From positions 8,198 through 72,197 of the forward strand of contig CAZEIK010000004.1 in the NCBI GenBank assembly GCA_964512315.1: a DNA stretch of 64,000 bases. The letters are read 5' to 3'. The position numbers were made by a program, and so were the translations under genes. Shown here in pieces: positions 1 through 64,000 of the stretch. Within the stretch, counting starts at the first letter, position 1. Each line of letters starts with the position of its first letter. The notes under the pieces are model-generated. The model made no database searches, was not told the DNA's origin, and saw only the letters and a list, made by a program, of their open reading frames with translations. This DNA is from an uncultured Candidatus Saccharibacteria bacterium (GTDB lineage Bacteria; Patescibacteriota; Minisyncoccia; Phycocordibacterales; UBA5272).

Positions 1-777
1 GAAAGCACGAATAAGTGAAAGTCTCTTCTCTAGTTTTTCTCTTTCTACTGAGCCAGATTTTTCTATTGCAACAGATAATTCACCTTCAAGAGTTGTAAGA
101 TCTATTGACTTGAATACTTCGTATAATGCCTCAGCACCAATCTTAGCGTCGAAACATGCTCCGTACTTCATTGCATACTTGTGATATACCAACTCGTCTA
201 AAATTTTCCAAGGCTTGATGTCTGCAATTTCTTTTTTAGCAGTATCCATTAGCTCTTCCAGTCTCTCACGAGTCTTATCATCTGTAGCAGACTTGATCTT
301 AGCTTTGAACTCACTTTCAAGATTCTTAATTACCTCAGCCTTCTGATCGTCGTTAACTTTGGTGATTATATATCCAGCAAAGTACACAACTTTTTCAACA
401 TCAGAAAGTGTTGCACCAATAACCATAGCTATACGAGATGGAACATTACGTAGGAATAATATATGAGCAACAGGAACAGCAAGTTCAAGGTGACCCATAC
501 GCTCACGACGAACGATTGATTTGGTTACTTCAACTCCACATTTCTCACAGATAATACCCTTGTATCTGATGCGGCGATATTTACCACAATAGCACTCATA
601 GTCTTTCTCTGGACCGAATATTCTCTCATCGAAAAGACCATATCTCTCGCTACGTCCTGTACGATAATTAATCGTCTCTGGCTTGGTCACTTCACCATAA
701 CTCCAAGCACGTATCGCCTCAGGAGAAGCTACCTTTATCTCCAAAGCGTCAAAATTTGTTGCATTGATTGTTTTCAT
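1..777 (-). CDS. rpoC: DNA-directed RNA polymerase subunit beta' (N-terminal part; gene runs off the window)
   Basis: Reverse-complement translation from the ATG at 777 reads [84 protein letters not shown]. This carries the canonical beta' N-terminal zinc-binding motif. It lies directly downstream of rpoB on the same strand. It is absent from the ORF track because there is no stop inside the window. Confidence 0.93.
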
Positions 778-797
778 ATTTTTATATGTGAAGTTAA

Positions 798-3700
798 TTA
801 ATCGTTAATAACGTCCTGCCCAATAAGTTTCTCCTCGGCAACTTTCATGCCTTGAGGTATTACATCAAAGCCTAGTCCACGTAATGTGTTAAGCATCACC
901 ACAAAGCTGGCTGGTGTTCCCGGCTCGCCCATGTCTTCACCTTTGATAATGCTATCGAATGCTGCCGCGCGACCCTCTATATCATCTGACTTAATAGTGA
1001 GCATTTCGCGAAGTATATTAGACGCACCGTATCCTTCGAGAGCCCACACCTCCATTTCTCCAAATCTCTGACCTCCTCCTTGAGCTTTACCACCAAGAGG
1101 TTGTTGAGTAATGAGTGAGTATGGTCCGATTGAACGCTGGTGAATCTTATCTTCCACCATGTGGTGAAGCTTGAGCATGTACATAGTACCAACTGCAATA
1201 GGCTTCTCGAACTCGTCACCAGTACGACCATCGTAGAGAGTTACTGTTCCTGATCTGCTCATACCAGCCTTCTCTAACTCAGACTGTATCTCTTCTACAG
1301 TTGCTCCTTGGAATGAAGGCACAACCGCCTGATAACCAAGAGTCTCAGCAGCATAACCTAAGTGCATTTCCAGAATTTGTCCTAGATTCATACGTGACGG
1401 CACACCAAGAGGTGTAAGAATAATATCTATAGGCTCACCATCTGCTGTGTATGGCATCTCTTCTACCGGTAACACCCTAGAGATAACACCCTTATTACCA
1501 TGGCGACCAGCTAACTTGTCTCCAACTGTAATATTTCTAGTCTGAGCTATCTCAATGTGAATACGCTTAACTATACCACTCTCTAATTGATCACCACGCT
1601 CACGTGAGAAAACCTTAACTCCAATAATACGTCCGCGCTTACCGTTATCAAGACGAAGCGATGAGTCTTTTACATCACGCACCTTCTCACCGAAGATAGA
1701 ACGAAGCAGTCTCTCCTCTGGAGTTAATTCTTGTTCACCTTTTGGAGTAATTTTACCTACCAATATATCTCCTGGACGAACCTCAGCACCGATGCGAATA
1801 ATACCGTCTTCATCTAAATTGCGAAGTTTTGCTTCACCAACATTTGGAATGTCATGAGTCGTAACCTCAACTCCTAACTTAGTGTCGCGCACATTACACA
1901 CTAGCTCTTCTATGTGTATAGAAGTAAACTTGCTTTCTTTTACTAACTTCTCTGAAATAATAATAGCGTCCTCGTAATTAGCACCGTTCCAAGTCATGAA
2001 GGCTACACGAACATTTTGTCCGAGAGCAATCTGACCATTATCCGATGTTGCTGCATCAGCAAGCAAGTCTCCTGCTTTTACATCTTGCCCCTTCTCAACA
2101 ACTGGTCTCTGGTGGAAAATGTTAAATGCATTAGTACGAGAGAAAGTAATCAGCTTGTACTCTTTTTCAACTTTTCCTGACTTAACAACAATCTTGTCAG
2201 CATCCACATAAGAAACTTTACCATCTTCTTCTGCATAGATAAGACGACCAATATTTCTAGCAGCCTCAGCCTCCATACCAGTAGAAACATATGGCGCCTC
2301 AGGTATAACCACAGGCACAGCTTGACGTTGCATGTTAGAACCCATCAGTGCACGATTCGCGTCATCATGCTCCAAGAATGGAATCATAGAAGTAGCAATT
2401 GAGTAAGCTTGATTAGTCGAAACATCTAGATACTCTACATCCATAACGTCAACAATCGCTGGTTGCGCGTAACGACGAGCAGGAACTCTCTTGTCTACAA
2501 TCATCATGTCTTTACCATACTGTACTGACGCTTGAGCGATAACATGTTTCTCTTCCTCAAGAGCGTTCATATAAACTATTTCTTTTGTAATCTTGCCCGC
2601 TTTTACTTTTACATAAGGAGACTCGATAATACCGAAGTCGTTAATACGAGCATAATTAGATTGACGAAGAATAAGACCGATATTTGGACCTTCTGGAGTA
2701 TGAATTGGACACACACGACCATAATGAGAAGTGTGCACGTCACGAACTTCAAAGCCTGCACGTTCACGAGTTAGACCTCCTGGACCAAGGGCAGAAAGGG
2801 TACGTAGATGCTCAACCTCGGCAAGCAAGTTCTCTTGATTCATGAACTGAGACAACTGATTAGTTGTGAAGAACTCCTTGATACGAGCTTGAAGCGGTCT
2901 TTGATTAACAATAGAAACTGGTAACGTTGTGTCTGCATCTATAACCGACATCTTATCTTGGATATTTCTCTTCATCTGAGTCATACCAGTACGCACCTTT
3001 GCAGCCATCATCTCACCTACGAAACGCACACGACGAGACCCAAGATGATCGATATCATCTTCTACTGCATTAGGAGTAGCATTTAAAACAATTACATGCT
3101 CGATGATTTTAACCAAGTCCTCTTTTGAAAGAGTTCTCCTCTCTGACTCTTTACCTTCTAACGGCATACCGAATCTTTTGTTGAAGCGGAAGCGTCCAAC
3201 TGGAGATAAGTCATAACGCTCTGCTGAGAATAATGTATCAAAATACTCTTTTGCATTCTCAGGTGTAGCCATGTCACCGTCACGAAGTCTCTTGTAAATC
3301 TCTACATATGCATCATGAGAGTTCTTGATTGTGTCTTTGTCTAGAAGATTCTTAACATAGGCCTTAGCGTCATCCGAAACAAATGAGTTAACGATTGCAT
3401 CATCAGAACCAAACCCCATAGCGCGTAGCATTGGAACAATGCCGAACTTTCTCTTCTTATCTATACGAACCGACATTTGATTGTCTGGCTCAGACAATAC
3501 TTCCGCCCACACACCACGAGACGGGATTATCTTGGCACCGAAATATCTGTGACCTTTAACCTCTTCTGCGTCAAAGAACACACCAAATGAACGAGCAAGC
3601 TGAGGAACAACTACACGCTCAACACCGTTAACGATAAATGTACCGTGAACAGTCATAAGCGGGAAATCCGCCATGAATATCTCTTGCTCTTTTGTTGTAT

Positions 3701-4004
3701 TTAAAATCTTATTCTTAAGACGCAATCTAACGCGCATTGGAGCCTCATATGTGAGCTTGTTCTCCTTTGCGTAGACTTCGTCAAATTTTGGACTAGAAAT
3801 TTCAAATGAAAGAAACTCTAATTCAAACTTTTTCTCTGAATAGTCTTTGATTGGACTGAACTCCTTGAATATCTCAGGGATGTCCTTCTCAATCAAATTC
3901 TTGTATGAAAGTAATTGGTTTTCGACTAGGTTTGGTAATTCTGCTAACGGCTTTCTGTATTTCGAGAAAGTCTTTTTTGGAAGTGTTGCAACACTTTTTT
4001 GCAT
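798..4004 (-). CDS. rpoB: DNA-directed RNA polymerase subunit beta
   Basis: 1068-aa ORF with the conserved beta-subunit blocks (…[28 protein letters not shown]…, [17 protein letters not shown]…). Confidence 0.98.
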
Positions 4005-4152
4005 ACTAAAAATTGAATTATTAAAAACTTTGGTGTTTTATAAGTCGGCTAGTCCAATACACAATCGTAATCAGCGCCCGCAAATTATACCATATAATAA
4101 GCTTTTTACAACCCCAAAATTGTGCAAAACAAAACCTATAGCAAACTCTAAC

Positions 4153-4770
4153 CTACCTAATCTGGAACAAGTCATCCTCACCGAAACGCGTCTTAGGAAA
4201 AGCAGGATCAGCTGCGCGATATCCAACACCCAAAATAACTGCCGCGTACTCGTCTTTGGCCAAGCCTAAAATATCCTTATAGTTATCACTTGAGAACCCT
4301 TCCATTGGTGCCGAGTCAATACGCAGCTCCGCACAAGCTGCCATAGCGAAACCAAGCGCTATGTATGCTTGATTGCTAGCGATACGCAACTTTTTCTCTT
4401 CTGTTATACCAGTTAAGCCAAAGAAGGCTCTAGCTCCAGCCTCGAACTTTAATCTATCGAAAAGTCCTGTTCCGTCTTTTATCAGGTCGCAATACTCACC
4501 TATTCTTTTTTGTATGTCAGTTCTAGCAACAAAAACAAAAAGATGAGAACAATCTGAAACCTGAGACTGATTAAAGCTTGCTTCTTTTAATTTATTCTTT
4601 AAGTCTTGATTCTCAACTATCATCACACGAAATGGTTGCAATCCGTAAGAAGTAGGAGCGAGCCTAATCGAGTCTTTTATTTTTTGTAAATCTTCAGCAC
4701 TAACTTTTTTGTTAGTGTCGAATTTTTTTGTAGCAAATCGCCAATTAAGAGAGTCTAGAAAAGTATTCAT
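4153..4770 (-). CDS. Nitroreductase-family protein (NfsB-like NAD(P)H oxidoreductase)
   Basis: 205 aa. N-terminal LNWRFATKKFD and the overall pattern match FMN-dependent nitroreductases. Confidence 0.7.
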   Translation of the reverse strand: MNTFLDSLNWRFATKKFDTNKKVSAEDLQKIKDSIRLAPTSYGLQPFRVMIVENQDLKNKLKEASFNQSQVSDCSHLFVFVARTDIQKRIGEYCDLIKDGTGLFDRLKFEAGARAFFGLTGITEEKKLRIASNQAYIALGFAMAACAELRIDSAPMEGFSSDNYKDILGLAKDEYAAVILGVGYRAADPAFPKTRFGEDDLFQIR

Positions 4771-4969
4771 ATTGCATCATTATAGCACAATGCAATTTAG
4801 TTCTCTTTTTTGTGACTTGGATGCATGTCTTCTTGTGACATGTGTTTTAACTTACCCATCGAAATCAAATGTATATCTTTTTGCATTTCCACCATCTTGT
4901 GATTCATTACATACAACTTGATGAAAATGAAAACTAAAATTGCTACTAATAATATATCCATATATTTAT

Positions 4970-6034
4970 CTATTTAAGTTTAGCATAACGTCCCTCATTT
5001 TTTACAAATGCATCCTTAGATTCGAATTTGTATTTGTAACCATACATATTAGTTAACTTACTACCATCTACCGCTATTGGATAGCTGTATCCCTTCCAGC
5101 TACCTTCTGCAGTTGGTATTCTGCCACGAGTAATATGCCAGAATACAAAGAAAGCTAACCTTGCCATCCATGGATATATTGGTAATGTCTTCTTACCTAC
5201 GGCCTTTGCCATATCTTTACCGAGCACAACATCTCCTGGTGGGCATATATTGAACACTTCATACTTATGATTAACTTTCTCATCAAAGGCCAACATCTCC
5301 ACGATGTCACACACGTCATCTTCATGTATATATTGTCTCAACCATTTTGGAGTTACGGGAACAAATGAAACCATAGCTGAAATTATTTTATAAATAAAAT
5401 TACCCTTAAGGTGTCCTGACAAGGCGGCCTGTAAGCCAAATCTAACTCTATCGTATCTACCACGCGGGCCTGATATTGCAGCTGGGCGTACAACTGAAAT
5501 GATTGGCATGTGCCCACCAGTAGATATTCTATCTTTTACCTTTTGCTCTAAATGCTCTTCGGTCGCGCGCTTTTCTTCTGCATAGAGATAATTAGTCTTT
5601 CTGAATGGATCAGTCTCTACATATCTGTAAGTTAGACTGTTGTCCGCAAATGCACCGTAAGAAGCAACTGTAGAAAAATAAACTAATCTCTCTACAAAAT
5701 TATTCTCTAAACAAAAATCAAAGATCTCATCTGAGCCGTCTATATTCCATTTCCAAGAAAGTGGCCTATTGCCGTATATCTCACGTATTTGCCAAGCGGT
5801 ATGTATGACTACTTCTGGACGGAACCCGGCAACCTTTTGCTGCCAAGTTTTGTCACTTGTGTTGGCATGAACATACACTAGCTTGTCTCTATTTGGGTGA
5901 GTCTTATACATATCTGGCTCAGCTTCCTTGTCTAGGGCCACTATTTGCTTAACATCTGGTCTTTTTGAGAATTGATCTACAAGCATTTGACCTATATAAC
6001 CTGCTCCACCTGTAATAAATAGGGTTTTTTGCAT
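4970..6034 (-). CDS. NAD-dependent epimerase/dehydratase (extended SDR)
   Basis: 354 aa. N-terminal Rossmann motif TGGAGYIG. Sits next to glycosyltransferases. Confidence 0.75.
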   Translation of the reverse strand: MQKTLFITGGAGYIGQMLVDQFSKRPDVKQIVALDKEAEPDMYKTHPNRDKLVYVHANTSDKTWQQKVAGFRPEVVIHTAWQIREIYGNRPLSWKWNIDGSDEIFDFCLENNFVERLVYFSTVASYGAFADNSLTYRYVETDPFRKTNYLYAEEKRATEEHLEQKVKDRISTGGHMPIISVVRPAAISGPRGRYDRVRFGLQAALSGHLKGNFIYKIISAMVSFVPVTPKWLRQYIHEDDVCDIVEMLAFDEKVNHKYEVFNICPPGDVVLGKDMAKAVGKKTLPIYPWMARLAFFVFWHITRGRIPTAEGSWKGYSYPIAVDGSKLTNMYGYKYKFESKDAFVKNEGRYAKLK

Positions 6035-6068
6035 ATGCTTTTTAGTATATCATCCTCTCTGCTATAAT

Positions 6069-7136
6069 GTGCATGTGAAAAAGGTTTTGTATTTAATCAC
6101 CAAAAGTAACTGGGGTGGTGCACAAAAAGCAGTACATGATTTGGCAACCCACCCTAAAATACAAAACAACTACAGAGTTACAGTTGCTAGTGGTAATGAT
6201 GGCGAACTACTCGACAGGTTAAGATCTAAAAATATTCGTACCCAGGTATTAAAAATTAAAAACAATCTGAATCCATTTACTTCATTTAAAAATATTTTTG
6301 ACTTGTACAAATTCATTCGAGAAGAAAGCCCTGACATAGTACATCTACACAGTTCAAAAATATCACTCTTTGGATCTATTGCGTCACGCTTAGCTGGTGT
6401 ACCGGTTATTGTATTCACTGCTCATGGGTGGCCACACAATGAAGATAGAAATATATTTATAAGAATAATCTTTCATTTAATATCAATAATAACTGTAGCT
6501 TTTTCTCACAAGACAATAGCGGTATCCGAGAATATTGCTAACACTCTTAGGGCCCCAAAACTAATTAAGAGAAAAATTACAGTAATATACAACGGAATAC
6601 AAAAAACAGAGTATCAGAATCTACCCAAGCTATCCGAGGGGTCAACTGGCCCCAGAACAATCAAGCATGTTGTCAGTATTGGCGAGCTGAATAATAATAA
6701 GGCTCACGACTCAGTGTTACACATACTCCCCCAAATTAAAAATATCCACTATCACATAATAGGCGAAGGAGCCAACAAGCTAAAACTACAAAAACTAATA
6801 GAAAGAAAAGGTCTCGGCAACCGAGTTACACTATACGGTCACGTTAACAATGCCAAAAGCTTCCTCCCACAATATGACGTATTTCTATTGCCATCTAAGA
6901 CAGAAGCTCTAGGTTACGTTGTCTTAGAGGCGTTGCAAGCTGGACTACCAGTTATAGCGAGGCGTGTTGGTGGTGTGCCTGAGATACTACATGACTTGCC
7001 TTATGCTAAGTTATACAAATACGACACAGACTTAATAGATATTTTGGACCAAGATTTTCCTAAGAATATATCTTGGAATGACTCACGTTTTGACTTTGAA
7101 AAGATGATACAAAAAACGTTATACTTATACAAATAA
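6069..7136 (+). CDS. Glycosyltransferase family 1 (GT4-type)
   Basis: 355 aa. C-terminal EALGYVVLEALQAGLPVIARRVGGVPEI matches the GT1 nucleotide-sugar-binding signature. Confidence 0.8.
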   Translation: MHVKKVLYLITKSNWGGAQKAVHDLATHPKIQNNYRVTVASGNDGELLDRLRSKNIRTQVLKIKNNLNPFTSFKNIFDLYKFIREESPDIVHLHSSKISLFGSIASRLAGVPVIVFTAHGWPHNEDRNIFIRIIFHLISIITVAFSHKTIAVSENIANTLRAPKLIKRKITVIYNGIQKTEYQNLPKLSEGSTGPRTIKHVVSIGELNNNKAHDSVLHILPQIKNIHYHIIGEGANKLKLQKLIERKGLGNRVTLYGHVNNAKSFLPQYDVFLLPSKTEALGYVVLEALQAGLPVIARRVGGVPEILHDLPYAKLYKYDTDLIDILDQDFPKNISWNDSRFDFEKMIQKTLYLYK

Positions 7137-7826
7137 ATGATACCTAAAGTTATACATTATTGTTGGTTCGGGAAAGGAGAGAAAAATGATCTCATTTTAA
7201 AATGCATACAGACATGGAAAGATAAATTGTCAGATTATGAGATCAAGGAATGGAATGAGGACAATTTTGATGTGAATGCTTATGAATTCACGAGGAGTGC
7301 TTATACGAATAAGAAATGGGCATTCGTAGCGGACTATGCAAGATTCATAGTGTTACAAAAATATGGTGGCATATACCTAGATACAGATATGTATGTAGTT
7401 AGAAGTTTCAACGACTTGTTGGGGCAAAAAATGATAATCGGTTATGAAGACAAGGCGCATGTCAGTGCTGGCATAATCGGATGCACAGCGAATAATGAAT
7501 ATATATCAGACTGTCTTAATGTGTACAACAAAATGACCACACTAACACCGATACCCAAAATACTCACCGAGGTATACGGGCAAAAAGATTATGGATTCAC
7601 ACCTATGCCAGTCAATTACTTTTATCCATTTACAGCAGAGAATATAAAAGACTTTACAGGGTATAATGCACCGGAAGAAACATATGCAGTACACATGTGG
7701 AATTATTCTTGGGGCCACCCACTAAACAAATTAGCTAAAAAGCTCGGACTACATAGATTGATAGTAAAAATTTTAGATACTTTTAAAGCTAAGACCATTT
7801 TAAAGAAACTGCTAGGAATGGAATAA
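7137..7826 (+). CDS. Glycosyltransferase, DXD sugar-binding type (GT32/Och1-like)
   Basis: 229 aa. IHYCWFG N-terminus and an LDTD(MY) DXD-like motif. Its start abuts the GT1 stop. Confidence 0.6.
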   Translation: MIPKVIHYCWFGKGEKNDLILKCIQTWKDKLSDYEIKEWNEDNFDVNAYEFTRSAYTNKKWAFVADYARFIVLQKYGGIYLDTDMYVVRSFNDLLGQKMIIGYEDKAHVSAGIIGCTANNEYISDCLNVYNKMTTLTPIPKILTEVYGQKDYGFTPMPVNYFYPFTAENIKDFTGYNAPEETYAVHMWNYSWGHPLNKLAKKLGLHRLIVKILDTFKAKTILKKLLGME

Positions 7827-8602
7827 TGAAAACAGAATTCGTCATCATCACTACCACATACGAGAGACCTATTGAGATAATTAGGTGTTTGGAATCAGTA
7901 CAAAATCAAACTTACAAAAACTTCAAACACATAATAGTTAATGACTCCCCTGCTACCAACTACAGTAAGTTAGAAGAAAAAGTAAGTACACTGTCTAATG
8001 TAATATACATAAAAAATGAAAATAATCTTGGCAAGAATGCTTCGGTTAACAAAGTATTCCAGATTTTAAAAAGTGATAGCTTCCCTAACTATATAATATT
8101 TTTAGATGATGACGACTGGTTAGACCAAGATTGTCTCCTGAATTTTGAAAGTGAAATACAGTCACACTCTAAACCAACTTGGTTAGTATCTAATCGCGCA
8201 CTAGAAAGTGGCATCTCTATAACCAAAAACAAAACTAATAAAAATAAAATTAACTATTACTGGGACTACCTTATCACAAAAAAGTTCTCAGGTGACGCCA
8301 CACATTGTATAAACTTCAAAGCAACAAGTGACCTGCAACTGCCAACATTAATAAAAAATGCAGAAGAATGGCTGTACTTTGCACAAGTATCCAAGATTAG
8401 CAAAAACTTTATATATAAAAATTTTAACGGAACATATACGAGCGGATACATGTTGGGTGGAGTAACGGACACTTATCACAAAAAAGTTGCAAATTGGAAA
8501 TTATATAAAAAGGTGTGTTCGGAAGTTAGCAATAGAGGAATATGCAACATGTACACTTTTATCTATATGTCTCTTAGGCTAATTAAATTAATTTTAAAGT
8601 AA
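7826..8602 (+). CDS. Glycosyltransferase family 2
   Basis: 258 aa. N-terminal VIITTTYERP… and an FLDDDDW acidic motif typical of GT2. Start overlaps the previous stop (operon). Confidence 0.7.
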   Translation: MKTEFVIITTTYERPIEIIRCLESVQNQTYKNFKHIIVNDSPATNYSKLEEKVSTLSNVIYIKNENNLGKNASVNKVFQILKSDSFPNYIIFLDDDDWLDQDCLLNFESEIQSHSKPTWLVSNRALESGISITKNKTNKNKINYYWDYLITKKFSGDATHCINFKATSDLQLPTLIKNAEEWLYFAQVSKISKNFIYKNFNGTYTSGYMLGGVTDTYHKKVANWKLYKKVCSEVSNRGICNMYTFIYMSLRLIKLILK

Positions 8603-9350
8603 TTTTACTTAGATTAATTATATCCTCTTTAGAGCAACCACGAGACAGATCCATAAAAGGCTTACTCATACCTTGAACAATTGGACCCGTAGCTGACCAG
8701 CCACCCACTCTCTCAGCTATTTTATAACTAATATTACCTGAGTTAAGGTCTGGGAATATAAATACATTCGCATTACCAGCAACCTTATCGTCAGGACATT
8801 TTATATGAGCGACGTGTTGATCAAAAGCTGAATCAAACTGTAATTCGCCACTTATTAGAATATCCGGTCTAGTTTCTTTTACTATTTGTGTAGCCAGTCT
8901 AACGTTATCTATAGACACAGACTCGGCGCTACCTAGAGTTGAATAAGATAGCATGGCTACTTTTGGAATTATGTGTGTAACTTTATAAAAGTTGTCAGCT
9001 GTATCTATTGCTATTTGTGCCAAGTCTTGTGGTGAAGGGTTCACATTAACAGCACAGTCAGCAAAAGCAACCTTTGTGTCACCTTTTTCCATTAAGAAAA
9101 AACTAGAAACCTTGCCGCCTTCCTTTTTGACCCCCACATGCTTAATTGCTGCCCTAAATACATCTCTACTGCTATTACATGCACCGGCTATCACAGCGTC
9201 ACAGTAACCAGAAGCCAACTTCTTAGCCGCTTCTTCTAAACTCAACTGTTCTAATATGGCACCACATACACCATTCTCATTTAAAAACTTTACCGCCTCC
9301 ACGACTCTTGTATCTAAAGCTTCGGGGAAAAGAATTTTAAACTTATTCAT
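8583..9350 (-). CDS. pta: Phosphate acetyl/butyryl-transferase family protein (short Pta-like)
   Basis: 255 aa. C-terminal ANVFIFPDLNSGNISYK…GPIVQG…DLSRG matches the PTA_PTB fold. It is shorter than a canonical Pta. Confidence 0.6.
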   Translation of the reverse strand: MNKFKILFPEALDTRVVEAVKFLNENGVCGAILEQLSLEEAAKKLASGYCDAVIAGACNSSRDVFRAAIKHVGVKKEGGKVSSFFLMEKGDTKVAFADCAVNVNPSPQDLAQIAIDTADNFYKVTHIIPKVAMLSYSTLGSAESVSIDNVRLATQIVKETRPDILISGELQFDSAFDQHVAHIKCPDDKVAGNANVFIFPDLNSGNISYKIAERVGGWSATGPIVQGMSKPFMDLSRGCSKEDIINLSKITLKLI

Positions 9351-10930
9351 TATAAAAGTCTCTTAAGTATTCTCTCTTTACCCAGAACCTCAAAAAGATA
9401 ATACATATTAGGTGTTCTATCTTTACCAGTTATGGCGCGCCTTAGCTCCATCATAAATGCTCCGAACTTCATATCTGGTGCAATAGCAGAAGCTACAGAC
9501 TTCACTCTCTCTATCCAATCGTCGAGTGACATAGAATTACCATACAAGCTGTCATCCGATAATTGTGCTCGCATTCTATTCTTAAGATCTTGATCGACCT
9601 GAACAGGGACAAATAACTCGTCAAAGAAGTAAGACAGACTGTCTCTGGCCACACCGTACCTAACAATGTCTTTCCTAGGATTATCTGTCTCTCTTTCTAT
9701 ATTAAGAACTTTTGTTAGATAATCAACGTCTTTACTTATGACACCACAGAACTCAGTATCGTATTTAGAAGACCATTCCAATAGCTCCTTAGCTGCATCC
9801 TCGGCAGTTCTGCTGGCAATAACGTCAGACGATATGTCGTCTAGCTTTTTAAAATCAAGTAGTGGCCCACGACTGTTGCGCTTCATTGCTTCAATGTCTA
9901 ATTCGTACTTGTTAATATCACGATTGCCAGCGTGCCACCAATCATCAAAGTTTGGATTAGCTAGACGATATAAGTATGCAAGCACCGCCTCTTTTGTATA
10001 ACCCGACTCTTGATAATAAGACATTGTAGCTTCGCTATCTTTTCTTTTAGACAATTTTCTTACACTGCCATCAGCGCTCTTATTAATCGGCATTATATGC
10101 CCATACTTAGGAGAATTAACTCCTATCTTATTCCACAGCTCTAAATGTTTACCAAGTGAAGAGAACCATTCTTCGCCACGAGTAACAAAAGTTGTACCCA
10201 TCATATAATCGTCAACAACGTGAGCAAAATGATAAGTAGGCAATCCGTCGCCCTTCATTATTACAAAGTCTTCGTCATTCTCTGGGACCAAGTGATCACC
10301 TAAGAATTCATCCTTAAAAGGAACTTTTTTAAAAGCGTCACCTGATGCACGCAAACGTATGACAAAGCTCTCGCCTTTTTCAATACGACTTTTGACTTCA
10401 CCCACACTTAAGTCTCTATGCTTAGCATATTGACCGTATACGCCAGGTCTTAACTTATTACTTTTCTGGCTATCGCGCATAATCTCAATCTCTTCTTCAG
10501 TCATAAAACATGGATAAGCATGTCCATTTAATACAAAGTCATAAAGAAAAGCATCATAAATATCTTTGCGTTTACTCTGTCTATATGGACCATAGTCGCC
10601 AACCTCTTTTCCTTCTAAATTCTCACCTTCGTCTGGAGTAAGGTCGTAATCATTTAAAGTCTTAACAATAAACACCCTCGCGCCATCTACCTCTCTTGCT
10701 TGGTCAGTATCTTCTATTCTTAGAATAAAAACTCCTCCGCTTTTTCTTGCTATATCCCTACTGATTAGTGACATATAAAGCGTTCCGATATGCATAGGTC
10801 CTGTAGGGCTTGGCGCCACGCGCAAAACTTCAGCGTTCAGCGGTAAATTTCTCTTTTTATGCTCCTGTTCTATGCCAGCCCTATTCTTTTTTATATTAGG
10901 GAACAATAAATCAGCTAAATCTTTACTCAT
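9350..10930 (-). CDS. gltX: Glutamate--tRNA ligase (probably non-discriminating; GatCA is also in the window)
   Basis: 526 aa. Class I HIGH motif (PSPTGPMHIGTL) and KMSKS-like KLSKRK. Confidence 0.8.
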   Translation of the reverse strand: MSKDLADLLFPNIKKNRAGIEQEHKKRNLPLNAEVLRVAPSPTGPMHIGTLYMSLISRDIARKSGGVFILRIEDTDQAREVDGARVFIVKTLNDYDLTPDEGENLEGKEVGDYGPYRQSKRKDIYDAFLYDFVLNGHAYPCFMTEEEIEIMRDSQKSNKLRPGVYGQYAKHRDLSVGEVKSRIEKGESFVIRLRASGDAFKKVPFKDEFLGDHLVPENDEDFVIMKGDGLPTYHFAHVVDDYMMGTTFVTRGEEWFSSLGKHLELWNKIGVNSPKYGHIMPINKSADGSVRKLSKRKDSEATMSYYQESGYTKEAVLAYLYRLANPNFDDWWHAGNRDINKYELDIEAMKRNSRGPLLDFKKLDDISSDVIASRTAEDAAKELLEWSSKYDTEFCGVISKDVDYLTKVLNIERETDNPRKDIVRYGVARDSLSYFFDELFVPVQVDQDLKNRMRAQLSDDSLYGNSMSLDDWIERVKSVASAIAPDMKFGAFMMELRRAITGKDRTPNMYYLFEVLGKERILKRLL

Positions 10931-10951
10931 ATTTGGATTATATCACAAAAC

Positions 10952-10988
10952 AAAAACACAGCGCACCCTGTGGGTGCGCTGTGTTTTT
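10952..10988. terminator. Bidirectional rho-independent terminator
   Basis: Perfect 17-bp stem aaaaacacagcgcaccc / gggtgcgctgtgttttt with a 3-nt loop. A-tract and T-tract flank it on both strands. Confidence 0.7.
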
Positions 10989-10991
10989 GTT

Positions 10992-11237
10992 TTAGTAAGA
11001 TGAGTCTATTGCTTTTATATCAGCATCTATCTGTGCATTTAACTCTGTCATATTAACCGAGTCAACAGAATTTGAAACATCCTCTGGATTACTACTGCTT
11101 GAGTTAGTGCTAGATGTAGGTATAACTTTTTGCATATCAGAAGCTACATCCACCTTCTCCTCATAAGTCACATAAACATAACCTGCAACTAGAAGAACTA
11201 CAACAAGAACCACCGAAATCAAAATGTTTTTATTCAT
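10992..11237 (-). CDS. Small membrane-anchored hypothetical protein
   Basis: 81 aa. N-terminal TM helix (ILISVVLVVVLLVAGYVYV) followed by a Ser/Asn-rich tail. Confidence 0.45.
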   Translation of the reverse strand: MNKNILISVVLVVVLLVAGYVYVTYEEKVDVASDMQKVIPTSSTNSSSSNPEDVSNSVDSVNMTELNAQIDADIKAIDSSY

Positions 11238-11241
11238 ATTT

Positions 11242-11979
11242 TTATCTTAAGCTTTTAAGTTCATTTAATAAATTCTTAAGGTCGTCCTGAAGTTTTCTAA
11301 TACTATCTTGCGCATTCTTAACAGCATTCTTAAATGCTTCTTTGTTGTCGGCATTAACACCTATATCCTTGAAAGACTCAACTTGCTTTATATCTGATTT
11401 AACTTTTTCTAGAGAAGACTTAGCAACAGTTAGCGCCGCATCAACTTTAGTAAAGTCAGCAGTAGAAGAAGCTCTTCTTGCTGATAAGAAATTATTAGCC
11501 CTAGTCAGAGCATTCTCAAAGTGACCAGCAACTAGCCCAAGTCTTTCTATCGCTGCATTAGATCTTTCTTTTACAATTTGCTTATTTTCTTCTCTTAACT
11601 CTTTTCTCTCTTCTGTATTAGAAGCACGCATATCACGAGCTCTATCTTGCATGTTGCCTACAATTTGTTTTCTGGCCTCTGGAGATGTGGCATTACGCAT
11701 TCTGTCTTGCATTTCTTTTCTGATGTCTTCTCTCTCTTCTGTATTAGAGGCACGCATTTGAATACGTTTATCCATAAGACCTTGCCTATCTTCTCTTATC
11801 TCCTCTCTTTGATCTCTAAGTTCTTTTCTGTCTTCTCTCAACTCCTTACCCTCCATTCTCGGTGGTAGAGGTAATTGTCCGCCAGCGCTTGGCATAGCTC
11901 CTGGGGTCGGTAATGTTTGAGCTGACACTGCAACGAGCGTACACATTACCGCTGATAATAATAATGTTTGTTTTTTCAT
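11242..11979 (-). CDS. Secreted charged coiled-coil protein with internal tandem repeats
   Basis: 245 aa. Signal peptide (MKKQTLLLSAVMCTLVAVSAQT). Repeated MRASNTEERxxLRxE units are mirrored by DNA direct repeats at ~11598 and ~11735. Confidence 0.5.
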   Translation of the reverse strand: MKKQTLLLSAVMCTLVAVSAQTLPTPGAMPSAGGQLPLPPRMEGKELREDRKELRDQREEIREDRQGLMDKRIQMRASNTEEREDIRKEMQDRMRNATSPEARKQIVGNMQDRARDMRASNTEERKELREENKQIVKERSNAAIERLGLVAGHFENALTRANNFLSARRASSTADFTKVDAALTVAKSSLEKVKSDIKQVESFKDIGVNADNKEAFKNAVKNAQDSIRKLQDDLKNLLNELKSLR

Positions 11980-12126
11980 ATTTTAATATTTAATTAACTA
12001 AATTCTTTGCAAGACTTTAGTATCTAATAAGTATATAACGAAAAGCTGAACCATAAGAAGCAGCTAGTCACAAAAGCAATTGCTAGTGTTGCATTATGTT
12101 AACAAAAAAGTTCGCCAAAATAACAC

Positions 12127-13392
12127 TTATAATTGCTTATAATATAGGCCTAGGAACTCTTTTTTAAACTCGAAAAACTTACCGTCCAATACCGACTGCC
12201 TTATATCACGAACCAGATTGATCATAAAATACAAATTATGAGCTGAAGCTATGGTGCCAGCTAACATTTCCTCAGCCTTAAACAGATGATGAAGATAACT
12301 TTTGGTGTAGTCATGATATGGCGAATTAGGGTCAGAAGATATGTGGCTCATATCATCTTTGTACTTAGCGTTTGTAATGTTAATCTTACCCTCTTTTGTA
12401 TATATTGCACCGTGTCTTGCTACTCTTGTTGGAGATACGCAGTCGAAAGTATCTATGCCGTACTCAACACCCAAAAAAAAGTCTATTGGCTCACCGATTC
12501 CAAGCAAGTGACGAGGTTTTCCCTCTGGCAAGTTCTCTGTGGCACTCTTTACAGTTTTGCCCATGTCTTCCTTAGTAAAGCTACCCCCTATTCCAAATCC
12601 ATCAAAGTCCATAGCTCCCAGCACGCTAGCACTCTCTTTGCGTAAGTCCTCATATGCCCCACCCTGGACCACAGCAAAGAGTGCCTGCTGCTCACCCGTT
12701 GCCGAAGATACACCCAACCTTTTGTGTTCATCTATACAACGTTTGGCCCATCTGTGTGTACGCTCCATAGCGCTTATCTGATACTCACGAGGAGCAAGTG
12801 GTGAAGTGCACTCGTCAAATGCGAAGAATATATCGGCTCCTAGGGCGTGCTGAATCTGCATACTTCTCTCTGGAGTGAATCTATGATATGACCCATCAAT
12901 AAAAGATTTGAAAGTTACACCATCTTCGTCGATTCGAGCCATCTGATTCTTAGAAGATTTGATTTTCTTTTCACCTTTTTCATCGACTATTTCTTTTTGT
13001 TTCTTGGAAAGGTCTGCACTTGTTGCGATCTTGCTAACACCAGTGTCGAATGCTGCACCGAGCGAGAACACTTGGAATCCACCACTATCTGTAAATGTTG
13101 GCATAGACGCACCATCTTTCTGCCAATGCATCATCTTTGCGAATCCTCCATGCTTCTCAACAACCGCTTCACCTGGCTGCAAATATAAGTGATAGGTATT
13201 AGCAAGTACAGCCTCTGCTGTTGTGGACTTGATCCCATTTTGGTCCAATGCTTTTACCGTAGCCTTTGTACCAACTGGAATAAAAGCTGGCGTCTCTATG
13301 TCTCCATGTGGTGTATGTATAACACCCGCTCTTGCGAGCGGCGCTTCTTCACTTCTCTTTTCTATTGTAAAACCAAACCCTTTCCCATTCAT
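12127..13392 (-). CDS. tgt: Queuine tRNA-ribosyltransferase (tRNA-guanine transglycosylase)
   Basis: 421 aa. N-terminal ARAGVIHTPHGDIETPAFIPVGT and a C-terminal zinc site (CVSPTRVARHG). It carries a ~30-aa K/E-rich insertion. Confidence 0.85.
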   Translation of the reverse strand: MNGKGFGFTIEKRSEEAPLARAGVIHTPHGDIETPAFIPVGTKATVKALDQNGIKSTTAEAVLANTYHLYLQPGEAVVEKHGGFAKMMHWQKDGASMPTFTDSGGFQVFSLGAAFDTGVSKIATSADLSKKQKEIVDEKGEKKIKSSKNQMARIDEDGVTFKSFIDGSYHRFTPERSMQIQHALGADIFFAFDECTSPLAPREYQISAMERTHRWAKRCIDEHKRLGVSSATGEQQALFAVVQGGAYEDLRKESASVLGAMDFDGFGIGGSFTKEDMGKTVKSATENLPEGKPRHLLGIGEPIDFFLGVEYGIDTFDCVSPTRVARHGAIYTKEGKINITNAKYKDDMSHISSDPNSPYHDYTKSYLHHLFKAEEMLAGTIASAHNLYFMINLVRDIRQSVLDGKFFEFKKEFLGLYYKQL

Positions 13393-13431
13393 TTTACTTA
13401 TCCTAACACAAAAAACTTGCGAATTATATTC

Positions 13432-13902
13432 TTATAAATTATGCTCGACTATTTTCTGATTCTCATCGAATAAGCAATAACCTTTAACATAATCCCCAGC
13501 GATTACTTTTGGTAACCAATACTTGTCATCCTCCCACATTTCGCTATATGGTATTTCGCTCACCTTGTACCACTGCGGCTTCATCTCATCTGACTCAGTT
13601 GGCTCACCATTCCAAGCCTCTGTTGTGTATATATGAACTATTTGATTCCACTCAGCTTTATTTAAAAATCTAAATTCTATTTCTCCTAACTTTTTGATAT
13701 CGCTGACATTAACGTCAACTCCTATTTCTTCTTTTGTCTCTCTTACTGTCGCATCTTCTACGCTCTCGTCAGTCTTAACTTTACCACCGACACCATTGTA
13801 TCTACCTACGCCGAAGCCGATCTTTTTCATAGCTAACAAAATATCAGACACGGTACCAGAAGCGTCTCTTTTTATTAAAAACAACAATGTTGTGTTTTTC
13901 AT
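13432..13902 (-). CDS. Nudix hydrolase (MutT-like)
   Basis: 156 aa. Nudix box GGKVKTDESVEDATVRETKEEIGV. Confidence 0.75.
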   Translation of the reverse strand: MKNTTLLFLIKRDASGTVSDILLAMKKIGFGVGRYNGVGGKVKTDESVEDATVRETKEEIGVDVNVSDIKKLGEIEFRFLNKAEWNQIVHIYTTEAWNGEPTESDEMKPQWYKVSEIPYSEMWEDDKYWLPKVIAGDYVKGYCLFDENQKIVEHNL

Positions 13903-13919
13903 ATCTTAATTATACACCC

Positions 13920-14552
13920 TTACTTATTATCCTTGTAATCCCAAATATACCTGCTAGCTGTTGAGCGATATGGCGACCACTTGTCTGTGATTTTTAATAT
14001 CTTTGCTTCAAAGTCCTTTTGCTTCATAGCTTTCTCTGTCCCAGACTTTGGATGACACTTTTCTAATTTGTATAGCTTCATAACACCATTGATCAGCCCA
14101 CCATCCTTGATCGCGAACACATCCGGGCGAGACAATGTAAATATAAGTATCATCTCCACTGTCCAGCGACCGACTCCTACTATCTGGGTCAGCATTTCAA
14201 TTATCTCTTCATCAGCCATCTTGTCAAAGTCATGCTGATGCAAGTTCTTATCTTTGAAAAACTTTGCTACATTCTTAACATATTTAACTTTCTGACCCGA
14301 CAGTCCTGCTGCACGCAACTTCTCATCACCCGCCTTCAACAGCTCGGCATCAGTTGGCCATCTGTCACTCCAAATACTTTTAAATTTATTTTTGATACTG
14401 TTCGCTGCTGCGGTGGATACTTGCTGACTGATTATCGATGACAACAGTGACTCGTACACCGATAACTCAGGTGTGATTTTCTTCAATCTGCCATGCAACA
14501 CTACCCCCAGCTTTTCATCTACACTCTTTAAATAATCAATCTCTTTTTTCAC
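13920..14552 (-). CDS. HhH-GPD DNA glycosylase (AlkA-like 3-methyladenine DNA glycosylase)
   Basis: 210 aa. HhH-GPD motif GVGRWTVEMILIF…D. Confidence 0.7.
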   Translation of the reverse strand: MKKEIDYLKSVDEKLGVVLHGRLKKITPELSVYESLLSSIISQQVSTAAANSIKNKFKSIWSDRWPTDAELLKAGDEKLRAAGLSGQKVKYVKNVAKFFKDKNLHQHDFDKMADEEIIEMLTQIVGVGRWTVEMILIFTLSRPDVFAIKDGGLINGVMKLYKLEKCHPKSGTEKAMKQKDFEAKILKITDKWSPYRSTASRYIWDYKDNK

Positions 14553-14555
14553 GTT

Positions 14556-15011
14556 TTACTTCACGTCAACTATCACCTCTTGGGTGTGTACTGCTGGCTT
14601 AACGGCCTCGTATATCTTCGCAACTTTACCAGACTCATCGACAAGCACACTCATGCGCTCGATACCCATGTATTCGCGACCCATGAATTTCTTCAGCCTC
14701 CATGCGCCATACTCCTTGATCATCTCTGTACTCTCATCAGAAAGAATTGGGAAGTTAAGCTCGAACTTGTCAGCGAATTTCTTGTGACTCTTTACGGTGT
14801 CTTTGCTCACACCTAACACAACCAGTCCCATCTTGCTCATCTCTTTAAAATTATCACGAAAATTACAAGCCTCAGTCGTACATCCTGGGGTATCATCCTT
14901 TGGATAAAAATATATCAGAACTTTCTTGCCAGCATAGTCCGACAACTTGTGCATCTTGCCATCTTGATCTGGTAACTCAAACTTCGGCGCCTTGTTTCCA
15001 ACTTTTAACAT
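14556..15011 (-). CDS. bcp: Peroxiredoxin Bcp (thiol peroxidase)
   Basis: 151 aa. PKDDTPGCTTEAC active-site motif. Confidence 0.85.
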   Translation of the reverse strand: MLKVGNKAPKFELPDQDGKMHKLSDYAGKKVLIYFYPKDDTPGCTTEACNFRDNFKEMSKMGLVVLGVSKDTVKSHKKFADKFELNFPILSDESTEMIKEYGAWRLKKFMGREYMGIERMSVLVDESGKVAKIYEAVKPAVHTQEVIVDVK

Positions 15012-15019
15012 ATTGTTAA

Positions 15020-15712
15020 TTATAGCACTTTTTGTAATTTCTTATTCTTCCTGTGGCTATAAACATATGAGGTAAATAGCACACTCATAATCACAATAAA
15101 CTTCTCCACTTCACCAACATGTAGGCTGGTAAAGCTCTCAAGTATCAAGACCATACCGATCAATCCAACTATTACATAAGCAGCCTTCTTAAGTGGTGGG
15201 TGCCTGTGCACAATGCCTGAGACGAGCTGGGTTACGAACAGCATAGACACAACTCCAAACAAGACACCTGTCACAACGACATAATATTGATGCGATATTC
15301 CAACCGCCGAGATGACATTATCTATACTGAACACCCCGTCTGCAATTATGATCTGAGCGACTATGGGCCAGAACTTGCCAGCCGAGACATGCTTGTTACT
15401 GCCAGCATCACCCTTGATAAAAAGATGATCTACAGCCAAATACATCAAATACAAACCACCCAATACCAGTATCCACTTGTTTTGTATTATATACACAGCG
15501 AATAGTAACGCTACAAGTCGCAACACTGCACCACCAGCTATTCCTATCATTAACGCCAACCTTCTCTCTTTGCTTGGTAATGGCTCCGCAATGGAAGCAT
15601 TCACAAGAGCGTTATCAATGGAGAGCAAGACTTCTATAACAGCCAGAGACAATATCGTTGGTAAATACAAACTTAAAAAGTCCCCAGTTAAAAAATTAAT
15701 TATCTGTTCCAT
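15020..15712 (-). CDS. TerC-family integral membrane protein
   Basis: 230 aa, polytopic. Duplicated LSIDNA / FSIDNV motifs typical of the TerC/Alx family. Confidence 0.6.
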   Translation of the reverse strand: MEQIINFLTGDFLSLYLPTILSLAVIEVLLSIDNALVNASIAEPLPSKERRLALMIGIAGGAVLRLVALLFAVYIIQNKWILVLGGLYLMYLAVDHLFIKGDAGSNKHVSAGKFWPIVAQIIIADGVFSIDNVISAVGISHQYYVVVTGVLFGVVSMLFVTQLVSGIVHRHPPLKKAAYVIVGLIGMVLILESFTSLHVGEVEKFIVIMSVLFTSYVYSHRKNKKLQKVL

Positions 15713-15713
15713 A

Positions 15714-16874
15714 TTATTTACTCACCATATCAGCTATCACTTTTACCACACCTTTATCGAACATATTTGGAAGTATGTTATCAGGACGCAAGTCAGTTAC
15801 ATAGCTTGCCAACGCCTCAGCGATAGTCACGAATGTTTCTGTATTAACATTTTTATAAGTCCCCATCTGCTGAGCATCCAGCATGCCTCGCCAGAACCCT
15901 GGGAATACTAATGAGTTGTTAATCTGATTCGGATAGTCGCTACGCCCAGTGCCGACAATAAATGCGCCAGCCTCACGAGCGAGTTCTGGCATTATCTCTG
16001 GTGTCGGATTAGCGAGACCAAAAATTATAGACTTATCATTCATACTTTTGACCATGTCACTAGTCAGAACTCCTGGCTTTGACAATCCAATAAACACATC
16101 AGCCCCCGCTACTGCAGTAGCCAGGTCGCCACTCATGTCACGAATATTAGAAGCATTAAGTAGTTCAAGTTTCTCTTTGTTTAGGTCTTCACGAGAACTA
16201 TTAATTATGCCCTTGCTGTCAACATAGATAATATTCTTGACTCCATATGCATTCATAAGTCTAGCTGTTGCAACTCCTGCCGCACCTACGCCAGACAATA
16301 CAACTCTTATGTTTTCCTTTTTCTTGTCAGCTAACTTAATAGAATTGATAAGCGCTGCAAGAGTCACAGTCGCCGCACCCCATTGGTCATCATGCATAAC
16401 AGGAATAGATAACTCCGCACGCAGCCTCTCCTCAATCTCAAAACATTTAGGACTAGAAATATCTTCCAAATTAATACCTCCAAAAACTGGTGCAATATTT
16501 TTTATTGTTCTGATTATCTCTTCTGTATCTTGTGTCTCGATACAAATTGGAAATGCATCCACATCTGCGAACTCTTTTAATATAGCAGCTTTACCCTCCA
16601 TCACCGGTATACTAGCTGATGCACCCAAGTTACCGAGACCGAGTATTGCCGACCCGTCACTTATTATTGCTACAGTATTCTTCTTAAGTGTCATCTTACG
16701 CGCGAGGCTAACGTCAGCAGCTATGGCATTACATACAGCTGCTACCCCTGGGGTGTAGGCACGAGAGAGTGCTTCTCTATTATCGAGCTTAACCTTACTA
16801 ACTGTTTCTAATTTGCCACCGAACTCTGAGTGAAGGTCTAAAGCCTCCTTATTGTAATCATGATTTTCTGACAT
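15714..16874 (-). CDS. NAD(P)-dependent malic enzyme (short form)
   Basis: 386 aa. Malic-enzyme blocks (…AYTPGVA…, Rossmann GxGxxG VLSGVGAAG). Confidence 0.8.
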   Translation of the reverse strand: MSENHDYNKEALDLHSEFGGKLETVSKVKLDNREALSRAYTPGVAAVCNAIAADVSLARKMTLKKNTVAIISDGSAILGLGNLGASASIPVMEGKAAILKEFADVDAFPICIETQDTEEIIRTIKNIAPVFGGINLEDISSPKCFEIEERLRAELSIPVMHDDQWGAATVTLAALINSIKLADKKKENIRVVLSGVGAAGVATARLMNAYGVKNIIYVDSKGIINSSREDLNKEKLELLNASNIRDMSGDLATAVAGADVFIGLSKPGVLTSDMVKSMNDKSIIFGLANPTPEIMPELAREAGAFIVGTGRSDYPNQINNSLVFPGFWRGMLDAQQMGTYKNVNTETFVTIAEALASYVTDLRPDNILPNMFDKGVVKVIADMVSK

Positions 16875-16879
16875 ATGAT

Positions 16880-17767
16880 CTATATACTATTCTTGTAAAG
16901 CTCCATTTTGGCACGGACGACTTTTTTCATCTCTTCTGCACCAGCGCGGTCGAACTTATAAGGCGCGATCTCGTTTGGATTGTCATGCATATAATCCTTA
17001 ATACCATCCCTGAAGGCTTTTCTTATCTCAGTGTTAATGTGTATTATGCTAATACCCGCACGAATACTGTTAAGCAAGTCCTCATTAGTGTTACCACTCG
17101 CACCATGCAACACAAGCGGAACACCTGCAGCATCACGTATCTCACTTATTCTGTCTACGTGTAACTTTGGCTCTGGGGCATCAATCAACATTCCGTGGAT
17201 ATTACCAACAGCTGGAGCAAATAGGTCTATTCCTGTGCGCAAGACAAAATCTCTCGCTTGTTCACGAGTGGTCAAGTTGCTCTCGCTCACACCTTCTGGA
17301 AGTTTTGAATTAAGCGAAGAAGATTGACCTATGTACCCAAGTTCTGCTTCGACTAATATGCGCTTGTTATTCTCTCTTTCATATTCACGAACCCATTCAA
17401 CACACTCTTTTACCAGCTTCACATTCTCTTCATAAGAAAGCTTGGCTCCGTCGACTATAACACTGTCATAACCAGCCTCTACAACTTGTTTAACTTTATC
17501 AAATGTATAAGTGTGATCAGCATTTAAAAATATTGGCACTGAAAATTCTTTTTTCATCTCGTTGACTAGCGCTCTAGCCATGTCTACACCGATGTACTCT
17601 CTCTCGCCTTCAGATAGGCCAATAATTATCGGCTCATGCAACTCTTGAGCAACTTCACATATAACACGCAATTGATCCAGGCTAGATATATTGAAGTGGG
17701 CTATGGCTTTACCTTGCTTCTCATAATCTTTTATTATTTCGTAATACTCTCTTGATTGATTTGGCAT
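16880..17767 (-). CDS. fba: Class II fructose-bisphosphate aldolase
   Basis: 295 aa. Class II aldolase motifs (…LHGASG…, HINTE). Confidence 0.8.
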   Translation of the reverse strand: MPNQSREYYEIIKDYEKQGKAIAHFNISSLDQLRVICEVAQELHEPIIIGLSEGEREYIGVDMARALVNEMKKEFSVPIFLNADHTYTFDKVKQVVEAGYDSVIVDGAKLSYEENVKLVKECVEWVREYERENNKRILVEAELGYIGQSSSLNSKLPEGVSESNLTTREQARDFVLRTGIDLFAPAVGNIHGMLIDAPEPKLHVDRISEIRDAAGVPLVLHGASGNTNEDLLNSIRAGISIIHINTEIRKAFRDGIKDYMHDNPNEIAPYKFDRAGAEEMKKVVRAKMELYKNSI

Positions 17768-17827
17768 AACTTTTCTAGAATTTTATGTGTATAAGTGTAG
17801 CATATAAAATCAAAGCTCATATACAAT

Positions 17828-18829
17828 ATGTATATGAATCAAGCTTTGGACTTTTTGGCTGTAGGCGATACAGTAGTGGATGCATTTATAAAGTTAAAAG
17901 ACGCTCATGTGACTTGTACTGTTGACCATGGCGCATGCGAAATATGTATGCCTTTTGGAGCAAAAGTCCCTTATGAGAGCGTAACAATAATCCCAGCCGT
18001 AGGTAACTCGGCAAACGCTGCGGTATCTGCTGCAAGGCTTGGACTACAATCTGGCCTAGTTACATTCTTAGGTAATGATGTGAATGGTCGCGAATGCAAA
18101 TTCCAACTAGAACAAGAAAATGTAAACACTTCTTGTATTGTTATGGAGAATGGCAAGATAACTAATTATCACTATGTATTGTGGTTCGGTGATGAGAGAA
18201 CAATACTTATCAAACACGAAACGTTCAAAACTTTCCTCCCACCAATAGAAAAGCCTCCTCGTTGGATATATTTGTCATCTCTCGGCGAACATGCCAAAGA
18301 CTTACATTTTGAACTAGACAAATACTTAACAGCTAACCCAGAAGTTAAATTAGCCTTCCAACCAGGAACATTCCAAATCAAAATGGGTAAAGATTTATTA
18401 GCGCCAATATATAGCAAAACAGAATTCTTCTGCTGCAACGTAGAAGAAGCCATGCAAATATTAGGCACAGAGGTGCGTGATGTGACGACACTACTCTTAG
18501 GAATATCTCTACTAGGACCAAAAGTTGTATGCATAACTGACGGACACGAAGGCGCATACATGCGATGGAAAGACGAGAACTATTTCCTGCCTATATACCC
18601 TGACCCATTACCTCCACTCGAGAGAACTGGTGCTGGTGACGCGTTTGCTAGCACTTTTGCAGCAGCATTAGTTGCTGGACTAGACCCAGTAGAAGCTTTT
18701 AGATGGGGGCCCATCAACAGTATGAATGTTGTACAATATGTTGGTGCCCAAAAGGGTCTACTTAAGAAAAAAGACATAGAGAATCTGTTAAGCAGTGCCC
18801 CATCAGAGTACGTAGTTAAGAAAATCTAA
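17828..18829 (+). CDS. PfkB-family carbohydrate kinase
   Basis: 333 aa. C-terminal TGAGDAFASTFAAALVAG ribokinase-family signature. Confidence 0.75.
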   Translation: MYMNQALDFLAVGDTVVDAFIKLKDAHVTCTVDHGACEICMPFGAKVPYESVTIIPAVGNSANAAVSAARLGLQSGLVTFLGNDVNGRECKFQLEQENVNTSCIVMENGKITNYHYVLWFGDERTILIKHETFKTFLPPIEKPPRWIYLSSLGEHAKDLHFELDKYLTANPEVKLAFQPGTFQIKMGKDLLAPIYSKTEFFCCNVEEAMQILGTEVRDVTTLLLGISLLGPKVVCITDGHEGAYMRWKDENYFLPIYPDPLPPLERTGAGDAFASTFAAALVAGLDPVEAFRWGPINSMNVVQYVGAQKGLLKKKDIENLLSSAPSEYVVKKI

Positions 18830-19251
18830 AGCTTGATCTCTATTTTACCCTTTCTAATATAGAATTTTTCAGTATTACTACTTTTTTCCTTTACCACAAC
18901 CGATAGCAATCCTTCGTCTATTTCTTTTATTGTCATCGAGTCATTCTCACCATCAGCGAAACAATCGAACTCTTTTGGCTCGTTCAAAAGAATAATGCTT
19001 TGTATGAATAACTTATCTTCTAACAAGATACTTTTTAGAACAATATTGTGTTCTTGGTGGAGTCTCTCGACTGATATACCACTCATGATGCAAGGTATGT
19101 AACCATAAGGTGTGGATATATTTTTTTCTTCTTTTACTTTTATTTGAACTTTACTTGGTGTTGTCTTGGTTGCTTGGTCTTCGTTCTTAACATTGCCACT
19201 ACTTAACCAAAACTTTCCATTAAAAAAGTTATCTATATATTTTCCAAACAT
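18826..19251 (-). CDS. Hypothetical protein (last gene of the pentose-phosphate operon)
   Basis: 141-aa ORF overlapping the tktC stop by 19 nt. No recognisable motif. Confidence 0.35.
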   Translation of the reverse strand: MFGKYIDNFFNGKFWLSSGNVKNEDQATKTTPSKVQIKVKEEKNISTPYGYIPCIMSGISVERLHQEHNIVLKSILLEDKLFIQSIILLNEPKEFDCFADGENDSMTIKEIDEGLLSVVVKEKSSNTEKFYIRKGKIEIKL

Positions 19252-20219
19252 GTATTGATTATATCATCTACTGTCAGACCATATTCACCGTATAACTCCC
19301 CAACAGTTCCAGACTGACCAAATCTATCTTTTACTCCCATTCTTATTACTTTGTTGTGGCCTGTAGCCGAAGACAGGAACTCCGCCACAGCTGAGCCCAT
19401 TCCACCAAAGGCTTGATGCTCTTCTACTGTTATAAAAGTTTTGTATACATTGGCTAATCTAAAAATAGCTTCTTCTGGTAATGGTTTAATGCAAGAAATA
19501 TTAACTAGCACTACTTGTATATTTTGCTCTGCTAACTTTTTTGCTGCAAGTAAAGCGTTAAAAATTATAGGTCCTGTTGCTAATATACACACCTTCTTAG
19601 CGTGAGTCTCAATGCTAGAAAAGAGTATTTCTGGCTTTTTTAAATTCACCTGGCCATATTCATCTGAGAAAATCTTCGCTGACTTTTCTCTTGCTAGTCT
19701 TATATATACCGGACCTGGTATATCTTTTGCTAACTTAGTCATAAGATAAGCCTCCCTAGAATCGGCAGGAGACAATACTGTAATATTTGGAATAACTCTC
19801 ATAAGCGCAATATCTTCTAACGCTTGATGTGTTCCACCGTCTGGACCAACCGACAATCCTGCGTGAGCGCCAGCTATAATAACTTTAGAATCATTGTAGC
19901 AAATAGTCGTCCTAATCTGCTCCCAATTTCTTCCTGGGCTAAACATTGCATAGCTAGAAATGAATGGCTTCATACCCATTGCAGCCATACCGCTCGCCAC
20001 AGCCGCCATGTTCTGCTCCGTTATCCCAACCTCGACGAATCTAGAAGCAAATCTCTCTTTGAAAAGATGCATCTGCACACTTTCAGTTAAGTCGGCACAC
20101 AGTGCTGCAACCGTCTTATCCTCTTCACCAAGATCAACCAGAGCCTTACCAAACCCAACTCTAGTAGCCTCCATTTCGACTTCATTTGTAAAAATATTTT
20201 TATTTAACATATTATTCAA
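19233..20219 (-). CDS. Transketolase, C-terminal subunit (split transketolase)
   Basis: 328 aa. Pyrimidine-binding and C-terminal domains of transketolase. Overlaps the N-terminal subunit gene by 8 nt. Confidence 0.85.
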   Translation of the reverse strand: MNNMLNKNIFTNEVEMEATRVGFGKALVDLGEEDKTVAALCADLTESVQMHLFKERFASRFVEVGITEQNMAAVASGMAAMGMKPFISSYAMFSPGRNWEQIRTTICYNDSKVIIAGAHAGLSVGPDGGTHQALEDIALMRVIPNITVLSPADSREAYLMTKLAKDIPGPVYIRLAREKSAKIFSDEYGQVNLKKPEILFSSIETHAKKVCILATGPIIFNALLAAKKLAEQNIQVVLVNISCIKPLPEEAIFRLANVYKTFITVEEHQAFGGMGSAVAEFLSSATGHNKVIRMGVKDRFGQSGTVGELYGEYGLTVDDIINTCLENI

Positions 20220-21066
20220 GGTTTATTTTGCCTCCCATTGTTCTGATTGATTGTATCGCCTTTTTTGCTTCTTCACTATTTGGAGCTTTGCCATGCCAAT
20301 GATAATCCCCTTCTATCTGAGACCAGCCCTTACCCGGAATAGTGTGAGCAATTATTGCAGTTGGGTTAATACTATTACTCTTTGCAATATTAACTGCATC
20401 AACTATCTCCATCATGTTGTGTCCATCTATTTCTAGAACATTAAAATTAAACGCCTTCAACTTCTCCGACAAGCTTTCAAGCGGCATAACATCTTCTGTC
20501 CTGCCATCTATCTGTATTCCATTTCTATCTATTATTGTTATAACATTAGTTAGATTATATTTTGAAAGTGTTAGGAGCGCTTCCCAGACATTACCTTCAT
20601 TCATCTCACCGTCCCCCATCAAACAATAAAAATTCTTTGGCATTCCACCCATCATCCTATCAGCTAATGCCATGCCTGTTGCTTGCGAAAGTCCTGATCC
20701 AAGTGGACCGCTAGATGTCTCAACACTTTTTAGAAACTCGCGATGAGGATGACCTTGCAATCTACTTCTGAATTTTCTAAGTGTCTTTAGCTCACTAACT
20801 GGCAAGTATCCAGCATGTGCCATAGTTGCATACAGAACTGGACAAATATGTCCATTAGAAAGTATTAACCTGTCCCTGTGTGCCCAATCTGGACTAGATG
20901 GATCATGCTTAAGTATTTTAAAATATAAAGCAGTAAATACATCCGCCATACCGAGCGGGCCCGCAGTATGACCACTACCTGCTTCTAACAACATATCAAT
21001 AATTGAAAGCCTGATCTCTTTGGCTCGAGCTTCAAGCTTATGTATTTCTATGTCAGTAAGACTCAT
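20212..21066 (-). CDS. Transketolase, N-terminal (TPP-binding) subunit
   Basis: 284 aa. TPP-binding GDGEMNEGNVWEA motif. Confidence 0.85.
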   Translation of the reverse strand: MSLTDIEIHKLEARAKEIRLSIIDMLLEAGSGHTAGPLGMADVFTALYFKILKHDPSSPDWAHRDRLILSNGHICPVLYATMAHAGYLPVSELKTLRKFRSRLQGHPHREFLKSVETSSGPLGSGLSQATGMALADRMMGGMPKNFYCLMGDGEMNEGNVWEALLTLSKYNLTNVITIIDRNGIQIDGRTEDVMPLESLSEKLKAFNFNVLEIDGHNMMEIVDAVNIAKSNSINPTAIIAHTIPGKGWSQIEGDYHWHGKAPNSEEAKKAIQSIRTMGGKINLE

Positions 21067-21070
21067 CTGT

Positions 21071-21667
21071 CTAGTTTACTATGCTTTTTAACTTGCGGTA
21101 AGTGAATATCACATCAGACGCATTTTTAAGAGCACTCCCGACAACGAAGTTACTAGCCCCAGCATCTTTTACTGGTCTAATAGTCTCTTCATTCATCGCT
21201 CCATCAACCTGTATTACCTTATCAGTCACAGCCTTTATGTTTTTGATGTCATCTAATGCAGATTCTCTAAATGGCTGACCTTGGTGGCCCACATTCTCTA
21301 TTCCCATAACTTGCACATAGTCACAGTATTCAATGTTACTTTTAATCTCTTCCACTGTACCACATATTCCAACATTAATATCATATTGCTTAGCATATTC
21401 GTAAAGCTCTTTTATATTCTTGTTATGCTTCAGATGAAATACAATAAATGACGCACCCAAGTCTTTTACTTTTTCCACCAATCCAACATCTGCTTTTAAT
21501 AGCAAGTCGAATTCAAAGTCAAAAACATCCCAAAATTCTAGCTCTTCATCACCGTTAATTTTTAAATTAGTTACGTCTATTTGAACTCTTTTTGCGCAAT
21601 CAGCATATCTTGCTAACTGTCTATTTATTTCTGAAAAATTATTTTCAAGTATTGCTGGTATTATCAT
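21071..21667 (-). CDS. Divergent ribulose-phosphate 3-epimerase-family TIM-barrel protein
   Basis: 198 aa. Rpe-like blocks (…IDV.N…, VMGIENVGHQGQPF, IQVDGAMN). The N-terminal metal-binding His of canonical Rpe is not evident. Confidence 0.5.
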   Translation of the reverse strand: MIIPAILENNFSEINRQLARYADCAKRVQIDVTNLKINGDEELEFWDVFDFEFDLLLKADVGLVEKVKDLGASFIVFHLKHNKNIKELYEYAKQYDINVGICGTVEEIKSNIEYCDYVQVMGIENVGHQGQPFRESALDDIKNIKAVTDKVIQVDGAMNEETIRPVKDAGASNFVVGSALKNASDVIFTYRKLKSIVN

Positions 21668-21668
21668 T

Positions 21669-22124
21669 TTAATTGTCTATTTCTTCTACTCTTTGTATAT
21701 GCCTACCCCCTTCGAACTCCGTCTCAAGGAAAATATCTATAGCCCTATAACACTCCTCCTCTTCTACGAATCTATAACCAAATGATATGGCGTTTGCATC
21801 ATTGTGCTCGCGACCAAGACGAACTATATCTAGTGTCCCACCATAATAAGTCGTGCACCTAATACCCGACTGCCTATTCATTACTATTGCCTCACCTTCA
21901 CCGCTGCCACCAAATACAATAGCTCTTGAGTCTAGTCCATTTTGCAAATCATAACTTAATGCCTCTTTGGCTTGCTTGATAAAAGTAGGATAGTCATCGT
22001 GCTCATCATAAACATAAGCACCGCAGTCCTCCAACTCTACTTCTGGATACTTTTCTTTTAAATAAGCCAAAACTTTTTCTTTTAACTCAAACCCTGCATG
22101 ATCTGTAGCTAAATATATTTTCAT
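21669..22124 (-). CDS. rpiB: Ribose-5-phosphate isomerase B
   Basis: 151 aa. MKIYLATDHAGFELKEKV N-terminus is typical of RpiB/LacAB. Confidence 0.85.
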   Translation of the reverse strand: MKIYLATDHAGFELKEKVLAYLKEKYPEVELEDCGAYVYDEHDDYPTFIKQAKEALSYDLQNGLDSRAIVFGGSGEGEAIVMNRQSGIRCTTYYGGTLDIVRLGREHNDANAISFGYRFVEEEECYRAIDIFLETEFEGGRHIQRVEEIDN

Positions 22125-22125
22125 A

Positions 22126-23235
22126 CTAATCTCTTTTAATTAATTTACCTGCCTTAATAGCATGATCAACTAGGGTGTGAGTGTAGCCCATCTCATTGTC
22201 ATACCAAGCCAAAACCTTGACCAGGTTACCATCTACCACACGAGTCATCTTCAAGTCTGCAATGGATGCATATATACTGCCTTGTATGTCAGAGCTCACC
22301 AGCTCCTCATCTGTCGCATCGAATATCATTTTCCATCTGTCAGTCTGCGCAGCTTTTCTCAATATGTCATTAACCTCCTCGACTGTTGTGTCACGCTTTG
22401 CGATAAATGTTATATCTGCGATTGACCCAGCAGGAACTGGGACACGTATTGATATGCCGTCGAACTTACCAGCTAGAGACGTGAAGGCTTTGGTTACTGC
22501 AATTGCTGCACCAGTTGAAGACGGCACAATATTCTGCCCTCCTGCACGACCTTCACGAAAATCTTTTTTATTTGGACCATCCACAATAGACTGACTAGCT
22601 GTGTAGGCATGAGTTGTCGAAAGTATAGCCTTTTCTATTCCTATCGCTTCGTCCAATATCGCAATAACTGGTGACGAGGCATTAGTTGTACAAGACGCAT
22701 TAGAAGATATATCACAAGCTTGTAATTTGTCTTCGTTAACCCCAAGGAGAACAGTCTCGCCATTTACTGTTGCATCATCGCCAGGCTTAGCAGGTGCAGA
22801 TATGACCACTCTATTTGCTCCAGAGTCCAAGTGAACCTTTGCCTTATCCCAAGAAGTAAACAGTCCAGTACTCTCAATAACAACATCTATGTCCATCTCT
22901 TTCCAAGGTAACAATGTTGGATCTTTTTGTTGTACAAATTTAATACGATGATCTATATCTGTTTTGATTATTATGTATTTCTCAGTCTCACTTTTTTCTT
23001 CTACTTCTACATCAAAATCACTAACACCATATACTGTGTCGTACTTTAATAAATAGGCCATATTGTGTATGTCACCTAGGTCGTTAACAGCTACAACTTC
23101 TAGCTCTTTTCTTTCTATTGCAACCTTTAGGAATGCACGACCAATACGACCGAATCCGTTAATAGCAACTCTAGTTCTCTTTTGCCCTGTGATTATCTCA
23201 CTAGTTGTAATTGCGTGTTTTAATTTACTCAACAT
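22126..23235 (-). CDS. gap: Glyceraldehyde-3-phosphate dehydrogenase
   Basis: 369 aa. INGFGRIGR NAD-binding motif and the SNASCTTN active-site Cys. N-terminal extension plus internal insertions. Confidence 0.9.
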   Translation of the reverse strand: MLSKLKHAITTSEIITGQKRTRVAINGFGRIGRAFLKVAIERKELEVVAVNDLGDIHNMAYLLKYDTVYGVSDFDVEVEEKSETEKYIIIKTDIDHRIKFVQQKDPTLLPWKEMDIDVVIESTGLFTSWDKAKVHLDSGANRVVISAPAKPGDDATVNGETVLLGVNEDKLQACDISSNASCTTNASSPVIAILDEAIGIEKAILSTTHAYTASQSIVDGPNKKDFREGRAGGQNIVPSSTGAAIAVTKAFTSLAGKFDGISIRVPVPAGSIADITFIAKRDTTVEEVNDILRKAAQTDRWKMIFDATDEELVSSDIQGSIYASIADLKMTRVVDGNLVKVLAWYDNEMGYTHTLVDHAIKAGKLIKRD

Positions 23236-23283
23236 AATAATTTGAGTATAACATCAAGATAAGCTTATTATCCTACAGAAGCC

Positions 23284-23357
23284 ACAGAATTTGTGTCGAT
23301 GGGTGGGATCGAACCACCGGCCTGAGGCTTATGAGTCCTCCGCTCTAACCAACTGAG
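23284..23357 (-). tRNA. tRNA-Met or tRNA-Ile2 (anticodon CAU), elongator type
   Basis: Hand-folded cloverleaf on the minus strand. 7-bp acceptor GTCGATG/CATCGAC; D-arm GCTC-AGTTGGTTA-GAGC; anticodon loop CUCAUAA; T-arm GGTGG-TTCGATC-CCACC. C11:G24 is an elongator feature. One A31·G39 mismatch. CCA not encoded. Confidence 0.7.
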
Positions 23358-23420
23358 CTACATCGACGATGTTTAACAAAATAACATAAAACAGAAGAAA
23401 TTTCAATGCTTATTAAAACT

Positions 23421-24215
23421 CTACCTTACTATTACCTGACTTTCATAGAACCGAATATCGTCAAGTTGACCCGTAAAAGGTGAGCCGGATATTGAACCCA
23501 CCTTGAGAGTGTCGGAGTTTGTGTTACTTAAAAGAACTCCGTACGTAAATTGCTCTGCCACCCTAACACCGTCAAAATAAAAGGTGCCCAACCTTGTGCT
23601 AGAGTCAAAAGAAAAAACAACATGATGCCAATTAGTGTCAGTGACTACTACTGGAGAAGACCAGTCATAACCCCAGAAGCCAGCCATAAGATTATCGTAC
23701 CTAAACCCTAGAGCAAATTGCTGACCTCCTCCACCAGGTCCTTTTGAAACAAAGAAATTATTCACAGCCCCAAAATTACCAGTCCTTCTAAACCACAAAC
23801 TCACCGAAAAGCTTTTACCATCTAATTGAGGACTATTAACATTTTTACTTGCAACATAATTTGTTCCATCGAATAACAGTGAATACTGTGAAGATGATGA
23901 ATAAGTGTTCTGTGAGTAAGATACACCTGAAACAGGTATTGTTAGGTCGTTTTGAGGCACATTAGAGGTCTGATTAATACTTGTATCCTTAGCTAACAAC
24001 CCACCTCCTTCGTCAAAGTCATACTTAGTGGTTACGTCGTACCTCTTTTCCAAGTTAATAGCAAATTGTTTTAATTTCGTATCGTTAGCTCTAGCTAGAG
24101 CGTTTTTAAAAGAAGGTATTATTATTACCGACAATACACCTATGATTGCTATCACTACTATCAACTCTAGTAAAGTAAAACCCCGGACACGATATCTCAT
24201 GTTTTGAGTATACAT
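23421..24215 (-). CDS. Type IV pilin-like protein with a C-terminal LamG/ConA-like lectin domain
   Basis: 264 aa. Class III signal RGFTLLELIVVIAIIGVLSVIIIPSF (G|FTLLE). The C-terminus matches the laminin-G fold (…SVSLWFRR…, TNWHHVVFSFD…LGTFYFDGVRV). Confidence 0.7.
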   Translation of the reverse strand: MYTQNMRYRVRGFTLLELIVVIAIIGVLSVIIIPSFKNALARANDTKLKQFAINLEKRYDVTTKYDFDEGGGLLAKDTSINQTSNVPQNDLTIPVSGVSYSQNTYSSSSQYSLLFDGTNYVASKNVNSPQLDGKSFSVSLWFRRTGNFGAVNNFFVSKGPGGGGQQFALGFRYDNLMAGFWGYDWSSPVVVTDTNWHHVVFSFDSSTRLGTFYFDGVRVAEQFTYGVLLSNTNSDTLKVGSISGSPFTGQLDDIRFYESQVIVR

Positions 24216-24245
24216 ATATATATGTATATTGAAAGTGAATAACAG

Positions 24246-24275
24246 AAAAAGCAGTCGTTTTCGCGACTGCTTTTT
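24246..24275. terminator. Rho-independent terminator hairpin
   Basis: gcagtcg-tttt(cg)-cgactgc stem-loop with a 5' A-tract and a 3' T-tract. Confidence 0.55.
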
Positions 24276-24284
24276 CTATACTTG

Positions 24285-24355
24285 TTGCGGGAGGACGAAT
24301 CGAACGTCCGCCTGGAGGTTATGAGCCTCCCGAGCTACCTCTACTCAATCCCGCT
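24285..24355 (-). tRNA. Initiator-like tRNA-Met (anticodon CAU)
   Basis: Hand-folded. Acceptor G2–A7/T66–C71 with an unpaired A1·A72 (an initiator hallmark). A11:U24 in the D-stem (initiator feature). Anticodon stem GGAGG/CCTCC; loop CUCAUAA; T-arm GGACG-TTCGATT-CGTCC. Confidence 0.6.
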
Positions 24356-24383
24356 ATATCTATGTTTTTACAATAACATAGAT

Positions 24384-25772
24384 TTAAATAATTTTCAACT
24401 CTTTGAACACAGCTTCGTATTCTGCAAAGGCGCGCCTTGCGTCTCTTTGTGTTAAAGTAAACTTCATACCCTCATGAGCTATTCTGTTGCGCAGCTTGTG
24501 TGCGTCCCAAGCCAAATCAATAGATCGGAAATTAGCCTCTTTTAACATCTCACCCAGATCCTCACCCGGATAACCAGCTACTCTCAATGTATCGTGTAAT
24601 AGGTTGTCAGCCTCAAGTATTCCTATTCTCCATAATGTTTCGTGGTCAGCAGCCATATAATCCTCAATCATAGCCCAACGTGGATGTTTAACATATTCAA
24701 CCTCTTTTGGTGGTTGCACCTCATGAGCAACAACATGCGGATTGTGAGCATGAACCACCTCACTACTGTGGTCTTCATGGTCAGCTTTATGTTCGTCATG
24801 ATTATGCCCCTTATCAAATATGCCCTTGTATCCGATGGCGTCGTGGAATAAGTGCTCATAATGCTCTACTGCGTGCCTCATTCTCATGAACCATAAGTAA
24901 AAAATAAAAATAGTGATAGGTAACATAAATAAGCTGAGTAGAGTTAATATGTCAGAAAGAAAAGATAGGAAATGATTCTGTATCGAAAGGGTTAACCCGC
25001 CATCCCCAGAGCCAGCAACAGAATGTAGCACATCATTTACATTAGCAGAGTTATGGCTATCGGTAGGATATGGATCAATATTGTCATACATACCATCACC
25101 ATCAGTATCTCTATTGTTCGGGTCTGTGCCTATTAACTTTTCATAGTGATCACCAACACCGTCCCCATCAGTATCTACATCGTCGTAAGAATAAGTTCTA
25201 TATGGGTCAAGTGGGTACGCATCACGCCCATCCAATGTACCATCACCATCAGTGTCTCTATTAAGCGGGTCGGTACCTCTGAATAACTCATCACCATCAA
25301 GTATTCCGTCATGATCTGTATCTGGATTATTAGGATCCATATTCTTAGAGCTCTCAACACTGTCAGGTACGCCGTCACCATCAAAGTCTCTGGGTGACAT
25401 ACCTATCCACATTCTTAAGTGATCGGTCCAGGCTAGGTCGTTACCATATATTTCTTTTATTTGCTCAGTTGTTAGATTGTGAGCATCAAAAGTCTTTGGG
25501 TCTCTTATATCTGGTATACCATCACCGTCGGTGTCTTTGCTGGTATTGAATCCAATATTATCCAAGAAGTTTAAATTAGAAATTGGTTCTGTACTACTTG
25601 AGTTACTATTAAGCCAACCCCTCTCACGTAATCCGTCCCACTCTGGATCGGCAACACTGTTCAGATACTCCTCAGGAGACATTCTGCGAATCCAAAAATA
25701 CCAAGCGTATCTGAGCCATAAGAGTCCATCATAAACTCGGTTAAACAAATAATCTAAACTGAAAGAATACAC
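24384..25772 (-). CDS. Membrane protein with thrombospondin-type-3-like Ca-binding repeats, a His-rich linker and a C-terminal HEPN-like (Rx4H) domain
   Basis: 462 aa. At least six D(T/F)DGDG(I/V/T)PD repeats. One TM helix (LTLLSLFMLPITIFIFYLWFM). A His-rich stretch (HNHDEHKADHEDH…HAHNPHVVAHE). The C-terminal ~90 aa contain KLRNRIAHEG. Confidence 0.5.
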   Translation of the reverse strand: MYSFSLDYLFNRVYDGLLWLRYAWYFWIRRMSPEEYLNSVADPEWDGLRERGWLNSNSSSTEPISNLNFLDNIGFNTSKDTDGDGIPDIRDPKTFDAHNLTTEQIKEIYGNDLAWTDHLRMWIGMSPRDFDGDGVPDSVESSKNMDPNNPDTDHDGILDGDELFRGTDPLNRDTDGDGTLDGRDAYPLDPYRTYSYDDVDTDGDGVGDHYEKLIGTDPNNRDTDGDGMYDNIDPYPTDSHNSANVNDVLHSVAGSGDGGLTLSIQNHFLSFLSDILTLLSLFMLPITIFIFYLWFMRMRHAVEHYEHLFHDAIGYKGIFDKGHNHDEHKADHEDHSSEVVHAHNPHVVAHEVQPPKEVEYVKHPRWAMIEDYMAADHETLWRIGILEADNLLHDTLRVAGYPGEDLGEMLKEANFRSIDLAWDAHKLRNRIAHEGMKFTLTQRDARRAFAEYEAVFKELKII

Positions 25773-25779
25773 TAGTTAA

Positions 25780-27171
25780 TTATAAACCCTCTATATCGCT
25801 TGCGATAGTGAATAAGTGGTCTTCTTGACCCCATGACGCAAGAGCCTGGACACCAAAAGGTAACCCTTCTTTACTTCTACCAGTTGGAAACGATATTCCC
25901 GGCACTCCAACAATGTTAGCAGGAACAGTAAATATGTCAGCTAAATACATAGAAAGAGGGTCGTGCTTGTCGCCGAACTTCCAAGGAAGAACTGGGGAGG
26001 TCGGTGTTAGTATTATGTCTATATCCTTGAAAGCTTTTTCAAATTCTTGCTTTAAAAGATTACGAACTGATACAGCTTTGTAATAATAAGCATCATAGTA
26101 TCCACTAGAGAGTACATACGCACCAAGTAATGATCTACGTAACGGCTCCTCACCTAGTCCCGCTCCACGGCTTTGCATCATGCTCGCCGCTGGCGTGTCA
26201 GCGCTCACATGCTTACCATATCTAACACCTTCGAATCTAGCCAAATTACTACTAACTTCTGCTGGCATCAATATGTAATATACAGCTAACGCCTTTTCTA
26301 TATTCTTAATATCAACTGGCACTATCTCGTAACCTGCGGACTTTAAGAAGTCTATAGTTTTATTAAAATTCTCTTTTACTTCTGCATCGACACCGTCTTG
26401 ATTGACAAACATTTGAGGTACACCAACCTTTTTTCTAAAAGCCTTCTTCTCTATCTCATTAATCGTGGTCGCATCCTTAACGTCCTTGCCTGATATTGTT
26501 TGGAATATTATCTTCGCATCTTCTACAGAGTTAGTGAATGAGCCTATGACATCCAAAGATGATCCCATAGCTATAAGACCATAACGACTAACTGATCCAT
26601 ATGTTGGTTTTAGCCCTACCGTACCAGTAAAGCTCGCTGGCTGCCTAATACTGCCTCCAGTGTCAGATCCTAGTGACACAGGCACTCCACCATACGCAAC
26701 AACAGCAGCTGAGCCTCCAGAAGACCCACCCGGAACCCTAGTCATGTCTATTGGGTTAAGAGTTTTCTTATACGCACTATTCTCAGTTGAACTACCCATA
26801 GCGAACTCATCCATGTTGGCACGCCCAACTATGACTGCACCAGCTTCACGTAACTTTCTTACAACAGTCGCATCATATGTAGCTGTGTAATTCTCTAACA
26901 TCTTGCTGCCTGCACTAGCAATGTGCCCTTTTACACAAATATTATCTTTAAGAACTATAGGAACACCTGTCATGTCTACATTCTTACCTGATTGCCACAT
27001 AGCCTCTGCAATAGCAACTTGTGCCTCTATGTCAGCATCAGAATATAACTCCAACAATGCACCAACTTGCTGATCTTTTTCTTTTATTATATTTACAAAG
27101 TCAAAAACTGTTTTAGAAACTCCGTCCTGCTTAATCTTATCTTTTATATTTAAAATTGTTGAAGCTTTCAT
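25780..27171 (-). CDS. gatA: Glutamyl-tRNA(Gln)/Aspartyl-tRNA(Asn) amidotransferase subunit A
   Basis: 463 aa. Amidase signature GGSSGGSAA. Confidence 0.9.
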   Translation of the reverse strand: MKASTILNIKDKIKQDGVSKTVFDFVNIIKEKDQQVGALLELYSDADIEAQVAIAEAMWQSGKNVDMTGVPIVLKDNICVKGHIASAGSKMLENYTATYDATVVRKLREAGAVIVGRANMDEFAMGSSTENSAYKKTLNPIDMTRVPGGSSGGSAAVVAYGGVPVSLGSDTGGSIRQPASFTGTVGLKPTYGSVSRYGLIAMGSSLDVIGSFTNSVEDAKIIFQTISGKDVKDATTINEIEKKAFRKKVGVPQMFVNQDGVDAEVKENFNKTIDFLKSAGYEIVPVDIKNIEKALAVYYILMPAEVSSNLARFEGVRYGKHVSADTPAASMMQSRGAGLGEEPLRRSLLGAYVLSSGYYDAYYYKAVSVRNLLKQEFEKAFKDIDIILTPTSPVLPWKFGDKHDPLSMYLADIFTVPANIVGVPGISFPTGRSKEGLPFGVQALASWGQEDHLFTIASDIEGL

Positions 27172-27175
27172 AAAT

Positions 27176-27466
27176 TTACTGCTTGATTACTTGAGACACT
27201 TTGTAATAACCATTTTGAGACTCTGGCGCATTCTTTAAAGCCATCTCTCTGTGACCAGCGTCTTCTAGCACAATGTCCCCTTTATAAACATCGTGCGGAG
27301 TACCATCATTAACCTGTCCAACTTCTACAGAAGACGTGTCAACTGACTGCACCTCTTTTATATAATTTAAAATATCGCCGATTTGTTTAGCGTAAAGCTC
27401 GCGCTTGCTATCATCAATTTTTACTTTAGCTAGTCCTTCTAAATAATTTATTACCTCTGTATCCAT
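27176..27466 (-). CDS. gatC: Amidotransferase subunit C
   Basis: 96 aa, immediately upstream of gatA. GatC-like N-terminus. Confidence 0.8.
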   Translation of the reverse strand: MDTEVINYLEGLAKVKIDDSKRELYAKQIGDILNYIKEVQSVDTSSVEVGQVNDGTPHDVYKGDIVLEDAGHREMALKNAPESQNGYYKVSQVIKQ

Positions 27467-27473
27467 CTGATGA

Positions 27474-29456
27474 TTATAACATTTTTTGATAATCCTCGAA
27501 ATTGATTACTTTCACGCCCAGCCTGGTCGCGTCATCTAATTTACTGCCAGGGTCCTGTCCACACAAAAGATATGAAGTTTTGCCACTAACACTACTAGAT
27601 ACTTTTCCTCCATGTGACTCGATTTCATTTTTAATAATGTCTCTAGATATCTCAAAAGACCCAGTAATAACAAATGTTTTACCCTCTAGCGCTTGTGAAA
27701 TATTTATATTTTTGACTTTATTTACTTTTATATATGAGAGCAGGTCATCTACAAGCTTCTTACTTTTAGCGTTATTAAAAAATGCCACCAGGCTCTTAGC
27801 AGACTCTTCACCTATATTTGGAGTTTGTAATAATTGTTCTAAGGAAGCATCTCTTAAAGCTGTAAAGCTTTTAAAATACTTCGCTAACTCTTTTGCTGTC
27901 GTTTCTCCTATGTGACGAATACCTAACGAGTATATAAAATTATCCAACTCCACAACCTTGCTGCCCTGTATTGAGTTGATTATGTTCTCAGCGCTCTTCT
28001 TGCCGTAACCGAATAGTCCCTCTATGTCGCTCACTTTTAATTCATATATACTAGCTGCATCTGTTATAAGGCCAAGCTCTGCGAACTCATATATTATCTT
28101 CTCTCCTAGTCCTTCTATATTCATTCCTTTCTTAGAGACAAAATGCACAAGTGACTCGAGATGCTTAGCATTACAATCTGGATTCAAACAATATAGAGCA
28201 ACTGATCCATCTAACTTTTGCAACTTAGAATTACATGTCGGACAATTTGTTGGCATCTCAAATGCGTGTGACCCTTTAGGTCTCAAACTTAAGACAACCT
28301 CTAACACCTCCGGTATAATGTCTCCTGCTTTTTGTAGTATTACAGTATCACCAACACGTACATCTAGTCTTTGTATCTCGTCAGGATTATGCAATGTAGC
28401 ACGCGAGACAGTGCTGCCCGCAATTAGAACTGGCGAAAGATTGGCAACCGGAGTGATAGCGCCAGTGCGCCCGACTTGGCAGACAATACTCTCGATAACA
28501 CTTGTTGCTTGTTCAGCGGGGAACTTATAAGCAATACCAGCACGAGGACTCTTGGCTGTGTAGCCAAGTGACTCAAAAATCTCTCTCTCGTTAACTTTTA
28601 CAACCATACCATCAACACCAAATTCAAAGTTGCCCCTAATCTCTTTCCAAGTGTCGTAAATATCTTGAACCTCTTTTATACCTCTGGCATATTTAGATTC
28701 CGAGTTCACCATGAACCCTAAATCTTTGAGAAGCTCTAACTCTTCTATTTGTGTTGGTGGCAAGTCCAAGCTATACATATCAATATCATATGCAAAATAA
28801 TGCAGCTTTCTAGACGATGCAGCACTGGAGTCTAGCTGTCTCAATGTTCCTGCTGCCAAGTTACGTGGATTAGCGTACTTCTCCTCTCCTTCTTTTAATT
28901 TTTGGTTGAACTTCTCAAAATCAGACTTTTTAATAAAACATTCACCTATTACTATTATGTCTACACTTTTGTTTAACTTGAGCGGTACTGACTTTATAGT
29001 TCTAACATTATGAGTCACATCTTCACCAACCTCCCCGTCACCACGAGTAGCAGCTTGGACCAATTCTCCACTCTTATAAGTCAGAACTAATTTTAGTCCG
29101 TCAATCTTAAACTCACAAACATAACTTGGCTTTATGCTAATATTAGACTTATTTAAAATGGTTAAGTTCCTTTCTTCCCAATTTGAAAGCTCCTCAAAGT
29201 TAAATACATTATCGAAACTCCATTGTCTGGTTGCGTGTTTAACTTTTTTAAAGCTATCAATTACTTCTCCGCCAACCCTCTGAGATGGAGAATTCTTGTC
29301 ATACATACTTGGATACTTAGCTTCAAGAGAGACTAGTTCAGTCATCATGGTGTCATAAGCCTCATCACTAATAGTTGGCCTATCCAGAACATGATAAGCA
29401 TATCTATGTTTCTCCAGTTCGTCTCTTAACTTAAGCAATCTCTCTTGTTCAGTCAT
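27474..29456 (-). CDS. ligA: NAD-dependent DNA ligase
   Basis: 660 aa. Adenylation motif KIDGLKL and a C-terminal zinc finger (CPTCNSKL…C…C), followed by HhH and BRCT regions. Confidence 0.92.
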   Translation of the reverse strand: MTEQERLLKLRDELEKHRYAYHVLDRPTISDEAYDTMMTELVSLEAKYPSMYDKNSPSQRVGGEVIDSFKKVKHATRQWSFDNVFNFEELSNWEERNLTILNKSNISIKPSYVCEFKIDGLKLVLTYKSGELVQAATRGDGEVGEDVTHNVRTIKSVPLKLNKSVDIIVIGECFIKKSDFEKFNQKLKEGEEKYANPRNLAAGTLRQLDSSAASSRKLHYFAYDIDMYSLDLPPTQIEELELLKDLGFMVNSESKYARGIKEVQDIYDTWKEIRGNFEFGVDGMVVKVNEREIFESLGYTAKSPRAGIAYKFPAEQATSVIESIVCQVGRTGAITPVANLSPVLIAGSTVSRATLHNPDEIQRLDVRVGDTVILQKAGDIIPEVLEVVLSLRPKGSHAFEMPTNCPTCNSKLQKLDGSVALYCLNPDCNAKHLESLVHFVSKKGMNIEGLGEKIIYEFAELGLITDAASIYELKVSDIEGLFGYGKKSAENIINSIQGSKVVELDNFIYSLGIRHIGETTAKELAKYFKSFTALRDASLEQLLQTPNIGEESAKSLVAFFNNAKSKKLVDDLLSYIKVNKVKNINISQALEGKTFVITGSFEISRDIIKNEIESHGGKVSSSVSGKTSYLLCGQDPGSKLDDATRLGVKVINFEDYQKML

Positions 29457-29475
29457 TTGCCTACATTATAACAAA

Positions 29476-30102
29476 TTAATTGTATCTTTTGACCACTACA
29501 CGCTCAACCCTAGAAGTAGAGTCGCAAGGAACTTTGCCGCGACCAATAATGAGTACCGCACCAGTAGAAGTTGTGTGCATTTCTATCTCAGCGCAAGCAA
29601 ATCTTGGAAAGTCAGCCCTCTTTATGCTAACCAACACTTTTGCACCCCCAGAATATGTAGCTATATTAGACGCGGATATTGTTGTAGTTGATTGATAATC
29701 AGCAGTTGAGGCAGTACTAGTTCCTGGTGCAGAAGATAAAGCTGTGAACGATAATGGAAATAGTGGCACATCAAAGCAACCAACAGTAGTCGGATCTACA
29801 TAAGGAAAATTACCAGTATTAGAATCAAAATGCGTAGAGATAAATGACGTGATTACTGGGAAAATACTTCGATTAATATCAGGATTTGGGCTATTTTTAA
29901 AATTTTTAAACACTGATTCCGCACACATCATAGATGAGTCAGCAAGTGAGGCTGCTACTCTTGTGTCATAGCTGATATTGCTCTCTCTTAGGTCTCTTAA
30001 CATTATTATAGTAATAGCAATAGTAAGGGTCAGTAAGACCGCCACCACTATCATAGCTATACCTAATACGAAACCTCTATTTTTATTTCTATTGATATAC
30101 AT
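29476..30102 (-). CDS. Minor pilin / pseudopilin-like protein (lacks Glu+5; GspK/PilX-like)
   Basis: 208 aa. N-terminal RGFVLGIAMIVVAVLL hydrophobic segment without the conserved Glu. Last gene of the minor-pilin block. Confidence 0.5.
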   Translation of the reverse strand: MYINRNKNRGFVLGIAMIVVAVLLTLTIAITIIMLRDLRESNISYDTRVAASLADSSMMCAESVFKNFKNSPNPDINRSIFPVITSFISTHFDSNTGNFPYVDPTTVGCFDVPLFPLSFTALSSAPGTSTASTADYQSTTTISASNIATYSGGAKVLVSIKRADFPRFACAEIEMHTTSTGAVLIIGRGKVPCDSTSRVERVVVKRYN

Positions 30103-30697
30103 AAGATGTTACTTGCATTTTATCATTACATATTCCTCTGTCATAACAAACAGTCGATATAACTTTCACTCCTGTATACCACTGATTATTGCTAGACCTG
30201 TCTTTCCATCTATCAACTCTCTGCATAGATATGTATCTTGAGAATCTTGTGCTTGTAGCAGTTGAGTTACAGACAAATTCTCCACTACTGTTGTTATACA
30301 AAATAGTGCACGATGGATTGTCTGTGTATGTAGCAAGTGTAGGAATAAAAGATGTCTTATCGAATCTGCAATAATTAGCACCAGCGTCTACACAATAAGA
30401 CATTTTATTTAGAAACATCGGAAAAGAAGTGGTAGCAGCCGAAGGTCCGAGTGCACACTCGTCAACGCCTGGATTAGTAGTACAATATGTCTCTAGAGAC
30501 TTTCTAAAAAAGATCACCAGCTCCACACCCTCATTAGCTAGATACGTAGCTTGGGCTCTAGTACTAGCAAGCCTAGAAACTTTTTCTATCTGATAAGTAA
30601 GAGCAAGAGGCGCAATTATTACTATCATAAGTATAGTAATAGCAACCATTGCTTCTACTAGAATAAAACCTTGATTTTGTTTTTTAATTTTAAACAT
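30089..30697 (-). CDS. Minor type IV pilin
   Basis: 202 aa. Prepilin motif QGFILVEAMVAITIL. Confidence 0.65.
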   Translation of the reverse strand: MFKIKKQNQGFILVEAMVAITILMIVIIAPLALTYQIEKVSRLASTRAQATYLANEGVELVIFFRKSLETYCTTNPGVDECALGPSAATTSFPMFLNKMSYCVDAGANYCRFDKTSFIPTLATYTDNPSCTILYNNSSGEFVCNSTATSTRFSRYISMQRVDRWKDRSSNNQWYTGVKVISTVCYDRGICNDKMQVTSYVYQ

Positions 30698-30698
30698 A

Positions 30699-31436
30699 CT
30701 AATTTTCTGGCTCTCTTTGTGTTATGGTTGTCTGTACAGAAAAAGGAACTATAGGTCTCGTGTTAGTCTCACCTTCTATAACTATCTGAATAAATGCTTG
30801 ACCTATGTTAGAAGAATCATCCACGTATGAGCCAGTGTTAGTAGCTGTCACTAAAAACTTTTTTACTTTTATGCTGGATGGTAATATTGTCTCATTTCTT
30901 GAATTAGAAAAATACCCTTCATTATTATAATCAATACTTCCGTTAAACCCTCCACGATTAAAAAATGTCATGTTAACATTATCTGATCCGTCAACATTAA
31001 CTAGCCCAGAGTATCTTCTTATTGTTCCATCTTGCAAGACATACCCTGCACGCCTAACTGGATTAGTGTATGTTGGGTCAGTGGTAGAGGCGTAATAAGC
31101 ACTGTACTCAGATGGAGTAAATGCTATGCCGTACTGACCCAAATCACAGTCACGAGCTTTGTTCAAGTTGGTTGGAACTGGGGAAGAAATTATAAACTCA
31201 TTTGATGGTAAACATCTATACTTAGTTCCTTGAGATATTTCACGCACCATATCGTCCAATACAAGATTAACTGCTTCATATACATTTCTACTAGCTGCCA
31301 ACCTGTCATTAGTTGCATTGGCTCCAAAAATTATAGTAGTTACAAGAAGAGCTACAAACGAGAACACGCTCACCGCTATCAACAACTCTGTCAAAGTAAA
31401 ACCTTTTATTTTCAATTTTAAAGTAAATAACTTCAT
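30699..31436 (-). CDS. Minor type IV pilin
   Basis: 245 aa. Prepilin motif KGFTLTELLIAVSVF. Confidence 0.65.
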   Translation of the reverse strand: MKLFTLKLKIKGFTLTELLIAVSVFSFVALLVTTIIFGANATNDRLAASRNVYEAVNLVLDDMVREISQGTKYRCLPSNEFIISSPVPTNLNKARDCDLGQYGIAFTPSEYSAYYASTTDPTYTNPVRRAGYVLQDGTIRRYSGLVNVDGSDNVNMTFFNRGGFNGSIDYNNEGYFSNSRNETILPSSIKVKKFLVTATNTGSYVDDSSNIGQAFIQIVIEGETNTRPIVPFSVQTTITQREPEN

Positions 31437-31440
31437 GTTA

Positions 31441-32169
31441 CTAATAAATAGGTGTGGTTGGGCAGCGTGTCTGAAGGACTCTTATCTCACCAGTAGACCT
31501 TACAACTATAGACCTTTGTTGGCTTGTAGTTGCTAGTCCTGGCTGAGTGAATTCTAAGCATACGTTGCTGTGAGGATTTTTATATTTTGTTCTGAAGTCA
31601 TTAATAAAAGTGTTACTAGTGATTCTTGCGTCAAGCTTCGGTCTATTGAATACAATCTCTACATCTTTCCAGCCACTTGCCCCACAGGCAAAACCTAAAA
31701 CTTCTCTACCTGGGTCATAAACATCGTAACTTGGATACTCTTCATATGTCTCGTAACCGTAACATATGTCAGTCAACATAATGCCATTAAGAAAAGTTTT
31801 AGATGTTGTCGCCTCAACAGACGGACCATCCCAAACATAATTAGATGTTCCTATGCCAGAAATAGTAGAAGACGAGTCAATTTTGTCTTGGAATAAATAG
31901 TAATTATAAGGTGCGTTATTGCTTAAGTACACACCGTCCCCTTTTGCAGTGCTGCCACCACGGGACGCTCCGTATATTTGTATCTCTTTTAGCTGTGCTG
32001 CGAAGTCACTAACTCCCGTACTAAAACTAACGAACTTATTAGTAGATGGATATGTTCCATACATAGTGGTAGCTAGTATTGAAATAATAGCCATCGATAT
32101 CATCATCTCAATCACAGTAAAGCCTCTATCTAAGACTAACTTTAATTTTTTATTAATAGAGAATTTCAT
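31441..32169 (-). CDS. Minor type IV pilin
   Basis: 242 aa. Prepilin motif RGFTVIEMMISMAII. Confidence 0.65.
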   Translation of the reverse strand: MKFSINKKLKLVLDRGFTVIEMMISMAIISILATTMYGTYPSTNKFVSFSTGVSDFAAQLKEIQIYGASRGGSTAKGDGVYLSNNAPYNYYLFQDKIDSSSTISGIGTSNYVWDGPSVEATTSKTFLNGIMLTDICYGYETYEEYPSYDVYDPGREVLGFACGASGWKDVEIVFNRPKLDARITSNTFINDFRTKYKNPHSNVCLEFTQPGLATTSQQRSIVVRSTGEIRVLQTRCPTTPIY

Positions 32170-32932
32170 ACAAATTGAGTATATCAGTTTGAGTGTACCA
32201 CACTAACAAGCTCGCAATGATAATAAACGGTGTAAAAGGTATCTCTGACTTCATGCCGTACTTGTTGCTGTGGAATATCATCAGAAGTATCGCTACAAAT
32301 GCCCCAAGCCACACAGAATACAAGAACATAGTTAAGCCAAATGGTAAGCCAAGTATGAATCCATAAGCCGCGTAAACTAATATATCCCCCAATCCTAACC
32401 ATTTACCTTTTGAAATAACATAAAGTATTGAGAATGGCGCAGCAACAATAAATCCTGACAATATATCATAAGAACTAAACCCGTACATGTGTACTCTAAG
32501 ACCAGTAAGGATAATACCTAAGACACCCAGAATTGAAACTATCTCAACCGGAACAATTGTATGCCTTATATCGTAGATAACTATGACAACGGACATACAT
32601 ATAACAAAAGATGCTACTAAAAATATAATTAATTGTGTATTAAATGCATAAGGTAAAGATAATGATGTAACTAAAGCGAGAGCAACAAGGATTCCTGTTG
32701 CAATCTCAGACAATAGATACATTGGTGAGAGCTTTGAACCACACTTCTTACACCTACCCCTCTGAATTAAATATGACAATATGGGAAAAAGCTCCCCCGG
32801 GTAGAGCTTTTTTCCGCATGACATACATTCACTTCTCCCTGTCCATACGGATTTGATCCGTAACCTGTCAGCTACTAGGTTCGCGAAACTTCCTAATGCT
32901 GCTCCAAAGATGAAAGCAAATAATATATTCAC
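32153..32932 (-). CDS. pilD: Prepilin peptidase (A24 family)
   Basis: 259 aa. N-terminal zinc-binding CMSCGKKL…CKKCGSKL, then polytopic membrane segments. Confidence 0.85.
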   Translation of the reverse strand: MNILFAFIFGAALGSFANLVADRLRIKSVWTGRSECMSCGKKLYPGELFPILSYLIQRGRCKKCGSKLSPMYLLSEIATGILVALALVTSLSLPYAFNTQLIIFLVASFVICMSVVIVIYDIRHTIVPVEIVSILGVLGIILTGLRVHMYGFSSYDILSGFIVAAPFSILYVISKGKWLGLGDILVYAAYGFILGLPFGLTMFLYSVWLGAFVAILLMIFHSNKYGMKSEIPFTPFIIIASLLVWYTQTDILNLYEILY

Positions 32933-32939
32933 GTAATTA

Positions 32940-33557
32940 TTATGGTGTTATATCGAAGATACATGTACCAAATGCTCCTGTACATGTTTCATTCGTACCA
33001 ACTGGAAGACTTGTAGTACCAGAAACTGTATACCCTGACACAACAAATGGTGTCGTTCCTAGTATTGTCTGTGCTGTAGTTGGCGTGATGTCTATATCAG
33101 CAGAAAGAGCTGAGTTAGACTGCTCAAGATTTGTCCACAATGCATAGCTTTGACAAAGTCCACCACTTGATGGCATTTGACAACCTAGGCCAACATAGTT
33201 ATATGTACTAGATCCAGTGGAAAGCGAGTTCATGAATACTCCAGCTGGTAAACGAGTATCTATACCTGACAACAATATTGCACAGAAAGAAGTTGTCGAG
33301 TAGGTTGGAGCTGTACATCCTGATGCAGATGTCGGCATAGTACCAGTTGCTGGATACAAACCATTATTATTCTGTGCCCACTGCAACAATTCTTTTTGTA
33401 ACCCGTTCAACTCTGCTACTTTTCTTCCATCTCTAGAACGAGCAAGTGCTGTTGTAAAGCTTGGAATTATAATAACAGATAGAACGCCAATAATAGCAAT
33501 CACTACGATAAGCTCAAGAAGTGTGAAGCCACGTAATGAAGTTTTGTTTTTAATCAT
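32940..33557 (-). CDS. Major type IV pilin (paralog 1)
   Basis: 205 aa. RGFTLLELIVVIAIIGVLSVIIIPSF class III signal. C-terminal Cys pair. Confidence 0.8.
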   Translation of the reverse strand: MIKNKTSLRGFTLLELIVVIAIIGVLSVIIIPSFTTALARSRDGRKVAELNGLQKELLQWAQNNNGLYPATGTMPTSASGCTAPTYSTTSFCAILLSGIDTRLPAGVFMNSLSTGSSTYNYVGLGCQMPSSGGLCQSYALWTNLEQSNSALSADIDITPTTAQTILGTTPFVVSGYTVSGTTSLPVGTNETCTGAFGTCIFDITP

Positions 33558-33663
33558 ACTTTTAATTATAAATTTATAATCTTTCGATTACTAATAACAA
33601 GTATACTCACAAAATAAAAAAATTAATTAACTGTTATACACACATATACACACAAAATTTATT

Positions 33664-34260
33664 TTATGGGGCTAAGTTAAAAATACAAGTATTAGTTACG
33701 CCAGTACATGTCTCTATGTCACCATTAGCCATGTTAGCAGTAACTGGGAGTATCATACCTGCTGCTGACCAGTCGACTCCACGCCAAGAAGTTGTCGCAG
33801 TACCTGATGCGTCACTGTCTGAAGAGAGCGCCGAATTACTTTTCTCCAAATCAACCCACAACTGATAAGACTGACACAGCCCACCAGAAAAACATGCAAC
33901 ACCCACATAGTTGTAAAGAGGCCCCGTCCCTCCAGATGCTGTTCCATTAAATGCGCCGTCTGGTAACTTGCTCACTATGTTTGAACTTACTAACGCACAG
34001 AGAGATGTTGAAGTCGAGCAGCCCGCAGACTTAGTTGGAACTGTACCAGTTGCTGGATAGCGACCGTTATTATTCTGCGCCCACTGAGAAAGTCCTTTAT
34101 GTAGACCAGTAAGTTCGGCAATTTTTCTTCCATCTCTAGAACGAGCAAGTGCTGTTGCAAAACTTGGAATTATGATAACAGATAGAACACCGATAATAGC
34201 AATCACTACGATGAGCTCGAGGAGTGTGAAGCCTTTTGATTTTACTTTTTTATTATTCAT
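33664..34260 (-). CDS. Major type IV pilin (paralog 2; tandem duplicate)
   Basis: 198 aa. Identical N-terminal 25 aa. About 90% nucleotide identity to paralog 1 over the first ~200 nt, with a divergent C-terminus. Confidence 0.8.
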   Translation of the reverse strand: MNNKKVKSKGFTLLELIVVIAIIGVLSVIIIPSFATALARSRDGRKIAELTGLHKGLSQWAQNNNGRYPATGTVPTKSAGCSTSTSLCALVSSNIVSKLPDGAFNGTASGGTGPLYNYVGVACFSGGLCQSYQLWVDLEKSNSALSSDSDASGTATTSWRGVDWSAAGMILPVTANMANGDIETCTGVTNTCIFNLAP

Positions 34261-34338
34261 AGAAAAAATATATGGCTTTTAGATACGATTAATTATAATC
34301 CTCAAAAGTTTTTATATTTAAAACTTATCCACAAAAAA

Positions 34339-35547
34339 TTATTGTATAGATGTAGTTAAGTTGTACATCGGCATCAATACTGAAGCAACAAGAACTCCTA
34401 CACCCAATCCCATTACCACAATCATCACCGGCTCAAGTAACGCCAAGGTGCTCTCTATTGTCTGCTCCAACTCTCTCTTATAGAATTGTGACAGATTTTT
34501 AAGCATGTAGCCTAGCTCACCCGTCTCTTCTCCTATGCGTGTCATCTGAACCATAACTGTTGGTATTAGAGGCTCTTCACTGAATGCAGCAGATAATAAT
34601 TTACCTTGTCTTACTTTACTCTCGACTCTTTCTAGCATTTTTCTAAATACATAATTATCTACAACTTCACTTGTAATCTGTAACGCTTGGACTATAGGTA
34701 CACCTGAGGCGAGCATTGTCTCAATGTTATCCGCCATACGAGAAAGGTATAACTTTTTATACAGCTGATTCAAAGCTGGCACTCTAAGTTTGAAGTTGTC
34801 GAAATATGCTTGACCGTTAGGTGTCTTAATATAAGTCACTAAGTAGTAACCAAGTAACGCCAAGCCTGGTAATATCATCCACCAGTAACCCAAAACGAAA
34901 TGACTAAAATCAACTATGAATTGTGTGTAAGTTGGCAATGTCTGACCTTGCTGAGTTAACAGTTCAGCTAATTTTGGTAATACAAAAATAGACATTATTA
35001 ACATTACTACTATAAAAGTAAAAATAACAAATGTTGGATACGTTAAAGCTTTCTTTGTCTTTTGAATAAGCTGGTAGTTACGATCTAAATAATCAGCTAG
35101 GTATTCTAATACTTCACGCAACTTACCAGACTCTTCTCCGGCATGCACCATCGATACATAAAAATTATTAAATATGTCAGGATGTCTTGCTAAAGCTTTA
35201 TACACTGGTATACCAGACTGTATATCGTCAGCAATAATTGTAAACCTTTTGCCTAGGGCCTTAGAAGGGCTCTCTGAAGCCATCAACCTGAAAGTTCTTA
35301 AAGCTTGTATTCCACCTGATATAAGTGTAGCTAACTGCTTTGAAGCTATTACAACATCTTTCTCAGTTATTCTCTCTGTTAATTTTTCTAACCAGGTAGA
35401 AGAAAATTCTGATTGAGACTCCTCAACTGAAACTATAATATTACCTTCACCTTGAAGTTTGGAAATAAGATCATCTTTAGAAGCGCTATCCATCACGCCT
35501 TCTATCATCTGAGAATTACTATTAAAGACTTTGTATTTAAACTTCAT
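34339..35547 (-). CDS. pilC: Type IV pilus assembly platform protein (GspF family)
   Basis: 402 aa. Duplicated GspF domains with 3 TM segments. Confidence 0.85.
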   Translation of the reverse strand: MKFKYKVFNSNSQMIEGVMDSASKDDLISKLQGEGNIIVSVEESQSEFSSTWLEKLTERITEKDVVIASKQLATLISGGIQALRTFRLMASESPSKALGKRFTIIADDIQSGIPVYKALARHPDIFNNFYVSMVHAGEESGKLREVLEYLADYLDRNYQLIQKTKKALTYPTFVIFTFIVVMLIMSIFVLPKLAELLTQQGQTLPTYTQFIVDFSHFVLGYWWMILPGLALLGYYLVTYIKTPNGQAYFDNFKLRVPALNQLYKKLYLSRMADNIETMLASGVPIVQALQITSEVVDNYVFRKMLERVESKVRQGKLLSAAFSEEPLIPTVMVQMTRIGEETGELGYMLKNLSQFYKRELEQTIESTLALLEPVMIVVMGLGVGVLVASVLMPMYNLTTSIQ

Positions 35548-35548
35548 G

Positions 35549-36607
35549 TTATATCATCTCTCCAAAAACTTTTGGATTTTTAGCTAATCTCATAGCAGAC
35601 TCTAATGTTATGTCGCCTCTTCTGACCAGATCAGAAAGACATGTATCAAAATTAATCATGCCATTTTCTGAGCCAGTCTCTATAACTGTATCTATTTCGA
35701 AAGTTCTCTTCTCTCTTATTAGGTTCTGTACTGCAGGTGTGGCAACTAGTAGCTCATAAGCCGGAACAAGGCCTCCACCTATTTTAGGTATCAAGCGTTG
35801 TGAGAATATACCCAGGAGAGATGCCGCAAGTTGACTTCTAATCTGACCCTGTTGCTCCGCTGGGAAGCTGTCGATAATACGATCAATTGTCTGGCTTGCT
35901 GAGTTAGTGTGCAAAGTTGAGAATACCAAGTGTCCAGTCTCAGCAGCAGTCACTGCCGCTCTCATTGTTTCTGTGTTACGCATTTCACCAATTAATAACA
36001 CGTCCAAGTCTTGTCTAAATGCAGCATGTAGGCCTGACTCAAAATCTATCGCATCGAAACCAACTTCACGTTGCATAATGTAACTATTCTTAGATTCATA
36101 TATATATTCTATCGGGTCTTCTATTGTTACAATCATTTTTCTGTCTTTCTGATTAATGTCATCAATCATTGCAGCAAGAGTTGTCGTCTTACCTTGACCT
36201 ACAGGACCTACAACTAAAAAGAAACCTTGCTTTCTGTGCGCAAAATTAAGTAACACCTCTGGCAAGTTAAGCTCTGGCAATGACTTAATTTTTGTTATAA
36301 GTCTCATCACTACCGCAATACTACCCTTCTGGAAAAAAGCATTACCACGAAGGCGGTACTCGCCACGATGAGTGTAAGCAAAGTCTAACTGTTGATTATG
36401 AATCAAAAGTTCATACTGTGTGTCATTAATCATCTCACGCAAGCAGCCAAGTGTGTCAGTCGGATCTAGAACTTTCAATTTTGTAAGAGGCAACACTTCA
36501 CCGTGCACCCTAATAGCTGGATATACACCACTCATAAGGTGTATATCTGAGCCAGATTCTTTGACTAGGGTCATTATTATAGTATCGAGTAATTGAGCGC
36601 TATCCAT
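35549..36607 (-). CDS. pilT: Twitching-motility (retraction) ATPase
   Basis: 352 aa. Walker A GPVGQGKTTT, Asp box, His box (TLHT). Confidence 0.85.
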   Translation of the reverse strand: MDSAQLLDTIIMTLVKESGSDIHLMSGVYPAIRVHGEVLPLTKLKVLDPTDTLGCLREMINDTQYELLIHNQQLDFAYTHRGEYRLRGNAFFQKGSIAVVMRLITKIKSLPELNLPEVLLNFAHRKQGFFLVVGPVGQGKTTTLAAMIDDINQKDRKMIVTIEDPIEYIYESKNSYIMQREVGFDAIDFESGLHAAFRQDLDVLLIGEMRNTETMRAAVTAAETGHLVFSTLHTNSASQTIDRIIDSFPAEQQGQIRSQLAASLLGIFSQRLIPKIGGGLVPAYELLVATPAVQNLIREKRTFEIDTVIETGSENGMINFDTCLSDLVRRGDITLESAMRLAKNPKVFGEMI

Positions 36608-36634
36608 TCAAAGAGTATATAACGCCCTAGGCAG

Positions 36635-38389
36635 TTAAAGTGAAGTGATTTCCACAAATGGAATCTTACCGTCCATACACTTCAGAACAGCATCTTGCTG
36701 TATAGAGACAGCTCCACGATTCGCAGCCAAGGCCCAGATCTCTTCGTCAGTCTTTCCATCCAGAATAGCCCTCTGGACATCGTCTTCTATATAGAGAGTC
36801 TCCACAACCGGCATGCGCCCTTTAAGACCCGTTGGACTCATCGGTGAAGGTATCGCTTCATGTAAAGGTCTGTCTAAATTCAAATCTTTTTTAAACTGTT
36901 CTGGATAATCTTTAAAGATCTCATCTACTAATGCCTTCTTTCCAGAGTCCATTTCAATAGGACTCTCAGAAGAGGGGCTTATCTTTCTAACCAGACGCTG
37001 AGCTACCGCAAGACACAATGTTGGCGATATAAGATAAGGGTCAACACCCATATCTTTTAAACGAGACACTACACCAGACGCATTGTTAGTGTGTATAGTA
37101 GAAAATACCAAGTGCCCCGTAAGCGCGGCCTGTATTGCAAGTTGAGCTGTCTCGGCGTCACGAATCTCTCCAACCATTATAACGTCTGGGTCCTGACGCA
37201 ATATAGAGCGAAGACCTGTTGCAAAAGTGTAACCTATCTCAGGAAAGATTTGGGATTGGGTCACATCACCAAGATTATACTCAACTGGATCTTCTAGAGA
37301 CACAACATTTCTAGTCTTTCTATCCAGCTCATTAAGCATCGAGTATAGCGTCGTTGTTTTACCTGATCCTGTTGGTCCTGAGATTAGTATCATTCCATAA
37401 GGTCTCTCTAGTGCGCGGCGTATGTCTTTGAGATGAGCCTCAGAGAAACCTATTTCATTAAGTGGCTTGACCCCTCTAAAGCTGTCCAAAATACGTATCA
37501 CCACCTTCTCACCATAATATGCCGGCATAACCGATACGCGGAAGTCGACTTTGTGGCTGTCCAACTTAGTAGAAAAACGTCCGTCTTGTGGCTTACGTTT
37601 CTCATCTAATCTCATATTGGCAAGAATTTTAAACCTAGCGACTATGGTCTGCTCTACATATGCCGGGAAACTTATAACCTCTTGCAACTCTCCGTCTATA
37701 CGCATACGCACACGAAGTGTGGATTCTCCTGGTTCAACGTGAATATCAGAAGCAGACTCGTCTATTGCATGCCTTATGAGAGTGTTAACTATTACTCCCA
37801 CTGACTCGTTCTTTAGTTCCGGCGTAATCTCTCCAGATACAGATGTTAAGTCTAGATGCTCCTCTTCATCCGCTGGACCATCAGAATCTTTTGTAACCTG
37901 CTCCAACAAGAGACTTGGCGCCTTCAGATTAATAGACTGATCTCCGACTTGAACCTTTTGAGAATCAATATAACTCTCAAGACCTTTTTGATACTGCTCA
38001 TAACTAATAACAACTAATCTATATCTTATATTTTTTGTCGTAAAAGTATTCTGCAATATATCTAACGCGTCAGGCATCTCAGGGTCAACTATACCGACTA
38101 AAATATGATCTCTTTTTTGAACTGTCTCTATGGGGATTGAATGAGTACGCCTAACTATCTCTTCAGGCAATAATGCTGCAGCTTCTGGGTCTACAAAAAT
38201 ATCTTTCTCATAAGTAGACAACCCATACATCTCAGCTCTTTTGGCTCGCAAAATATTCTGATCGACACCACGCAACGCTAAGGCCTCGTCTATTGTAGAA
38301 GTCTCACCATTAGTAAAAGACAGCTCCGCATCACGAGCAACCAAATCATTAATTATTCCAGCTCGTACTAATTCATTAATGATCAGCAT
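36635..38389 (-). CDS. pilB: Type IV pilus assembly (extension) ATPase, GspE family
   Basis: 584 aa. Walker A GPTGSGKTTTLYS and GspE N-terminal domains. Confidence 0.88.
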   Translation of the reverse strand: MLIINELVRAGIINDLVARDAELSFTNGETSTIDEALALRGVDQNILRAKRAEMYGLSTYEKDIFVDPEAAALLPEEIVRRTHSIPIETVQKRDHILVGIVDPEMPDALDILQNTFTTKNIRYRLVVISYEQYQKGLESYIDSQKVQVGDQSINLKAPSLLLEQVTKDSDGPADEEEHLDLTSVSGEITPELKNESVGVIVNTLIRHAIDESASDIHVEPGESTLRVRMRIDGELQEVISFPAYVEQTIVARFKILANMRLDEKRKPQDGRFSTKLDSHKVDFRVSVMPAYYGEKVVIRILDSFRGVKPLNEIGFSEAHLKDIRRALERPYGMILISGPTGSGKTTTLYSMLNELDRKTRNVVSLEDPVEYNLGDVTQSQIFPEIGYTFATGLRSILRQDPDVIMVGEIRDAETAQLAIQAALTGHLVFSTIHTNNASGVVSRLKDMGVDPYLISPTLCLAVAQRLVRKISPSSESPIEMDSGKKALVDEIFKDYPEQFKKDLNLDRPLHEAIPSPMSPTGLKGRMPVVETLYIEDDVQRAILDGKTDEEIWALAANRGAVSIQQDAVLKCMDGKIPFVEITSL

Positions 38390-38401
38390 ATATTCAGTTT
38401 A

Positions 38402-38728
38402 CTACGGAGCAAAAGGATTTTCTCTTCTTGAATCCCCTACAGGGCAAACATCGTTAGTGCCACAAACTATAACCTTAGTAGAAGACATACTTCTTATATT
38501 CTTTATAAAGTTCTCTATATCTACACCAGAGAATGAAATATTATTATCTTTAAACTGAGTAACTGTTCCAAAAAACGTCCCTTGCAAAGCAGCCGGCTTA
38601 ACTGGTGTATCGTCATTATATTGAACATACACAGCATAACCAATCAAAGTCAAAACTATTATTAATACACCTCCAGATATAACAAGTCTTACATTATTTA
38701 AAAAATTTAAATTTAAATTATTGTTCAT
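38402..38728 (-). CDS. Small membrane-anchored hypothetical protein inside the pil operon
   Basis: 108 aa. N-terminal TM segment (LVISGGVLIIVLTLIGYAVYV). Sits between pilO and pilB. Confidence 0.4.
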   Translation of the reverse strand: MNNNLNLNFLNNVRLVISGGVLIIVLTLIGYAVYVQYNDDTPVKPAALQGTFFGTVTQFKDNNISFSGVDIENFIKNIRSMSSTKVIVCGTNDVCPVGDSRRENPFAP

Positions 38729-38730
38729 AG

Positions 38731-39309
38731 TTAATTCTTATATTCATAAGCGTCAAAGACTACATTAAACTTCTGTCCTTTTTCATCTTGATTTGTGGTG
38801 TCAGAGCTTTCTTTTGAAGTAAAAGACATAGAACTAATCCTGTATAATTGTAAGCTGGTCTCTAAGGACTTCAAGAAAGATTTAAATTTTACATAATCAC
38901 CCGATAAGCTTAAGTTAATTTTGTAAGCGCTAAGTTGAGACAGATTATCTGGCGAAGGGTATTTAGAATAAGTTATATCATCGAGAGATATCCCTGACTT
39001 TGCGGCCATTACAGATATATTGTTGAACAGTCTTGGTATATCTACAGAGGTTGGTATCATCTGCTCAATCTGGCTTTTTGTTTCATTGCTTATATTAGAA
39101 AAGTTCTCATTTTCAAACCCCGCTCTCTTTTGTAAGTCTTTAGCAAGAGAAAGTTCTTGCTGTTTCTGATCTAACTCTTTTTTGATTTGTAATACAGAAT
39201 CAACTCCTAATACATTTTCTCCTTTTCCAGCGTATAGAGGGAAAGCTAGGAACCATAAAATAAGTCCTCCAGCTAAAAATAATCCTAAATTTATATATGT
39301 TTTGTTCAT
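38731..39309 (-). CDS. pilO: PilO-like pilus assembly protein
   Basis: 192 aa. TM segment, then coiled coil, then an alpha/beta domain. Position matches a pilMNO operon. Confidence 0.55.
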   Translation of the reverse strand: MNKTYINLGLFLAGGLILWFLAFPLYAGKGENVLGVDSVLQIKKELDQKQQELSLAKDLQKRAGFENENFSNISNETKSQIEQMIPTSVDIPRLFNNISVMAAKSGISLDDITYSKYPSPDNLSQLSAYKINLSLSGDYVKFKSFLKSLETSLQLYRISSMSFTSKESSDTTNQDEKGQKFNVVFDAYEYKN

Positions 39310-40037
39310 AGATCTATTGAGGTTGTTGCACTGCTTTTAGTTGTACTAGTTGGCGTTGTACCGACTTTTGGTTGTGTTACAGTGTTGTTGTTTGTTGTAT
39401 TACTTGGCTGATTAGTGTTAACAATATTAGAAGTATCAACAACACCAGAAGATCTAAAGCTTGGAGTAAACTCATCCTCTTTTAGGCTGCCTGCCACGTC
39501 TATCTGTATGTCGAACATTTTATTTCCAAAAGAATCCTTGCCCAGCGAGGTCATCTGAACTGATTTAAACAATTTACCGTACTCAGTATTCTTAAGCTCA
39601 TCCATTTGCTTTGCAACTGAAGCATAATCTTGAGCAATAGCAGAGAGCGATAATCTGTGACCAACCCCTGGCTGATAGCTAAGATTGAAACTACTATAAT
39701 AAACTCCCTTTTCAACGCTATCACTGAGAGCTGAGAGTATCGTTGTTGGGTATGTGTGATTCTTCAAGAGCTTCTCTATTAATAGAACCTTATTACCAAA
39801 AGTAAGCATGTCGTTAAGCGGGTAGCCTTCTAGACTTTTTTCTATATTCATCACCTCACCTGACATCTGTGTAATTTGAGACTTCAAATATATACCATAA
39901 CCATAAGCAAGAAGGCTGCAGAATATAGACACACCAACAAAAACACAACCTAATATGAAAAATGGGTCTGTCGGCTTAGCTTCTGCTACAGGTGAAGCTG
40001 GCTTAGCTACAAATGTTGTTGTTCTTAGTGGTGGCAT
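39306..40037 (-). CDS. pilN: PilN-like pilus assembly protein with a Thr/Asn-rich C-terminal tail
   Basis: 243 aa. Short cytoplasmic N-terminus, one TM segment, periplasmic domain, low-complexity NTNQPSNTTNNNTVTQPKVGTTPTSTTKSSATT tail. Confidence 0.55.
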   Translation of the reverse strand: MPPLRTTTFVAKPASPVAEAKPTDPFFILGCVFVGVSIFCSLLAYGYGIYLKSQITQMSGEVMNIEKSLEGYPLNDMLTFGNKVLLIEKLLKNHTYPTTILSALSDSVEKGVYYSSFNLSYQPGVGHRLSLSAIAQDYASVAKQMDELKNTEYGKLFKSVQMTSLGKDSFGNKMFDIQIDVAGSLKEDEFTPSFRSSGVVDTSNIVNTNQPSNTTNNNTVTQPKVGTTPTSTTKSSATTSIDL

Positions 40038-40040
40038 AAA

Positions 40041-41093
40041 TTAAATTAATCTCGACATTGCTAGGCCTATTGCATGTGAGAAGCTTGGAGAAATATCAAT
40101 CAAGTTTTGTCTTAAAGATTCTGGAACTTCAACTCTTTCAAAAGGTCTAGATACTTTTACCTCTACTCCTAACTCTTGGGCGAATAATTCTTGCAAACCT
40201 TTTGTACGGGCCCCGCCTCCTGTTAACCAGACCTCAGTACATTTTGTAGTATACCTCGTCTCAAAGCGAGAACGTATGTGTATAACTTCGTCAATTACCC
40301 TCCTAGCAGCAAATACAGCCACATCTCGGAGTAGCGGCATATTGTTAGAACCTAGAATGCCGAACTCTTTTTTAGTTAACTCCGCTTCCGCAAAAGTCAT
40401 ACCCATAGACTCACGAATATGCTCAGTAATACTGTACACACCTTTCATTGTACTTTCTGCGCCATACAAGACACCCTCGTATACAAAAGCCACACTTGTT
40501 AATGTTGCACCAAGGTCTATGATCAGTGTTGGATTATTCTTATCTATTGGTGTCGCGCGTAATGTGCCGAATATGCCCGGCTCAATAGTAACCTCAGCCT
40601 CTGGGACCAAGTTGTCGACCACTCTGTGCATCATCTCTACCGCTGACTGCTTAGCAGCAAGAACTAATACATTAATAGTGTCGTCTTTCTGATGTGGATG
40701 TGGTGGCAGCTTCTCATAAGATACAGACAAGTCAGCATAAGGCACATTCATATATCTACGAACCTCTATCGGCACAACTGTATCCAGTATTTCTTCTGCA
40801 GCTCGCGGCACTGTTATATGCAGTAATTGGCACGCACTCATAGGGAGGCCTACTGTAATGTTTTTAGATATTGCTTTGGAAGCTTTGTATATGTCAGTAA
40901 CTGCGAATTTTAATTTGTCCTCACCGAGCTTGGTTATCTCACCCGACTCACGTCCTCCATAGGTACCTACCATCTCTTCTGCATAAGTACCCAACTCTAG
41001 GACATTACCTTTTTTATATAACTCTACAAGCTTGATACCTGTGTCACCAATATCCAAGCCTACATTCATATTGGATTGTGTATCGAATAGCAT
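40041..41093 (-). CDS. pilM: PilM (actin-like ATPase of the pilus alignment complex)
   Basis: 350 aa. N-terminal VGLDIGDTGIKLVEL phosphate-1 motif of the actin/HSP70 fold. Confidence 0.85.
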   Translation of the reverse strand: MLFDTQSNMNVGLDIGDTGIKLVELYKKGNVLELGTYAEEMVGTYGGRESGEITKLGEDKLKFAVTDIYKASKAISKNITVGLPMSACQLLHITVPRAAEEILDTVVPIEVRRYMNVPYADLSVSYEKLPPHPHQKDDTINVLVLAAKQSAVEMMHRVVDNLVPEAEVTIEPGIFGTLRATPIDKNNPTLIIDLGATLTSVAFVYEGVLYGAESTMKGVYSITEHIRESMGMTFAEAELTKKEFGILGSNNMPLLRDVAVFAARRVIDEVIHIRSRFETRYTTKCTEVWLTGGGARTKGLQELFAQELGVEVKVSRPFERVEVPESLRQNLIDISPSFSHAIGLAMSRLI

Positions 41094-41110
41094 CTTGGTT
41101 TTAAGTATAC

Positions 41111-41139
41111 AAAACCCTCGCGTGGGATGCGAGGGTTTT
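41111..41139. terminator. Bidirectional rho-independent terminator
   Basis: aaaaccctcgc-gtgggat-gcgagggtttt: an 11-bp G/C-rich stem with flanking A and T runs. It separates the small basic gene from pilM. Confidence 0.7.
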
Positions 41140-41160
41140 GTCTTCCGAAGATGTTGAGAA

Positions 41161-41307
41161 CTATTTTCTCTTTGCAGTCTTCTTAGCAGCTTTTTTAGCT
41201 ACTTTCTTAACTGCTTTCTTCACAGCTTTCTTAGCAACTTTCTTAACAGCTTTTTTAACTGCTTTCTTAGCTACTTTTTTAACTGCTTTCTTTTTTGTTA
41301 CTGCCAT
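41161..41307 (-). CDS. Small Lys/Ala-repeat basic protein (histone H1-like / Hc1-like tail protein)
   Basis: Not in the ORF track (below 60 aa). Minus-strand translation from ATG 41307 to TAG 41161 reads MAVTKKKAVKKVAKKAVKKAVKKVAKKAVKKAVKKVAKKAAKKTAKRK (48 aa). That is five to six AVKKVAKK repeats. The +-strand 61-aa FLATFL ORF (41138..41323) is its mirror. Confidence 0.65.
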   Translation of the reverse strand: MAVTKKKAVKKVAKKAVKKAVKKVAKKAVKKAVKKVAKKAAKKTAKRK

Positions 41308-41485
41308 AGTATATGTAATGTAAAACTTGCGAGAGTGCTAGCATTGATTTGACCATGATCACTCACTCTCAATCATAAGTATCACATGCAAAAAATTTTT
41401 GTGTTACTACTTTTTTAATTTTAATTGTGGATAACTCAAAATTTTTAAATTTGATACAAATGCAAGCGCTTCGCACTTGCATTTA

Positions 41486-43450
41486 TTAGAATCCTAATAA
41501 TGCATCTAGCGCTCGCGTAAATATTGCATCGCCTCCCAGCTTAGCCATCTCACCTTTAGGTAATCTAAAGAAATGTCTAATCATTGCAGATCTTCTTCTG
41601 CGCATCATACGACGAGCCTTCTTCATAAGCTTCTTCTTTAACTTGATTTCTTTTTCATTAGACTCAGGCATATCATTGATCCACTCTCTTGCCTTCGCAA
41701 TGTCTTCTTTAGGGTCACCGAGCGACTCGTTAACATTTTTCTGATCATGATAAGTGAGACCGCTCTTGTGTTTTTCAAAAGGTGTGTACAATTTTTGTAT
41801 CCATCCACCTTTTTCTTGTACAGCTTCTTGTTTAGCTTTGAATTCGAGCTTGCTATTAGCCTCCTCCATATTTATTTGTCTTATCTTGTCTTCAATCTTT
41901 TCAATAACCTCTTCTGCAGCATGGAGCTTCTCCATAACTTCTTTTTCTTTGGCGACTCTCTTTTTATCTACTGCTTCTTTTAATTTTGCTATGCGAGATT
42001 CGGCTTTGTCCAAAATGCTTCTAATCATTGTTCTGGTTGGCTCATTCTCAGGCGTATCAGGCAAAAGGTCTAATTCATCTTGAGCCTCTCTTACCGCTAT
42101 TTCTTCTGCATCTACTAAAATAGTAAATGTCGCCTTTTGCCCATCATCAAAGGACTTGCCTATATCCCTTTTATCACCTTCTTCTTTTACTTGTTTCTCT
42201 ATTAGTACAAGCCTATCAGAAATCTGTCTAGCATTTTCTCTCTGGTCTTTTGCCTCTGGTCTACCCTCAACTTTTTCTCTTAATTGAAAGATCAAGCTAG
42301 CCGCGAACCCTAACCTTCTCTCTAACTCGCTTATCTGTGCGGCAGTCTTTATATCTATTGGAGCTACTGCTGACATACCAAGAACCTTCTCTGTTAAAAG
42401 AGTTTGTATTTCTACCGACACAGCCTCTTGCGCAGCCAACTCATTAATAAATGGCTCCTTATCTGCGTCATCCAACTTCTTATCTTTTTTAAGTGCTTCT
42501 TCTAGTCTTGCTTTTACTTTTGATAAGTCCGCCTCCACTTTATCTAAGCCTTCATTAAGATGATTCCTGGTCTCTGCAAATTCATCGAAAGAATGCTCGA
42601 GCGCGTGCTCAACTCTTTTTAATAGTGGACCAGCACCATATGCAGCATCTCTAGATAAGAAAGCCTCCCAGTTCATCTCTTCTCCCGCAGGAACGTCTTC
42701 GAACTGTTTTCTAATTTTAAGAACTTGGTCCATTAGTCCTTTTTGCGCAGGGTCATCTACGTCTAACTTCATCTTGCCCTCCTTCTTGCCAAGCTTCTTA
42801 GCGTTACCAATTGCTGCCGCATACTCATACAACACACCCTCAAGCTCCACAGCGAACAACTCTTTCTCCGCATCCGAAATACTGCCGCCATGCGCAGCAG
42901 ATTCTATTCTCTTCATTAATGTTACGAGCTTGGTAAGAGATGTGCCTAATGTTCCGGTTACATCCCTAAGAAGCTCAGCTTTCTTTTTCGCTAAGGCTTC
43001 TGGACTACCGTTTTCAATACTTTTCCAAACTGAAGCAAAATCCAAATCATACTCTCTTCTTTTTGCTTCTAAAAACTTATTGATATCAGTTTTGAGTGTC
43101 ACCAACCCAGCCGAGTCAGCCCTCTTTTGATCTTCATTAAGACTGGCGTCAGATCTAACATTTTCTTCCGCGGTAGATATACTACTAAAAACACTCTGGA
43201 CATTATTTAAAAGGCCTTCAATACCTATCAGAATTTGAGTCCTAGCATCTTCTTCACTTATTTCTTTTGCGTCTACTTTTCCTTTATTTTCTTTTAGAAG
43301 AGTAGCCAAACTTGTCCCGAAAGCATTAATTTGATTTTCATAATTTCTTCTAGCTTCTTTTGTATGCGGGCCTCCTTCTGGTTGTTTCTTTTTTTTATTG
43401 CCTGGATTGTTGCTTGGATTATTCTGTTGTGGTGCTCCTCCTAATGCCAT
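41486..43450 (-). CDS. Large coiled-coil hypothetical protein with a Lys-rich disordered N-terminal tail
   Basis: 654 aa. N-terminus PGNKKKKQPEGGPHTKEARR. Extensive charged heptad-like sequence. Arg-rich C-terminus (MMRRRRSAMIRHF). Confidence 0.5.
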   Translation of the reverse strand: MALGGAPQQNNPSNNPGNKKKKQPEGGPHTKEARRNYENQINAFGTSLATLLKENKGKVDAKEISEEDARTQILIGIEGLLNNVQSVFSSISTAEENVRSDASLNEDQKRADSAGLVTLKTDINKFLEAKRREYDLDFASVWKSIENGSPEALAKKKAELLRDVTGTLGTSLTKLVTLMKRIESAAHGGSISDAEKELFAVELEGVLYEYAAAIGNAKKLGKKEGKMKLDVDDPAQKGLMDQVLKIRKQFEDVPAGEEMNWEAFLSRDAAYGAGPLLKRVEHALEHSFDEFAETRNHLNEGLDKVEADLSKVKARLEEALKKDKKLDDADKEPFINELAAQEAVSVEIQTLLTEKVLGMSAVAPIDIKTAAQISELERRLGFAASLIFQLREKVEGRPEAKDQRENARQISDRLVLIEKQVKEEGDKRDIGKSFDDGQKATFTILVDAEEIAVREAQDELDLLPDTPENEPTRTMIRSILDKAESRIAKLKEAVDKKRVAKEKEVMEKLHAAEEVIEKIEDKIRQINMEEANSKLEFKAKQEAVQEKGGWIQKLYTPFEKHKSGLTYHDQKNVNESLGDPKEDIAKAREWINDMPESNEKEIKLKKKLMKKARRMMRRRRSAMIRHFFRLPKGEMAKLGGDAIFTRALDALLGF

Positions 43451-43479
43451 ATATTAGAAAGTATATCACAAGCAAAATG

Positions 43480-43962
43480 TTAAGCTCTAGGTTTTTTACA
43501 CTTTGGAGTCTTACACATACACCCCTTCTCGGCTATGTATTCGTCAAAGAATTCTTGTCCATAGTCATACACTATCTCGTCTCCTGCTTGTATATTTTTC
43601 CTAGCTACTATAAACACGCGACCTTTCTTGATCTCACTCTCAGCATTACCATCACAGCTGTGGTTACAATATCTTGCTATATTCCATCTTGGTGATCCGT
43701 CTATTGTCTTGTCGCGGTGTATTTCAAATAGATACATATTCGGCTTGGCCTCGCGTGAGTCTTTGCCTAACAAAATATTACCTGTGTACTCGATAATAAC
43801 CTCACCCTTTTTAATATCCTCATCGGCGAAAAGCCCGAGTCCGTCTATACCACGCCTCGCTTTTACTTTTTTAAATATATGATTCCTGTCGGCCTTACTT
43901 AACTTTGACTGTGTTTTTTGCATTTTGTTGTATATTTGTATCACAAAACTTAACACTTTCAA
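43480..43962 (-). CDS. SET-domain protein-lysine methyltransferase (bacterial SET with post-SET Cys cluster)
   Basis: 160 aa. GLGLFADEDIKKGEVIIEYTG. NHSC(D)GN pseudoknot motif. Catalytic Tyr context (EIVYDY). C-terminal CMCKTPKC post-SET zinc motif. Confidence 0.75.
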   Translation of the reverse strand: MKVLSFVIQIYNKMQKTQSKLSKADRNHIFKKVKARRGIDGLGLFADEDIKKGEVIIEYTGNILLGKDSREAKPNMYLFEIHRDKTIDGSPRWNIARYCNHSCDGNAESEIKKGRVFIVARKNIQAGDEIVYDYGQEFFDEYIAEKGCMCKTPKCKKPRA

Positions 43963-43965
43963 AAT

Positions 43966-44250
43966 TTATGGCCAAAAAATAGGATCCCTACTTTGGTGTA
44001 TAACTTTTAAAATTCTAACCTCTTTATTTTTTATTTCATAAAATATACAAAATGGAAAGTTTATAAAGTTAATTCTTCTTACGTCGTCATATCTTGTACG
44101 ATACATTGCTGGCTGAGATGACAGACTACTCTCTATTTTTAACAACTCTAATTTAAAATTATTTAAGACTTTAATATCTATATTTTTATAGAATAAAATT
44201 ATATCCAGTAAATCATTCCTAGATATCTCGTTATAGACAACTTTATACAT
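43966..44250 (-). CDS. Type II toxin, RelE/ParE family
   Basis: 94 aa. ParE-like pattern (…YRTRYDDVRR…FCIFYEI…VRILKVIHQSRD). Confidence 0.7.
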   Translation of the reverse strand: MYKVVYNEISRNDLLDIILFYKNIDIKVLNNFKLELLKIESSLSSQPAMYRTRYDDVRRINFINFPFCIFYEIKNKEVRILKVIHQSRDPIFWP

Positions 44251-44260
44251 TTAAAATGAA

Positions 44261-44410
44261 TTATAGACCAAGACTAGAAAAAATATCTTTACTGCTATAC
44301 TTTTTAGAATTCTTTTTAGAGAACAAAGCCCTAGAAATCTCAACTTCTTTTTTGAGGCTACTCGAAATTTTTTGTATAAAAACCTCAACTTTTGAACTTT
44401 GTTTTAACAT
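44261..44410 (-). CDS. Putative small ORF upstream of the ParE-like toxin (candidate antitoxin, speculative)
   Basis: 49-aa minus-strand ORF (MLKQSSKVEVFIQKISSSLKKEVEISRALFSKKNSKKYSSKDIFSSLGL) ending 10 nt before the toxin start. No RHH/Phd-like motif is recognisable. Confidence 0.2.
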   Translation of the reverse strand: MLKQSSKVEVFIQKISSSLKKEVEISRALFSKKNSKKYSSKDIFSSLGL

Positions 44411-44445
44411 ATACATATTATAGCATATTTGATATTATAGTTAAC

Positions 44446-46635
44446 ATGAACAAAGATATAGAAAATCTAAAGAAGCCATACGAGGCTAAGTCAGTCGAAG
44501 CGGACATATACGAAGCTTGGCAGAAGTCAGGATATTTCACTCCAGAAAACTTGCCTAATGTAAAAAAGGATGCCGACGGCAAAGAAAAAGCTTATACAAT
44601 AATACTACCACCGCCAAATGTTACAGGTACACTGCATTGTGGACACGCCCTTATGCTTGCAATAGAAGACTCATTGGTAAGATTCAAAAGAATGAACGGA
44701 TACAGAACTCTGTGGCTACCAGGTACAGATCACGCTGCCATATCTACACAATCAGTTGTCGAGAAGAAAATATACAAAGAGGAAGGCAAAACTAGACATG
44801 ACCTTGGGCGTGAAGAAATGATGAAGAGAATCAATTCTTTTGCTATGGAGTCACAAAGCACAATAATATCTCAGTTTAAAGATATGGGTGCGTCACTAGA
44901 TTGGACAAGGTTAGCTTTTACTTTAGACGACACTAGGAATCGTGCGGTTAATACAATGTTCAAAAAGATGTATGACGACGGACTAGTATACAAAGGCAAC
45001 CGAATCGTAAACTGGGACCCGAAAGGACAAACAACAATATCAGACGATGAGATTGTATATGTAGAAGAAAAAACTAAATTTTACTATTTTAAATATGGAC
45101 CATTTGTAATTGGTACAGCGAGACCAGAGACAAAATTTGGAGACAAGTATGTAGTAATGAACCCTAACGACAAAAGATACGACCAATATAAACACGGCGA
45201 CAAGTTAACTGTCGAATGGATTAATGGACCTATTGAGGCAACTATTATAAAAGATGAGTCAGTTGATCCAGAATTTGGAACAGGAGTAATGACCATAACA
45301 CCTTGGCACTCTGTCGTTGACTTTGAGTTGGCACAAAAATACAACTTAGAATACGAGCAAATCATAGATAAATACGGAAAGCTTCTACCTATTGCAGAAG
45401 AATTTGCTGGCACAAAAATAAAAGAAGCTCGTGAAAAAATAGTAGAGAAATTAGCGAACAAAGGACTCTTGGTTAATAAAGATGGTCAAACTATAACAAT
45501 AGAGCAAATAGAAGACTATACACATAATATATCTACAGCTGAAAGAACTGGTGGAATAATCGAGCCTCAAATAATGAAGCAATGGTTCGTAGCAGTAAAC
45601 AAAGAGTTTGACCACTTTGGTAACAAAACTACACTTAAGAAACTAATGCACGAAGCTGTCTCTCTCGGTGAGATAAAAATAATGCCTGAGAGATACGACA
45701 AGGTTTATCATCACTGGATAGACAATCTGCGAGACTGGTGTATTAGTCGCCAAATATGGTACGGTCATCGTGTTCCAGTGTGGTACGACGAGAGCGACAA
45801 CATAGTTGCGGTAGGAGAAAATCCAAACAACGACAAATACAAACAAGATGAGGATACGCTAGATACTTGGTACTCAAGTGGTATGTGGACATTCTCTACT
45901 CTTGGCTGGCCTGATGCGACACCTGACTTTATCAAATACCACCCTACTGACGTACTTGAAACTGGTTACGACATACTCTTTTTCTGGGTTGCACGCATGA
46001 TACTATTCTCTACTTACGCTCTTAACCAAGTTCCATTTAAAAATGTTTATCTACATGGACTAGTTCTGGATGCCAAGGGTAAGAAAATGAGTAAGTCTGT
46101 TGGTAATGTATTAGACCCTCGTGACATGATAGAAAAATTTGGAACTGACGCTCTTCGTATGGGATTAATGGTTGGTAATGGTGTTGGTAATGATTTAAAA
46201 TTATCCGAAGATAAAGTCAAAGCTTACAAGCTTTTCGCCAACAAGATATGGAATGCGGCGAGGTTCGTAATGGAAAAGACCGAAGGGTACAAAGAAGTAG
46301 AATTAACAACCGAAGATAAGGCTTTGTATGATTCTTGGCAAGAAAAGCTGAGAGACATAACTAGTGACATAGAAGAATTCAGGCTACACCTTGCTAGTGA
46401 AAAGTTGTACGACTATTTCTGGAAGACTTTCTGTGATCAAATAATCGAAACACACAAGAAACGCATCATGGACAATGTTGACGCAGACTCTGCCAAGACA
46501 CTGCTACGCACAATACTACGTGAGAACATTGTCGCCCTACATCCATTCATGCCATTTATAACAGAAGAGTTGTGGAAATACGCCGGCAACAGCGATAACT
46601 TGCTGATAATACAACCTTGGCCTATCCACAGTTAA
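44446..46635 (+). CDS. valS: Valine--tRNA ligase (compact form lacking the C-terminal coiled-coil)
   Basis: PPPNVTGTLHCGHAL (HIGH) and KMSKSVGN (KMSKS). Homology begins at MNKDIENLKKPYE (ATG 44446). The ORF-track start at 44392 looks like an over-extension. Confidence 0.85.
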   Translation: MNKDIENLKKPYEAKSVEADIYEAWQKSGYFTPENLPNVKKDADGKEKAYTIILPPPNVTGTLHCGHALMLAIEDSLVRFKRMNGYRTLWLPGTDHAAISTQSVVEKKIYKEEGKTRHDLGREEMMKRINSFAMESQSTIISQFKDMGASLDWTRLAFTLDDTRNRAVNTMFKKMYDDGLVYKGNRIVNWDPKGQTTISDDEIVYVEEKTKFYYFKYGPFVIGTARPETKFGDKYVVMNPNDKRYDQYKHGDKLTVEWINGPIEATIIKDESVDPEFGTGVMTITPWHSVVDFELAQKYNLEYEQIIDKYGKLLPIAEEFAGTKIKEAREKIVEKLANKGLLVNKDGQTITIEQIEDYTHNISTAERTGGIIEPQIMKQWFVAVNKEFDHFGNKTTLKKLMHEAVSLGEIKIMPERYDKVYHHWIDNLRDWCISRQIWYGHRVPVWYDESDNIVAVGENPNNDKYKQDEDTLDTWYSSGMWTFSTLGWPDATPDFIKYHPTDVLETGYDILFFWVARMILFSTYALNQVPFKNVYLHGLVLDAKGKKMSKSVGNVLDPRDMIEKFGTDALRMGLMVGNGVGNDLKLSEDKVKAYKLFANKIWNAARFVMEKTEGYKEVELTTEDKALYDSWQEKLRDITSDIEEFRLHLASEKLYDYFWKTFCDQIIETHKKRIMDNVDADSAKTLLRTILRENIVALHPFMPFITEELWKYAGNSDNLLIIQPWPIHS

Positions 46636-46705
46636 AAATAGTATTTGTCTAGTAAGTGGTGAAATTTGTTTTATACTACAAGTATTAAAATAAATTTATT
46701 TCACC

Positions 46706-47245
46706 ATGCTTAAAGACAAAAAAACTTTTTTTGAGAGACTCGCTGGCTCTATAACTGTTGAGGATGACGATGACGAAGTTGTAGACATTAACAACGAGGA
46801 TTTTGACGAAGAAGTTGAGGAGTTACCAGTCAAATCCTCAACTCGCCGTGCACCAGCCGCAACTACAACCAAGAGGCCAGTACACGCAACCGTTGAAGAT
46901 GAGTACGAAGAAGAGGAAGGTGAATTATCAGTCGACGTATATCAGACACAAAATGAAATAATAATCGAAGCCATGGTAGCTGGTGTTAAGCCAGAAGACC
47001 TTCATCTATCTATTACTCGCGACATGGTTACAATCAAGGGTCGCCGTGAAGCTAATGGCCAGATAGCAGATGATGATTATTTCTATCGCGAGCTATACTG
47101 GGGTAACTTTTCTCGCACCATACTACTACCGCATGAGATAGAAATAGAAGAGGCGGAGGCAGTTGAAAAGCATGGACTACTTATAATCAGAATGCCAAAG
47201 GTAGACAAAGCAAGACAAGCCAAGATCAAAGTTAAAAGTATATAG
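46706..47245 (+). CDS. Hsp20/alpha-crystallin small heat-shock protein
   Basis: 179 aa. Acidic N-terminal region, then an alpha-crystallin domain (SVDVYQT…IEAMVAGVKPEDLHLSI…). Confidence 0.8.
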   Translation: MLKDKKTFFERLAGSITVEDDDDEVVDINNEDFDEEVEELPVKSSTRRAPAATTTKRPVHATVEDEYEEEEGELSVDVYQTQNEIIIEAMVAGVKPEDLHLSITRDMVTIKGRREANGQIADDDYFYRELYWGNFSRTILLPHEIEIEEAEAVEKHGLLIIRMPKVDKARQAKIKVKSI

Positions 47246-47250
47246 AAAAT

Positions 47251-47278
47251 AAAATCTCTCACATCAGTGAGAGATTTT
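47251..47278. terminator. Bidirectional rho-independent terminator
   Basis: aaaatctctcac-atca-gtgagagatttt: a perfect 12-bp stem. It serves hsp20 on the + strand and tRNA-Phe on the - strand. Confidence 0.7.
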
Positions 47279-47284
47279 ATTTTG

Positions 47285-47360
47285 TGGTGCTTGGACCCAG
47301 GCTCGAACTGGGGACCTATTCCTCTTCAGGGAAGCGCTCTACCAACTGAGCTATCCAAGC
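47285..47360 (-). tRNA. tRNA-Phe (anticodon GAA), CCA encoded
   Basis: Hand-folded. Acceptor GCTTGGA/TCCAAGC; D-arm GCTC-AGTTGGTA-GAGC; anticodon loop CUGAAGA; T-arm CCCAG-TTCGAGC-CTGGG; 3' ACCA. Confidence 0.8.
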
Positions 47361-47382
47361 TTCCCCAACATAATATCACAAA

Positions 47383-47667
47383 TTAATTCGTATTTAAAGA
47401 GGTAAAAAACTCTTTGAATCTAGAGACAATAGGAACAACTTCACTGAATCTACTGACAGCGTCATCTGTTGCATGTGTGTCTCCAGTAAAAATATCCATG
47501 ATCGGTTGCAAGTAGTAGTAAGCACCAAAAACAAAACCGAGTACCACTACCCAATACACAGTCTTCATCGCTAGCCCAACATTAGCATGTGTCTTAAGTG
47601 AGCGGAGCATCTTATTGTTCTCCTTGGTTAGCTTGAGCAGCTCTTCAATTTGTTCTTGATTGTTCAT
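47383..47667 (-). CDS. Small single-pass membrane protein (hypothetical)
   Basis: 94 aa from the internal Met (MNNQEQIEELLKL…). The longer ORF-track version (to 47775) would overlap the tRNA-Arg gene and is rejected. Confidence 0.4.
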   Translation of the reverse strand: MNNQEQIEELLKLTKENNKMLRSLKTHANVGLAMKTVYWVVVLGFVFGAYYYLQPIMDIFTGDTHATDDAVSRFSEVVPIVSRFKEFFTSLNTN

Positions 47668-47688
47668 GTGATATAGTATAGCGATATT

Positions 47689-47760
47689 GCCCTCGTAGTT
47701 CAATGGATAGAACAGTCCCGTCCTAAGGGATTGATGTGGGTTCGATTCCTGCCGAGGGCA
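47689..47760 (+). tRNA. tRNA-Arg (anticodon CCU)
   Basis: Hand-folded. Acceptor GCCCTCG/CGAGGGC; D-arm GTTC-AATGGATA-GAAC; anticodon stem GTCCC/GGGAT with loop GUCCUAA; T-arm GTGGG-TTCGATT-CCTGC. Confidence 0.75.
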
Positions 47761-47761
47761 C

Positions 47762-47808
47762 AAAAGACAAAACACCCATCTAACACAGTGATGGGTGTTT
47801 TGTCTTTT
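47762..47808. terminator. Strong rho-independent terminator after tRNA-Arg
   Basis: Perfect 19-bp stem aaaagacaaaacacccatc / gatgggtgttttgtctttt with a 9-nt loop. Confidence 0.75.
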
Positions 47809-47999
47809 GTGATATTTAGGAGTAAGACACCTAAGTGTCTTACGTCAGGAATCGAATACGGGGTCGCGAAATAAGGAGTGAAGCGACTATATTTTGTGAC
47901 CGAATTTCCTGCCGACATAAAATATAAAAATAAAAAACGGCCTCCTTGTGGGAAGCCGGTTTGTGGGACTCAGCGTTGTTCCGCCGAGCTTTGTTCTGG

Positions 48000-48452
48000 C
48001 TACGTCAGCGTATAGCTGGCGGTAGCCGGTTGATTTTGCGCCCGGGCCTCGTTCGGCGTGCTCGCCGTTGCCCAGGATCCGTTCACGGCTGTCGTGTAGT
48101 AGCTCGATGCGTACACCGACTTGGAGCTGTCGACCTGACCGGTGTCGAAGCGTGAAGCCTTCTGTTCGCCGGTGGTGCCGGCGCTACCGTAGAAGCTGAT
48201 CACTGTCGGCACAACGGTCCACCCGGAAGCCGTTACGTTGGCGGTCTGATCGTTCAGGCCTTCGTTGCACGCACCTTGTTGCACCGAGCCCGTCGAGACG
48301 TTGATCGTGTCGAAAGCGGCTTCTTGCGCATTCAGCGCGACGGCGGGTTCGGTCGAGAGCTTCGTGATACCGGCAACGGAAGCGTTCGCAGGACCAGCGA
48401 TGCACAGTGCGGCAGCGGCCAATGAGGCCGCGAGTGACAATTTCAACTTCAT
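48000..48452 (-). CDS. Secreted hypothetical protein encoded on a GC-rich (~60%) foreign island
   Basis: 150 aa. Signal peptide MKLKLSLAASLAAAALCIAGPANA|SV. Ala/Thr/Ser/Gly-rich mature part. Strong SD (AGGAGA-N6-ATG). Codon usage is GC3-rich, unlike every other gene in the window. Confidence 0.6.
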   Translation of the reverse strand: MKLKLSLAASLAAAALCIAGPANASVAGITKLSTEPAVALNAQEAAFDTINVSTGSVQQGACNEGLNDQTANVTASGWTVVPTVISFYGSAGTTGEQKASRFDTGQVDSSKSVYASSYYTTAVNGSWATASTPNEARAQNQPATASYTLT

Positions 48453-48546
48453 AACGTATCTCCTAGGAGTTGGTTGATTGTGGCAAGCACGGTTCTGATA
48501 TTGCTAACCATGTACAAGTCCACTATTAATAATACACCCTAATCTA

Positions 48547-48562
48547 AATATTTGCAAATATT
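48547..48562. promoter_or_regulatory. Perfect 16-bp palindrome (aatatttgcaaatatt), a candidate operator overlapping a TTGACA -35-like hexamer
   Basis: Lies ~95 nt upstream of the island gene start. Self-complementary on inspection. Adjacent TTGACA at 48562–48567 on the minus strand. Confidence 0.4.
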
Positions 48563-48570
48563 GTCAAAAG

Positions 48571-48602
48571 AAAAGGTGGCCCGCGAAGCGGGCCACCTTT
48601 TC
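48571..48602. terminator. Bidirectional rho-independent terminator
   Basis: aaaaggtggcccgc-gaag-gcgggccacctttt: a 14-bp GC-rich stem with A/T tracts on both sides. Confidence 0.75.
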
Positions 48603-48614
48603 TTTTCTGTTTTC

Positions 48615-48860
48615 TTAACCTTTTATATTTAGTAGCTCCTCCAGTTTTGGCTGATTGAAGCCGATAACCACATCATTACCAATCTTGATAACTGGCACAC
48701 CCATTTGACCAGTCATCTCTAACACCTCTTTTCTGCGCTCAAGGTCAGCAGCAACATCATGATCAACAAATTTTACATTGTTAGCTGTAAACCAATCTTT
48801 GGCCATATGGCAAAAGTGACATGTTGGAGTGCTGTAAATTTCTACTACTGTATCGTTCAT
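48615..48860 (-). CDS. Glutaredoxin-like protein (NrdH/YruB-type)
   Basis: 81 aa. CHFC redox motif in TPTCHFCHMAKDWF. Thioredoxin fold length. Confidence 0.75.
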   Translation of the reverse strand: MNDTVVEIYSTPTCHFCHMAKDWFTANNVKFVDHDVAADLERRKEVLEMTGQMGVPVIKIGNDVVIGFNQPKLEELLNIKG

Positions 48861-48875
48861 ATACAGCTGAGTTTA

Positions 48876-49322
48876 CTAAAAGTTAGTATAAGTTGCAAAT
48901 ATATACTTTATGCTATTAAAAACTTTAATATAAGTAGGCAGCTCGGTCGAGAGGACTTGTACCGGTGAAGAAGTTGGATCGTATAGAATCACGACTTTCT
49001 CGCCATCTTTGGCAACTGGCATGTTGTTACGCAGATACTCCTCTTGCCCTCTGTCTGTATTTAAAAATTCATATTCCCCTTGTCTCTTGCTTAACTTAGC
49101 ACTAACCACATCTCTCTCCGTCTTAGCACCTGAGAGCCTCTCACTTAGCTGACTCCATTTGGACAAAAATTGCAAAGACTCAATACAAAAATATATAGTC
49201 AAAAGTAAAAATAGTATTCCAGTTAGCTTAGAATATTTAATTATTTTCCAAATTTTCTTTTGTTGATAGGAAGACATTAACATGATATAGTGTACAGCAT
49301 GTTTTACAGACCTCAAAACCAA
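48876..49322 (-). CDS. FtsB/DivIC-like septum-formation membrane protein (tentative)
   Basis: 148 aa (shorter if started at an internal Met). TM segment, then coiled coil, then a C-terminal EEYLRNNMPVAKDGEKVV resembling the FtsB/DivIC beta-domain. Confidence 0.45.
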   Translation of the reverse strand: MVLRSVKHAVHYIMLMSSYQQKKIWKIIKYSKLTGILFLLLTIYFCIESLQFLSKWSQLSERLSGAKTERDVVSAKLSKRQGEYEFLNTDRGQEEYLRNNMPVAKDGEKVVILYDPTSSPVQVLSTELPTYIKVFNSIKYIFATYTNF

Positions 49323-49405
49323 AAGATAATCCGTGCTGTATTTGCAGTTATTTCAATACTGATGATGATTGGATTAATCGCGTCTTACTTCCTAGCTTTC
49401 TTCCG

Positions 49406-51196
49406 CTAAGACTTCATCATTTTAAGAAAAGTGTCGTGGCTGATGTGTACTTTACCTTCGGCAAGCATTCTCTTCTTACCCTCTTTTTGTTTCTCACGTA
49501 ATTTCATCTTGCGAGTAATGTCACCACCGTACAAGTGTCCTGTTACATCTTTTTTCATTGGAGCTATTGAGCGACTAGCAACTATTCTGCCTTTTATATA
49601 AGACTGTATCTTCACACGAAACATTTCTTTTGGAAGTATTTTTTCTAACTTCTCTACCACCTCCTCCGCCTCTTCTTGTTGTCTATATTCTGGTATAACT
49701 TTTGAAAAAGCCGCCACTCTCTCTTCTGCAACATACACATCCATTCTAGTAACACTGGCCGGTCTCATGTCTCCTGTCTCATATGACACAGATGCATAAC
49801 CGCTAGTTACACTCTTGATCTCGTCAAAGAAATTGCGCATCAACTCGCGCAGTGGCATGTCTAATGCCATACGCACCCTCTCGAATCCCCAGTCCTCCAT
49901 CTCCAAGACAGACGCTTCGTGCTTGTGCAATATTTCCATCACGTTACTAATATAGTCATGCGGTGTGATTACTGTTGTTAATATCCAAGGCTCTTTGACC
50001 GAGACAACATCACCATGATCTGGAAAATGTATCGGTGTATACACCATTTCTGTCTTGCCACCACGAGATGTGACTTCATATGTAATAGACGGACTAGTTA
50101 TAACAAGAGATAGTCCGAACTCTCTACGCAGTCTCTCTGTCACTATCTCCATATGCAGCATACCGAGGAATCCCGCACGGAATCCGCGCCCGAGCGCGCC
50201 CGATGACTCCTCCTCATAAGTAAGTGACGAGTCAGAAAGCCTCAACTTGCCAAGTGAAGTACGCAAGTCGTCGAAATACTCCTGGAACTCTGGATAAATA
50301 CTTGCGAACACGAGTGGTGTAGGCTCACTGTATCCAGGGAATGCTGGCATCTGATGAGCAAATGGAGTAATAGTGTCTCCAACCCTAGCCACACCCGGCT
50401 CCTTGATACCAGTTACAACATAACCTATCTCACCCTCATTAAGGCCATTATTCTCTACTTTTTGTGGGCGGAAATACCCAACTTCACGCACTATGAACTT
50501 GGCTTTGGATTGCAAGAATACAAATTCATCATTCTTCTTTATACCACCATCGAGCATACGCACATAAAGTATCACCCCTTGATGATTCGAATATTCAAAA
50601 TCAAAAATAAGCGCACGAGACCCATTCGAATCAATCAAAAACTTCTTAGGCTCAGGCACCTCTTTGGCTATAACTTCAAATAGGTCAACAACACCTTCAC
50701 CAGTCTTACCACTCACTGCATGTATATCCTCATATTCACAACCCAATATCTTCATTATCTCCTCCTTAGTATCATCAACTTTTGCAAGCGGCGAGTCTAT
50801 TTTGTTTACAACTGGTATGATACGTAGGCCGGCCTCCTTAGCCATCTCGAGCACTGTCATTGTCTGCGCCTGTACACCCTGAGTAGCATCCACCAAAAGT
50901 ATAGCCCCCTCCACCGCACGCAGACTGCGTGACACTTCATAAGAAAAGTCTATATGCCCAGGAGTGTCTATCAAGTTAAAAACAAATTCCTCACCAGCCT
51001 TAGACTTGTACAGCATTCTAACCGGGGTCATCTTGATCGTGATGCCGCGCTCACGCTCCAGCTCCATACTGTCCAAGATCTGATCCTGCATCAGCCTCCT
51101 GTCCACAGTAGCAGTCAGCTCGAGCATGCGATCAGCTAGTGTCGATTTGCCGTGGTCAATATGCGCAATGATAGAGAAATTTCTAATATTCACCAT
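49406..51196 (-). CDS. lepA: Elongation factor 4
   Basis: 596 aa. G1 motif AHIDHGKST. LepA-specific C-terminal domain. Confidence 0.92.
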   Translation of the reverse strand: MVNIRNFSIIAHIDHGKSTLADRMLELTATVDRRLMQDQILDSMELERERGITIKMTPVRMLYKSKAGEEFVFNLIDTPGHIDFSYEVSRSLRAVEGAILLVDATQGVQAQTMTVLEMAKEAGLRIIPVVNKIDSPLAKVDDTKEEIMKILGCEYEDIHAVSGKTGEGVVDLFEVIAKEVPEPKKFLIDSNGSRALIFDFEYSNHQGVILYVRMLDGGIKKNDEFVFLQSKAKFIVREVGYFRPQKVENNGLNEGEIGYVVTGIKEPGVARVGDTITPFAHQMPAFPGYSEPTPLVFASIYPEFQEYFDDLRTSLGKLRLSDSSLTYEEESSGALGRGFRAGFLGMLHMEIVTERLRREFGLSLVITSPSITYEVTSRGGKTEMVYTPIHFPDHGDVVSVKEPWILTTVITPHDYISNVMEILHKHEASVLEMEDWGFERVRMALDMPLRELMRNFFDEIKSVTSGYASVSYETGDMRPASVTRMDVYVAEERVAAFSKVIPEYRQQEEAEEVVEKLEKILPKEMFRVKIQSYIKGRIVASRSIAPMKKDVTGHLYGGDITRKMKLREKQKEGKKRMLAEGKVHISHDTFLKMMKS

Positions 51197-51236
51197 GCCA
51201 CTCTAGCATATTTTGTAAAGTTTTTCGAGCTTAATA

Positions 51237-52874
51237 TTACTCAACAGATTCTAAACTTTCTGATATTTGTGTACGCTCTTTCTTCCAAATTTTTAACTTA
51301 ATAGCTTGTTCCAGGGTTAAAATGTCCCTATTGTTAAATATTTTTAAAGTTATGTACCAGACAAACAGTCCGATCATGGCGGCGAGTGACATTTGTAGAA
51401 GAAGACCAATAGTGGTCTCATTTATTTTGTTCCAATCTTCAAATATATTTAATCCAAGATAAGCTAGGATGCCGCCGAACAAGCTGGAGACAACGCTGTG
51501 CCACAATGTCTCGTTTAATTTCAAATTCACATGCTTGCGCACAAAGAAATACAAAATAATAACTTCAACAAGACAAAGCAAGAAGAACACCACTGCGAGC
51601 GACACAGTTGGTACCGAGTCAGTACTTATATTCAAGATCTTGGCTAGATGTGGCGATATAGCATTAACAATATTTTTAAACGCGAACAAAAATATAAAAC
51701 TCTGAACAAATAATAACATCACCTCTATTGCCAGCTGAACATACACCACACCTCTTGCGAACAGTACTCTACTGAACAGCTTGCGTATAGCATCAAAGAC
51801 TAATGCGAATAAAAATATTGCAAATGTGGCAGCTATCAGCTTGGTTGATTGCCAGTCGAATACACCTGTGCCATAAATAATACGGACCAGGTGAGCTCTA
51901 AAAATGAAACCAAATACAGCAATAGGTATTATTATAAAAATAAAATAATTTAATATATTTGAAACAAAGTTATCAAGCTCAGCCTGACTCTTGAGGCTTG
52001 TTAACTTTGGATAAACAGTGACCAAATAACTCATAACAATGATGCTGACAGGTATCCAATAAAGATTATAAGAAAGATTATAAACAGATATAGCTCCAGC
52101 TGGCAAAAGTGACCCAGCTGTAGCAAAAGTCAAAAGCCTGAGCTGCTGCACACCGAGTGTTAACGACCTAGGGCCAGCAACAGAAGCAATCTCTCTAATG
52201 TGAGATAGAGAGAAGCTGAACCCATCCCACAACTTGTCTGGTATGCGTGACAGGCCAGCCAGATTAGAAAGCAGATGCAGTATCGCGCCACAGACTATGC
52301 CGAGACCCAGCCCAGATGCACCATACATAGGATAAAAGACTGCGACCCCTAATATGCCACCAAAATTATACAGAACAGGCGCCAGAGAAAAATAGAAAAA
52401 TCTTTCTTTGGTTTGTAATATTGCACCGACTACATATGAAGTAGCAAGAAAGATCGGCTGCAGCATGAGGACTCGAGTCATGTCTACAAGCATAGCCTTC
52501 TGATCCATGCTAAACCCTGGCACATACCAGTCGAGTGTATGAGGTATCAAGAAATACATAATCGCTGCAAAAAATGCCAATATCGCAGCTACGAAAATTA
52601 TAAGCGTGGAGAACATTTCTCCTAACTTTTTGTACTCACCACTGTCTATTAATTTAGAAAAAATTGGTATGATGGTGACTGCTGATATAACAGACATTAT
52701 TATTAGGTTAATAGTATCTGGTATGCGAAAAGCCGCATAATATGTATCGAGTATCTCACCAGGCCCAATCTGAGAAGCGAACAATCTATCCCTTATCATT
52801 CCAAGAATGAGTGATAGGAAATTGAAAGATCCAAGTACTAGCGCAGCATATAAAAGCTTTTTCTCTCCTTGCAT
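51237..52874 (-). CDS. murJ: Lipid II flippase MurJ/MviN
   Basis: 545 aa, 14 predicted TM segments. N-terminal …LGMIRDRLFASQIGPGEILDTYYAAFRIPD… MurJ signature. Confidence 0.85.
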   Translation of the reverse strand: MQGEKKLLYAALVLGSFNFLSLILGMIRDRLFASQIGPGEILDTYYAAFRIPDTINLIIMSVISAVTIIPIFSKLIDSGEYKKLGEMFSTLIIFVAAILAFFAAIMYFLIPHTLDWYVPGFSMDQKAMLVDMTRVLMLQPIFLATSYVVGAILQTKERFFYFSLAPVLYNFGGILGVAVFYPMYGASGLGLGIVCGAILHLLSNLAGLSRIPDKLWDGFSFSLSHIREIASVAGPRSLTLGVQQLRLLTFATAGSLLPAGAISVYNLSYNLYWIPVSIIVMSYLVTVYPKLTSLKSQAELDNFVSNILNYFIFIIIPIAVFGFIFRAHLVRIIYGTGVFDWQSTKLIAATFAIFLFALVFDAIRKLFSRVLFARGVVYVQLAIEVMLLFVQSFIFLFAFKNIVNAISPHLAKILNISTDSVPTVSLAVVFFLLCLVEVIILYFFVRKHVNLKLNETLWHSVVSSLFGGILAYLGLNIFEDWNKINETTIGLLLQMSLAAMIGLFVWYITLKIFNNRDILTLEQAIKLKIWKKERTQISESLESVE

Positions 52875-52920
52875 TTGTTAAAGATTATAACACGAAGCCG
52901 CCTGCGGAGCAGGCGGCTTC

Positions 52921-53230
52921 TCTACTTTTATAAGCCGAATTCTGTAATGTGTATTTGTGAAGATACACATTGATAGGTATTTTTCTTGCTTGCATGTTGC
53001 CATGCAAATCTTTTGCGACGACTCCAACACAAGGTTGGTACGGTCTTGCACACGAGTACGTATTTAGCCGTTTCAGCCGGACTGAACCGGGTCGTTTCTG
53101 TTCGCAACGCTGCAGTTGCCTGCGATGGGTATTACCCACTACTTTTGTTCTGAATAATTCAAAACTATGTGTTCGGACTTTCCTCACTCACCGAGCTAAA
53201 AGCTTGGATTTGCGCACCTATCAAAAGTAG
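52921..53230 (-). ncRNA. rnpB: RNase P RNA (bacterial)
   Basis: Minus-strand RNA with P4 5'-strand GAGGAAAGUCCGAAC (reverse complement of 53178–53192) and P4 3'-strand ACAGAAUUCGGCUUA (reverse complement of ~52931–52945). A GG→AA / CC→UU covariation is consistent between them. P1 formed by 5' CUACUUUU and 3' AAAAGUAG. GC-rich hairpin immediately 3'. Confidence 0.6.
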
Positions 53231-53232
53231 CA

Positions 53233-53664
53233 TTACCACTTTACCACGTCACCTAACTTTATATCAAGCTTATCTACCTCGCCAGCATTCAACTCCAATA
53301 CATACTGCGACGGCAATTCTGATGTGATTGTATTCGGATAACTTTCTTTTTTGACACTTTTCGCAATGCTTACGATTTGCCTATTGCTATCTATAAATAT
53401 CATATCCAGGTCAAACTTCATGTCTTTCATCCAGAATCTATTATCTCGCTCTTCACTGAACTCGAACAACATCCCACATTTAGAACACATCCCATAACGT
53501 CCAGACAGGCCTAGTTGCCTATCTCTGTCATTATTAACAACTTGAACCCAAAAGGTATTACTGTTTATGGATAGGCTATTCTTATAAGTGCCTCGCACTC
53601 CAAAATAATAAATAACTCCTATTGATAAAAATAAAATTATTAAACTTAAAAAAAGTTTTTGCAT
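53233..53664 (-). CDS. DUF192-family protein (COG1430, uncharacterised)
   Basis: 143 aa. N-terminal TM/signal segment. DUF192-like blocks (…LDMIFID…, YVLELNAGE). Confidence 0.6.
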   Translation of the reverse strand: MQKLFLSLIILFLSIGVIYYFGVRGTYKNSLSINSNTFWVQVVNNDRDRQLGLSGRYGMCSKCGMLFEFSEERDNRFWMKDMKFDLDMIFIDSNRQIVSIAKSVKKESYPNTITSELPSQYVLELNAGEVDKLDIKLGDVVKW

Positions 53665-53666
53665 TG

Positions 53667-53740
53667 TGGGCGATACAGGAGTTGAACCTGTGACCTTTTC
53701 TACGTCAAAGAAACGCTCTAGCCAACTGAGCTAATCGCCC
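53667..53740 (-). tRNA. tRNA-Val (anticodon GAC)
   Basis: Hand-folded. Acceptor GGGCGAT/ATCGCCC; D-arm GCTC-AGTTGGCTA-GAGC; anticodon stem TTTCT/AGAAA with loop UUGACGU; T-arm ACAGG-TTCAACT-CCTGT. Confidence 0.75.
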
Positions 53741-53773
53741 TCCGTTGTGAGGATGTACAAATATTAACACAAT

Positions 53774-54214
53774 TTATTCGTGATGATAAGCTGAGCCATT
53801 AAGTATCATATAACCACGGTATATCTGCTCATACAGCATCAACTTACACATAGCATGGGGCCAAACCATAAGACCAAAAGACATTGTGTAATTAGCCCTG
53901 TGTTGCAATTCTGCATCAACACCATAAGCTCCACCAACAATGAATACCAATCTCTTCTGCGAGTCTTGCATTCTATTATCTATCAACTCTGCAAATTCTT
54001 CACTTTTCAAATTACTCCCTCTCTCGTCTAATAATACAACATAATCATCTGATTTGATTAGCTTCATCATTCTTAGTGTTTCGTCTGACTTGTCACTGTG
54101 CGATAAGATTTCTTCTTCTACATTAACCCATTTTGAAAGTCTTTTCTTGTATTCATTTATATCATCCTGAAATGGTATGGACTTTTTAGAGACAGAAATA
54201 ATTAATATTTTCAC
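53774..54214 (-). CDS. rlmH: 23S rRNA (pseudouridine1915-N3)-methyltransferase RlmH (SPOUT)
   Basis: 146 aa. MKILIISVSKK…EYKKRL N-terminus and size typical of RlmH. Confidence 0.75.
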   Translation of the reverse strand: MKILIISVSKKSIPFQDDINEYKKRLSKWVNVEEEILSHSDKSDETLRMMKLIKSDDYVVLLDERGSNLKSEEFAELIDNRMQDSQKRLVFIVGGAYGVDAELQHRANYTMSFGLMVWPHAMCKLMLYEQIYRGYMILNGSAYHHE

Positions 54215-54278
54215 AGGAACATTCTAACACAAAAACACATCGAGAGTTCTCGATGTGTTTTTGTGTTAGAAACCCTAT

Positions 54279-54794
54279 TTAGCAATTACAAGTTTTAGAA
54301 CCGTCCTTGTGGTCACACATTCCTTTTGGACAGCCACATTTACCTCCCCAAAGAGAGTATCTACCTGGTCCTGAGAATATCATTCCAAATGACACAGCTA
54401 GAAGTAATAACTGATACTCGTAACCATTACCCATCATGCTGTAGCCATTAGCAAAGTGAACTTTGAAAATTGCTACAAGCATAACAATGGTAAGCAGAAC
54501 TGCTGCATACATTGTATACACTCCTAGAATTAGAAATGCTCCACCGATAACTTCTACAAGGCCAACGAACATCACCATGTTAGATCCACCAAGTCCGATT
54601 GAAGTGAAGAATGGCGCAAACATATCCGGATTAACAACTTTGCCGTATCCGTGGAATACAAAAGCAATACCAGCAACAACGCGAACGATCAGTAAGAATA
54701 CATTATGATTATATTGTTTTAAAAATTGCATAAGTGAAAGTAAGTCTATTAGACTTGAGTAAAGTATATAACATTTTTGTGTTATAATTGTCAC
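54279..54794 (-). CDS. DoxX-family membrane protein with a Cys-rich C-terminal tail
   Basis: 171 aa. DoxX motif VAGIAFVFHGYGKV. Tail CGCPKGMCDHKDGSKTCNC. The true start may be the internal Met at 54731. Confidence 0.6.
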   Translation of the reverse strand: MTIITQKCYILYSSLIDLLSLMQFLKQYNHNVFLLIVRVVAGIAFVFHGYGKVVNPDMFAPFFTSIGLGGSNMVMFVGLVEVIGGAFLILGVYTMYAAVLLTIVMLVAIFKVHFANGYSMMGNGYEYQLLLLAVSFGMIFSGPGRYSLWGGKCGCPKGMCDHKDGSKTCNC

Positions 54795-54797
54795 AAT

Positions 54798-55862
54798 ATG
54801 AAGATTTTGGCAATAGAAACAAGTTGCGACGAAACTGGAGTATGTATAATAGAATTCAAAAATAATTCTAACAATTTTAAAGTTCTATCTAATCTTCTCA
54901 TCTCTCAGATCGATATACATAAGGAATTCGGTGGCGTCTACCCTAATATGGCAAAGAGAGAGCACAGTAAGAACTTACCAATTCTAATACAAAAGTCACT
55001 ATCCGAAGCCAAAATCAAAATAGAAAATCTAGACGCAATAGCTGTAACCAATGGTCCTGGACTAGCTCCAGCCTTGTGGGTAGGAGTAGAAGAAGCGAAG
55101 AAGCTTTGCAAGGAACATAACATACCATTGTACGGCATCAATCACATGGAAGGGCATATTTACGCCTCTCTTGTTGAGGAGATAAAGAAAAACGAATACA
55201 AAATAACAGAACCAAAAATGCCAGGTATAGCATTGCTAATATCAGGCGGACACACCGAGCTAGTATTCATGCCAAGACTTGGTAAGTATCAAAAAATAGG
55301 AGAAACATTAGATGACGCAGCCGGTGAAGCTTTCGACAAGGCGGCCAGATCTCTTGGATTAGAATATCCTGGCGGACCAAAGATTTCTAAGTTAGCAGAA
55401 AGCGCTAGAAAAAGAGGTGTAGTAACTCCGGAGAATTTAAGACTGCCGAGACCAATGATTAACTCAAAGGACTTAAACTTTTCTTTTTCTGGATTAAAAA
55501 CAGCCGTAATGTACGCGGCACAGAAAACAGAAATTGACGACGACACAAGAGAGGTATTCTGCATGGAATTCGAGAACTCAGTGACAGACGTTATAACTAA
55601 AAAGTTGGAGACTGCTACCTTTCTATACAACGCTGAGTCAGTAATAATAGGTGGTGGCGTGTCAGCTAACACACACATAAGATCTGCTATTAATGAGGTG
55701 TGCAAAAGGGACTCGATTGATCTGTATTTACCTAAAAAGGACCTCTCTACAGATAATGCATTGATGATAGCCATAATCGCCATGGTCAAAGTTCTGAACG
55801 GCGCTACACCTGACTCAAGTGATACACTGGCCGCACAAAGCAATCTATCTATAGCAAATTAA
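54798..55862 (+). CDS. tsaD: tRNA N6-adenosine threonylcarbamoyltransferase TsaD (Kae1/Gcp family)
   Basis: MKILAIETSCDETGVCI N-terminus and HMEGH metal-binding motif. Start placed at ATG 54798 rather than 54777. Confidence 0.85.
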   Translation: MKILAIETSCDETGVCIIEFKNNSNNFKVLSNLLISQIDIHKEFGGVYPNMAKREHSKNLPILIQKSLSEAKIKIENLDAIAVTNGPGLAPALWVGVEEAKKLCKEHNIPLYGINHMEGHIYASLVEEIKKNEYKITEPKMPGIALLISGGHTELVFMPRLGKYQKIGETLDDAAGEAFDKAARSLGLEYPGGPKISKLAESARKRGVVTPENLRLPRPMINSKDLNFSFSGLKTAVMYAAQKTEIDDDTREVFCMEFENSVTDVITKKLETATFLYNAESVIIGGGVSANTHIRSAINEVCKRDSIDLYLPKKDLSTDNALMIAIIAMVKVLNGATPDSSDTLAAQSNLSIAN

Positions 55863-55959
55863 AACACTTTCTCTGTTCGCAAGCGAGGTGCTAACTCCAA
55901 CAACAAATGCCTTATGTGAGTGCGGTCGCTTGCGAACACAAAAAGTGTTCTTTTTTATT
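55863..55959 (+). terminator. Long interrupted hairpin plus T-tract immediately after tsaD
   Basis: Arms aacactttctctgttcgcaagcga / tcgcttgcgaacacaaaaagtgtt (12 + 8 bp) enclose a ~40-nt loop and are followed by cttttttatt. Confidence 0.5.
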
Positions 55960-55987
55960 ATAACAAAAATACTATTTTGCACAAACA

Positions 55988-56012
55988 TAAAACCCGCCGA
56001 ATGGCGGAGTTT
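55988..56012. terminator. Bidirectional rho-independent terminator
   Basis: aaaacccgcc-gaat-ggcggagtttt. It serves the minus-strand 795-aa gene. Confidence 0.6.
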
Positions 56013-56064
56013 TATGAGGACATTTGTTGTTGTTGTAAGTCGCACACTTAATGCGCTCACCAGA

Positions 56065-58452
56065 CTATTTTAGCAACTTAACCAGCTCGGCGTCAAGTCT
56101 CTTGGCTGCGTCTTGATCTCTCTTTCTCAAGTCTTCTAATTCTTTTTTAGCCTCTTCTTTGTGGCCAGCATAAGCTGCAGCAGTTATGAACTTTTCTTGT
56201 GAATACTGATAAGTATTTTCTGAGTCGTACATTTTCTTAGCTAAATCATAGGCGTTCGTATAGTCCTTCATCTGAATCAGTAAATCTATATATTCGCCTA
56301 CTATACCCTGCTTGTTTGGTGCCAATGCTACAGCTCGAGCCCCAAACTCTTTGGCTTCATCCAATCTACCCATATATCTCAAATATATAGAGTATAATGA
56401 TAAGTTTCTTGCATTAGGTTTAGTATTTATCAGGTTCAACATTTGAGACTCAGCTAAAGCTTGCAACTCGGCTAAGTCTTTCGCAGTTTCAGTACGTTTA
56501 TCTTCCGGGATTTTGCTTATGTCTATATTTTTGAAAAGCGTAACCTGAGATAGCATCTGCTCAGCAACTTCTGTTTTACCATAGCTATTAGCAGCAACCG
56601 CTGACTTAAAGTAATTAAGTGTCATCTTTACTGCAGCTGGAACATCTTCATATTTCGACAATGTGCTAGTTATACGAAGTCCTGACAAAACATCCAAGTT
56701 AGCAGATAGAGGCTTGTACACAGTATAAGTGAACAGTGTAAGACTTATAACTGAGGCAGCAACCAAGTAAGCGTATACAACTCTCTCGCTGATGTGTTTG
56801 TTATTTTTAGACTCGTCTTTTATATGCCCATCTGTATCACGTGTACGAGATGCTATATAAGATAAGACCAGAACGAACATTATCCAACTGATAAGATTAT
56901 CGAAAACGAATATGTTGTGTACAAAGTATCCAACCAGTACACCAGTAAGAAGAGATCTTTCTGCAGGCGTCATGTTTACTCTTCCCTTACTGAACCAAAG
57001 CATATAAATAGGTGTAAGATAGAGCGCCAGGTAGGCAACTAGTCCCAATACTCCACCAGCAACCAACCAATCAAAGAACACATTGTGTGCACGGTCGAAC
57101 CAAGGCTCTTGCTTATACATTCTAGGGTCATAATGCTCAGCAAAAACACTAGAATAATTCTCCTGCCCATAACCTATTACTTTAGTGTGAAGACTTTCAC
57201 TCCAGCCTTCTATACTCATCTTGGCATTTAATATACGAGACACAATTGTTATCTCTCCAAATGTCTCTAGCATGCCTGGGTAATTATCACTTTCTATTGA
57301 GTTATAAGCTTTCGACAAAGTCGGTACATTGATTGTAGTCAATCTTTTTACAAAAACAGAGCTGTTAGCAAACTCGCTAGTTTTTAAAGCTTGGAAGCCA
57401 GACAACAACAAGAATGGCACCACGACGAAAGTTATAACTGTTGTAAAGGTTATAGTTAAAGCTTTCTTTGTCTTGTCAGCTATTTTCTTTGTATATTTGA
57501 AAGTTAAATAACAATAAGCTGCAACAATGGCACCCAGAACTAACCCCAGATAAGATCCACGAGTCTGAGTGTAAATTAAAAGAAAAGCATTTAAAGCTGC
57601 TCCGACTATTAGAGGCCAACTACCAACCTCACCATCACTGAACTTCTTCGCTAGATTGTATCCGCCGAATACTAACCCAACCATTCCTATGAACCATATA
57701 ACAATGCTGACACTAGAAAATGCAGAATTCATTTCGGCGAATCTGCTCAATAGTACTAACAGTGAAGAACCAATAACCATCCATACAGCACGCAATCCTT
57801 GCTTACTTTTCCAGTTGTTAACCTTAAAGGCTAATGCCGCCAGAATAAAAGCAAAGAACAAAGTATATATACCATAATAGGCAGCGTTACCAAGTGTTGA
57901 ATCCAAGCGCAAATTATTACCCATGCTTGTAGGGTAAGCTGAGTTAATATATTCAACGATCTTAGTGCTGTATAACTTTGTAACGAAGAAATCTTTCTGC
58001 CCTAGCGCTTGCAATACTGCTTGTAATGTAACTGCTATGTTGCCAACAATAAACCAACCCATCATTCTTAACCAATCCTTGTCCGTCCTGTACACAGAAT
58101 AAAGTATTGTGAAATATATAAATAAGTGTAAATGTGTGAACCATCCTTCGCTACGCTCAAAGTTAGAAAAGAATGACAGGTAAGGGTTAACTCCTAACAG
58201 GTTGGCTATACATATAACCAATAGAAATGCTGAGTAAGAATAAAAAACTAAAGACTTTTTAGGTCTATACATTGGCTCAAGTGCAGCTAACGCAACCCAA
58301 GCAACAAAAGATATCTCAACTAAGAATCTAAAACTAAAGTTCTTGCCTGTAATGTAAGGGAAAAATGTAGACTCCGACACGAACCACGCGAGCAGTGGTA
58401 TAATCGCAAGAGATGCGTATATTATACCTTTGAGAAAGCCTGATAAATTCAT
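56065..58452 (-). CDS. O-antigen-ligase-like (Wzy_C-type) polytopic membrane protein with C-terminal TPR repeats
   Basis: 795 aa. About 12 TM segments in the first ~520 aa. The C-terminal ~250 aa are helical repeat (TPR-like) sequence. Confidence 0.5.
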   Translation of the reverse strand: MNLSGFLKGIIYASLAIIPLLAWFVSESTFFPYITGKNFSFRFLVEISFVAWVALAALEPMYRPKKSLVFYSYSAFLLVICIANLLGVNPYLSFFSNFERSEGWFTHLHLFIYFTILYSVYRTDKDWLRMMGWFIVGNIAVTLQAVLQALGQKDFFVTKLYSTKIVEYINSAYPTSMGNNLRLDSTLGNAAYYGIYTLFFAFILAALAFKVNNWKSKQGLRAVWMVIGSSLLVLLSRFAEMNSAFSSVSIVIWFIGMVGLVFGGYNLAKKFSDGEVGSWPLIVGAALNAFLLIYTQTRGSYLGLVLGAIVAAYCYLTFKYTKKIADKTKKALTITFTTVITFVVVPFLLLSGFQALKTSEFANSSVFVKRLTTINVPTLSKAYNSIESDNYPGMLETFGEITIVSRILNAKMSIEGWSESLHTKVIGYGQENYSSVFAEHYDPRMYKQEPWFDRAHNVFFDWLVAGGVLGLVAYLALYLTPIYMLWFSKGRVNMTPAERSLLTGVLVGYFVHNIFVFDNLISWIMFVLVLSYIASRTRDTDGHIKDESKNNKHISERVVYAYLVAASVISLTLFTYTVYKPLSANLDVLSGLRITSTLSKYEDVPAAVKMTLNYFKSAVAANSYGKTEVAEQMLSQVTLFKNIDISKIPEDKRTETAKDLAELQALAESQMLNLINTKPNARNLSLYSIYLRYMGRLDEAKEFGARAVALAPNKQGIVGEYIDLLIQMKDYTNAYDLAKKMYDSENTYQYSQEKFITAAAYAGHKEEAKKELEDLRKRDQDAAKRLDAELVKLLK

Positions 58453-58507
58453 ATTTACTGTTTATATATTTTAATTAATGCTTAAAAGTATAACACAGCA
58501 AAACAGC

Positions 58508-60346
58508 TTATAAACTCTTGACCATGTACGTATTCTGTAGTGTAAAGCCTCTTTTTTTGTAATATTCGCGTACACCCACTCCTGAAATAATAGTGAGTTT
58601 TTTGTATTTTAGATTGTGTTTGTTGTCACCGCGCGCAATCTCCTCGGCACGAGCCAGTAACTTCTTACCCATACCTGTATGTTGTGACTGATTACCTTCC
58701 TCACCCACTCTTTTCATGGTTCCATATACATGCAGCTCGCGCACCAATGCTGAGTCTGACAGCAGGTCGTCTATTTGATATGCATCAGTCTTACTTAGAT
58801 TATCCTTCTCAAATTGCAAGCTCTCCTCTTTCCATTTCTTAATCCCCCAATTTGCATCACTTTGTATAAAAGAAGGATTTAAATTAGAATTATCTCGTAG
58901 GGCCCCATCCGATAGGCTATGGGGTAAAGAGGAATTATAATTTGAATCTTTCTTTGGTAACCTAAGCCTTAGAAACCCTGCCAACTTATTTTCCTTTTTA
59001 TTCTCAAATTGTAAGAAACACTCAAAGGAATGTCTGGTCTCATACCAAGTTTCAGTTAATTCAAAGTCATTAGGGTCGACTTCTGCATCACGTATTTCGC
59101 GCGCACGAATGTCTACCTGCTGTACACCACGAGCCTTCTGATACTTGTCTACATCTTCACGCAGGTTACTTTTCTTGCTACCGATGATTATATAGTCTGC
59201 AGGTATGTCGCGTATAACACGAATCAGTCTCGTATAATTCGGAACATAGCTCTCACAGTCAGCGAGCACTCTAGTCAGTAACTCATCACTGTACGCTGTA
59301 TAATCTATTTTCTTCTGAGTTACTAGCTTATACAGGAGAGAACCTTTCAAGACCATATTCGGATATATTTTCATCATGTCTGGATGATGATCTAGTCCGT
59401 CGTACAGATTCTTGAACATCAACACATCCATCTCGGGTGTGGATGTGGGCAAATTAGGCATCATGTGATACACAACCTTGAACCCATAATCACGAAGCAT
59501 TTCAGAACCAGCCGCAACAGCCTCTGCGGTCATCTCACGCTTATTAAATGCTAGCACCCCATTATCAAGATGCTGCACACCGAGCTCAACCTTGGTAACA
59601 CCGAGTAGTCTCATCCACTTTAACTCAGACGGGATAATATAATCAGGTCTAGTCTCAACAGAAAGTCCAATAATACGCGCATGTGCCGACTCATTAATTT
59701 TCTGTAACTCTTCTAATGTATAATTATTATCTTTTTCTATGAACTCTCTACCCTCTTCTACAGCACGCCAATTGTTACATGCACGAAATGCCTCACGAGT
59801 GAATTCCTCTTGATATTCTTTTTTATAAAAATTAAATGTGCCACCGATAAAAATCATCTCTATCTTATCCACGGGGTGGCCGTTCATCGTGAGGGCACGC
59901 AATCTAGTCCATATCTGCTTATACGGATCGAATCTTTGCATCAGAGCGCGTGCTGCTGCTGGCTCACGAGAAAGATATGACTTTGGCATATTCTTCTCAG
60001 TAGGACAGTATATACAACGCCCTGGACAAGTGTATGGCTTGGTTAGAAGTGACACTACCGCAACTCCCGAGTTACTACGAACTTTTAATCTCTTCAAGAT
60101 GTTCTCAGTCTTTATGTCCCTACTCGCCACACCTTCTGCAACCAACTCATTGTACAGCTCTAACAGTTCTGGGTTGTTAGGCATCTGCCCTTTGGCGTCA
60201 ACTTTGTTATTAATCTTTTCGCGCACAGCTATCCAACGTGTACGCCAATAATCATCACGTGCGACTAGACGCTTGAGCTTGGCAACATCTACCTCTGTCT
60301 TAACATTTTCAAAAATATTAGAAATCATTTTATTTAGATACCCCAA
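58508..60346 (-). CDS. elp3: Bacterial Elp3-family protein (radical SAM + GNAT; tRNA U34 carboxymethyl-modification enzyme homolog)
   Basis: 612 aa. Radical-SAM cluster motif CPGRCIYCP (CxxxCxxC). C-terminal GNAT block QHTGMGKKLL…IISGVGVREYYKKRGF…YMVK matches the Elp3 C-terminus. Confidence 0.8.
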   Translation of the reverse strand: MGYLNKMISNIFENVKTEVDVAKLKRLVARDDYWRTRWIAVREKINNKVDAKGQMPNNPELLELYNELVAEGVASRDIKTENILKRLKVRSNSGVAVVSLLTKPYTCPGRCIYCPTEKNMPKSYLSREPAAARALMQRFDPYKQIWTRLRALTMNGHPVDKIEMIFIGGTFNFYKKEYQEEFTREAFRACNNWRAVEEGREFIEKDNNYTLEELQKINESAHARIIGLSVETRPDYIIPSELKWMRLLGVTKVELGVQHLDNGVLAFNKREMTAEAVAAGSEMLRDYGFKVVYHMMPNLPTSTPEMDVLMFKNLYDGLDHHPDMMKIYPNMVLKGSLLYKLVTQKKIDYTAYSDELLTRVLADCESYVPNYTRLIRVIRDIPADYIIIGSKKSNLREDVDKYQKARGVQQVDIRAREIRDAEVDPNDFELTETWYETRHSFECFLQFENKKENKLAGFLRLRLPKKDSNYNSSLPHSLSDGALRDNSNLNPSFIQSDANWGIKKWKEESLQFEKDNLSKTDAYQIDDLLSDSALVRELHVYGTMKRVGEEGNQSQHTGMGKKLLARAEEIARGDNKHNLKYKKLTIISGVGVREYYKKRGFTLQNTYMVKSL

Positions 60347-60438
60347 AAATATATGAGGGACTTAAATAAAACTTACGCTTATATCATTAAGCTTTATTAC
60401 TTATACATTAACATACTTTTATGCTATAGTAAAGACAA

Positions 60439-61092
60439 ATGAATTCAGACTTCGACCCAATAAAGCATACAGCTGATGGATACAATAAAATAGCCAATGA
60501 ATGGGACCAGACTAGGAAACAGTCTTGGGATGAGGTCAACGTTTATATTGAAAAGTATCTGAAAGACGGCCAGAAAATAATAGATATTGGATGCGGCAAT
60601 GGGCGTGCGCTATTTCTCTTGGAAAAATACAAAGATTTAGAATACCTAGGAATAGATAATTCGGAAAAGTTAATAGAGAAAGCGAAAGATAACTTTCCTG
60701 ATTACCAATTCGAACATTTTGATGGTCTCAACTTTTCTAAATACAAAAAAGATTATTATGATGTTGCTCTACTGGTTGCTGTAATACATCACATACCTGA
60801 AGGCATGATTATAAACTGGCTCATAAATATAAATTCTCTTCTCAAAAAAGATGGAGTTATTTTTGTGACGAGCTGGGATGTTATGAGTGGTAAGAGCAAG
60901 TCATATCTAGACGAAGAAAAAAAAGGGCTGCTGCCATTCATGAGTCATAAAAATATAAGATTCGTAAAGTCTTATACAAAGGACGAATTAGAAAAATACC
61001 TGAAGTTGGCTGGATTCAAAATTTTAGACGGAGGATACGCTAGCCGACAGAGTGGTGAGAAAAATATTTTTATTGTTGGTCAGAAACTCTAA
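60439..61092 (+). CDS. Class I SAM-dependent methyltransferase
   Basis: 217 aa. Motif I IIDIGCGNGRAL. Rossmann-MTase pattern. Transcribed divergently from elp3. Confidence 0.7.
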   Translation: MNSDFDPIKHTADGYNKIANEWDQTRKQSWDEVNVYIEKYLKDGQKIIDIGCGNGRALFLLEKYKDLEYLGIDNSEKLIEKAKDNFPDYQFEHFDGLNFSKYKKDYYDVALLVAVIHHIPEGMIINWLININSLLKKDGVIFVTSWDVMSGKSKSYLDEEKKGLLPFMSHKNIRFVKSYTKDELEKYLKLAGFKILDGGYASRQSGEKNIFIVGQKL

Positions 61093-62323
61093 TTGTATAA
61101 ATATCAGGTACACCACTTTGACCTTTTAGATAAACTTTACCTCCGTTAAGCCAAGAGTTCTGATTGAAATAAAAGTTGAGCAACCATCTGTCTCCATTAG
61201 GTATAGCGTCGTATACGCCTGGCTTGTACTGACTCTGCAAGGCAGTATAGTTATCTGGATTAGAACAATTACCTTCACCGCTTCTCTCGAGACAAATTTC
61301 TGTTGGTGAATTCATGTCTGTCTTATACGTAAAATACAGAGAATTAACAGGACTTCTCAATCTATAGAAAGTTCCAGATGAAGCAGACAACTTAACACTT
61401 GTAGTTGTTTGTGTTTGAGGTGCTGGCGCTGTATTGTTATTAGTCGCTGGTATAACTGTAGTCTGCGTTGTTGTATTTACAACTTTGGGTGCTGAGTAAG
61501 TAACCACAACTCCCCTTCTCGCTTTTTCTATAGAAGCTTGATCGCCTCTACAAGTAATCGCTGCTATTGAAGCTCTTGTGTTAGGGCCAACATAACCGCG
61601 AACATCAACACCATGTCTCGATTGCCAAAGTCTAACAGCGGCCTCAGTGTTGCGTCCGAAATATCCAGTTGGCCACATCTCCATATATCCAGTATCAGAC
61701 AAGAACTTCTGCAGTGTCAGAACTTGTGACGCACGAGATCCATACTCCATGAACTGTGTCATAACAGTGCAACGATAATTAATATTCTGATCTGAGACTA
61801 TTCCAGATGGCATAGACGAATACACATTGCCGCCCGAGTTACCATTATTAGAACCCCCGTTGTTACCACTACCTGTATCTGAAAAATTATCTTCACAAGC
61901 ACTCAATACTGTTGGCGTAATATTGTCGTCTTCACCTAACAAGTTAGTGTAGAAACTATAAATAGATTGCCTCTCGCTTGTATTAAAAGTTGCCGCCTCA
62001 ACATTACTGTAAACGTCATCAAAAATTGCACCCGAGAATCTAGATGACGCACAATTAGTAGCTGCAGCATCTCGCTTTGCAACTTCTACTGCCTGATCTC
62101 TCGTCTGAGGATTGATGGTTAAAATATATTGCAAAGACCTAGCAACTTGAGCAAGCGCGCTCACTTGAGGAGTTGAAAGCTTATAGGCACTAGCCATGTT
62201 AGTTATCATAGACTCAACCTCATCTCTTATACCATTATTATTACTATCCCCAGCAACGGACTGAGCCGAGACAAAACTAATCGCAACAAAAGAAACAAAA
62301 ATTCCTAATAGAAACTTATTCAT
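61070..62323 (-). CDS. Secreted protein with a peptidoglycan-binding (PG_binding_1-like) domain
   Basis: 417 aa. Signal peptide. G/N-rich linker. LTLQKFLSDTGYM…GYFGRNTEAAVRLWQSRHGVDVRGYVGPNTRASI. Confidence 0.55.
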   Translation of the reverse strand: MNKFLLGIFVSFVAISFVSAQSVAGDSNNNGIRDEVESMITNMASAYKLSTPQVSALAQVARSLQYILTINPQTRDQAVEVAKRDAAATNCASSRFSGAIFDDVYSNVEAATFNTSERQSIYSFYTNLLGEDDNITPTVLSACEDNFSDTGSGNNGGSNNGNSGGNVYSSMPSGIVSDQNINYRCTVMTQFMEYGSRASQVLTLQKFLSDTGYMEMWPTGYFGRNTEAAVRLWQSRHGVDVRGYVGPNTRASIAAITCRGDQASIEKARRGVVVTYSAPKVVNTTTQTTVIPATNNNTAPAPQTQTTTSVKLSASSGTFYRLRSPVNSLYFTYKTDMNSPTEICLERSGEGNCSNPDNYTALQSQYKPGVYDAIPNGDRWLLNFYFNQNSWLNGGKVYLKGQSGVPDIYTIRVSDQQ

Positions 62324-63617
62324 ATAGCCAGTATAACCATTTATTTATACCGCTTGGGGCGCTTTTCCCCACTGAAGGCTGAGTCTGCTTTGTTGGCTCC
62401 ATTGTTTGAGTTGTAGTTGCGGACTGACTTGATGTTACCTTATTAGACAAATTAACCTTTTTATACAAGGGTCTTTTGTGTTGTGTTGAGCTAGCTTTTG
62501 TCTCATTCAAAGAAAACATTATACTTTTGTTTTCGTTTTTATAAAATTCAGGAACTAATGTATTATTAGAAAATCTAAGCTTTGGGTTAGCACAACCGAA
62601 TCCGAGAACTTTGTCACTAATCAAAACTTTAGAATTTTTATTAATTAGAAAATGTCTAGCTATTTGAAATATTCCCGTGTCACACATTATATTAAATCCT
62701 CCTATATCTATATCTTCGTCGTCTATATTCTCAACAACAATACCACTAGACGTGGCGTACACCTTTAACTTCGGATCTCTAACATGCACCGTTACCTTCT
62801 CTATACCATAAACATTACTATTTTCTACTTCTAGAAAGGCATTATAGTCTCCGGAGTTTTGATATATGTGACTAGATGTTGCACCAACCGCACCAGCACC
62901 GTCACCAAATGACCAATAAACAGTTCCCACAATATTAGTGTTCTTGCTATCCGCATTACGTGTTTCAAAATAAGTACTAGCACCAGCTGTAGTAAATATT
63001 TCTTTATTCGTTAACATGTGTATGTCGCCAAGCAAATACGTTCTCTTGGTTGTTTGAACATATGAATTAGAACTAGTTTGTGTTGTTGCACTAGAAGTAG
63101 ATGTGGGTGTAGTTGAAACAGAACCAGAAAAAGCCACATTCACATCACCCGGTGTTGAGTTGCCAGGTAACCATGATCCGTTTATGAGTGAAAGTGTGCC
63201 ACCCGTTCCATTTGAATCTGGCACAGGAGTATAACTGACCTTACTGGCTGACTCACCATTTGCTGTGCGCATTTCTATTGTCTCACCTGAATTCGAAAAA
63301 GAAAAAGCTGAGTCAAAAAGGCTTCCAGTAAAATTAGGATTATCTAGCAAGAAAAAGCTAGCATTGTCAGCGATAATCGCATAAGTACCTTTCTGTAACA
63401 TTTCTGCACCTGACACGTAACTAATAGTATGACTTGTGCTGTTCTCAAAGAATTTATAAGTCTTAAGGTCTACTGTGGCTTCGCCATCATTATAAACTTC
63501 GAACCACTCATGACCAGTATCTGATCCAGATGGATCGTACAATATCTCAGTTATCTGTAAAGCTTTTGCGTTCTGCAAGAGAGCCGTAACACATAAACAC
63601 AAGATAAGCTTTTTCAT
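62316..63617 (-). CDS. Secreted lamin-tail-domain + PKD-domain surface protein
   Basis: 433 aa. Signal peptide. LTD motif ITEILYDPSGSDTGHEWFEVYN. PKD motif VYWSFGDGAGAVGATSSHIYQNSGDYNAFLEV. Confidence 0.6.
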   Translation of the reverse strand: MKKLILCLCVTALLQNAKALQITEILYDPSGSDTGHEWFEVYNDGEATVDLKTYKFFENSTSHTISYVSGAEMLQKGTYAIIADNASFFLLDNPNFTGSLFDSAFSFSNSGETIEMRTANGESASKVSYTPVPDSNGTGGTLSLINGSWLPGNSTPGDVNVAFSGSVSTTPTSTSSATTQTSSNSYVQTTKRTYLLGDIHMLTNKEIFTTAGASTYFETRNADSKNTNIVGTVYWSFGDGAGAVGATSSHIYQNSGDYNAFLEVENSNVYGIEKVTVHVRDPKLKVYATSSGIVVENIDDEDIDIGGFNIMCDTGIFQIARHFLINKNSKVLISDKVLGFGCANPKLRFSNNTLVPEFYKNENKSIMFSLNETKASSTQHKRPLYKKVNLSNKVTSSQSATTTQTMEPTKQTQPSVGKSAPSGINKWLYWLYE

Positions 63618-63620
63618 ATT

Positions 63621-63953
63621 TTATAATTCTAAGATTTTTTTTATATCCTCATCTGCAACAGTCTTAGTCTTTGGCTGAGAGATCTTAGTAGCGTCTTCTG
63701 CCGAGACCTCTTTTTTAGATACTCCTAGGGCAACATTGAGCGCGTCTCGGAGTGCGGTATTCTTTTTTTCTTCTCTAACTTGACCTTGATCTGTATGACT
63801 TACTCTATTAACAACTTTGTCATTACCCCTTCTATCTTCAACTTTCTTCTCTTCTACTTTTTCTATTCTTTTCTCATGTATAACTTTTTGAACTTTTTGT
63901 TTTGCTTCTTCAGCTGGAGATATTGATTTTGGTTTTGCTCCGAACCACTCCAC
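63621..63953 (-). CDS. Hypothetical K/E-rich protein
   Basis: 110-aa ORF upstream of the LTD gene. No motif recognised. Confidence 0.3.
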   Translation of the reverse strand: MEWFGAKPKSISPAEEAKQKVQKVIHEKRIEKVEEKKVEDRRGNDKVVNRVSHTDQGQVREEKKNTALRDALNVALGVSKKEVSAEDATKISQPKTKTVADEDIKKILEL

Positions 63954-64000
63954 AACCGGCCTATACCAATTTCTTATATCCTCCTCTACGCTAGCTCTAT

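What the first reader, a model, noticed from the sequence alone, without database searches (positions are those of the whole stretch)
23421..24215. Type IV pilin with a C-terminal LamG (ConA-like) lectin domain sharing an identical 25-aa N-terminus with the two major pilins 9 kb away
The pilin N-terminus RGFTLLELIVVIAIIGVLSVIIIPSF is amino-acid-identical to the two major pilins at 32940..34260, but it is encoded with different codons. It is fused to a ~200-aa jelly-roll domain (…SLWFRR…TNWHHVVFSFD…FYFDGVRV), giving an adhesin or tip-pilin candidate. The identical processing/assembly segment suggests it is incorporated into the same fibre. It could serve carbohydrate or host attachment in an episymbiont lifestyle (speculation).
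Basis: partly seen in the sequence, partly recalled or inferred. Interest (0 to 1): 0.55.

Follow-up and report, generated by a model that had tools for sequence, protein, structure and literature searches.

The report
Lectin-headed type IV pilin gene cassette
This gene in an uncultured ultra-small (CPR/Patescibacteria) bacterium encodes a pilus subunit whose normal head is replaced by a lectin-like LamG domain, an already catalogued kind of pilus adhesin, but this copy is a small accessory gene cassette that two different species share with identical DNA.

Summary
ORF 23421..24215 (-) has a prepilin N-terminus (Pfam N_methyl) and a LamG domain (Laminin_G_3, E 2.3e-18). The AlphaFold2 model (pLDDT 89.7) is one helix (15-58) followed directly by a beta-sandwich (61-258). 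Its best solved match is the sugar-binding domain 4 of the AbnA arabinanase.

The 25 residues GFTLLELIVVIAIIGVLSVIIIPSF match both putative major pilins exactly. Of these 25 codons, 19-20 differ and every difference is synonymous.

This is a modular type IV pilin. The prepilin + PF13385 architecture is among the 15 commonest modular pilin architectures, and S. sanguinis PilC is the studied analogue. I therefore file it as a new member of a known kind. Co-assembly into the fibre and adhesion remain inferences.

- The start codon is probably ATG 24200.
- The pilin part is only the alpha1 helix.
- The gene is an ~835-bp promoter+ORF unit inserted between two tRNA-Met genes. That site is empty in three related genomes, and homologues sit elsewhere in others.
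- A 1070-bp block (23290..24359) is 100% identical in a second species whose flanks differ by 25-30%. This is seen in four independent assemblies and implies recent horizontal exchange.

Organism: Paceibacteria-like CPR, lifestyle unknown. Interest is moderate.

The parts
23421..24200 (-). LamG-headed type IV prepilin CDS: 259-aa precursor from ATG 24200. The mechanical ORF extends to 24215, giving 264 aa. Residue numbers in this report use the 264-aa ORF.
   Evidence: start codon
24180..24200 (-). Leader peptide MRYRVRG, ending in Gly(-1). The predicted PilD cleavage site lies before Phe13.
   Evidence: sequence; N_methyl / TIGR02532 match
24108..24182 (-). 25 codons (G12-F36) identical in amino acids to both major pilins and differing only synonymously. 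Contains Glu at mature position 5.
24042..24173 (-). alpha1 helix (residues 15-58 in the model). This is the entire pilin module.
23442..24035 (-). LamG / ConA-like beta-jelly-roll head (residues 61-258; Pfam Laminin_G_3 at 116-258)
23646..23765 (-). Most variable stretch of the head among the window protein and 17 of its ~50%-identity homologues (residues 151-190). Candidate ligand-facing surface (inference).
24207..24212 (-). TATACT -10-like box 6 nt before ATG 24200, with no Shine-Dalgarno sequence. Implies an own promoter and probably a leaderless mRNA. The ~45 nt upstream are homologous between cassettes at other sites.
24242..24279 (-). 16-bp terminator-like hairpin after the upstream tRNA (z -7.5). 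It is ancestral to the site, because it is also present in the empty sites.
24284..24355 (-). tRNA-Met (CAT) upstream of the cassette
23293..23367 (-). tRNA-Met (CAT) downstream of the cassette. Its promoter-like TTGAAA-17-TATTTT lies at 23406..23378.
23408..24241 (-). Approximate inserted unit (~835 bp: promoter + ORF + 13 nt), absent from the tRNA-Met/tRNA-Met site of L100, L103 and L064. Boundaries are from my reading of the printed sequences. The automatic alignment placed the gap at 24269..23433.
23290..24359 (.). 1070-bp block that is 100% identical (0-2 SNPs) in a second species whose flanks differ at 74/300 and 91/300 positions
32153..32932 (-). Prepilin peptidase PilD (A24_N_bact + Peptidase_A24)
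32940..33557 (-). Putative major pilin 1 (205 aa, 6 Cys) with the same alpha1N
33664..34260 (-). Putative major pilin 2 (198 aa, 6 Cys) with the same alpha1N
34339..41093 (-). T4aP machine: PilC (T2SSF), PilT, PilB (T2SSE), a 108-aa ORF, PilO, PilN, PilM
29476..32169 (-). Three recognisable minor pilin genes plus one 208-aa ORF after pilD. Their N-termini are divergent.

Best explanation
The gene encodes a modular type IV pilin. Its pilin part is reduced to the class III signal peptide plus the alpha1 helix, and its globular head is a LamG (ConA-like) jelly-roll.

Proposed course (steps 1-5 inferred, none tested here; step 6 is comparative evidence shown here):
1. The gene is transcribed from its own promoter, probably as a leaderless mRNA starting at ATG 24200.
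2. The prepilin inserts into the membrane through its hydrophobic alpha1N.
3. PilD (32153..32932) cuts after Gly12 (MRYRVRG|FTLLE) and methylates Phe1, giving a 252-aa mature subunit with Glu5.
4. The first 24 mature residues are those of the two putative major pilins. The single PilMNO/PilB/PilT/PilC machine therefore polymerises it into the same fibre as an occasional subunit. It is isomorphous in the helical core, and the operon's own minor pilins do the priming.
5. The roughly 200-aa LamG head is displayed on the fibre and binds a ligand, most likely a glycan. PilT-driven retraction then turns this into adhesion or pulling.
6. The gene is not a fixed part of the pilus regulon. It is a self-contained ~835-bp promoter+ORF cassette that occupies different sites in related genomes and has very recently been exchanged between two species. 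An alpha1N that barely varies across the clade would let such a head function on whatever pilus the recipient makes.
For: Shown here:
- Prepilin motif and LamG domain.
- Model with pLDDT 89.7 and pTM 0.82: helix 15-58, then a beta-sandwich to 258, with no pilin beta-sheet head.
- Foldseek best single-domain match is AbnA domain 4 (5HON, TM 0.68 on the target, E 2.5e-8). Other matches are NTNHA/BoNT HcN, the trans-sialidase lectin domain, neurexin LNS2, the NanA carbohydrate-binding domain, pentraxins and laminin LG.
- The profile search of PDB sequences agrees.
- PilD, PilB, PilT, PilC, PilM/N/O and two major-type pilins lie on the same strand 5-17 kb away.
- 25/25 identical alpha1N residues, with 19-20 codons differing only synonymously.
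- alpha1N is nearly invariant across the window protein and 17 of its ~50%-identity homologues, while head residues 151-190 are hypervariable.
- All homologues are intact and share the architecture.
- -10 boxes lie 6-7 nt before the ATG in the homologues, as in many genes of the window.
- Cassette behaviour: empty sites in L100, L103 and L064, and other sites in L086, L089, L106 and L108.
- Identical 1070-bp block in a second species, seen in four assemblies.

From the literature:
- IPR012902+PF13385 is a top-15 modular pilin architecture predicted to bind carbohydrate (PMC8179133).
- Saccharibacteria pili mediate host binding, and Saccharibacteria are naturally competent (PMC11623550).
Against: - No expression, processing, piliation or binding data exist for this protein.
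- The head lacks the canonical pilin alpha/beta-roll that makes the outer-layer contacts in solved filaments. Whether a LamG head packs in the shaft is untested.
- The protein has no Cys, whereas the major pilins have six each.
- The gene lies outside the pil operon, behind a strong terminator.
- No ligand-binding residues could be assigned. LamG domains also bind proteins, steroids or nothing.
- S. sanguinis PilC (7OA7/7OA8) did not appear among the listed sequence or Foldseek hits. The analogy is therefore at superfamily level only.
- Related genomes keep the pil locus without this gene at this site, so it is dispensable for piliation.
Confidence: 0.7

Rival explanations
1. Membrane-anchored surface lectin. 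The prepilin-type N-terminus serves only as a PilD-processed membrane anchor or export signal, and the LamG domain works at the cell surface without entering a filament. This would resemble archaeal class III signal-peptide binding proteins, or the many prepilin-N-terminus proteins of PVC bacteria.
For: The gene is orphan, sits outside the pil operon and is dispensable at this site in relatives. There is no canonical pilin head. The architecture alone cannot separate anchoring from polymerisation.
Against: A mere anchor would not need residue-for-residue identity with the major pilins, kept against 19-20 synonymous codon changes and across the window protein and 17 homologues. Glu5, the residue used in subunit-subunit pairing, is conserved (E17 is invariant). 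A 44-residue helix plus a single domain would barely clear a cell envelope.
Confidence: 0.13
2. Alternative major subunit. Under some condition the protein homopolymerises on the same machine into a second, thicker, lectin-coated filament, as Thermus and TM7x make two pilus types.
For: The alpha1N is the same as in the major pilins. The mature size (252 aa) is not far from the major pilins (195 and 188 aa). The gene has its own promoter. Some relatives carry two copies.
Against: There is no disulfide or D-region and no canonical head to build outer-layer contacts. The gene is absent from this site in related genomes that keep the pil locus. Known lectin-type modular pilins are minor subunits (PMC9934059).
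Confidence: 0.08
3. Tip-only adhesin. The protein joins the priming complex with the operon's minor pilins and sits exclusively at the pilus tip, like PilC/PilB in the PilABC complex of S. sanguinis.
For: Bulky modular pilins are argued to be tip-located, and the PilABC complex is modelled at the tip (PMC8179133, PMC9934059).
Against: In the window, the operon minor pilins, which by analogy with other systems form the priming complex, have divergent alpha1N. This protein instead has the major-pilin alpha1N with Glu5. It is not in the operon and is not needed for the locus to persist. There is no Ig-like spacer module as in PilC.
Confidence: 0.07
4. The cross-species identity is an assembly artefact: contigs made chimeric at the conserved tRNA genes.
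For: tRNA genes are classic chimera points. Three contigs (L096, L097, L098) end at or within about 70 nt of the edges of the block.
Against: The same junctions, with the same flank SNP positions, occur in four samples assembled by three pipelines: Logan (two samples), JGI and ENA k141. Both junctions are crossed in single contigs (L083, L095). The tRNAs inside the block are 0/72 and 0/75 different, whereas equally distant species differ at 5/72 and 13/75.
Confidence: 0.02

Closest known systems
Modular type IV pilins of architecture IPR012902 (prepilin N-terminus) + PF13385 (Laminin_G_3), catalogued by Raynaud et al. 2021 (PMC8179133)
   Same: Same two Pfam/InterPro signatures in the same order. 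[quoted passage not shown]
   Different: None of that class has been characterised. Here the pilin module is only the alpha1 helix. Some relatives (P0042, 359 aa) keep a T2SSG-type pilin head before the LamG domain. The cassette-like mobility shown here is not described in that paper.
Streptococcus sanguinis PilC (PDB 7OA7/7OA8; Shahin et al. 2023, PMC9934059)
   Same: A type IV pilin with a short pilin moiety carrying a ConA-like lectin/glucanase-superfamily module. [quoted passage not shown]
   Different: PilC is 52.8 kDa when processed and has an extra Ig-like module. It is encoded in the pil locus, is essential for piliation, and is modelled in a PilABC tip complex. The window protein is about half that size, has no Ig module, is an orphan gene dispensable at its site, and has the major pilins' alpha1N. 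No PilC hit appeared in the listed sequence-profile or Foldseek matches.
Nanosynbacter lyticus TM7x PilX1 (Grossman et al. 2024 preprint, PMC11623550)
   Same: A CPR minor pilin with a C-terminal beta-jelly-roll resembling L-type lectins, proposed to bind host cell-wall glycans.
   Different: PilX1 lies in the essential T4P-1 locus, keeps a globular pilin domain, has no predicted PilD signal, and its jelly-roll is not recognised by domain databases. The window protein is an orphan, has a textbook class III signal, and hits Laminin_G_3 well above threshold.
Non-core minor pilins of Neisseria (PilV, PilX, ComP), recalled from my own knowledge
   Same: Low-abundance pilins with a major-pilin-like alpha1N that co-polymerise into the fibre and add a function (adhesion, aggregation, DNA binding) without being needed for priming.
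   Different: They keep a canonical pilin fold with small functional surface features rather than a grafted domain. The resemblance is a lead, not a test.
Laminin_G_3 / LamG carbohydrate-binding modules: AbnA domain 4 (PDB 5HON), and the R. josui arabinofuranosidase Laminin_G_3 CBM (Sakka et al. 2019, cited in PMC10066038)
   Same: Closest solved fold for the head: TM 0.68 on the target (Foldseek E 2.5e-8) and profile E 1.7e-15. These modules bind oligosaccharides.
   Different: They are appended to secreted glycoside hydrolases, not to a pilin helix. Sequence identity is only about 15%, and the binding residues were not compared.

Membership tests
Type IV pilin (class III signal peptide protein) | Short basic leader ending in Gly(-1), followed by Phe(+1) and Glu(+5) in a hydrophobic stretch of about 21 residues | tested here: met
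   MRYRVRG|FTLLELIVVIAIIGVLSVIIIPSF. Pfam N_methyl 1.4e-7 and TIGR02532 6.9e-7. G12, F13, T14, L15 and E17 are invariant in 38 homologues.
Type IV pilin (class III signal peptide protein) | Long N-terminal alpha1 helix of about 50 residues | tested here: met
   Model helix 15-58, pLDDT about 90.
Type IV pilin (class III signal peptide protein) | Globular alpha/beta-roll head with an antiparallel beta-sheet packed on alpha1C | tested here: not met
   The jelly-roll starts at residue 61, directly after the helix. LamG repeat units in other proteins align to profile positions of about 55-265.
Type IV pilin (class III signal peptide protein) | Cognate prepilin peptidase and assembly ATPase/platform in the genome | tested here: met
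   PilD, PilB, PilT, PilC and PilM/N/O at 32153..41093.
Type IV pilin (class III signal peptide protein) | Cleavage by PilD and polymerisation into a filament | not testable with these tools
   Needs biochemistry or pili proteomics.
Modular pilin (Raynaud et al. 2021 definition) | [quoted passage not shown] | tested here: met
   N_methyl + Laminin_G_3. The same pair is precomputed in about 40 homologues.
LamG / ConA-like lectin-glucanase superfamily (PF13385) | Sequence match above the curated threshold | tested here: met
   67.2 bits against 27.6. PDB profile hit to neurexin LNS at 1e-16.
LamG / ConA-like lectin-glucanase superfamily (PF13385) | Two-sheet beta-jelly-roll fold | tested here: met
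   Strands span 61-258 in the model. 335 Foldseek PDB matches at E<=0.001; the 50 listed are almost all LamG/ConA-like jelly-roll domains.
LamG / ConA-like lectin-glucanase superfamily (PF13385) | Carbohydrate (or Ca2+-dependent ligand) binding | not testable with these tools
   No binding residues could be assigned. Needs a glycan array or ITC.
S. sanguinis PilC-type lectin pilin | Pilin + Ig-like module + lectin module | tested here: not met
   There is no room for an Ig module, because the helix runs straight into the LamG domain.
S. sanguinis PilC-type lectin pilin | Encoded in the pil locus and required for piliation | tested here: not met
   The gene lies 8.7 kb from the pilins, separated by LigA, GatCA, a membrane protein and a tRNA. 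The site is empty in L100, L103 and L064, which keep the locus. The piliation requirement itself is not testable here.
S. sanguinis PilC-type lectin pilin | Detectable homology of the lectin module to 7OA7/7OA8 | tested here: inconclusive
Integron-type or transposon-type mobile cassette | Adjacent integrase or transposase, attC-like site or terminal repeats | tested here: not met
   Only housekeeping genes and tRNAs flank it in the window. The boundaries of the two insertion sites share no repeat on inspection. A serine recombinase lies 2 kb from one copy in L106, but it was not linked to the cassette.

The most novel reading that the evidence does not exclude
The nearly invariant alpha1N acts as a universal adaptor. 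In this CPR clade, pilus-displayed heads (LamG and others) travel as minimal promoter+ORF cassettes that drop in behind terminators and are swapped between species by recombination. A recipient instantly displays a new adhesin on its resident pilus. The 1070-bp block shared at 100% by two species with 25-30% divergent flanks would then be a very recent gene-specific sweep of one such adhesin, perhaps tracking a shared host or substrate.
Probability: 0.35. Interest if true: 0.6.

Novelty: new member of a known kind. Interest (0 to 1): 0.4.

Why it matters
Attachment is central to CPR biology, and how their type IV pili recognise targets is largely unknown.

This locus offers a compact test case. 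It has one pilus machine, two hypervariable major pilins, and an orphan subunit that is just a helix plus a lectin-like domain.

The domain is small enough to express and screen against glycans. The shaft-or-tip question can be addressed by filament modelling or cryo-EM.

The comparative data add an evolutionary point that can be tested on existing metagenomes. The adhesin head behaves as accessory, relocating DNA that was exchanged recently between species. The assembly helix stays frozen, and the major pilin heads diversify within a species.

If this pattern is general, host or substrate range in these bacteria could shift by swapping a one-kilobase cassette.

Tried and rejected
- The search of 1.84 billion representatives with A2 was swamped by giant multi-LamG proteins (889,676 hits). 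It said nothing about the architecture's frequency, only that the LamG unit spans profile positions of about 55-265.
- The metagenome contigs exact-pattern scan found nothing. The protein-based scan found only 24-37% identical LamG domains.
- Gene conversion as the cause of the identical N-terminus is rejected, because 19-20 of 25 codons differ.
- Foreign base composition is rejected: GC is 0.375-0.40 against 0.39 for the window.
- A chimeric contig as the cause of the cross-species identity is rejected after four independent assemblies showed the same junctions.
- tRNA flanking as a general property of the family is rejected. The homologues examined for tRNAs (L086, L089, L001, L002, L012) are not flanked by tRNA genes.
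- Assignment to Saccharibacteria is rejected. The best named RpoB relatives are Parcubacteria/Paceibacterota.
- A literature search for leaderless translation in Patescibacteria found nothing.

Full report
**1. The observation**

The ORF at 23421..24215 (-) is real (264 aa). Pfam finds N_methyl (residues 9-32, E 1.4e-7) and Laminin_G_3 (116-258, E 2.3e-18, 67 bits against a cutoff of 27.6). NCBIfam finds the prepilin cleavage/methylation domain.

The 25 residues GFTLLELIVVIAIIGVLSVIIIPSF are identical in the two pilins at 32940..33557 and 33664..34260. Of these 25 codons, 20 differ from pilin 1 and 19 differ from pilin 2, amounting to 25 and 23 of 75 nt. Every change is synonymous.

This excludes recent gene conversion and shows strong purifying selection. 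Similarity runs on to residue 45 (31/39). The minor pilins of the operon have quite different N-termini.

There are two small corrections:
- The 26-residue string beginning with R fits pilin 1 only.
- The real start is probably ATG 24200. Homologues begin MR... A 99.9% identical strain has GTG at 24215. A TATACT box sits at 24212..24207, 6 nt before ATG 24200.

**2. Anatomy of the protein**

With the 38-sequence alignment A2, AlphaFold2 gives a confident model (mean pLDDT 89.7, pTM 0.82). It has one helix (15-58) followed immediately by beta-strands from 61 to 258. There is no canonical pilin beta-sheet head, so the LamG jelly-roll is the head.

Foldseek against the PDB returns 335 matches at E<=0.001. 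The listed matches are almost all ConA-like or LamG jelly-rolls. The best single-domain match is the carbohydrate-binding domain 4 of Geobacillus AbnA (5HON, TM 0.68 on the target). After it come the HcN domains of NTNHA and clostridial neurotoxins, trans-sialidase lectin domains, neurexin LNS2, the NanA carbohydrate-binding domain, pentraxins and laminin LG.

Profile searches of PDB sequences agree: neurexin 1e-16, AbnA 1.7e-15, 4QVS 2.6e-13. The mature protein would be 252 aa with no cysteine. The major pilins are 195 and 188 aa with six cysteines each.

**3. Surroundings**

All on the minus strand, in order:
- PilM, PilN, PilO, a 108-aa ORF, PilB, PilT and PilC.
- The two pilins, then PilD.
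- Three recognisable minor pilins plus one further ORF.
- LigA, GatC/GatA and a TSP3-repeat membrane protein.
- tRNA-Met, a 16-bp terminator hairpin, the LamG pilin and a second tRNA-Met.
- GAPDH and pentose-phosphate genes.

The base composition of the gene is ordinary.

RpoB at 798..4004 is 76-78% identical to proteins named from Parcubacteria, Pacebacteria, Nomurabacteria and Paceibacterota MAGs. The organism is therefore a Paceibacteria-like member of the CPR, not a Saccharibacterium. Its lifestyle is not known from these data.

**4. Relatives**

The exact protein is in public data. Eighteen homologues of about 50% identity and about twenty of 23-36% have the same two-domain architecture, and all are intact.

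Among the window protein and 17 of its ~50%-identity homologues, the alpha1N is almost invariant. Head residues 151-190 are the most variable. Some more distant relatives keep a T2SSG-type pilin head before the LamG domain (P0042), so the helix-only form is a trimmed version.

Other orphan pilins in the clade carry a nearly identical leader and alpha1N (1-2 conservative substitutions) on unrelated heads (P0027, P0029, P0031, P0045).

**5. The gene is an accessory cassette**

- Different sites. Homologues sit in different places, always away from pil genes: Wzy_C|gene|TsaD (L086), GyrA|gene|PF1765-like (L089), Pyr_redox|gene|FtsZ and Pth|gene on one contig (L106), and RpoC|gene|rpsN (L108).
- A reciprocal empty site. 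L086 is syntenic with window 49406..63617 (12 genes, 62-92% amino-acid identity). Yet the window has only 200 bp where L086 has its copy, and the two LamG pilins are only 50% identical.
- Empty tRNA sites. Three genomes have the window's gene order from the pilins to GAPDH but nothing except the hairpin and the tRNA promoter between the two tRNA-Met genes. The spacers are 79-80 bp in L100 and L103 and 64 bp in L064.
- Size of the insert. In the window it is about 835 bp: promoter, ORF and 13 nt.
- The promoter travels with the gene. The ~45 nt upstream of the ATG are homologous between cassettes at different sites, and in several cases (window, L086, L108) the insert directly follows a terminator hairpin.
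- No recombinase is associated in the window.

**6. Recent exchange between species**

A 1070-bp block (24359..23290) contains both tRNAs, the hairpin, the gene and all spacers. It is identical in contig L083, whose flanks differ from the window at 74/300 and 91/300 positions. The neighbouring proteins in L083 are 78-85% identical to the window's.

The same flank variants joined to the same cassette (0-2 SNPs) occur in L095 (JGI), L096 (ENA) and L097 (Logan). That makes four samples and three assembly pipelines. A chimeric contig is therefore very unlikely.

Species at a similar distance (L100, L103) differ at 5/72 and 13/75 positions in these tRNAs. The tRNAs therefore belong to the transferred tract.

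Recombination is evidently common in this population. Strain L092 is 100% identical to the window over 20008..25772 and 96-97% over GatA-LigA. It is only 71% and 88% identical in the two major pilin genes.

Natural competence and allelic exchange are documented for Saccharibacteria (PMC11623550). For this lineage they are an inference.

**7. Mechanism**

The best-supported reading is a PilD-processed subunit polymerised by the one T4aP machine into the same fibre as the major pilins, displaying a lectin-like head.

- Shown: motif, fold, machinery, purifying selection, conservation and cassette behaviour.
- Inferred: cleavage, co-assembly, position in the fibre and ligand.

The major-pilin-type alpha1N with Glu5, the presence of separate operon minor pilins and the dispensability of the gene all argue for an occasional fibre subunit. 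This is comparable to the non-core minor pilins of Neisseria (my own knowledge) rather than to a priming or tip pilin. A tip location is not excluded.

A glycan ligand is suggested by the AbnA and Laminin_G_3 carbohydrate-binding modules and by S. sanguinis PilC. No binding residues could be identified.

**8. Comparison with what is known**

Modular pilins were defined by Raynaud et al. 2021. Their InterPro census lists IPR012902+PF13385 among the 15 commonest of 264 architectures, many of them from CPR phyla, and predicts carbohydrate binding (PMC8179133).

S. sanguinis PilC is a solved ConA-like lectin pilin. It is described as part of a glycan-binding minor-pilin complex that is modelled at the pilus tip (PMC9934059). 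TM7x PilX1 is a CPR minor pilin with a jelly-roll proposed to bind host glycans (PMC11623550).

The window protein meets the definitions of type IV pilin (except the canonical head), modular pilin and LamG domain. It does not meet the PilC-specific features: Ig module, operon location and requirement for the locus.

It is a new member of a known kind. The cassette mobility and the cross-species identity are, as far as my searches show, not described.

**9. Verdict**

- Interest is moderate (0.4). The protein type is expected in CPR genomes, but the locus is a clean example of an adhesin head that moves while the assembly helix stays fixed.

Noticed in passing
window 23290..24359; L083 2622..3691; also L095, L096, L097: A 1070-bp block (tRNA-Met, hairpin, LamG pilin, tRNA-Met) is 100% identical (0-2 SNPs) in a second species. 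That species' flanking DNA differs at 25-30% of positions and its neighbouring proteins are 78-85% identical. The block is seen in four samples from three assembly pipelines.
   Followed up: yes
window 55863..56064 compared with L086 ~9925..10762; window ~23408..24241 compared with L100 9790..9868, L103 19277..19356 and L064 19220..19283: Reciprocal empty and occupied sites. The window lacks the LamG pilin that L086 has between Wzy_C and TsaD. L100, L103 and L064 lack the one the window has between the two tRNA-Met genes.
   Followed up: yes
whole window; for example 9350..10930, 13432..13902, 18826..19251, 35549..36607, 36635..38389: About 24 of 54 genes have a TATAAT-like box ending 6-10 nt before the start codon, and only about 5 have a Shine-Dalgarno-like motif. 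Leaderless mRNAs may be the rule in this organism. A literature search for this in Patescibacteria found nothing.
   Followed up: partly
window 32940..34260 compared with L092 1..1217: Between two strains that are 97-100% identical elsewhere, major pilin 1 is only 71% and pilin 2 only 88% identical in DNA. The divergence lies in the head and the alpha1N is unchanged. The database holds many pilin-1 variants with hypervariable C-terminal halves (P0041, P0046, P0049, P0057, P0063, P0064).
   Followed up: partly
window 20008..34300 compared with L092: The identity between the two strains is a mosaic: 100% over 20008..25772, 96-97% over GatA-LigA, and 90-95% over the minor pilins and PilD. This suggests frequent recombination tracts.
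   Followed up: partly
P0027, P0029, P0031, P0045 (relatives, not in the window): Other orphan pilins (169-199 aa) carry leaders and alpha1N that are nearly the same (MRYTVRGFTLLELIVVIAIIG...; 1-2 conservative substitutions) on unrelated heads with no Pfam domain. This looks like a repertoire of heads on one adaptor helix.
   Followed up: partly
L106 3925..4719 and 10479..10719; recombinase at 239..1960: One contig of a relative carries two LamG pilin genes 6 kb apart. A large serine recombinase (Resolvase + Recombinase domains) lies 2 kb upstream of the first.
   Followed up: no
window 24384..25772: A 462-aa membrane protein with bacterial TSP3 (calcium-binding) repeats lies directly upstream. 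It is 78% identical in species B. In L064, 116 aa of a 198-aa ORF in the same position (just before the tRNA pair) align to its C-terminal part at 39% identity; a similar fragment matches in L065.
   Followed up: no
window 41486..43450: A 654-aa ORF with no Pfam match lies just upstream of pilM. An ORF of 646 aa occupies the same position in L103. It may be an uncharacterised pilus-associated protein.
   Followed up: no
window 23293..23367 and 24284..24355: Two different tRNA genes carry the CAT anticodon and form a conserved tandem pair in relatives. Which one is initiator, elongator or tRNA-Ile2 was not determined. tRNA2 shows many differences between species (13/75).
   Followed up: no

What the first reader, a model, noticed from the sequence alone, without database searches (positions are those of the whole stretch)
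24384..25772. Unusual membrane protein: thrombospondin-type-3 Ca-binding repeats + TM + His-rich linker + HEPN-like C-terminal domain
The 462-aa product has at least six DxDGDGxPD repeats (TSP3/calcium-binding type) in its N-terminal half and a single TM helix. It then has a conspicuous His-rich stretch (HNHDEHKADHEDH…HAHNPHVVAHEV), which may bind metal. A ~90-aa C-terminal domain contains KLRNRIAHEG, an Rx4H arrangement like the HEPN RNase motif (DUF4145-like). I do not recognise this combination as a described architecture. HEPN domains usually mark defence or abortive-infection components. The gene sits directly beside a pilin–LamG adhesin gene and two tRNA genes, which gives an accessory-island context.
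Basis: partly seen in the sequence, partly recalled or inferred. Interest (0 to 1): 0.7.

Follow-up and report, generated by a model that had tools for sequence, protein, structure and literature searches.

The report
Membrane-tethered HEPN protein of Parcubacteria
The gene encodes a membrane protein with a calcium-binding outer part and an inner domain that looks like a HEPN RNA-cutting enzyme; it is not a mobile defence gene but the local version of an undescribed protein family that sits at a fixed place in a housekeeping operon in hundreds of ultra-small (Patescibacteria) bacterial species.

Summary
ORF 24384-25772(-) encodes 462 aa with six DxDGDG TSP3 repeats (Pfam TSP3_bac 7e-10), one strong TM helix, a linker with 20% His and a ~100-aa C-terminal domain with invariant RNxxAH.

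The HEPN call is supported:
- AF2 model pLDDT 96.
- The motif lies at the end of helix 3.
- 43/68 family members give sub-threshold HEPN_Swt1 hits. DUF4145 is not the best match.

The defence or accessory-island reading is not supported:
- The C-domain defines a large family without any Pfam model: about 2,960 clusters at 50% identity, and at least 579 GTDB species, all Patescibacteria.
- The gene lies directly after gatA in 77/80 species loci (ligA-gatC-gatA-X; median gap 26 nt). A tRNA-Met/Met/Asp cluster usually follows.
- There are no phage, plasmid, viral-contig or PADLOC matches.

Most members are about 190-230 aa. The TSP3 block is an ectodomain insertion of one subclade; other members carry SH3_3/GW there.

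Best reading: a core, membrane-tethered cytoplasmic HEPN domain, probably an endoribonuclease, with a lineage-variable surface module. RNase activity and topology are inferred, not shown.

The parts
24384..25772 (-). Complete CDS (462 aa, GTG start, TAA stop): the 'X' gene, a membrane-tethered HEPN-domain protein
   Evidence: ORF. The GTG start is supported because the first 30 aa are conserved in 100+ homologs. An RBS-like GAGGG lies 14 nt upstream, inside the gatA 3' end. The public annotation of the identical protein starts at Met31 (P0273, 432 aa).
25608..25772 (-). Conserved N-terminal module (residues 1-55): aromatic helix 6-28 (probable first membrane segment or interfacial helix) and the DGLRxRGW motif (46-53)
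   Evidence: AF2 helix 6-28, pLDDT about 87-90. Invariant F10, Y14, L18, Y22, F26, G47, L48, R49, R51, W53 in A4. The [LI]-[DE]-[YF]-x-F-x-[KR]-x-Y motif is shared with short family members.
25053..25541 (-). Ectodomain insertion: six thrombospondin-type-3 (bacterial TSP3) Ca-binding repeats (residues 78-240)
   Evidence: Pfam PF18884 at 7.3e-10. Repeats located. Asp ligands invariant. AF2 pLDDT 91-96 over residues 110-240. The block is absent from the ~190-230-aa majority of the family.
24885..24974 (-). Main transmembrane helix (residues 267-296), followed by the R/R-rich cytoplasmic flank MRMRH
   Evidence: Hydropathy. AF2 helix 267-308.
24705..24884 (-). His-rich, largely disordered juxtamembrane linker (residues 297-356; 20% His over 301-364)
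   Evidence: Composition. AF2 pLDDT below 50 for residues 323-346. His richness and an HYEHHF motif recur in subclade orthologs.
24387..24704 (-). C-terminal HEPN-fold domain (residues 357-462)
24474..24491 (-). RNRIAH = Rx4H putative catalytic motif (R428, N429, H433)
   Evidence: Translation check. Invariant in A3 and A4. Lies at the C-terminal end of the long helix 418-437, which matches the canonical HEPN helix-3 position.
24606..24614 (-). E387-A388-D389: conserved acidic residues in the helix equivalent to HEPN helix 2
   Evidence: E387 and D389 invariant in A4; D invariant and E at least 90% conserved in A3. The HEPN literature describes a conserved acidic residue in helix 2 (PMC3710099). 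Spatial proximity to the motif was not measured.
25780..27171 (-). gatA (amidase subunit), the gene immediately upstream; 7 nt separate its stop codon from the X start
   Evidence: ORF. gatA lies upstream on the same strand in 77/80 GTDB loci plus L001-L004. Gap median 26 nt.
27176..29456 (-). gatC (27176-27466) and ligA (27474-29456), the upstream members of the conserved operon
   Evidence: ORFs. Pfam labels for the homologous loci. tblastn synteny.
24242..24355 (-). tRNA-Met(CAT) (24284-24355), 28 nt downstream of the X stop codon, followed by a 16-bp-stem intrinsic terminator (24279->24242) that closes the transcription unit
   Evidence: ARAGORN. Terminator scan. A tRNA-Met(CAT) lies downstream of X in most related loci.

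Best explanation
X is the local ortholog of a large, undescribed, Patescibacteria (Parcubacteria/Paceibacteria)-specific family of small inner-membrane proteins. Their constant part is a membrane anchor plus a cytoplasmic C-terminal HEPN domain with an intact R-N-x3-H site.

**Operon.** X is the last cistron of the vertically inherited ligA-gatC-gatA-X operon and is co-transcribed with these housekeeping genes.

**Topology.** In the window's subclade (Nomurabacteria-like), a ~190-residue Ca-binding TSP3 repeat module has been inserted into the extracytoplasmic loop between the N-terminal membrane-associated helix and the main TM helix. The cytoplasmic juxtamembrane linker has become His-rich. 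The most likely topology is N-in, helix 1, TSP3 ectodomain out, TM2, linker and HEPN in.

**Mechanism (inferred).** The HEPN domains of two or more membrane-tethered copies pair to form a metal-independent endoribonuclease site. This site cleaves RNA (mRNA, tRNA or rRNA precursors) at the inner face of the membrane. It would be a constitutive or stress-modulated RNA-processing or RNA-decay function, not a mobile toxin. The variable ectodomain (TSP3 here, SH3_3/GW elsewhere, nearly none in most members) anchors the protein to the envelope or modulates it in response to the envelope or Ca2+.

**Shown:** domain composition, fold class, motif invariance, family size, taxonomic restriction, synteny, and absence from mobile-element collections.

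**Inferred:** topology, oligomerisation, RNase activity, substrate, and the regulatory role of the ectodomain and His linker.
For: **Fold and motif**
- AF2 pLDDT 96.1 for the C-domain.
- RNRIAH lies at the end of helix 3, as in canonical HEPN domains.
- R/N/H and E/D are invariant, and the motif is present in 262/266 sequences.
- HEPN-clan Pfam hits: HEPN_Swt1 43/68, RiboL-PSP 21, pEK499_p136 12, Cthe2314 6, Ymh 5, DUF4145 4.

**Family**
- 2,964 representatives at 50% identity, with the domain always C-terminal.
- More than 3,000 clusters at 90% identity, none with a Pfam domain on the C-part.
- At least 579 GTDB species, all labelled as Patescibacteria groups.

**Core-gene status**
- gatA is upstream in 77/80 loci; the gap is at most 100 nt in 74/81.
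- ligA, gatC and pilins lie upstream.
- The downstream tRNA cluster is conserved, and a terminator follows the tRNA.
- No phage, plasmid or IMG/VR homologs.
- No PADLOC match to the window protein and one marginal PHROG hit in 68 members.

**Topology**
- 64 of 129 representatives have a Lys-rich N-terminus plus two hydrophobic segments.
- The inserted domains are extracytoplasmic types: TSP3, SH3_3, GW.
- Positive residues follow the main TM.

**Insertion**
- Short members share both the N-terminal motif and the C-domain.
Against: - No curated HEPN model reaches its gathering threshold. The best single-member hit is E=1.3e-4, and the window protein itself gives 0.03.
- Foldseek against PDB is not significant, best E 0.26.
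- There is no sequence-level match to any solved structure.
- HEPN folds can be non-catalytic, as in Csx28 (a pore) and the KNTase C-domain.
- The N-terminal helix of the window protein is only weakly hydrophobic and carries D/N/R residues. Positive residues (RR) follow it, so export of a 240-residue acidic ectodomain without a classical signal peptide is unexplained.
- Conserved gene order in reduced genomes can reflect inheritance rather than functional coupling.
- Copy number per genome and essentiality were not measured.
Confidence: 0.55

Rival explanations
1. Defence or abortive-infection HEPN toxin on an accessory island. The HEPN RNase would be a suicide or defence effector, triggered by phage or surface signals.
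For: - Most prokaryotic HEPN families are conflict-system components (PMC3710099).
- One short family member gives weak PADLOC CARF-HEPN hits (0.009).
Against: - The gene has a fixed position after gatA in 77/80 species loci.
- The C-domain is 40-60% identical across the class, which is housekeeping-like conservation.
- No MNT, antitoxin or CRISPR neighbour is present.
- No homologs in 50,697 phage records, 72,556 plasmid records or IMG/VR.
- No PADLOC hit for the window protein.
- The tRNA genes belong to the conserved backbone.
Confidence: 0.05
2. Non-catalytic HEPN fold acting as an oligomeric membrane pore or channel, like Csx28, or as a scaffold. The invariant R/N/H residues would serve subunit contacts or ligand binding rather than RNA cleavage. 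The His-rich linker and TSP3 module would suggest cation (Ca2+/Zn2+/Ni2+) handling.
For: - Csx28 is also an N-terminal TM helix plus a cytoplasmic four-helix HEPN-like bundle of similar size. It forms an octameric pore in which the motif residues are structural (bioRxiv 10.1101/2021.11.02.466367).
- The N-terminal helix and TM-proximal residues are unusually well conserved.
- The protein has a His-rich linker and a Ca-binding ectodomain.
Against: - The motif here is the canonical R-N-x3-H with the polar residue after R, plus a conserved upstream acidic residue. Csx28's motif is divergent.
- Most family members lack both the His-rich linker and any sizeable ectodomain.
Confidence: 0.15
3. Ire1-like transmembrane signalling RNase. 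The ectodomain (TSP3, SH3_3 or GW) would sense Ca2+, the cell wall or host-surface contact. It would drive dimerisation of the cytoplasmic HEPN domains, which then cleave specific transcripts or tRNAs as a regulated response.
For: - Membrane-associated HEPN proteins were predicted to act this way (PMC3710099, section 15).
- The ectodomains are variable, of surface-binding type, and inserted at one position.
- HEPN RNases need dimerisation for a composite active site (general statement there).
Against: - The majority of the family has only a few-residue loop between the two membrane segments, so the ancestral function cannot depend on an ectodomain.
- No partner signalling genes are present in the neighbourhood.
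Confidence: 0.2
4. Functional partner of the neighbouring genes. X would be a membrane tether or regulator for the GatCA amidotransferase/tRNA pathway, or an RNase that matures the co-located tRNA-Met/Met/Asp cluster or the operon transcript.
For: - gatA-X adjacency in 77/80 loci with short gaps.
- A tRNA-Met lies 28 nt downstream in the window, and a tRNA-Met(CAT) lies within about 1.5 kb downstream in most of the 45 loci scanned.
- Several HEPN RNases target tRNA, for example PrrC and RloC.
Against: - The tRNA genes are on the opposite strand in about 10 loci, and in the window they appear to have their own promoter-like sites.
- Adjacency alone is weak evidence in streamlined genomes.
- No GatB-like or tRNA-binding domain is detected in X.
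Confidence: 0.1

Closest known systems
HEPN superfamily (Pfam clan CL0291), best sub-threshold match Swt1/Abi2-like HEPN (PF18731)
   Same: - Four-helix core with a short helical insert between helices 2 and 3.
- R-N-x3-H at the end of helix 3.
- Conserved acidic residue in helix 2.
   Different: - No curated HEPN model reaches threshold.
- No solved relative is detectable by sequence.
- It forms its own family of about 3,000 clusters, restricted to Patescibacteria and always C-terminal to a membrane anchor.
Bacterial membrane-associated HEPN proteins predicted by Anantharaman et al. 2013 (DUF4145 + WP-TM; Abi2/Swt1 HEPN after a conserved TM helix; HEPN-2TM-Zn ribbon)
   Same: - TM segment(s) plus a predicted cytoplasmic, catalytically intact HEPN domain.
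- Possible external sensor domain.
- Proposed RNA cleavage at the inner membrane face. These proteins were also uncharacterised experimentally in the 2013 paper.
   Different: - Different lineages (Proteobacteria, Planctomycetes, Firmicutes) and different N-terminal modules.
- None was reported as a core gene in a ligA-gatCA operon.
- The TSP3 ectodomain and His-rich linker were not reported.
Csx28 (type VI-B2 CRISPR accessory protein)
   Same: Small protein with an N-terminal TM helix and a C-terminal cytoplasmic four-helix HEPN-like domain.
   Different: - Csx28 has a divergent motif, forms an octameric pore, is encoded next to cas13b and acts in phage defence.
- X has the canonical motif and no CRISPR context.
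- Csx28 is not among the top structural hits for X.
Ire1 / RNase L KEN domain and C6orf70 (eukaryotic membrane-anchored HEPN RNases)
   Same: Single-pass or bitopic membrane protein with an external sensing part and an internal HEPN RNase that is activated by self-association. This is a working analogy only.
   Different: - X has no kinase domain.
- There is no detectable specific sequence relationship.
- X is bacterial, and most family members have no ectodomain.
HEPN-MNT toxin-antitoxin modules (e.g. SO_3166/SO_3165, 5yep; 7ae2; 8xdj)
   Same: Among the best structural matches; same Rx4H chemistry is expected.
   Different: X has no adjacent MNT nucleotidyltransferase, is not mobile, is membrane-anchored, and is conserved in synteny.
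RNase Y / RNase E (membrane-tethered housekeeping endoribonucleases)
   Same: The concept of a constitutive endoribonuclease held at the cytoplasmic membrane by an N-terminal TM or amphipathic helix.
   Different: The catalytic folds are unrelated (HD/KH; S1/DNase I-like). The analogy is functional and untested.
Bacterial TSP3 repeat proteins (PF18884; e.g. CglD, MtsD-type surface proteins)
   Same: DxDGDGxxD Ca-binding repeats, extracytoplasmic. Weak NCBIfam matches to CglD and MtsD repeats.
   Different: Here the repeats are a loop insertion in a small membrane protein and are not part of a large adhesin. The scores are far below the equivalog cutoffs.

Membership tests
HEPN superfamily | Up-down four-helix bundle, often with an insert between helices 2 and 3 | tested here: met
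HEPN superfamily | Rx4-6H motif at the end of helix 3, with a polar residue (N/D/H) after R | tested here: met
   R428-N429-R-I-A-H433 lies at the C-terminal end of helix 418-437. It is invariant in 68 and 104 sequences and present in 262/266. The position criterion comes from PMC3710099.
HEPN superfamily | Conserved acidic residue in helix 2 near the active site | tested here: inconclusive
   E387 and D389 are invariant or nearly invariant in the helix preceding the insert. The Ex3[KR] form is not present, and 3D proximity to R/H could not be measured because no coordinates were accessible.
HEPN superfamily | Significant profile match to a curated HEPN family | tested here: not met
   The window protein scores HEPN_Swt1 E=0.031, 15 bits, against a cutoff of 27.5. 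The best family member scores 1.3e-4. All hits are sub-threshold, but 43/68 members hit HEPN_Swt1 and several other HEPN families.
HEPN superfamily | Metal-independent endoribonuclease activity dependent on R and H | not testable with these tools
   Requires biochemistry.
   No hit for the window protein. Only 4/68 members give weak hits, best 1.6e-3.
Anti-phage defence / abortive-infection HEPN systems | Match to known defence-system models, partner genes (MNT, CARF, Cas, RM), patchy or mobile distribution | tested here: not met
   PADLOC gives no hit for the window protein. No phage, plasmid or IMG/VR homologs. The neighbours are ligA, gatC, gatA, tRNAs and housekeeping genes. Synteny holds in 77/80 species.
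Csx28-like HEPN membrane pore | Association with cas13b; divergent motif; octameric face-to-back assembly | tested here: not met
Bacterial TSP3 repeat (PF18884) | Repeated DxDxDGxxDxxE/D Ca-binding motif above the Pfam gathering score | tested here: met
   38.9 bits against a cutoff of 25, E=7.3e-10. Six repeats. Asp residues invariant in orthologs. Ca binding itself was not tested.

The most novel reading that the evidence does not exclude
This family is a Parcubacteria-wide, essential, membrane-tethered HEPN endoribonuclease. That would make it a bacterial housekeeping HEPN RNase and possibly the clade's membrane-associated RNA-decay or processing enzyme. In subclades with ectodomains (TSP3 here, SH3_3/GW elsewhere), it would work as an Ire1-like device that couples surface, Ca2+ or host-contact sensing to RNA cleavage in episymbiotic ultra-small bacteria.
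Probability: 0.2. Interest if true: 0.8.

Novelty: new variant of a known kind. Interest (0 to 1): 0.55.

Why it matters
HEPN domains in prokaryotes are known almost entirely from conflict systems: toxin-antitoxin modules, Abi systems and CRISPR accessory nucleases. This family is different. It has a catalytically intact-looking HEPN domain, is tethered to the membrane, and sits at a fixed place in a housekeeping operon. It is found in hundreds of Patescibacteria species and about 3,000 sequence clusters, yet has no Pfam or NCBIfam model and no literature found here.

If it is an RNase, it adds a lineage-specific core RNA-processing or RNA-decay enzyme to organisms whose RNA metabolism is poorly understood. 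The ectodomain variants would give a simple test of the 2013 prediction that bacteria couple surface sensing to HEPN-mediated RNA cleavage.

For genome annotation, the result turns an apparent defence-island oddity into a definable family with a clear signature (W-R-x-[AG]-I-x-E-A-D ... A-W-x-A-H-K-x-R-N-x-I-A-H). It also flags a likely mis-called start codon in the public record.

Tried and rejected
- **PDB sequence searches.** Single sequence and two profiles gave only chance-level hits: glutamate dehydrogenase, MukF and Top7. All were rejected.
- **Foldseek against PDB**. No significant match. It was used only as weak corroboration, because the top hits are HEPN.
- **AFDB50 fold search.** Not available on the machine.
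- **NCBIfam**. Only far-sub-threshold TSP3-repeat matches to CglD and MtsD. Not homology to those proteins as a whole.
- **PADLOC** and **PHROGs**. Essentially nothing.
- **Phage, plasmid and IMG/VR searches**. Nothing.
- **Literature searches.** HEPN + Patescibacteria/CPR/Parcubacteria, and RNase Y + CPR. No paper describes this family.
- **X as a GatB replacement.** Considered because it occupies the gatB slot after gatA. Rejected: no GatB/YqeY-like domain and an unrelated fold.
- **Alternative ATG start at Met31** (the public annotation). Rejected because the upstream 30 residues are strongly conserved.
- **N-out single-span topology.** Kept only as an unresolved alternative.
- **gatB or RNase Y/E in the window**. 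None found among the ORFs scanned, but 64 kb cannot establish absence from the genome.
Full report
**1. The observation**

- Six DxD[GH]DG repeats start at residues 80, 129, 151, 173, 200 and 222. Pfam's bacterial TSP3 repeat model is matched above its gathering score (E=7.3e-10, 38.9 bits against 25).
- One strongly hydrophobic stretch lies at about residues 272-296. It is followed by MRMRH and then a 64-residue segment with 20% His.
- The last ~100 residues contain KLRNRIAHEG.

All elements of the observation are therefore real.

**2. The C-terminal domain is a HEPN fold, but of a family nobody has catalogued**

- On its own, the window's C-domain gives only a weak HEPN_Swt1 hit (E=0.03). 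It gives nothing in NCBIfam, PADLOC or PDB sequence searches.
- A word-indexed search with residues 262-462 found 11 relatives. A profile of their C-domains then found more than 3,000 clusters at 90% identity.
- An exhaustive HMMER scan found 2,964 representatives of clusters at 50% identity (1,954 at E<=1e-10). The domain is always at the C-terminus. None carries a Pfam annotation on this part, and all source names are 'hypothetical protein'.
- Scanning 68 diverse C-domains individually against Pfam gave consistent sub-threshold hits to HEPN-clan models: HEPN_Swt1 43/68 (best 1.3e-4), RiboL-PSP-HEPN 21, pEK499_p136 12, Cthe_2314 6, Ymh 5, DUF4145 4.
- An AlphaFold2 model from that alignment is very confident (pLDDT 96.1, pTM 0.88). 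Its helices are 5-15, 19-40, 47-53, 59-78 and 83-99.
- The RNRIAH motif lies at the end of the long third core helix. The reference analysis of the superfamily places Rx4-6H exactly there, with a polar residue after R. That analysis also describes an upstream conserved acidic residue in helix 2 (PMC3710099). E387 and D389 are candidates for it.
- R428, N429 and H433 are invariant in 104 full-length orthologs and in 68 diverse C-domains. The motif is present in 262/266 family sequences.

The specific DUF4145 label does not.

**3. The gene is core and syntenic, not accessory**

- Look-ups of two short family members showed the order pilins - ligA - gatC - gatA - X. This is the order in the window: ligA 27474-29456, gatC 27176-27466, gatA 25780-27171, X 24384-25772.
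All of the 80 best are labelled as Patescibacteria groups: Paceibacterota, Parcubacteria, Nomura-, Kaiser-, Taylor- and Zambryskibacteria.
- In 77 of these 80 loci, gatA lies immediately upstream on the same strand, and ligA is usually upstream of that.
- The distance from the gatA stop to the X start has a median of 26 nt and is at most 100 nt in 74/81 loci. In the window it is 7 nt, with a GAGGG inside the gatA 3' end.
- Downstream, a 72-nt tRNA-Met(CAT) follows X in most of the 45 loci examined. A second tRNA-Met, a tRNA-Asp and tRNA-Thr genes usually come next.
- In the window, the first tRNA-Met starts 28 nt after the X stop codon. It is followed by a 16-bp-stem terminator that closes the unit.
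- Upstream of ligA, the window carries a complete type IV pilus operon: PilB, PilT, PilC, PilD and pilins. The rest of the window is housekeeping: GluRS, TGT, an aaRS, LepA and MurJ.
- tblastn of the C-domain found nothing in 50,697 phage records or 72,556 plasmid records, and a profile-based scan of IMG/VR found no relative. PHROGs gave one marginal hit in 68 members.

None of this fits a defence or abortive-infection module.

**4. Architecture and evolution within the family**

- Most members are about 185-240 aa.
- Among 129 representatives, 64 have a Lys-rich N-terminus (MADxKK...) followed by two clear hydrophobic segments and then the HEPN domain. This is an N-in/C-in hairpin.
- Another group, including the window protein, starts with a conserved [LI]-[DE]-[YF]-x-F-x-[KR]-x-Y motif.
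- Long members carry extra domains between the first and second membrane segments. A sizeable subclade has TSP3 repeats; others have SH3_3/GW or FG-GAP-like repeats. These are all extracytoplasmic, envelope-binding domain types. The TSP3 block of the window protein is therefore an insertion into the external loop.
- The full 460-aa architecture recurs in at least 120 clusters at 90% identity and in about 24 GTDB species loci with 4-6 repeats.
- Within this subclade, the HEPN domain is the best conserved part (mean identity to the window 0.65). The N-terminal module (0.51) and the TSP3 region (0.48) follow. The linker is conserved only in composition (0.27): 8-13 His per 62 residues in most members, with an HYEHHFHH motif next to the membrane.
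- The full-length AF2 model (pLDDT 83) shows helix 6-28, a confident TSP3 region (pLDDT 91-96), one long helix 267-308, a disordered linker at 323-346 and the HEPN bundle.
- In the N-terminal helix, F10, Y14, L18, Y22 and F26 are invariant, with i+4 spacing. This is unusual for a mere anchor and suggests a specific helix-helix or interfacial contact.
- The public copy of this exact protein (P0273, 432 aa) is annotated from Met31. The conservation of residues 1-30 argues that the GTG at 25772 is the true start.

**5. How it most likely works**

*Shown:* a membrane anchor; a cytoplasm-type flank after the TM; a HEPN fold with every canonical catalytic-site feature invariant; co-operonic placement with ligA-gatCA; clade-wide vertical inheritance; and lineage-variable external inserts.

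*Inferred:*
- The protein is inserted as a hairpin (N-in, ectodomain out, C-in).
- HEPN domains of neighbouring copies pair, as HEPN RNases generally do, to form a metal-independent endoribonuclease site at the inner face of the membrane.
- The enzyme has a constitutive or stress-tuned RNA-processing or RNA-decay role.
- In this subclade, the Ca-binding TSP3 module tethers it to the envelope or senses the envelope, and the His-rich linker may bind divalent metal.

This matches the class of 'membrane-associated HEPN domains' predicted in 2013 to process RNA at the membrane, by analogy with Ire1 (PMC3710099, section 15). It is a different family in a different, core-gene context.

I put about 0.55 on the core membrane-tethered RNase model. 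The sub-claim 'core syntenic gene, not a mobile defence gene' is much firmer, at about 0.9.

*Rivals:*
- An ectodomain-regulated, Ire1-like signalling RNase. This is compatible with the main model for this subclade, but it cannot be ancestral because most members have no ectodomain.
- A Csx28-like non-catalytic pore. This is disfavoured by the canonical motif and by the absence of Csx28 from the structural hits.
- A specific partnership with GatCA or with the adjacent tRNAs. This rests on adjacency only.
- A defence toxin. This is contradicted by synteny and distribution.

**6. Unresolved points**

- The window protein's first helix is only weakly hydrophobic, contains D/N/R residues, and is followed by RR. 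How a 240-residue acidic ectodomain is exported without a classical signal peptide is unexplained. An N-out single-span topology is not excluded.
- No curated HEPN model reaches threshold, so superfamily membership rests on fold, motif and consistent weak profile hits.
- Copy number per genome, essentiality, and the presence of other endoribonucleases or gatB in these genomes were not determined.

**7. Verdict**

The HEPN call holds, but the gene is neither defence-related nor on an island. The gene is the TSP3-bearing variant of a very large, uncatalogued, Patescibacteria-specific family of membrane-tethered HEPN proteins that sit at the end of the ligA-gatCA operon. I rate it a new variant of a known kind and of moderate interest. 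It would be more interesting if the housekeeping-RNase or Ire1-like reading proves true.

Noticed in passing
window 23421-24215 (-): The pilin-LamG gene (N_methyl + Laminin_G_3) lies between the two tRNA-Met genes. No homolog is found near X in any of the 84 related loci. In the closest relatives, L005 and L006, the two tRNAs are only about 80 nt apart. It therefore looks like a lineage-specific insertion into the tRNA cluster.
   Followed up: partly
window 25683-25772 (-), first 30 codons of X: The public copy of this protein (P0273; NCBI/Logan, 81-kb contig) is annotated as 432 aa starting at Met31. The 30 upstream residues from the GTG start are strongly conserved in more than 100 orthologs, so the deposited start is probably wrong.
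   Followed up: yes
window 24370-24398 (-) and 23378-23406 (-): The same promoter-like pattern, TTGAAA-17 nt-TATT[GT]T with an upstream TG, precedes each of the two tRNA-Met genes. The first overlaps the last codons of X. A strong 16-bp-stem terminator (24279->24242) follows the first tRNA.
   Followed up: no
window 29476-38389 (-): A complete type IV pilus gene set lies directly upstream of ligA on the same strand: PilB 36635-38389, PilT 35549-36607, PilC 34339-35547, prepilin peptidase 32153-32932 and at least five N_methyl pilins. Pilin genes also precede ligA in L001, L003 and L004, so the whole block T4P-ligA-gatCA-X-tRNAs appears conserved.
   Followed up: partly
window 24284-24355 and related loci: The tRNA-Met(CAT) next to X is only 72 nt long, with the anticodon at position 33. 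It is paired in most loci with a second CAT tRNA of 74-78 nt. Which one is initiator, elongator or tRNA-Ile2 was not determined.
   Followed up: no
window 41486-43450 (-): A 654-aa ORF has no Pfam match at E<=1e-5.
   Followed up: no
window 19233-21066 (-): Transketolase appears to be encoded as two adjacent ORFs that overlap by 8 nt: 20212-21066 (N-terminal part) and 19233-20219 (C-terminal part). RpiB-like, ribulose-phosphate-epimerase-like and GAPDH-like ORFs come next. These identities were judged by eye from the translations and were not profile-checked.
   Followed up: no
L069 and L083 (same MAG, JALYQT01): Two contigs of one MAG each carry gatA-X with near-identical X N-termini. This is probably strain heterogeneity or duplicated contigs rather than a true paralog pair.
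   Followed up: no
family members P0174, P0197, L044: Some family members carry SH3_3/GW-type (cell-wall-binding) repeats in the same external-loop position where the window protein has TSP3 repeats. This suggests repeated domain swapping at one insertion point.
   Followed up: partly

Follow-up and report, generated by a model that had tools for sequence, protein, structure and literature searches.

A gene for a predicted SET plus post-SET lysine methyltransferase and a mini-gene for a tiny Lys/Ala-repeat peptide (KA) were found to be conserved neighbours; the conserved unit is this two-gene neighbourhood, not a three-gene one, and it spans a deep clade of the Patescibacteria. Judged from their sequences, the SET protein and its H1-tail-like miniprotein are a new, conserved pair. 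The window (the whole 64-kb stretch of DNA that was analysed) had been given a sequence-only reading, which proposed that three consecutive minus-strand genes (SET, a 654-aa coiled-coil protein and KA), downstream of a ParE-like toxin gene, might form a chromatin-like module. All three open reading frames were present, as was the ParE-like gene upstream of them:

41111..41139, minus strand: KA terminator hairpin, AAAACCCUCGC-AUCCCAC-GCGAGGGUUUU, with conserved loop (C/A)UCCCA(C/U)
41161..41307, minus strand: KA mini-gene, 48-aa peptide MAVTKKKAVKK(VAKKAVKKAVKK)n...TAKRK
41308..41370, minus strand: inferred 5' leader of the KA mRNA
41378..41383, minus strand: -10-like hexamer GATACT, with a preceding TGt (extended -10)
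41426..41436, minus strand: 11-mer AGTTATCCACA with consensus DnaA box TTATCCACA; the inferred start of KA transcription is about 58 nt further downstream
41458..41484, minus strand: conserved hairpin AAAUGCAAG(U)GC-GAAG-GCCUUGCAUUU, bordering the KA control region on its upstream side
41486..43450, minus strand: gene of the 654-aa coiled-coil protein, a lineage-specific insertion between SET and KA
43480..43923, minus strand: gene of the SET plus post-SET lysine methyltransferase; translation from the ATG at 43923 gives 147 aa
43480..43962, minus strand: the 160-aa SET open reading frame as listed, starting from the TTG at 43962
43966..44250, minus strand: ParE-like toxin gene (PF05016, E=1.4e-9, 38.8 bits vs. 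a cut-off of 23)

The SET protein and the KA peptide

The SET protein is, by its predicted domain content, a canonical minimal SET plus post-SET lysine methyltransferase, and its gene is real and under selection. The identification made earlier held in the profile, PDB-sequence and fold comparisons. The protein covered the whole PF00856 model (1-105 of 105 positions) at E=1.8e-23 and 83.4 bits in the Pfam profile search, where the cut-off is 22.4; it matched the SET+post-SET region of KMT2D/MLL at E=2.7e-17 when compared with PDB sequences, with GLGLFA, ARYCNHSC, EIVYDYG and CxCx4C in register with KMT2D/KMT2C. The AF2 model was of moderate quality (pLDDT 63, pTM 0.60), and its top PDB matches by Foldseek were all SET KMTs (E ~2e-7, TM ~0.5). 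NHSC, EIVYDYG and CMCKTPKC (CxCx4C) were read in the window protein itself, and the GxG (RGIDGLGLFA), the pseudoknot NHSC and the Tyr of ELxYDY were invariant across 19 aligned SET sequences. The best sequence and fold matches were to eukaryotic KMT2/MLL SET plus post-SET, with which the SAM-binding GxG, NHSC, YDY Tyr and post-SET align, and the size was similar to that of the minimal viral vSET or isolated SET cores. Unlike KMT2/MLL, the window SET is without N-SET, WRAD-interaction and reader domains, and the post-SET of its family is mostly CxCx4H (112 of 118 homologues). The CxCx4C of the window protein was rare (3/118), and together with the Cys of NHSC it may make up a putative zinc-binding cluster.

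The SET domain, NHSC, catalytic Tyr and CxCx4C of the sequence-only reading therefore stand, but its length of 160 aa probably does not: the start is probably the ATG at 43923, because relatives and public gene calls begin there, and the TTG at 43962 would lie 13 codons too early. An identical 147-aa protein is held in NCBI, JGI and ENA under the name 'SET domain-containing protein', and there are more than 1000 homologues. The N-termini of SET orthologues are extended by Lys-rich stretches that average 28% K+R, and 48 of 108 have [AVIT]KK[AVIT] motifs resembling the KA repeat.

The KA open reading frame is a genuine protein-coding gene under selection, and the suggestion that it encodes a protein was borne out by its orthologues, by an excess of third-position changes and by its codon bias. 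The orthologues were ORFs of 16-65 aa at 62 loci, giving 49 distinct peptides. Codon differences numbered 204 at the third position vs. about 100 at positions 1 and 2; the KA genes of loci L017 and L021 differed by 7 synonymous and 0 non-synonymous changes; AAG made up 63% of Lys codons in KA vs. 34% in neighbouring genes; and the JGI and ENA gene callers both call the ORF. The window peptide is 50% Lys/Arg with no acidic or aromatic residues, and it is the sole ORF of such composition within the 64 kb. Taken together, the 49 peptides contained 47.5% K, 28.5% A and 12% V, and D, E and aromatic residues occurred in none of them. The repeat has a period of four (xxKK) with the unit (A/V)KK(A/V), Val being present and Pro almost absent, and peptide length varied four-fold, tracking repeat number.

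A match of KA to H1- or Hc1-like profiles, which had been looked for on the strength of the earlier reading, was not obtained: at E<=0.1 the 48-aa peptide had no Pfam family, including PF07432 (Hc1) and PF00538 (H1 globular domain), and no meaningful family in NCBIfam. Its likeness appears to be to low-complexity, H1-tail-like tails only, and is compositional, without detectable homology. On its sequence the peptide fits the H1-tail-like Lys/Ala repeat polycations (40% or more Lys/Arg, abundant Ala, repeats of short period and variable number, and no acidic residues), which are a functional class and not a homology family. In composition, short-period repeats and variable repeat number it resembles the H1 C-terminal domain, Hc2, AlgP, PhaF (KPAA) and mycobacterial HupB and HbhA (AAKK/AKKA), whose repeat regions bind DNA, RNA or polyphosphate according to our literature comparison; the Lys/Ala-repeat regions of HbhA, for example, bind DNA (PMC10665949). 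In those tails, however, the repeat is attached to a folded domain, whereas in KA it is the whole protein, and the KA unit differs from theirs in having Val and almost no Pro. The peptide was not found in a collection of 15 billion proteins. KA is a family of tiny polycationic proteins outside the protein databases, and surveys of CPR nucleoid proteins would therefore miss them.

Retention of the SET-KA neighbourhood

We examined the neighbourhood from both of its genes. The KA mini-gene lay downstream of SET on the same strand in 28/33 informative loci of the window's SET clade. A SET-independent scan using the non-coding signature of the KA gene gave 34 KA loci, and SET was directly upstream in 23 of the 27 that were informative. 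The co-occurrence on which the sequence-only reading had staked its pairing beforehand was therefore seen in both directions. In most of the close loci a gap of 190-450 nt separated SET from the KA ORF downstream of it, and no other KA ORF was found in ~1.2 Mb of flanks. The pair was kept where upstream ValRS synteny breaks (L003, L025), with varied downstream neighbours (SecA-like, HPF, PilMNO, GlmS-like), and across insertions of 0.7-3.7 kb between both genes.

Neighbourhood by descent is possible, if on balance unlikely, as the whole explanation: KA would have arisen once beside SET, at the edge of a conserved Hsp20-ValRS-SET block, and stayed there, working independently, while SET methylates a ribosomal or translation protein, itself, or some other nucleoid protein. 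The KA-linked SETs formed a single clade on the SET tree, on which evidence the pairing arose once, and the pairing counts therefore describe retention, not repeated independent gain. Adjacency of ValRS and SET, presumably non-functional, was retained about equally well (~30/33 loci vs. 28/33 for SET-KA). Descent alone would also suit a KA gene with a separate promoter and terminator, and the four KA loci with MurB or an HAD hydrolase upstream in place of SET. Three lineages (L002; L004/6/7; L011) have lost KA yet keep an intact SET, and outside the clade every SET was without KA; SET must therefore act on at least one other substrate. Against descent as the full account, the downstream side of KA was a frequent breakpoint, yet SET and KA survived the long insertions and the loss of ValRS, and a lysine methyltransferase beside a half-lysine peptide is a biochemically obvious pairing with precedents (PMC3980110). 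Because of the single origin and the similar retention of ValRS-SET, adjacency of SET and KA is suggestive but not decisive.

Control region of the KA gene

By the sequence elements around it, the KA gene is its own transcription unit of conserved design. A SET-KA operon was considered and rejected, as in a typical locus SET is followed by a terminator hairpin and KA is preceded by a conserved promoter-like region with the DnaA box, and these separate both genes. The 11-mer AGTTATCCACA was invariant in 27/27 aligned loci and occurred as a single copy per locus, at the KA gene, with the DnaA box at a fixed 41-44 nt from the -10-like box. Exact TTATCCACA boxes numbered 2 in the 64 kb, and one-mismatch matches were at chance level. 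We regard the 11-mer as a candidate DnaA site, a reading from consensus identity only. Promoters regulated by DnaA boxes include those of dnaA autoregulation, nrdAB and the Caulobacter and Bacillus DnaA regulons; the KA promoter-like site would resemble these in having a perfect box at a fixed distance upstream. To our knowledge, no DnaA-controlled histone-like gene has been described. The SET-independent scan also found the same motif in unrelated bacteria, where it preceded dnaN and dnaQ-like genes or lay within origin-like regions that have several boxes. An oriC at the KA box was rejected, because the GC skew has the same sign on both sides with no switch there, and the box is single. Its invariance suggests that the supply of a nucleoid-coating protein may be connected with the control of replication, which would be a bacterial counterpart of replication-coupled histone synthesis.

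The -10-like hexamer reads CATACT in most relatives and belongs to a conserved, rigidly spaced block upstream of KA (TTGTnT-N17-TGnCATACTT). The transcription start was placed near 41370 because GAGAG lies 7-9 nt past the hexamer. The leader that would result has an outer helix, in which GAGAGUG (41364-41370) pairs with CACUCUC (41331-41337), and inside it a hairpin whose loop contains an invariant GGUC (41351-41354); the 3' part is A/U-rich, without a Shine-Dalgarno sequence ahead of the ATG. The inner stem came in 23 distinct variants and averaged 5.8 bp, where shuffled flanks gave 3.2; it is only 4 bp in the window. In the subset with a GGUC tetraloop, 98% of cells were paired, with double changes at 6/7 pairs and many G.U.

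The sequence-only reading gave KA its own terminators, and this was upheld on the downstream side. There the hairpin averaged 11.5 bp with 37 distinct stems, compensatory changes were seen at 12/12 pairs of the 12-bp helix, 99.7% of cells were paired vs. ~45% when slid, and a CUCCCA-type loop was present in 45/54 loci. The upstream hairpin (41458..41484), which in the window is directly 3' of the stop codon of the 654-aa gene, is also conserved, with the block ATGCAAAnnCTTCGCATTTGCAT sequence-conserved in most loci; terminator/insulator or protein site are candidate roles for it. A simple terminator scan picked up neither hairpin, because their T-runs are interrupted, and Rfam 15 gave only tRNAs across the window, with nothing near threshold in 41050-41520. 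The conserved control elements favour a KA gene that would be regulated and expressed.

Possible roles of the pair

We propose that the KA peptide would be an isolated analogue of the linker-histone C-terminal tail, or would act like the repeats of Hc2, AlgP or HupB, as an abundant counter-ion coating and condensing some polyanion, of which nucleoid DNA is the likeliest. Its synthesis would be tied to DnaA, and hence to replication status, via the box near -58. SET would use SAM to methylate the lysines of the peptide, thereby tuning its affinity or shielding it from proteolysis, and the enzyme would be drawn to that polyanion, too, by the Lys-rich N-terminal extension that most SET orthologues have. 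We give an even chance to the proposal as a whole, in which a polyanion-coating, DnaA-tied KA peptide is methylated by the neighbouring SET. The enzyme-substrate link taken by itself is plausible, and could as well hold as fail; its precedents are cpnSET on Hc1 and Go1-SET on MC1-alpha.

[quoted passage not shown] 2007, reviewed in PMC3980110). This is the only bacterial case of an endogenous substrate in that review and comes from one study; NUE, the chlamydial orthologue, is secreted as an effector and did not methylate Hc1 (PMC3980110). The present pair is like cpnSET-Hc1/Hc2 in joining a bacterial SET and a very Lys-rich, repeat-containing protein in a small-genome bacterium. It is unlike it in that KA is a repeat-only peptide of 16-65 aa without the Hc1 domain (no match to PF07432), and in that the SET and KA genes are conserved neighbours in a CPR bacterium. 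The statement that the chlamydial SET was the only one characterised in bacteria was inaccurate, since the characterised SETs also include those of Legionella, Burkholderia and Bacillus, with host histones as targets, and one from an archaeon, with MC1-alpha as target (PMC3980110). The latter, Go1-SET of Methanosarcina mazei, methylates the chromatin protein MC1-alpha (Manzur & Zhou 2005, via PMC3980110). Like Go1-SET, whose substrate is an endogenous DNA-binding protein, the window SET is a minimal prokaryotic enzyme; unlike the present pair, Go1-SET/MC1-alpha is archaeal, and MC1 is folded whereas KA is a low-complexity repeat. We know of no conserved gene pairing for Go1-SET and MC1-alpha.

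The role of bacterial SET proteins inside the cells that make them is an old question, nearly all characterised ones being host-histone effectors, and a conserved SET beside a half-lysine peptide offers a concrete, cheaply testable substrate hypothesis. A fuller version, doubtful in our judgement, would be a minimal bacterial 'chromatin writer plus substrate', with a DnaA-controlled KA tail peptide, methylation by an MLL-like SET tuning its charge or stability, and the hairpins giving post-transcriptional, possibly autoregulatory control. If this version is true, KA would be supplied in step with replication, much as histones are, and in no bacteria before this CPR clade would a histone-like protein and a methyltransferase dedicated to it have been paired in the genome.

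KA could instead be a polycation that binds RNA, the ribosome or polyphosphate, for instance a translation modulator or a mini-protein associated with the ribosome, with modification by SET being optional. KPAA repeats bind specific mRNAs in PhaF and are associated with polyphosphate granules in AlgP (PMC12818456), a hibernation-factor-like gene is next after KA in several loci (L031, L145) and directly after SET in the KA-loss loci L004/6/7, and the conserved hairpins of the KA mRNA could be autoregulatory binding sites. We nevertheless consider this rather unlikely: the spread in peptide length is unlike that of structurally fixed ribosomal proteins, KA had no similarity to ribosomal-protein families in Pfam or NCBIfam, and the DnaA box points to replication coupling.

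There is little probability that SET is exported and works as an effector on the histones or chromatin proteins of a host by methylating them, as Legionella RomA/LegAS4, Chlamydia NUE and Bacillus BaSET do, with KA irrelevant to it. Most characterised bacterial SETs do act on host histones (PMC3980110), and the window protein had a weak NCBIfam match to the LegAS4 effector (43 bits vs. a cut-off of 550). However, its 147 aa are almost all catalytic core, without a signal peptide or secretion-associated domain, and the family, encoded on the chromosome, is passed on vertically within a conserved housekeeping context beside ValRS. CPR bacteria are often episymbionts, which would suit an effector, but the known hosts of the cultivated ones are prokaryotes.

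The 654-aa protein had been cast as a member of the chromatin module with a histone-like N-terminal tail; it would then be a scaffold, and its tail a second SET substrate. The protein is real, is conserved in a few relatives and is predicted to be all-helical (AF2 pLDDT 55). Its gene begins 29 nt past the SET stop without a hairpin between, and is therefore probably co-transcribed with SET; close relatives, down to 48% identity, always have the order SET-X-KA-PilM. Against membership, the gene is not seen between SET and KA outside the narrow subclade of the window, even the relative with 48% identity does not share the Lys-rich N-terminal stretch, distant relatives lie in a different cassette without SET, and the same SET-KA gap holds unrelated insertions in other lineages, including DGR-like cassettes. 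Homologues numbered 3 among 5.8e9 clusters, and a profile search found 13 representatives of the family among 1.84e9; Pfam and PADLOC gave no match and PHROG none that was meaningful. On this comparison the gene is a later, clade-specific insertion and not a module member; as a general arrangement the three-gene module is largely refuted, and we think it most improbable.

That KA is a cationic amphipathic membrane-active peptide (antimicrobial or host-lytic) is scarcely credible, for although its period-4 xxKK with Ala/Val resembles designed cationic helical peptides, its hydrophobicity is very low (Ala/Val only, without Leu/Ile/Phe/Trp), no leader peptide, export, immunity or processing gene is nearby, and the promoter context with its DnaA box is housekeeping-like.

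The ParE-like toxin gene was inserted between ValRS and SET in the window genome only, and L001, L083 and other loci were without it at this position; by this distribution it is context, outside the SET-KA module.

The SET and KA genes in their locus

The gene order expected from the sequence-only reading (ParE-like toxin, SET, 654-aa ORF, KA) was found on the minus strand as follows, with the ValRS and Hsp20 genes divergent on the plus strand.

Genes of the SET-KA region
43966..44250, minus strand: ParE-like toxin (gene order and profile search)
43480..43962, minus strand: SET, a minimal SET + post-SET lysine methyltransferase, as the ORF was listed (gene order and profile search)
41486..43450, minus strand: 654-aa coiled-coil ORF (gene order)
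41161..41307, minus strand: KA, the 48-aa Lys/Ala/Val-repeat ORF (gene order)
downstream of KA, minus strand: pilM, pilN, pilO and further type IV pilus genes (gene order)

The region has ~39% GC, and the sign of the GC skew is the same on both sides of the KA locus. The toxin gene and a possible antitoxin ORF (44261..44416, 51 aa) occupy 43966-44416 (minus strand) between ValRS and SET; this insertion is confined to the window genome and is missing from the 95%-identical locus L001 and from L083.

The identity of the SET protein was upheld by sequence and fold searches: the Pfam SET match scored 83 bits (cut-off 22.4), the top matches among PDB sequences were the SET + post-SET domains of KMT2D, KMT2C and KMT2A (E down to 2.7e-17) followed by NSD1, EHMT and ASH1L, and Foldseek with an AF2 model of moderate quality (pLDDT 63) retrieved SET methyltransferases exclusively. 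The motifs GLGLFA, ARYCNHSC, EIVYDYG and the CxCx4C post-SET are in register with the KMT2 proteins; CxCx4H is the consensus of the family, in which CxCx4C is rare. This family has >1000 members, labelled mostly Patescibacteria, Paceibacterota or Saccharibacteria. The listed start is probably too early: both the alignment of related proteins and the gene calls in public records favour the ATG at 43923, giving a protein of 147 aa. In most orthologues the N-terminus is extended by a Lys-rich stretch of ~50 aa, often opening with MKKKQSxILKKGG; that of the window protein is short (MQKTQSKLSK).

We examined if KA is a coding gene. It is the single ORF of its composition within the 64 kb, and orthologous ORFs of 16-65 aa, detected by ORF-composition scans and a non-coding signature search, were present in 62 loci. 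Their 49 distinct peptides (47.5% K, 28.5% A, 12% V) consist of period-4 xxKK repeats between a conserved MAAKKKA-type start and [TS]AKRA-type end, and none contains an acidic or aromatic residue. Differences between equal-length orthologues were concentrated at the third codon position, with 204 there as against ~100 at the first and ~100 at the second; all 7 changes that separate KA of L017 from that of L021 are synonymous. AAG supplies 63% of the KA Lys codons versus 34% in neighbouring genes, which fits translational selection or avoidance of slippery poly-A as possible causes. Both the JGI and the ENA gene callers call the gene. The proposal of a real KA gene was therefore borne out by third-position bias, AAG shift, public gene calls and orthologues. 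The peptide matched nothing in Pfam or NCBIfam, an exact look-up of five KA peptides in a collection of 15 billion proteins found none, and a word-based homologue search with the 48-aa peptide gave nothing usable because of its low complexity. Two overlapping ORFs were rejected. The antisense hydrophobic ORF 41138..41323 (plus strand) meets stops in the antisense frames of several orthologues, variation clusters at the third positions of the sense frame, and it is on the strand of the Lys frame that promoter, ATG, stop and terminator are conserved; ORF 41369..41482 (37 aa) overlies the conserved non-coding control region of KA and is spurious.

Linkage of SET with KA and insertions between them

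Co-occurrence across related genomes was assessed from both directions. Of 80 genome loci surveyed with SET as the anchor, 33 were informative members of the closer SET clade, and 28 of these had KA downstream of SET on the same strand, usually after a gap of 190-450 nt, and no small KA ORF was found elsewhere in 1.2 Mb of SET-locus flanks. Metagenome contigs were then scanned independently of SET for the signature AGTTATCCACA-N40-45-ATAMT-N6-10-GAGAG, yielding 34 loci with a KA ORF; SET was directly upstream in 23 of the 27 with enough upstream DNA to judge. The remaining four KA loci, L120, L145, L158 and L167, are divergent and have MurB or a HAD-type hydrolase in place of SET. A further 46 signature matches lacked a KA ORF and came from DnaA-box contexts of unrelated bacteria: in L147, L153, L094 and others the signature stands ahead of dnaN or of a gene for a dnaQ-like exonuclease, or falls inside a multi-box origin-like region. 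These cases provide an internal control that the 9-mer acts as a DnaA box in other settings.

The KA-linked SETs group in a single clade of the SET tree, within which KA was secondarily lost three times (L002; L004/6/7; L011); none of the SETs that branch elsewhere, which come from other CPR lineages and from Alphaproteobacteria, has KA. Upstream of SET, Hsp20-ValRS is conserved in ~30 of 33 loci, whereas the genes downstream of KA vary (SecA-like, HPF, PilMNO, GlmS-like and others); L003 and L025 keep SET-KA where ValRS is absent. The pair is ancient and has been retained through rearrangements and insertions. It has a single origin and its retention is no better than that of the ValRS-SET adjacency, and therefore the adjacency supports, without proving, functional linkage. 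An HPF-like gene (MQINITHHNFELTE...) directly follows SET where KA was lost in L004, L006 and L007, and is next after KA in L031 and L145; this neighbour may point to a link with ribosomes or translation.

The sequence-only reading had proposed a chromatin-like module of three genes, and of this the SET-KA neighbourhood was supported; the 654-aa protein is an insertion and not a member. For this protein 3 homologues were found among 5.8e9 clusters, and a profile search gave 13 representatives among 1.84e9. The close relatives (92%, 56% and 48% identity, and P0125) are all in the order SET-X-KA-PilM, X being this protein, whereas the distant ones (P0127, P0128, P0130) belong to a different cassette without SET, made of a 500-1000-aa protein, an 81-83-aa protein and a coiled-coil protein, with a UvrD-like helicase in two cases. 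These cassettes lie at L085:2-6226, L087:3-5813 and L088:700-5878 (the helicase follows in L085-L087), and Pfam gave their proteins no domain beyond a marginal COG6_N match. The N-terminal stretch that had been likened to a histone tail is unconserved among relatives; it is the C-terminal half that is conserved, and this contains an Arg-rich helix (RRMMRRRR). Searches of Pfam, PADLOC and PHROGs returned nothing meaningful for the protein or its distant cassette partners, and its AF2 model was all-helical at low confidence (pLDDT 55), too poor for a fold search. In the window, 29 nt without a hairpin separate the start of the ORF from the SET stop, which makes co-transcription of the two genes probable. 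Since other lineages have inserts of unrelated content in this place, DGR-like cassettes among them, the spacer between SET and KA is a hot spot for insertion. In the DGR-like cassettes (L005:10912-13363, L035:3987-7375; also L010, L138, L156, L166), target-like genes of 185-229 aa accompany a reverse transcriptase that matches PF00078 (E=2.9e-27) and a bAvd-like four-helix protein whose score of 35 bits is below the cut-off.

Control elements of the KA gene

KA is an independent transcription unit with apparently elaborate control, judging from an alignment of 27 upstream regions; a simple promoter/terminator scan missed the relevant elements.

Conserved blocks upstream of KA, in order toward the gene (minus strand)
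block 1, upstream edge: sequence-conserved hairpin ATGCAAAnnCTTCGCATTTGCAT
block 2, after the hairpin: A/T-rich stretch
block 3, near -58: AGTTATCCACA, invariant, including the DnaA-box consensus
block 4, after the DnaA box: TTGTnT-N17-TGnCATACTT, a -35 box and extended -10
block 5, 7-9 nt past block 4: GAGAG

The distance from DnaA box to -10 is fixed at 41-44 nt, which places the box near -58. The 11-mer AGTTATCCACA occurs once per locus, at the KA gene, and also at the cut ends of the truncated loci L018 and L020. We considered if the box could mark oriC. It is a single box and the GC skew has no switch; the window has 2 exact boxes in 64 kb, with one-mismatch matches at chance level, and an origin is therefore excluded. 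The other exact box (TTATCCACA, 34325-34333, plus strand) lies in an intergenic region of the type IV pilus cluster, with a minus-strand gene on either side.

The inferred KA leader is 58-84 nt long. GAGAG(U) at its start pairs with (A)CUCUC, and this outer helix encloses a hairpin that always has GGUC in the loop. Stem pairing is preserved across 23 distinct stem variants; in the GGUC-tetraloop subset 98% of cells are paired and 6 of 7 pairs show double changes. The frequent G.U pairs point to RNA and not to a DNA palindrome. In the window the structure lies at 41331-41370 (minus strand), with an inner stem of only 4 bp. The terminator that had been assigned to KA was confirmed as a hairpin at 41111-41139 (minus strand): among relatives it averages 11.5 bp with 37 different stems and compensatory changes in all 12 pairs, and its loop CUCCCA(Y) is kept in 45 of 54 KA loci, being absent from the four SET-less loci and from L025 and L033. 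Both elements were scored by GGTC- and CTCCCA-anchored helix scoring and in gap-free windows; such a window needed at least 5 loop-proximal pairs to be included, a filter that biases the inner pairs but neither the outer pairs nor the slid controls. MAFFT with RNAalifold gave no leader structure because the helices were misaligned. Rfam had no family for either hairpin, its only matches in the window being tRNAs, and the GAGAG/GGUC leader may represent a cis-regulatory RNA motif of CPR bacteria that has yet to be described.

No Shine-Dalgarno was found upstream of the KA ATG and a TATAAT-like box lies ~12 nt 5' of it, so that a second, leaderless-type promoter is possible. SET and the 654-aa gene likewise have no recognisable Shine-Dalgarno (41308-41330, 43451-43479 and 43924-43950, minus strand, for the three genes), and A/T-rich or TATAAT-like sequence lies ~10-12 nt 5' of each ATG, a hint that this organism initiates translation independently of SD sequences or on leaderless mRNAs.

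Possible function and precedents

The KA peptide would be an abundant polycation, a free analogue of a linker-histone tail on the nucleoid, with its transcription responsive to DnaA. SET would methylate the KA lysines and so tune binding or stability, and the Lys-rich N-terminal extension of the enzyme would direct it to the same polyanion. There is precedent for a prokaryotic SET enzyme with a basic chromatin protein as its substrate: cpnSET acts on Hc1 and Go1-SET on MC1-alpha (PMC3980110). Lys/Ala repeats bind DNA in HbhA (PMC10665949), specific mRNAs in PhaF and polyphosphate granules in AlgP (PMC12818456), and therefore DNA, mRNA and polyphosphate are all candidate ligands of KA. What appears new is the conserved SET-KA gene pairing, a repeat-only mini-protein family absent from protein databases, and the KA promoter region with its DnaA box together with the conserved RNA hairpins; full-text searches for a connection of SET domains to Patescibacteria, Parcubacteria or CPR yielded no paper. 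The pair brings the endogenous role of bacterial SET proteins within direct testing.

Minus its initiator Met, the window KA peptide begins AVTKKKAVKK and shares A1, T3, K4, A7 and K9 with histone H3 (ARTKQTARKS). In the PDB-sequence search SET came closest to the H3K4-type MLL SET domains. Any parallel drawn from these two similarities is speculative. Among the SET homologues P0012-P0118, 50/118 start with MKKKQSxILKKGG followed by the Lys-rich stretch of ~50 aa. The K-Q-S/T context of these N-termini loosely resembles the H3K4 region, and the stretch could be an automethylation site, a pseudosubstrate site or a nucleic-acid tether.
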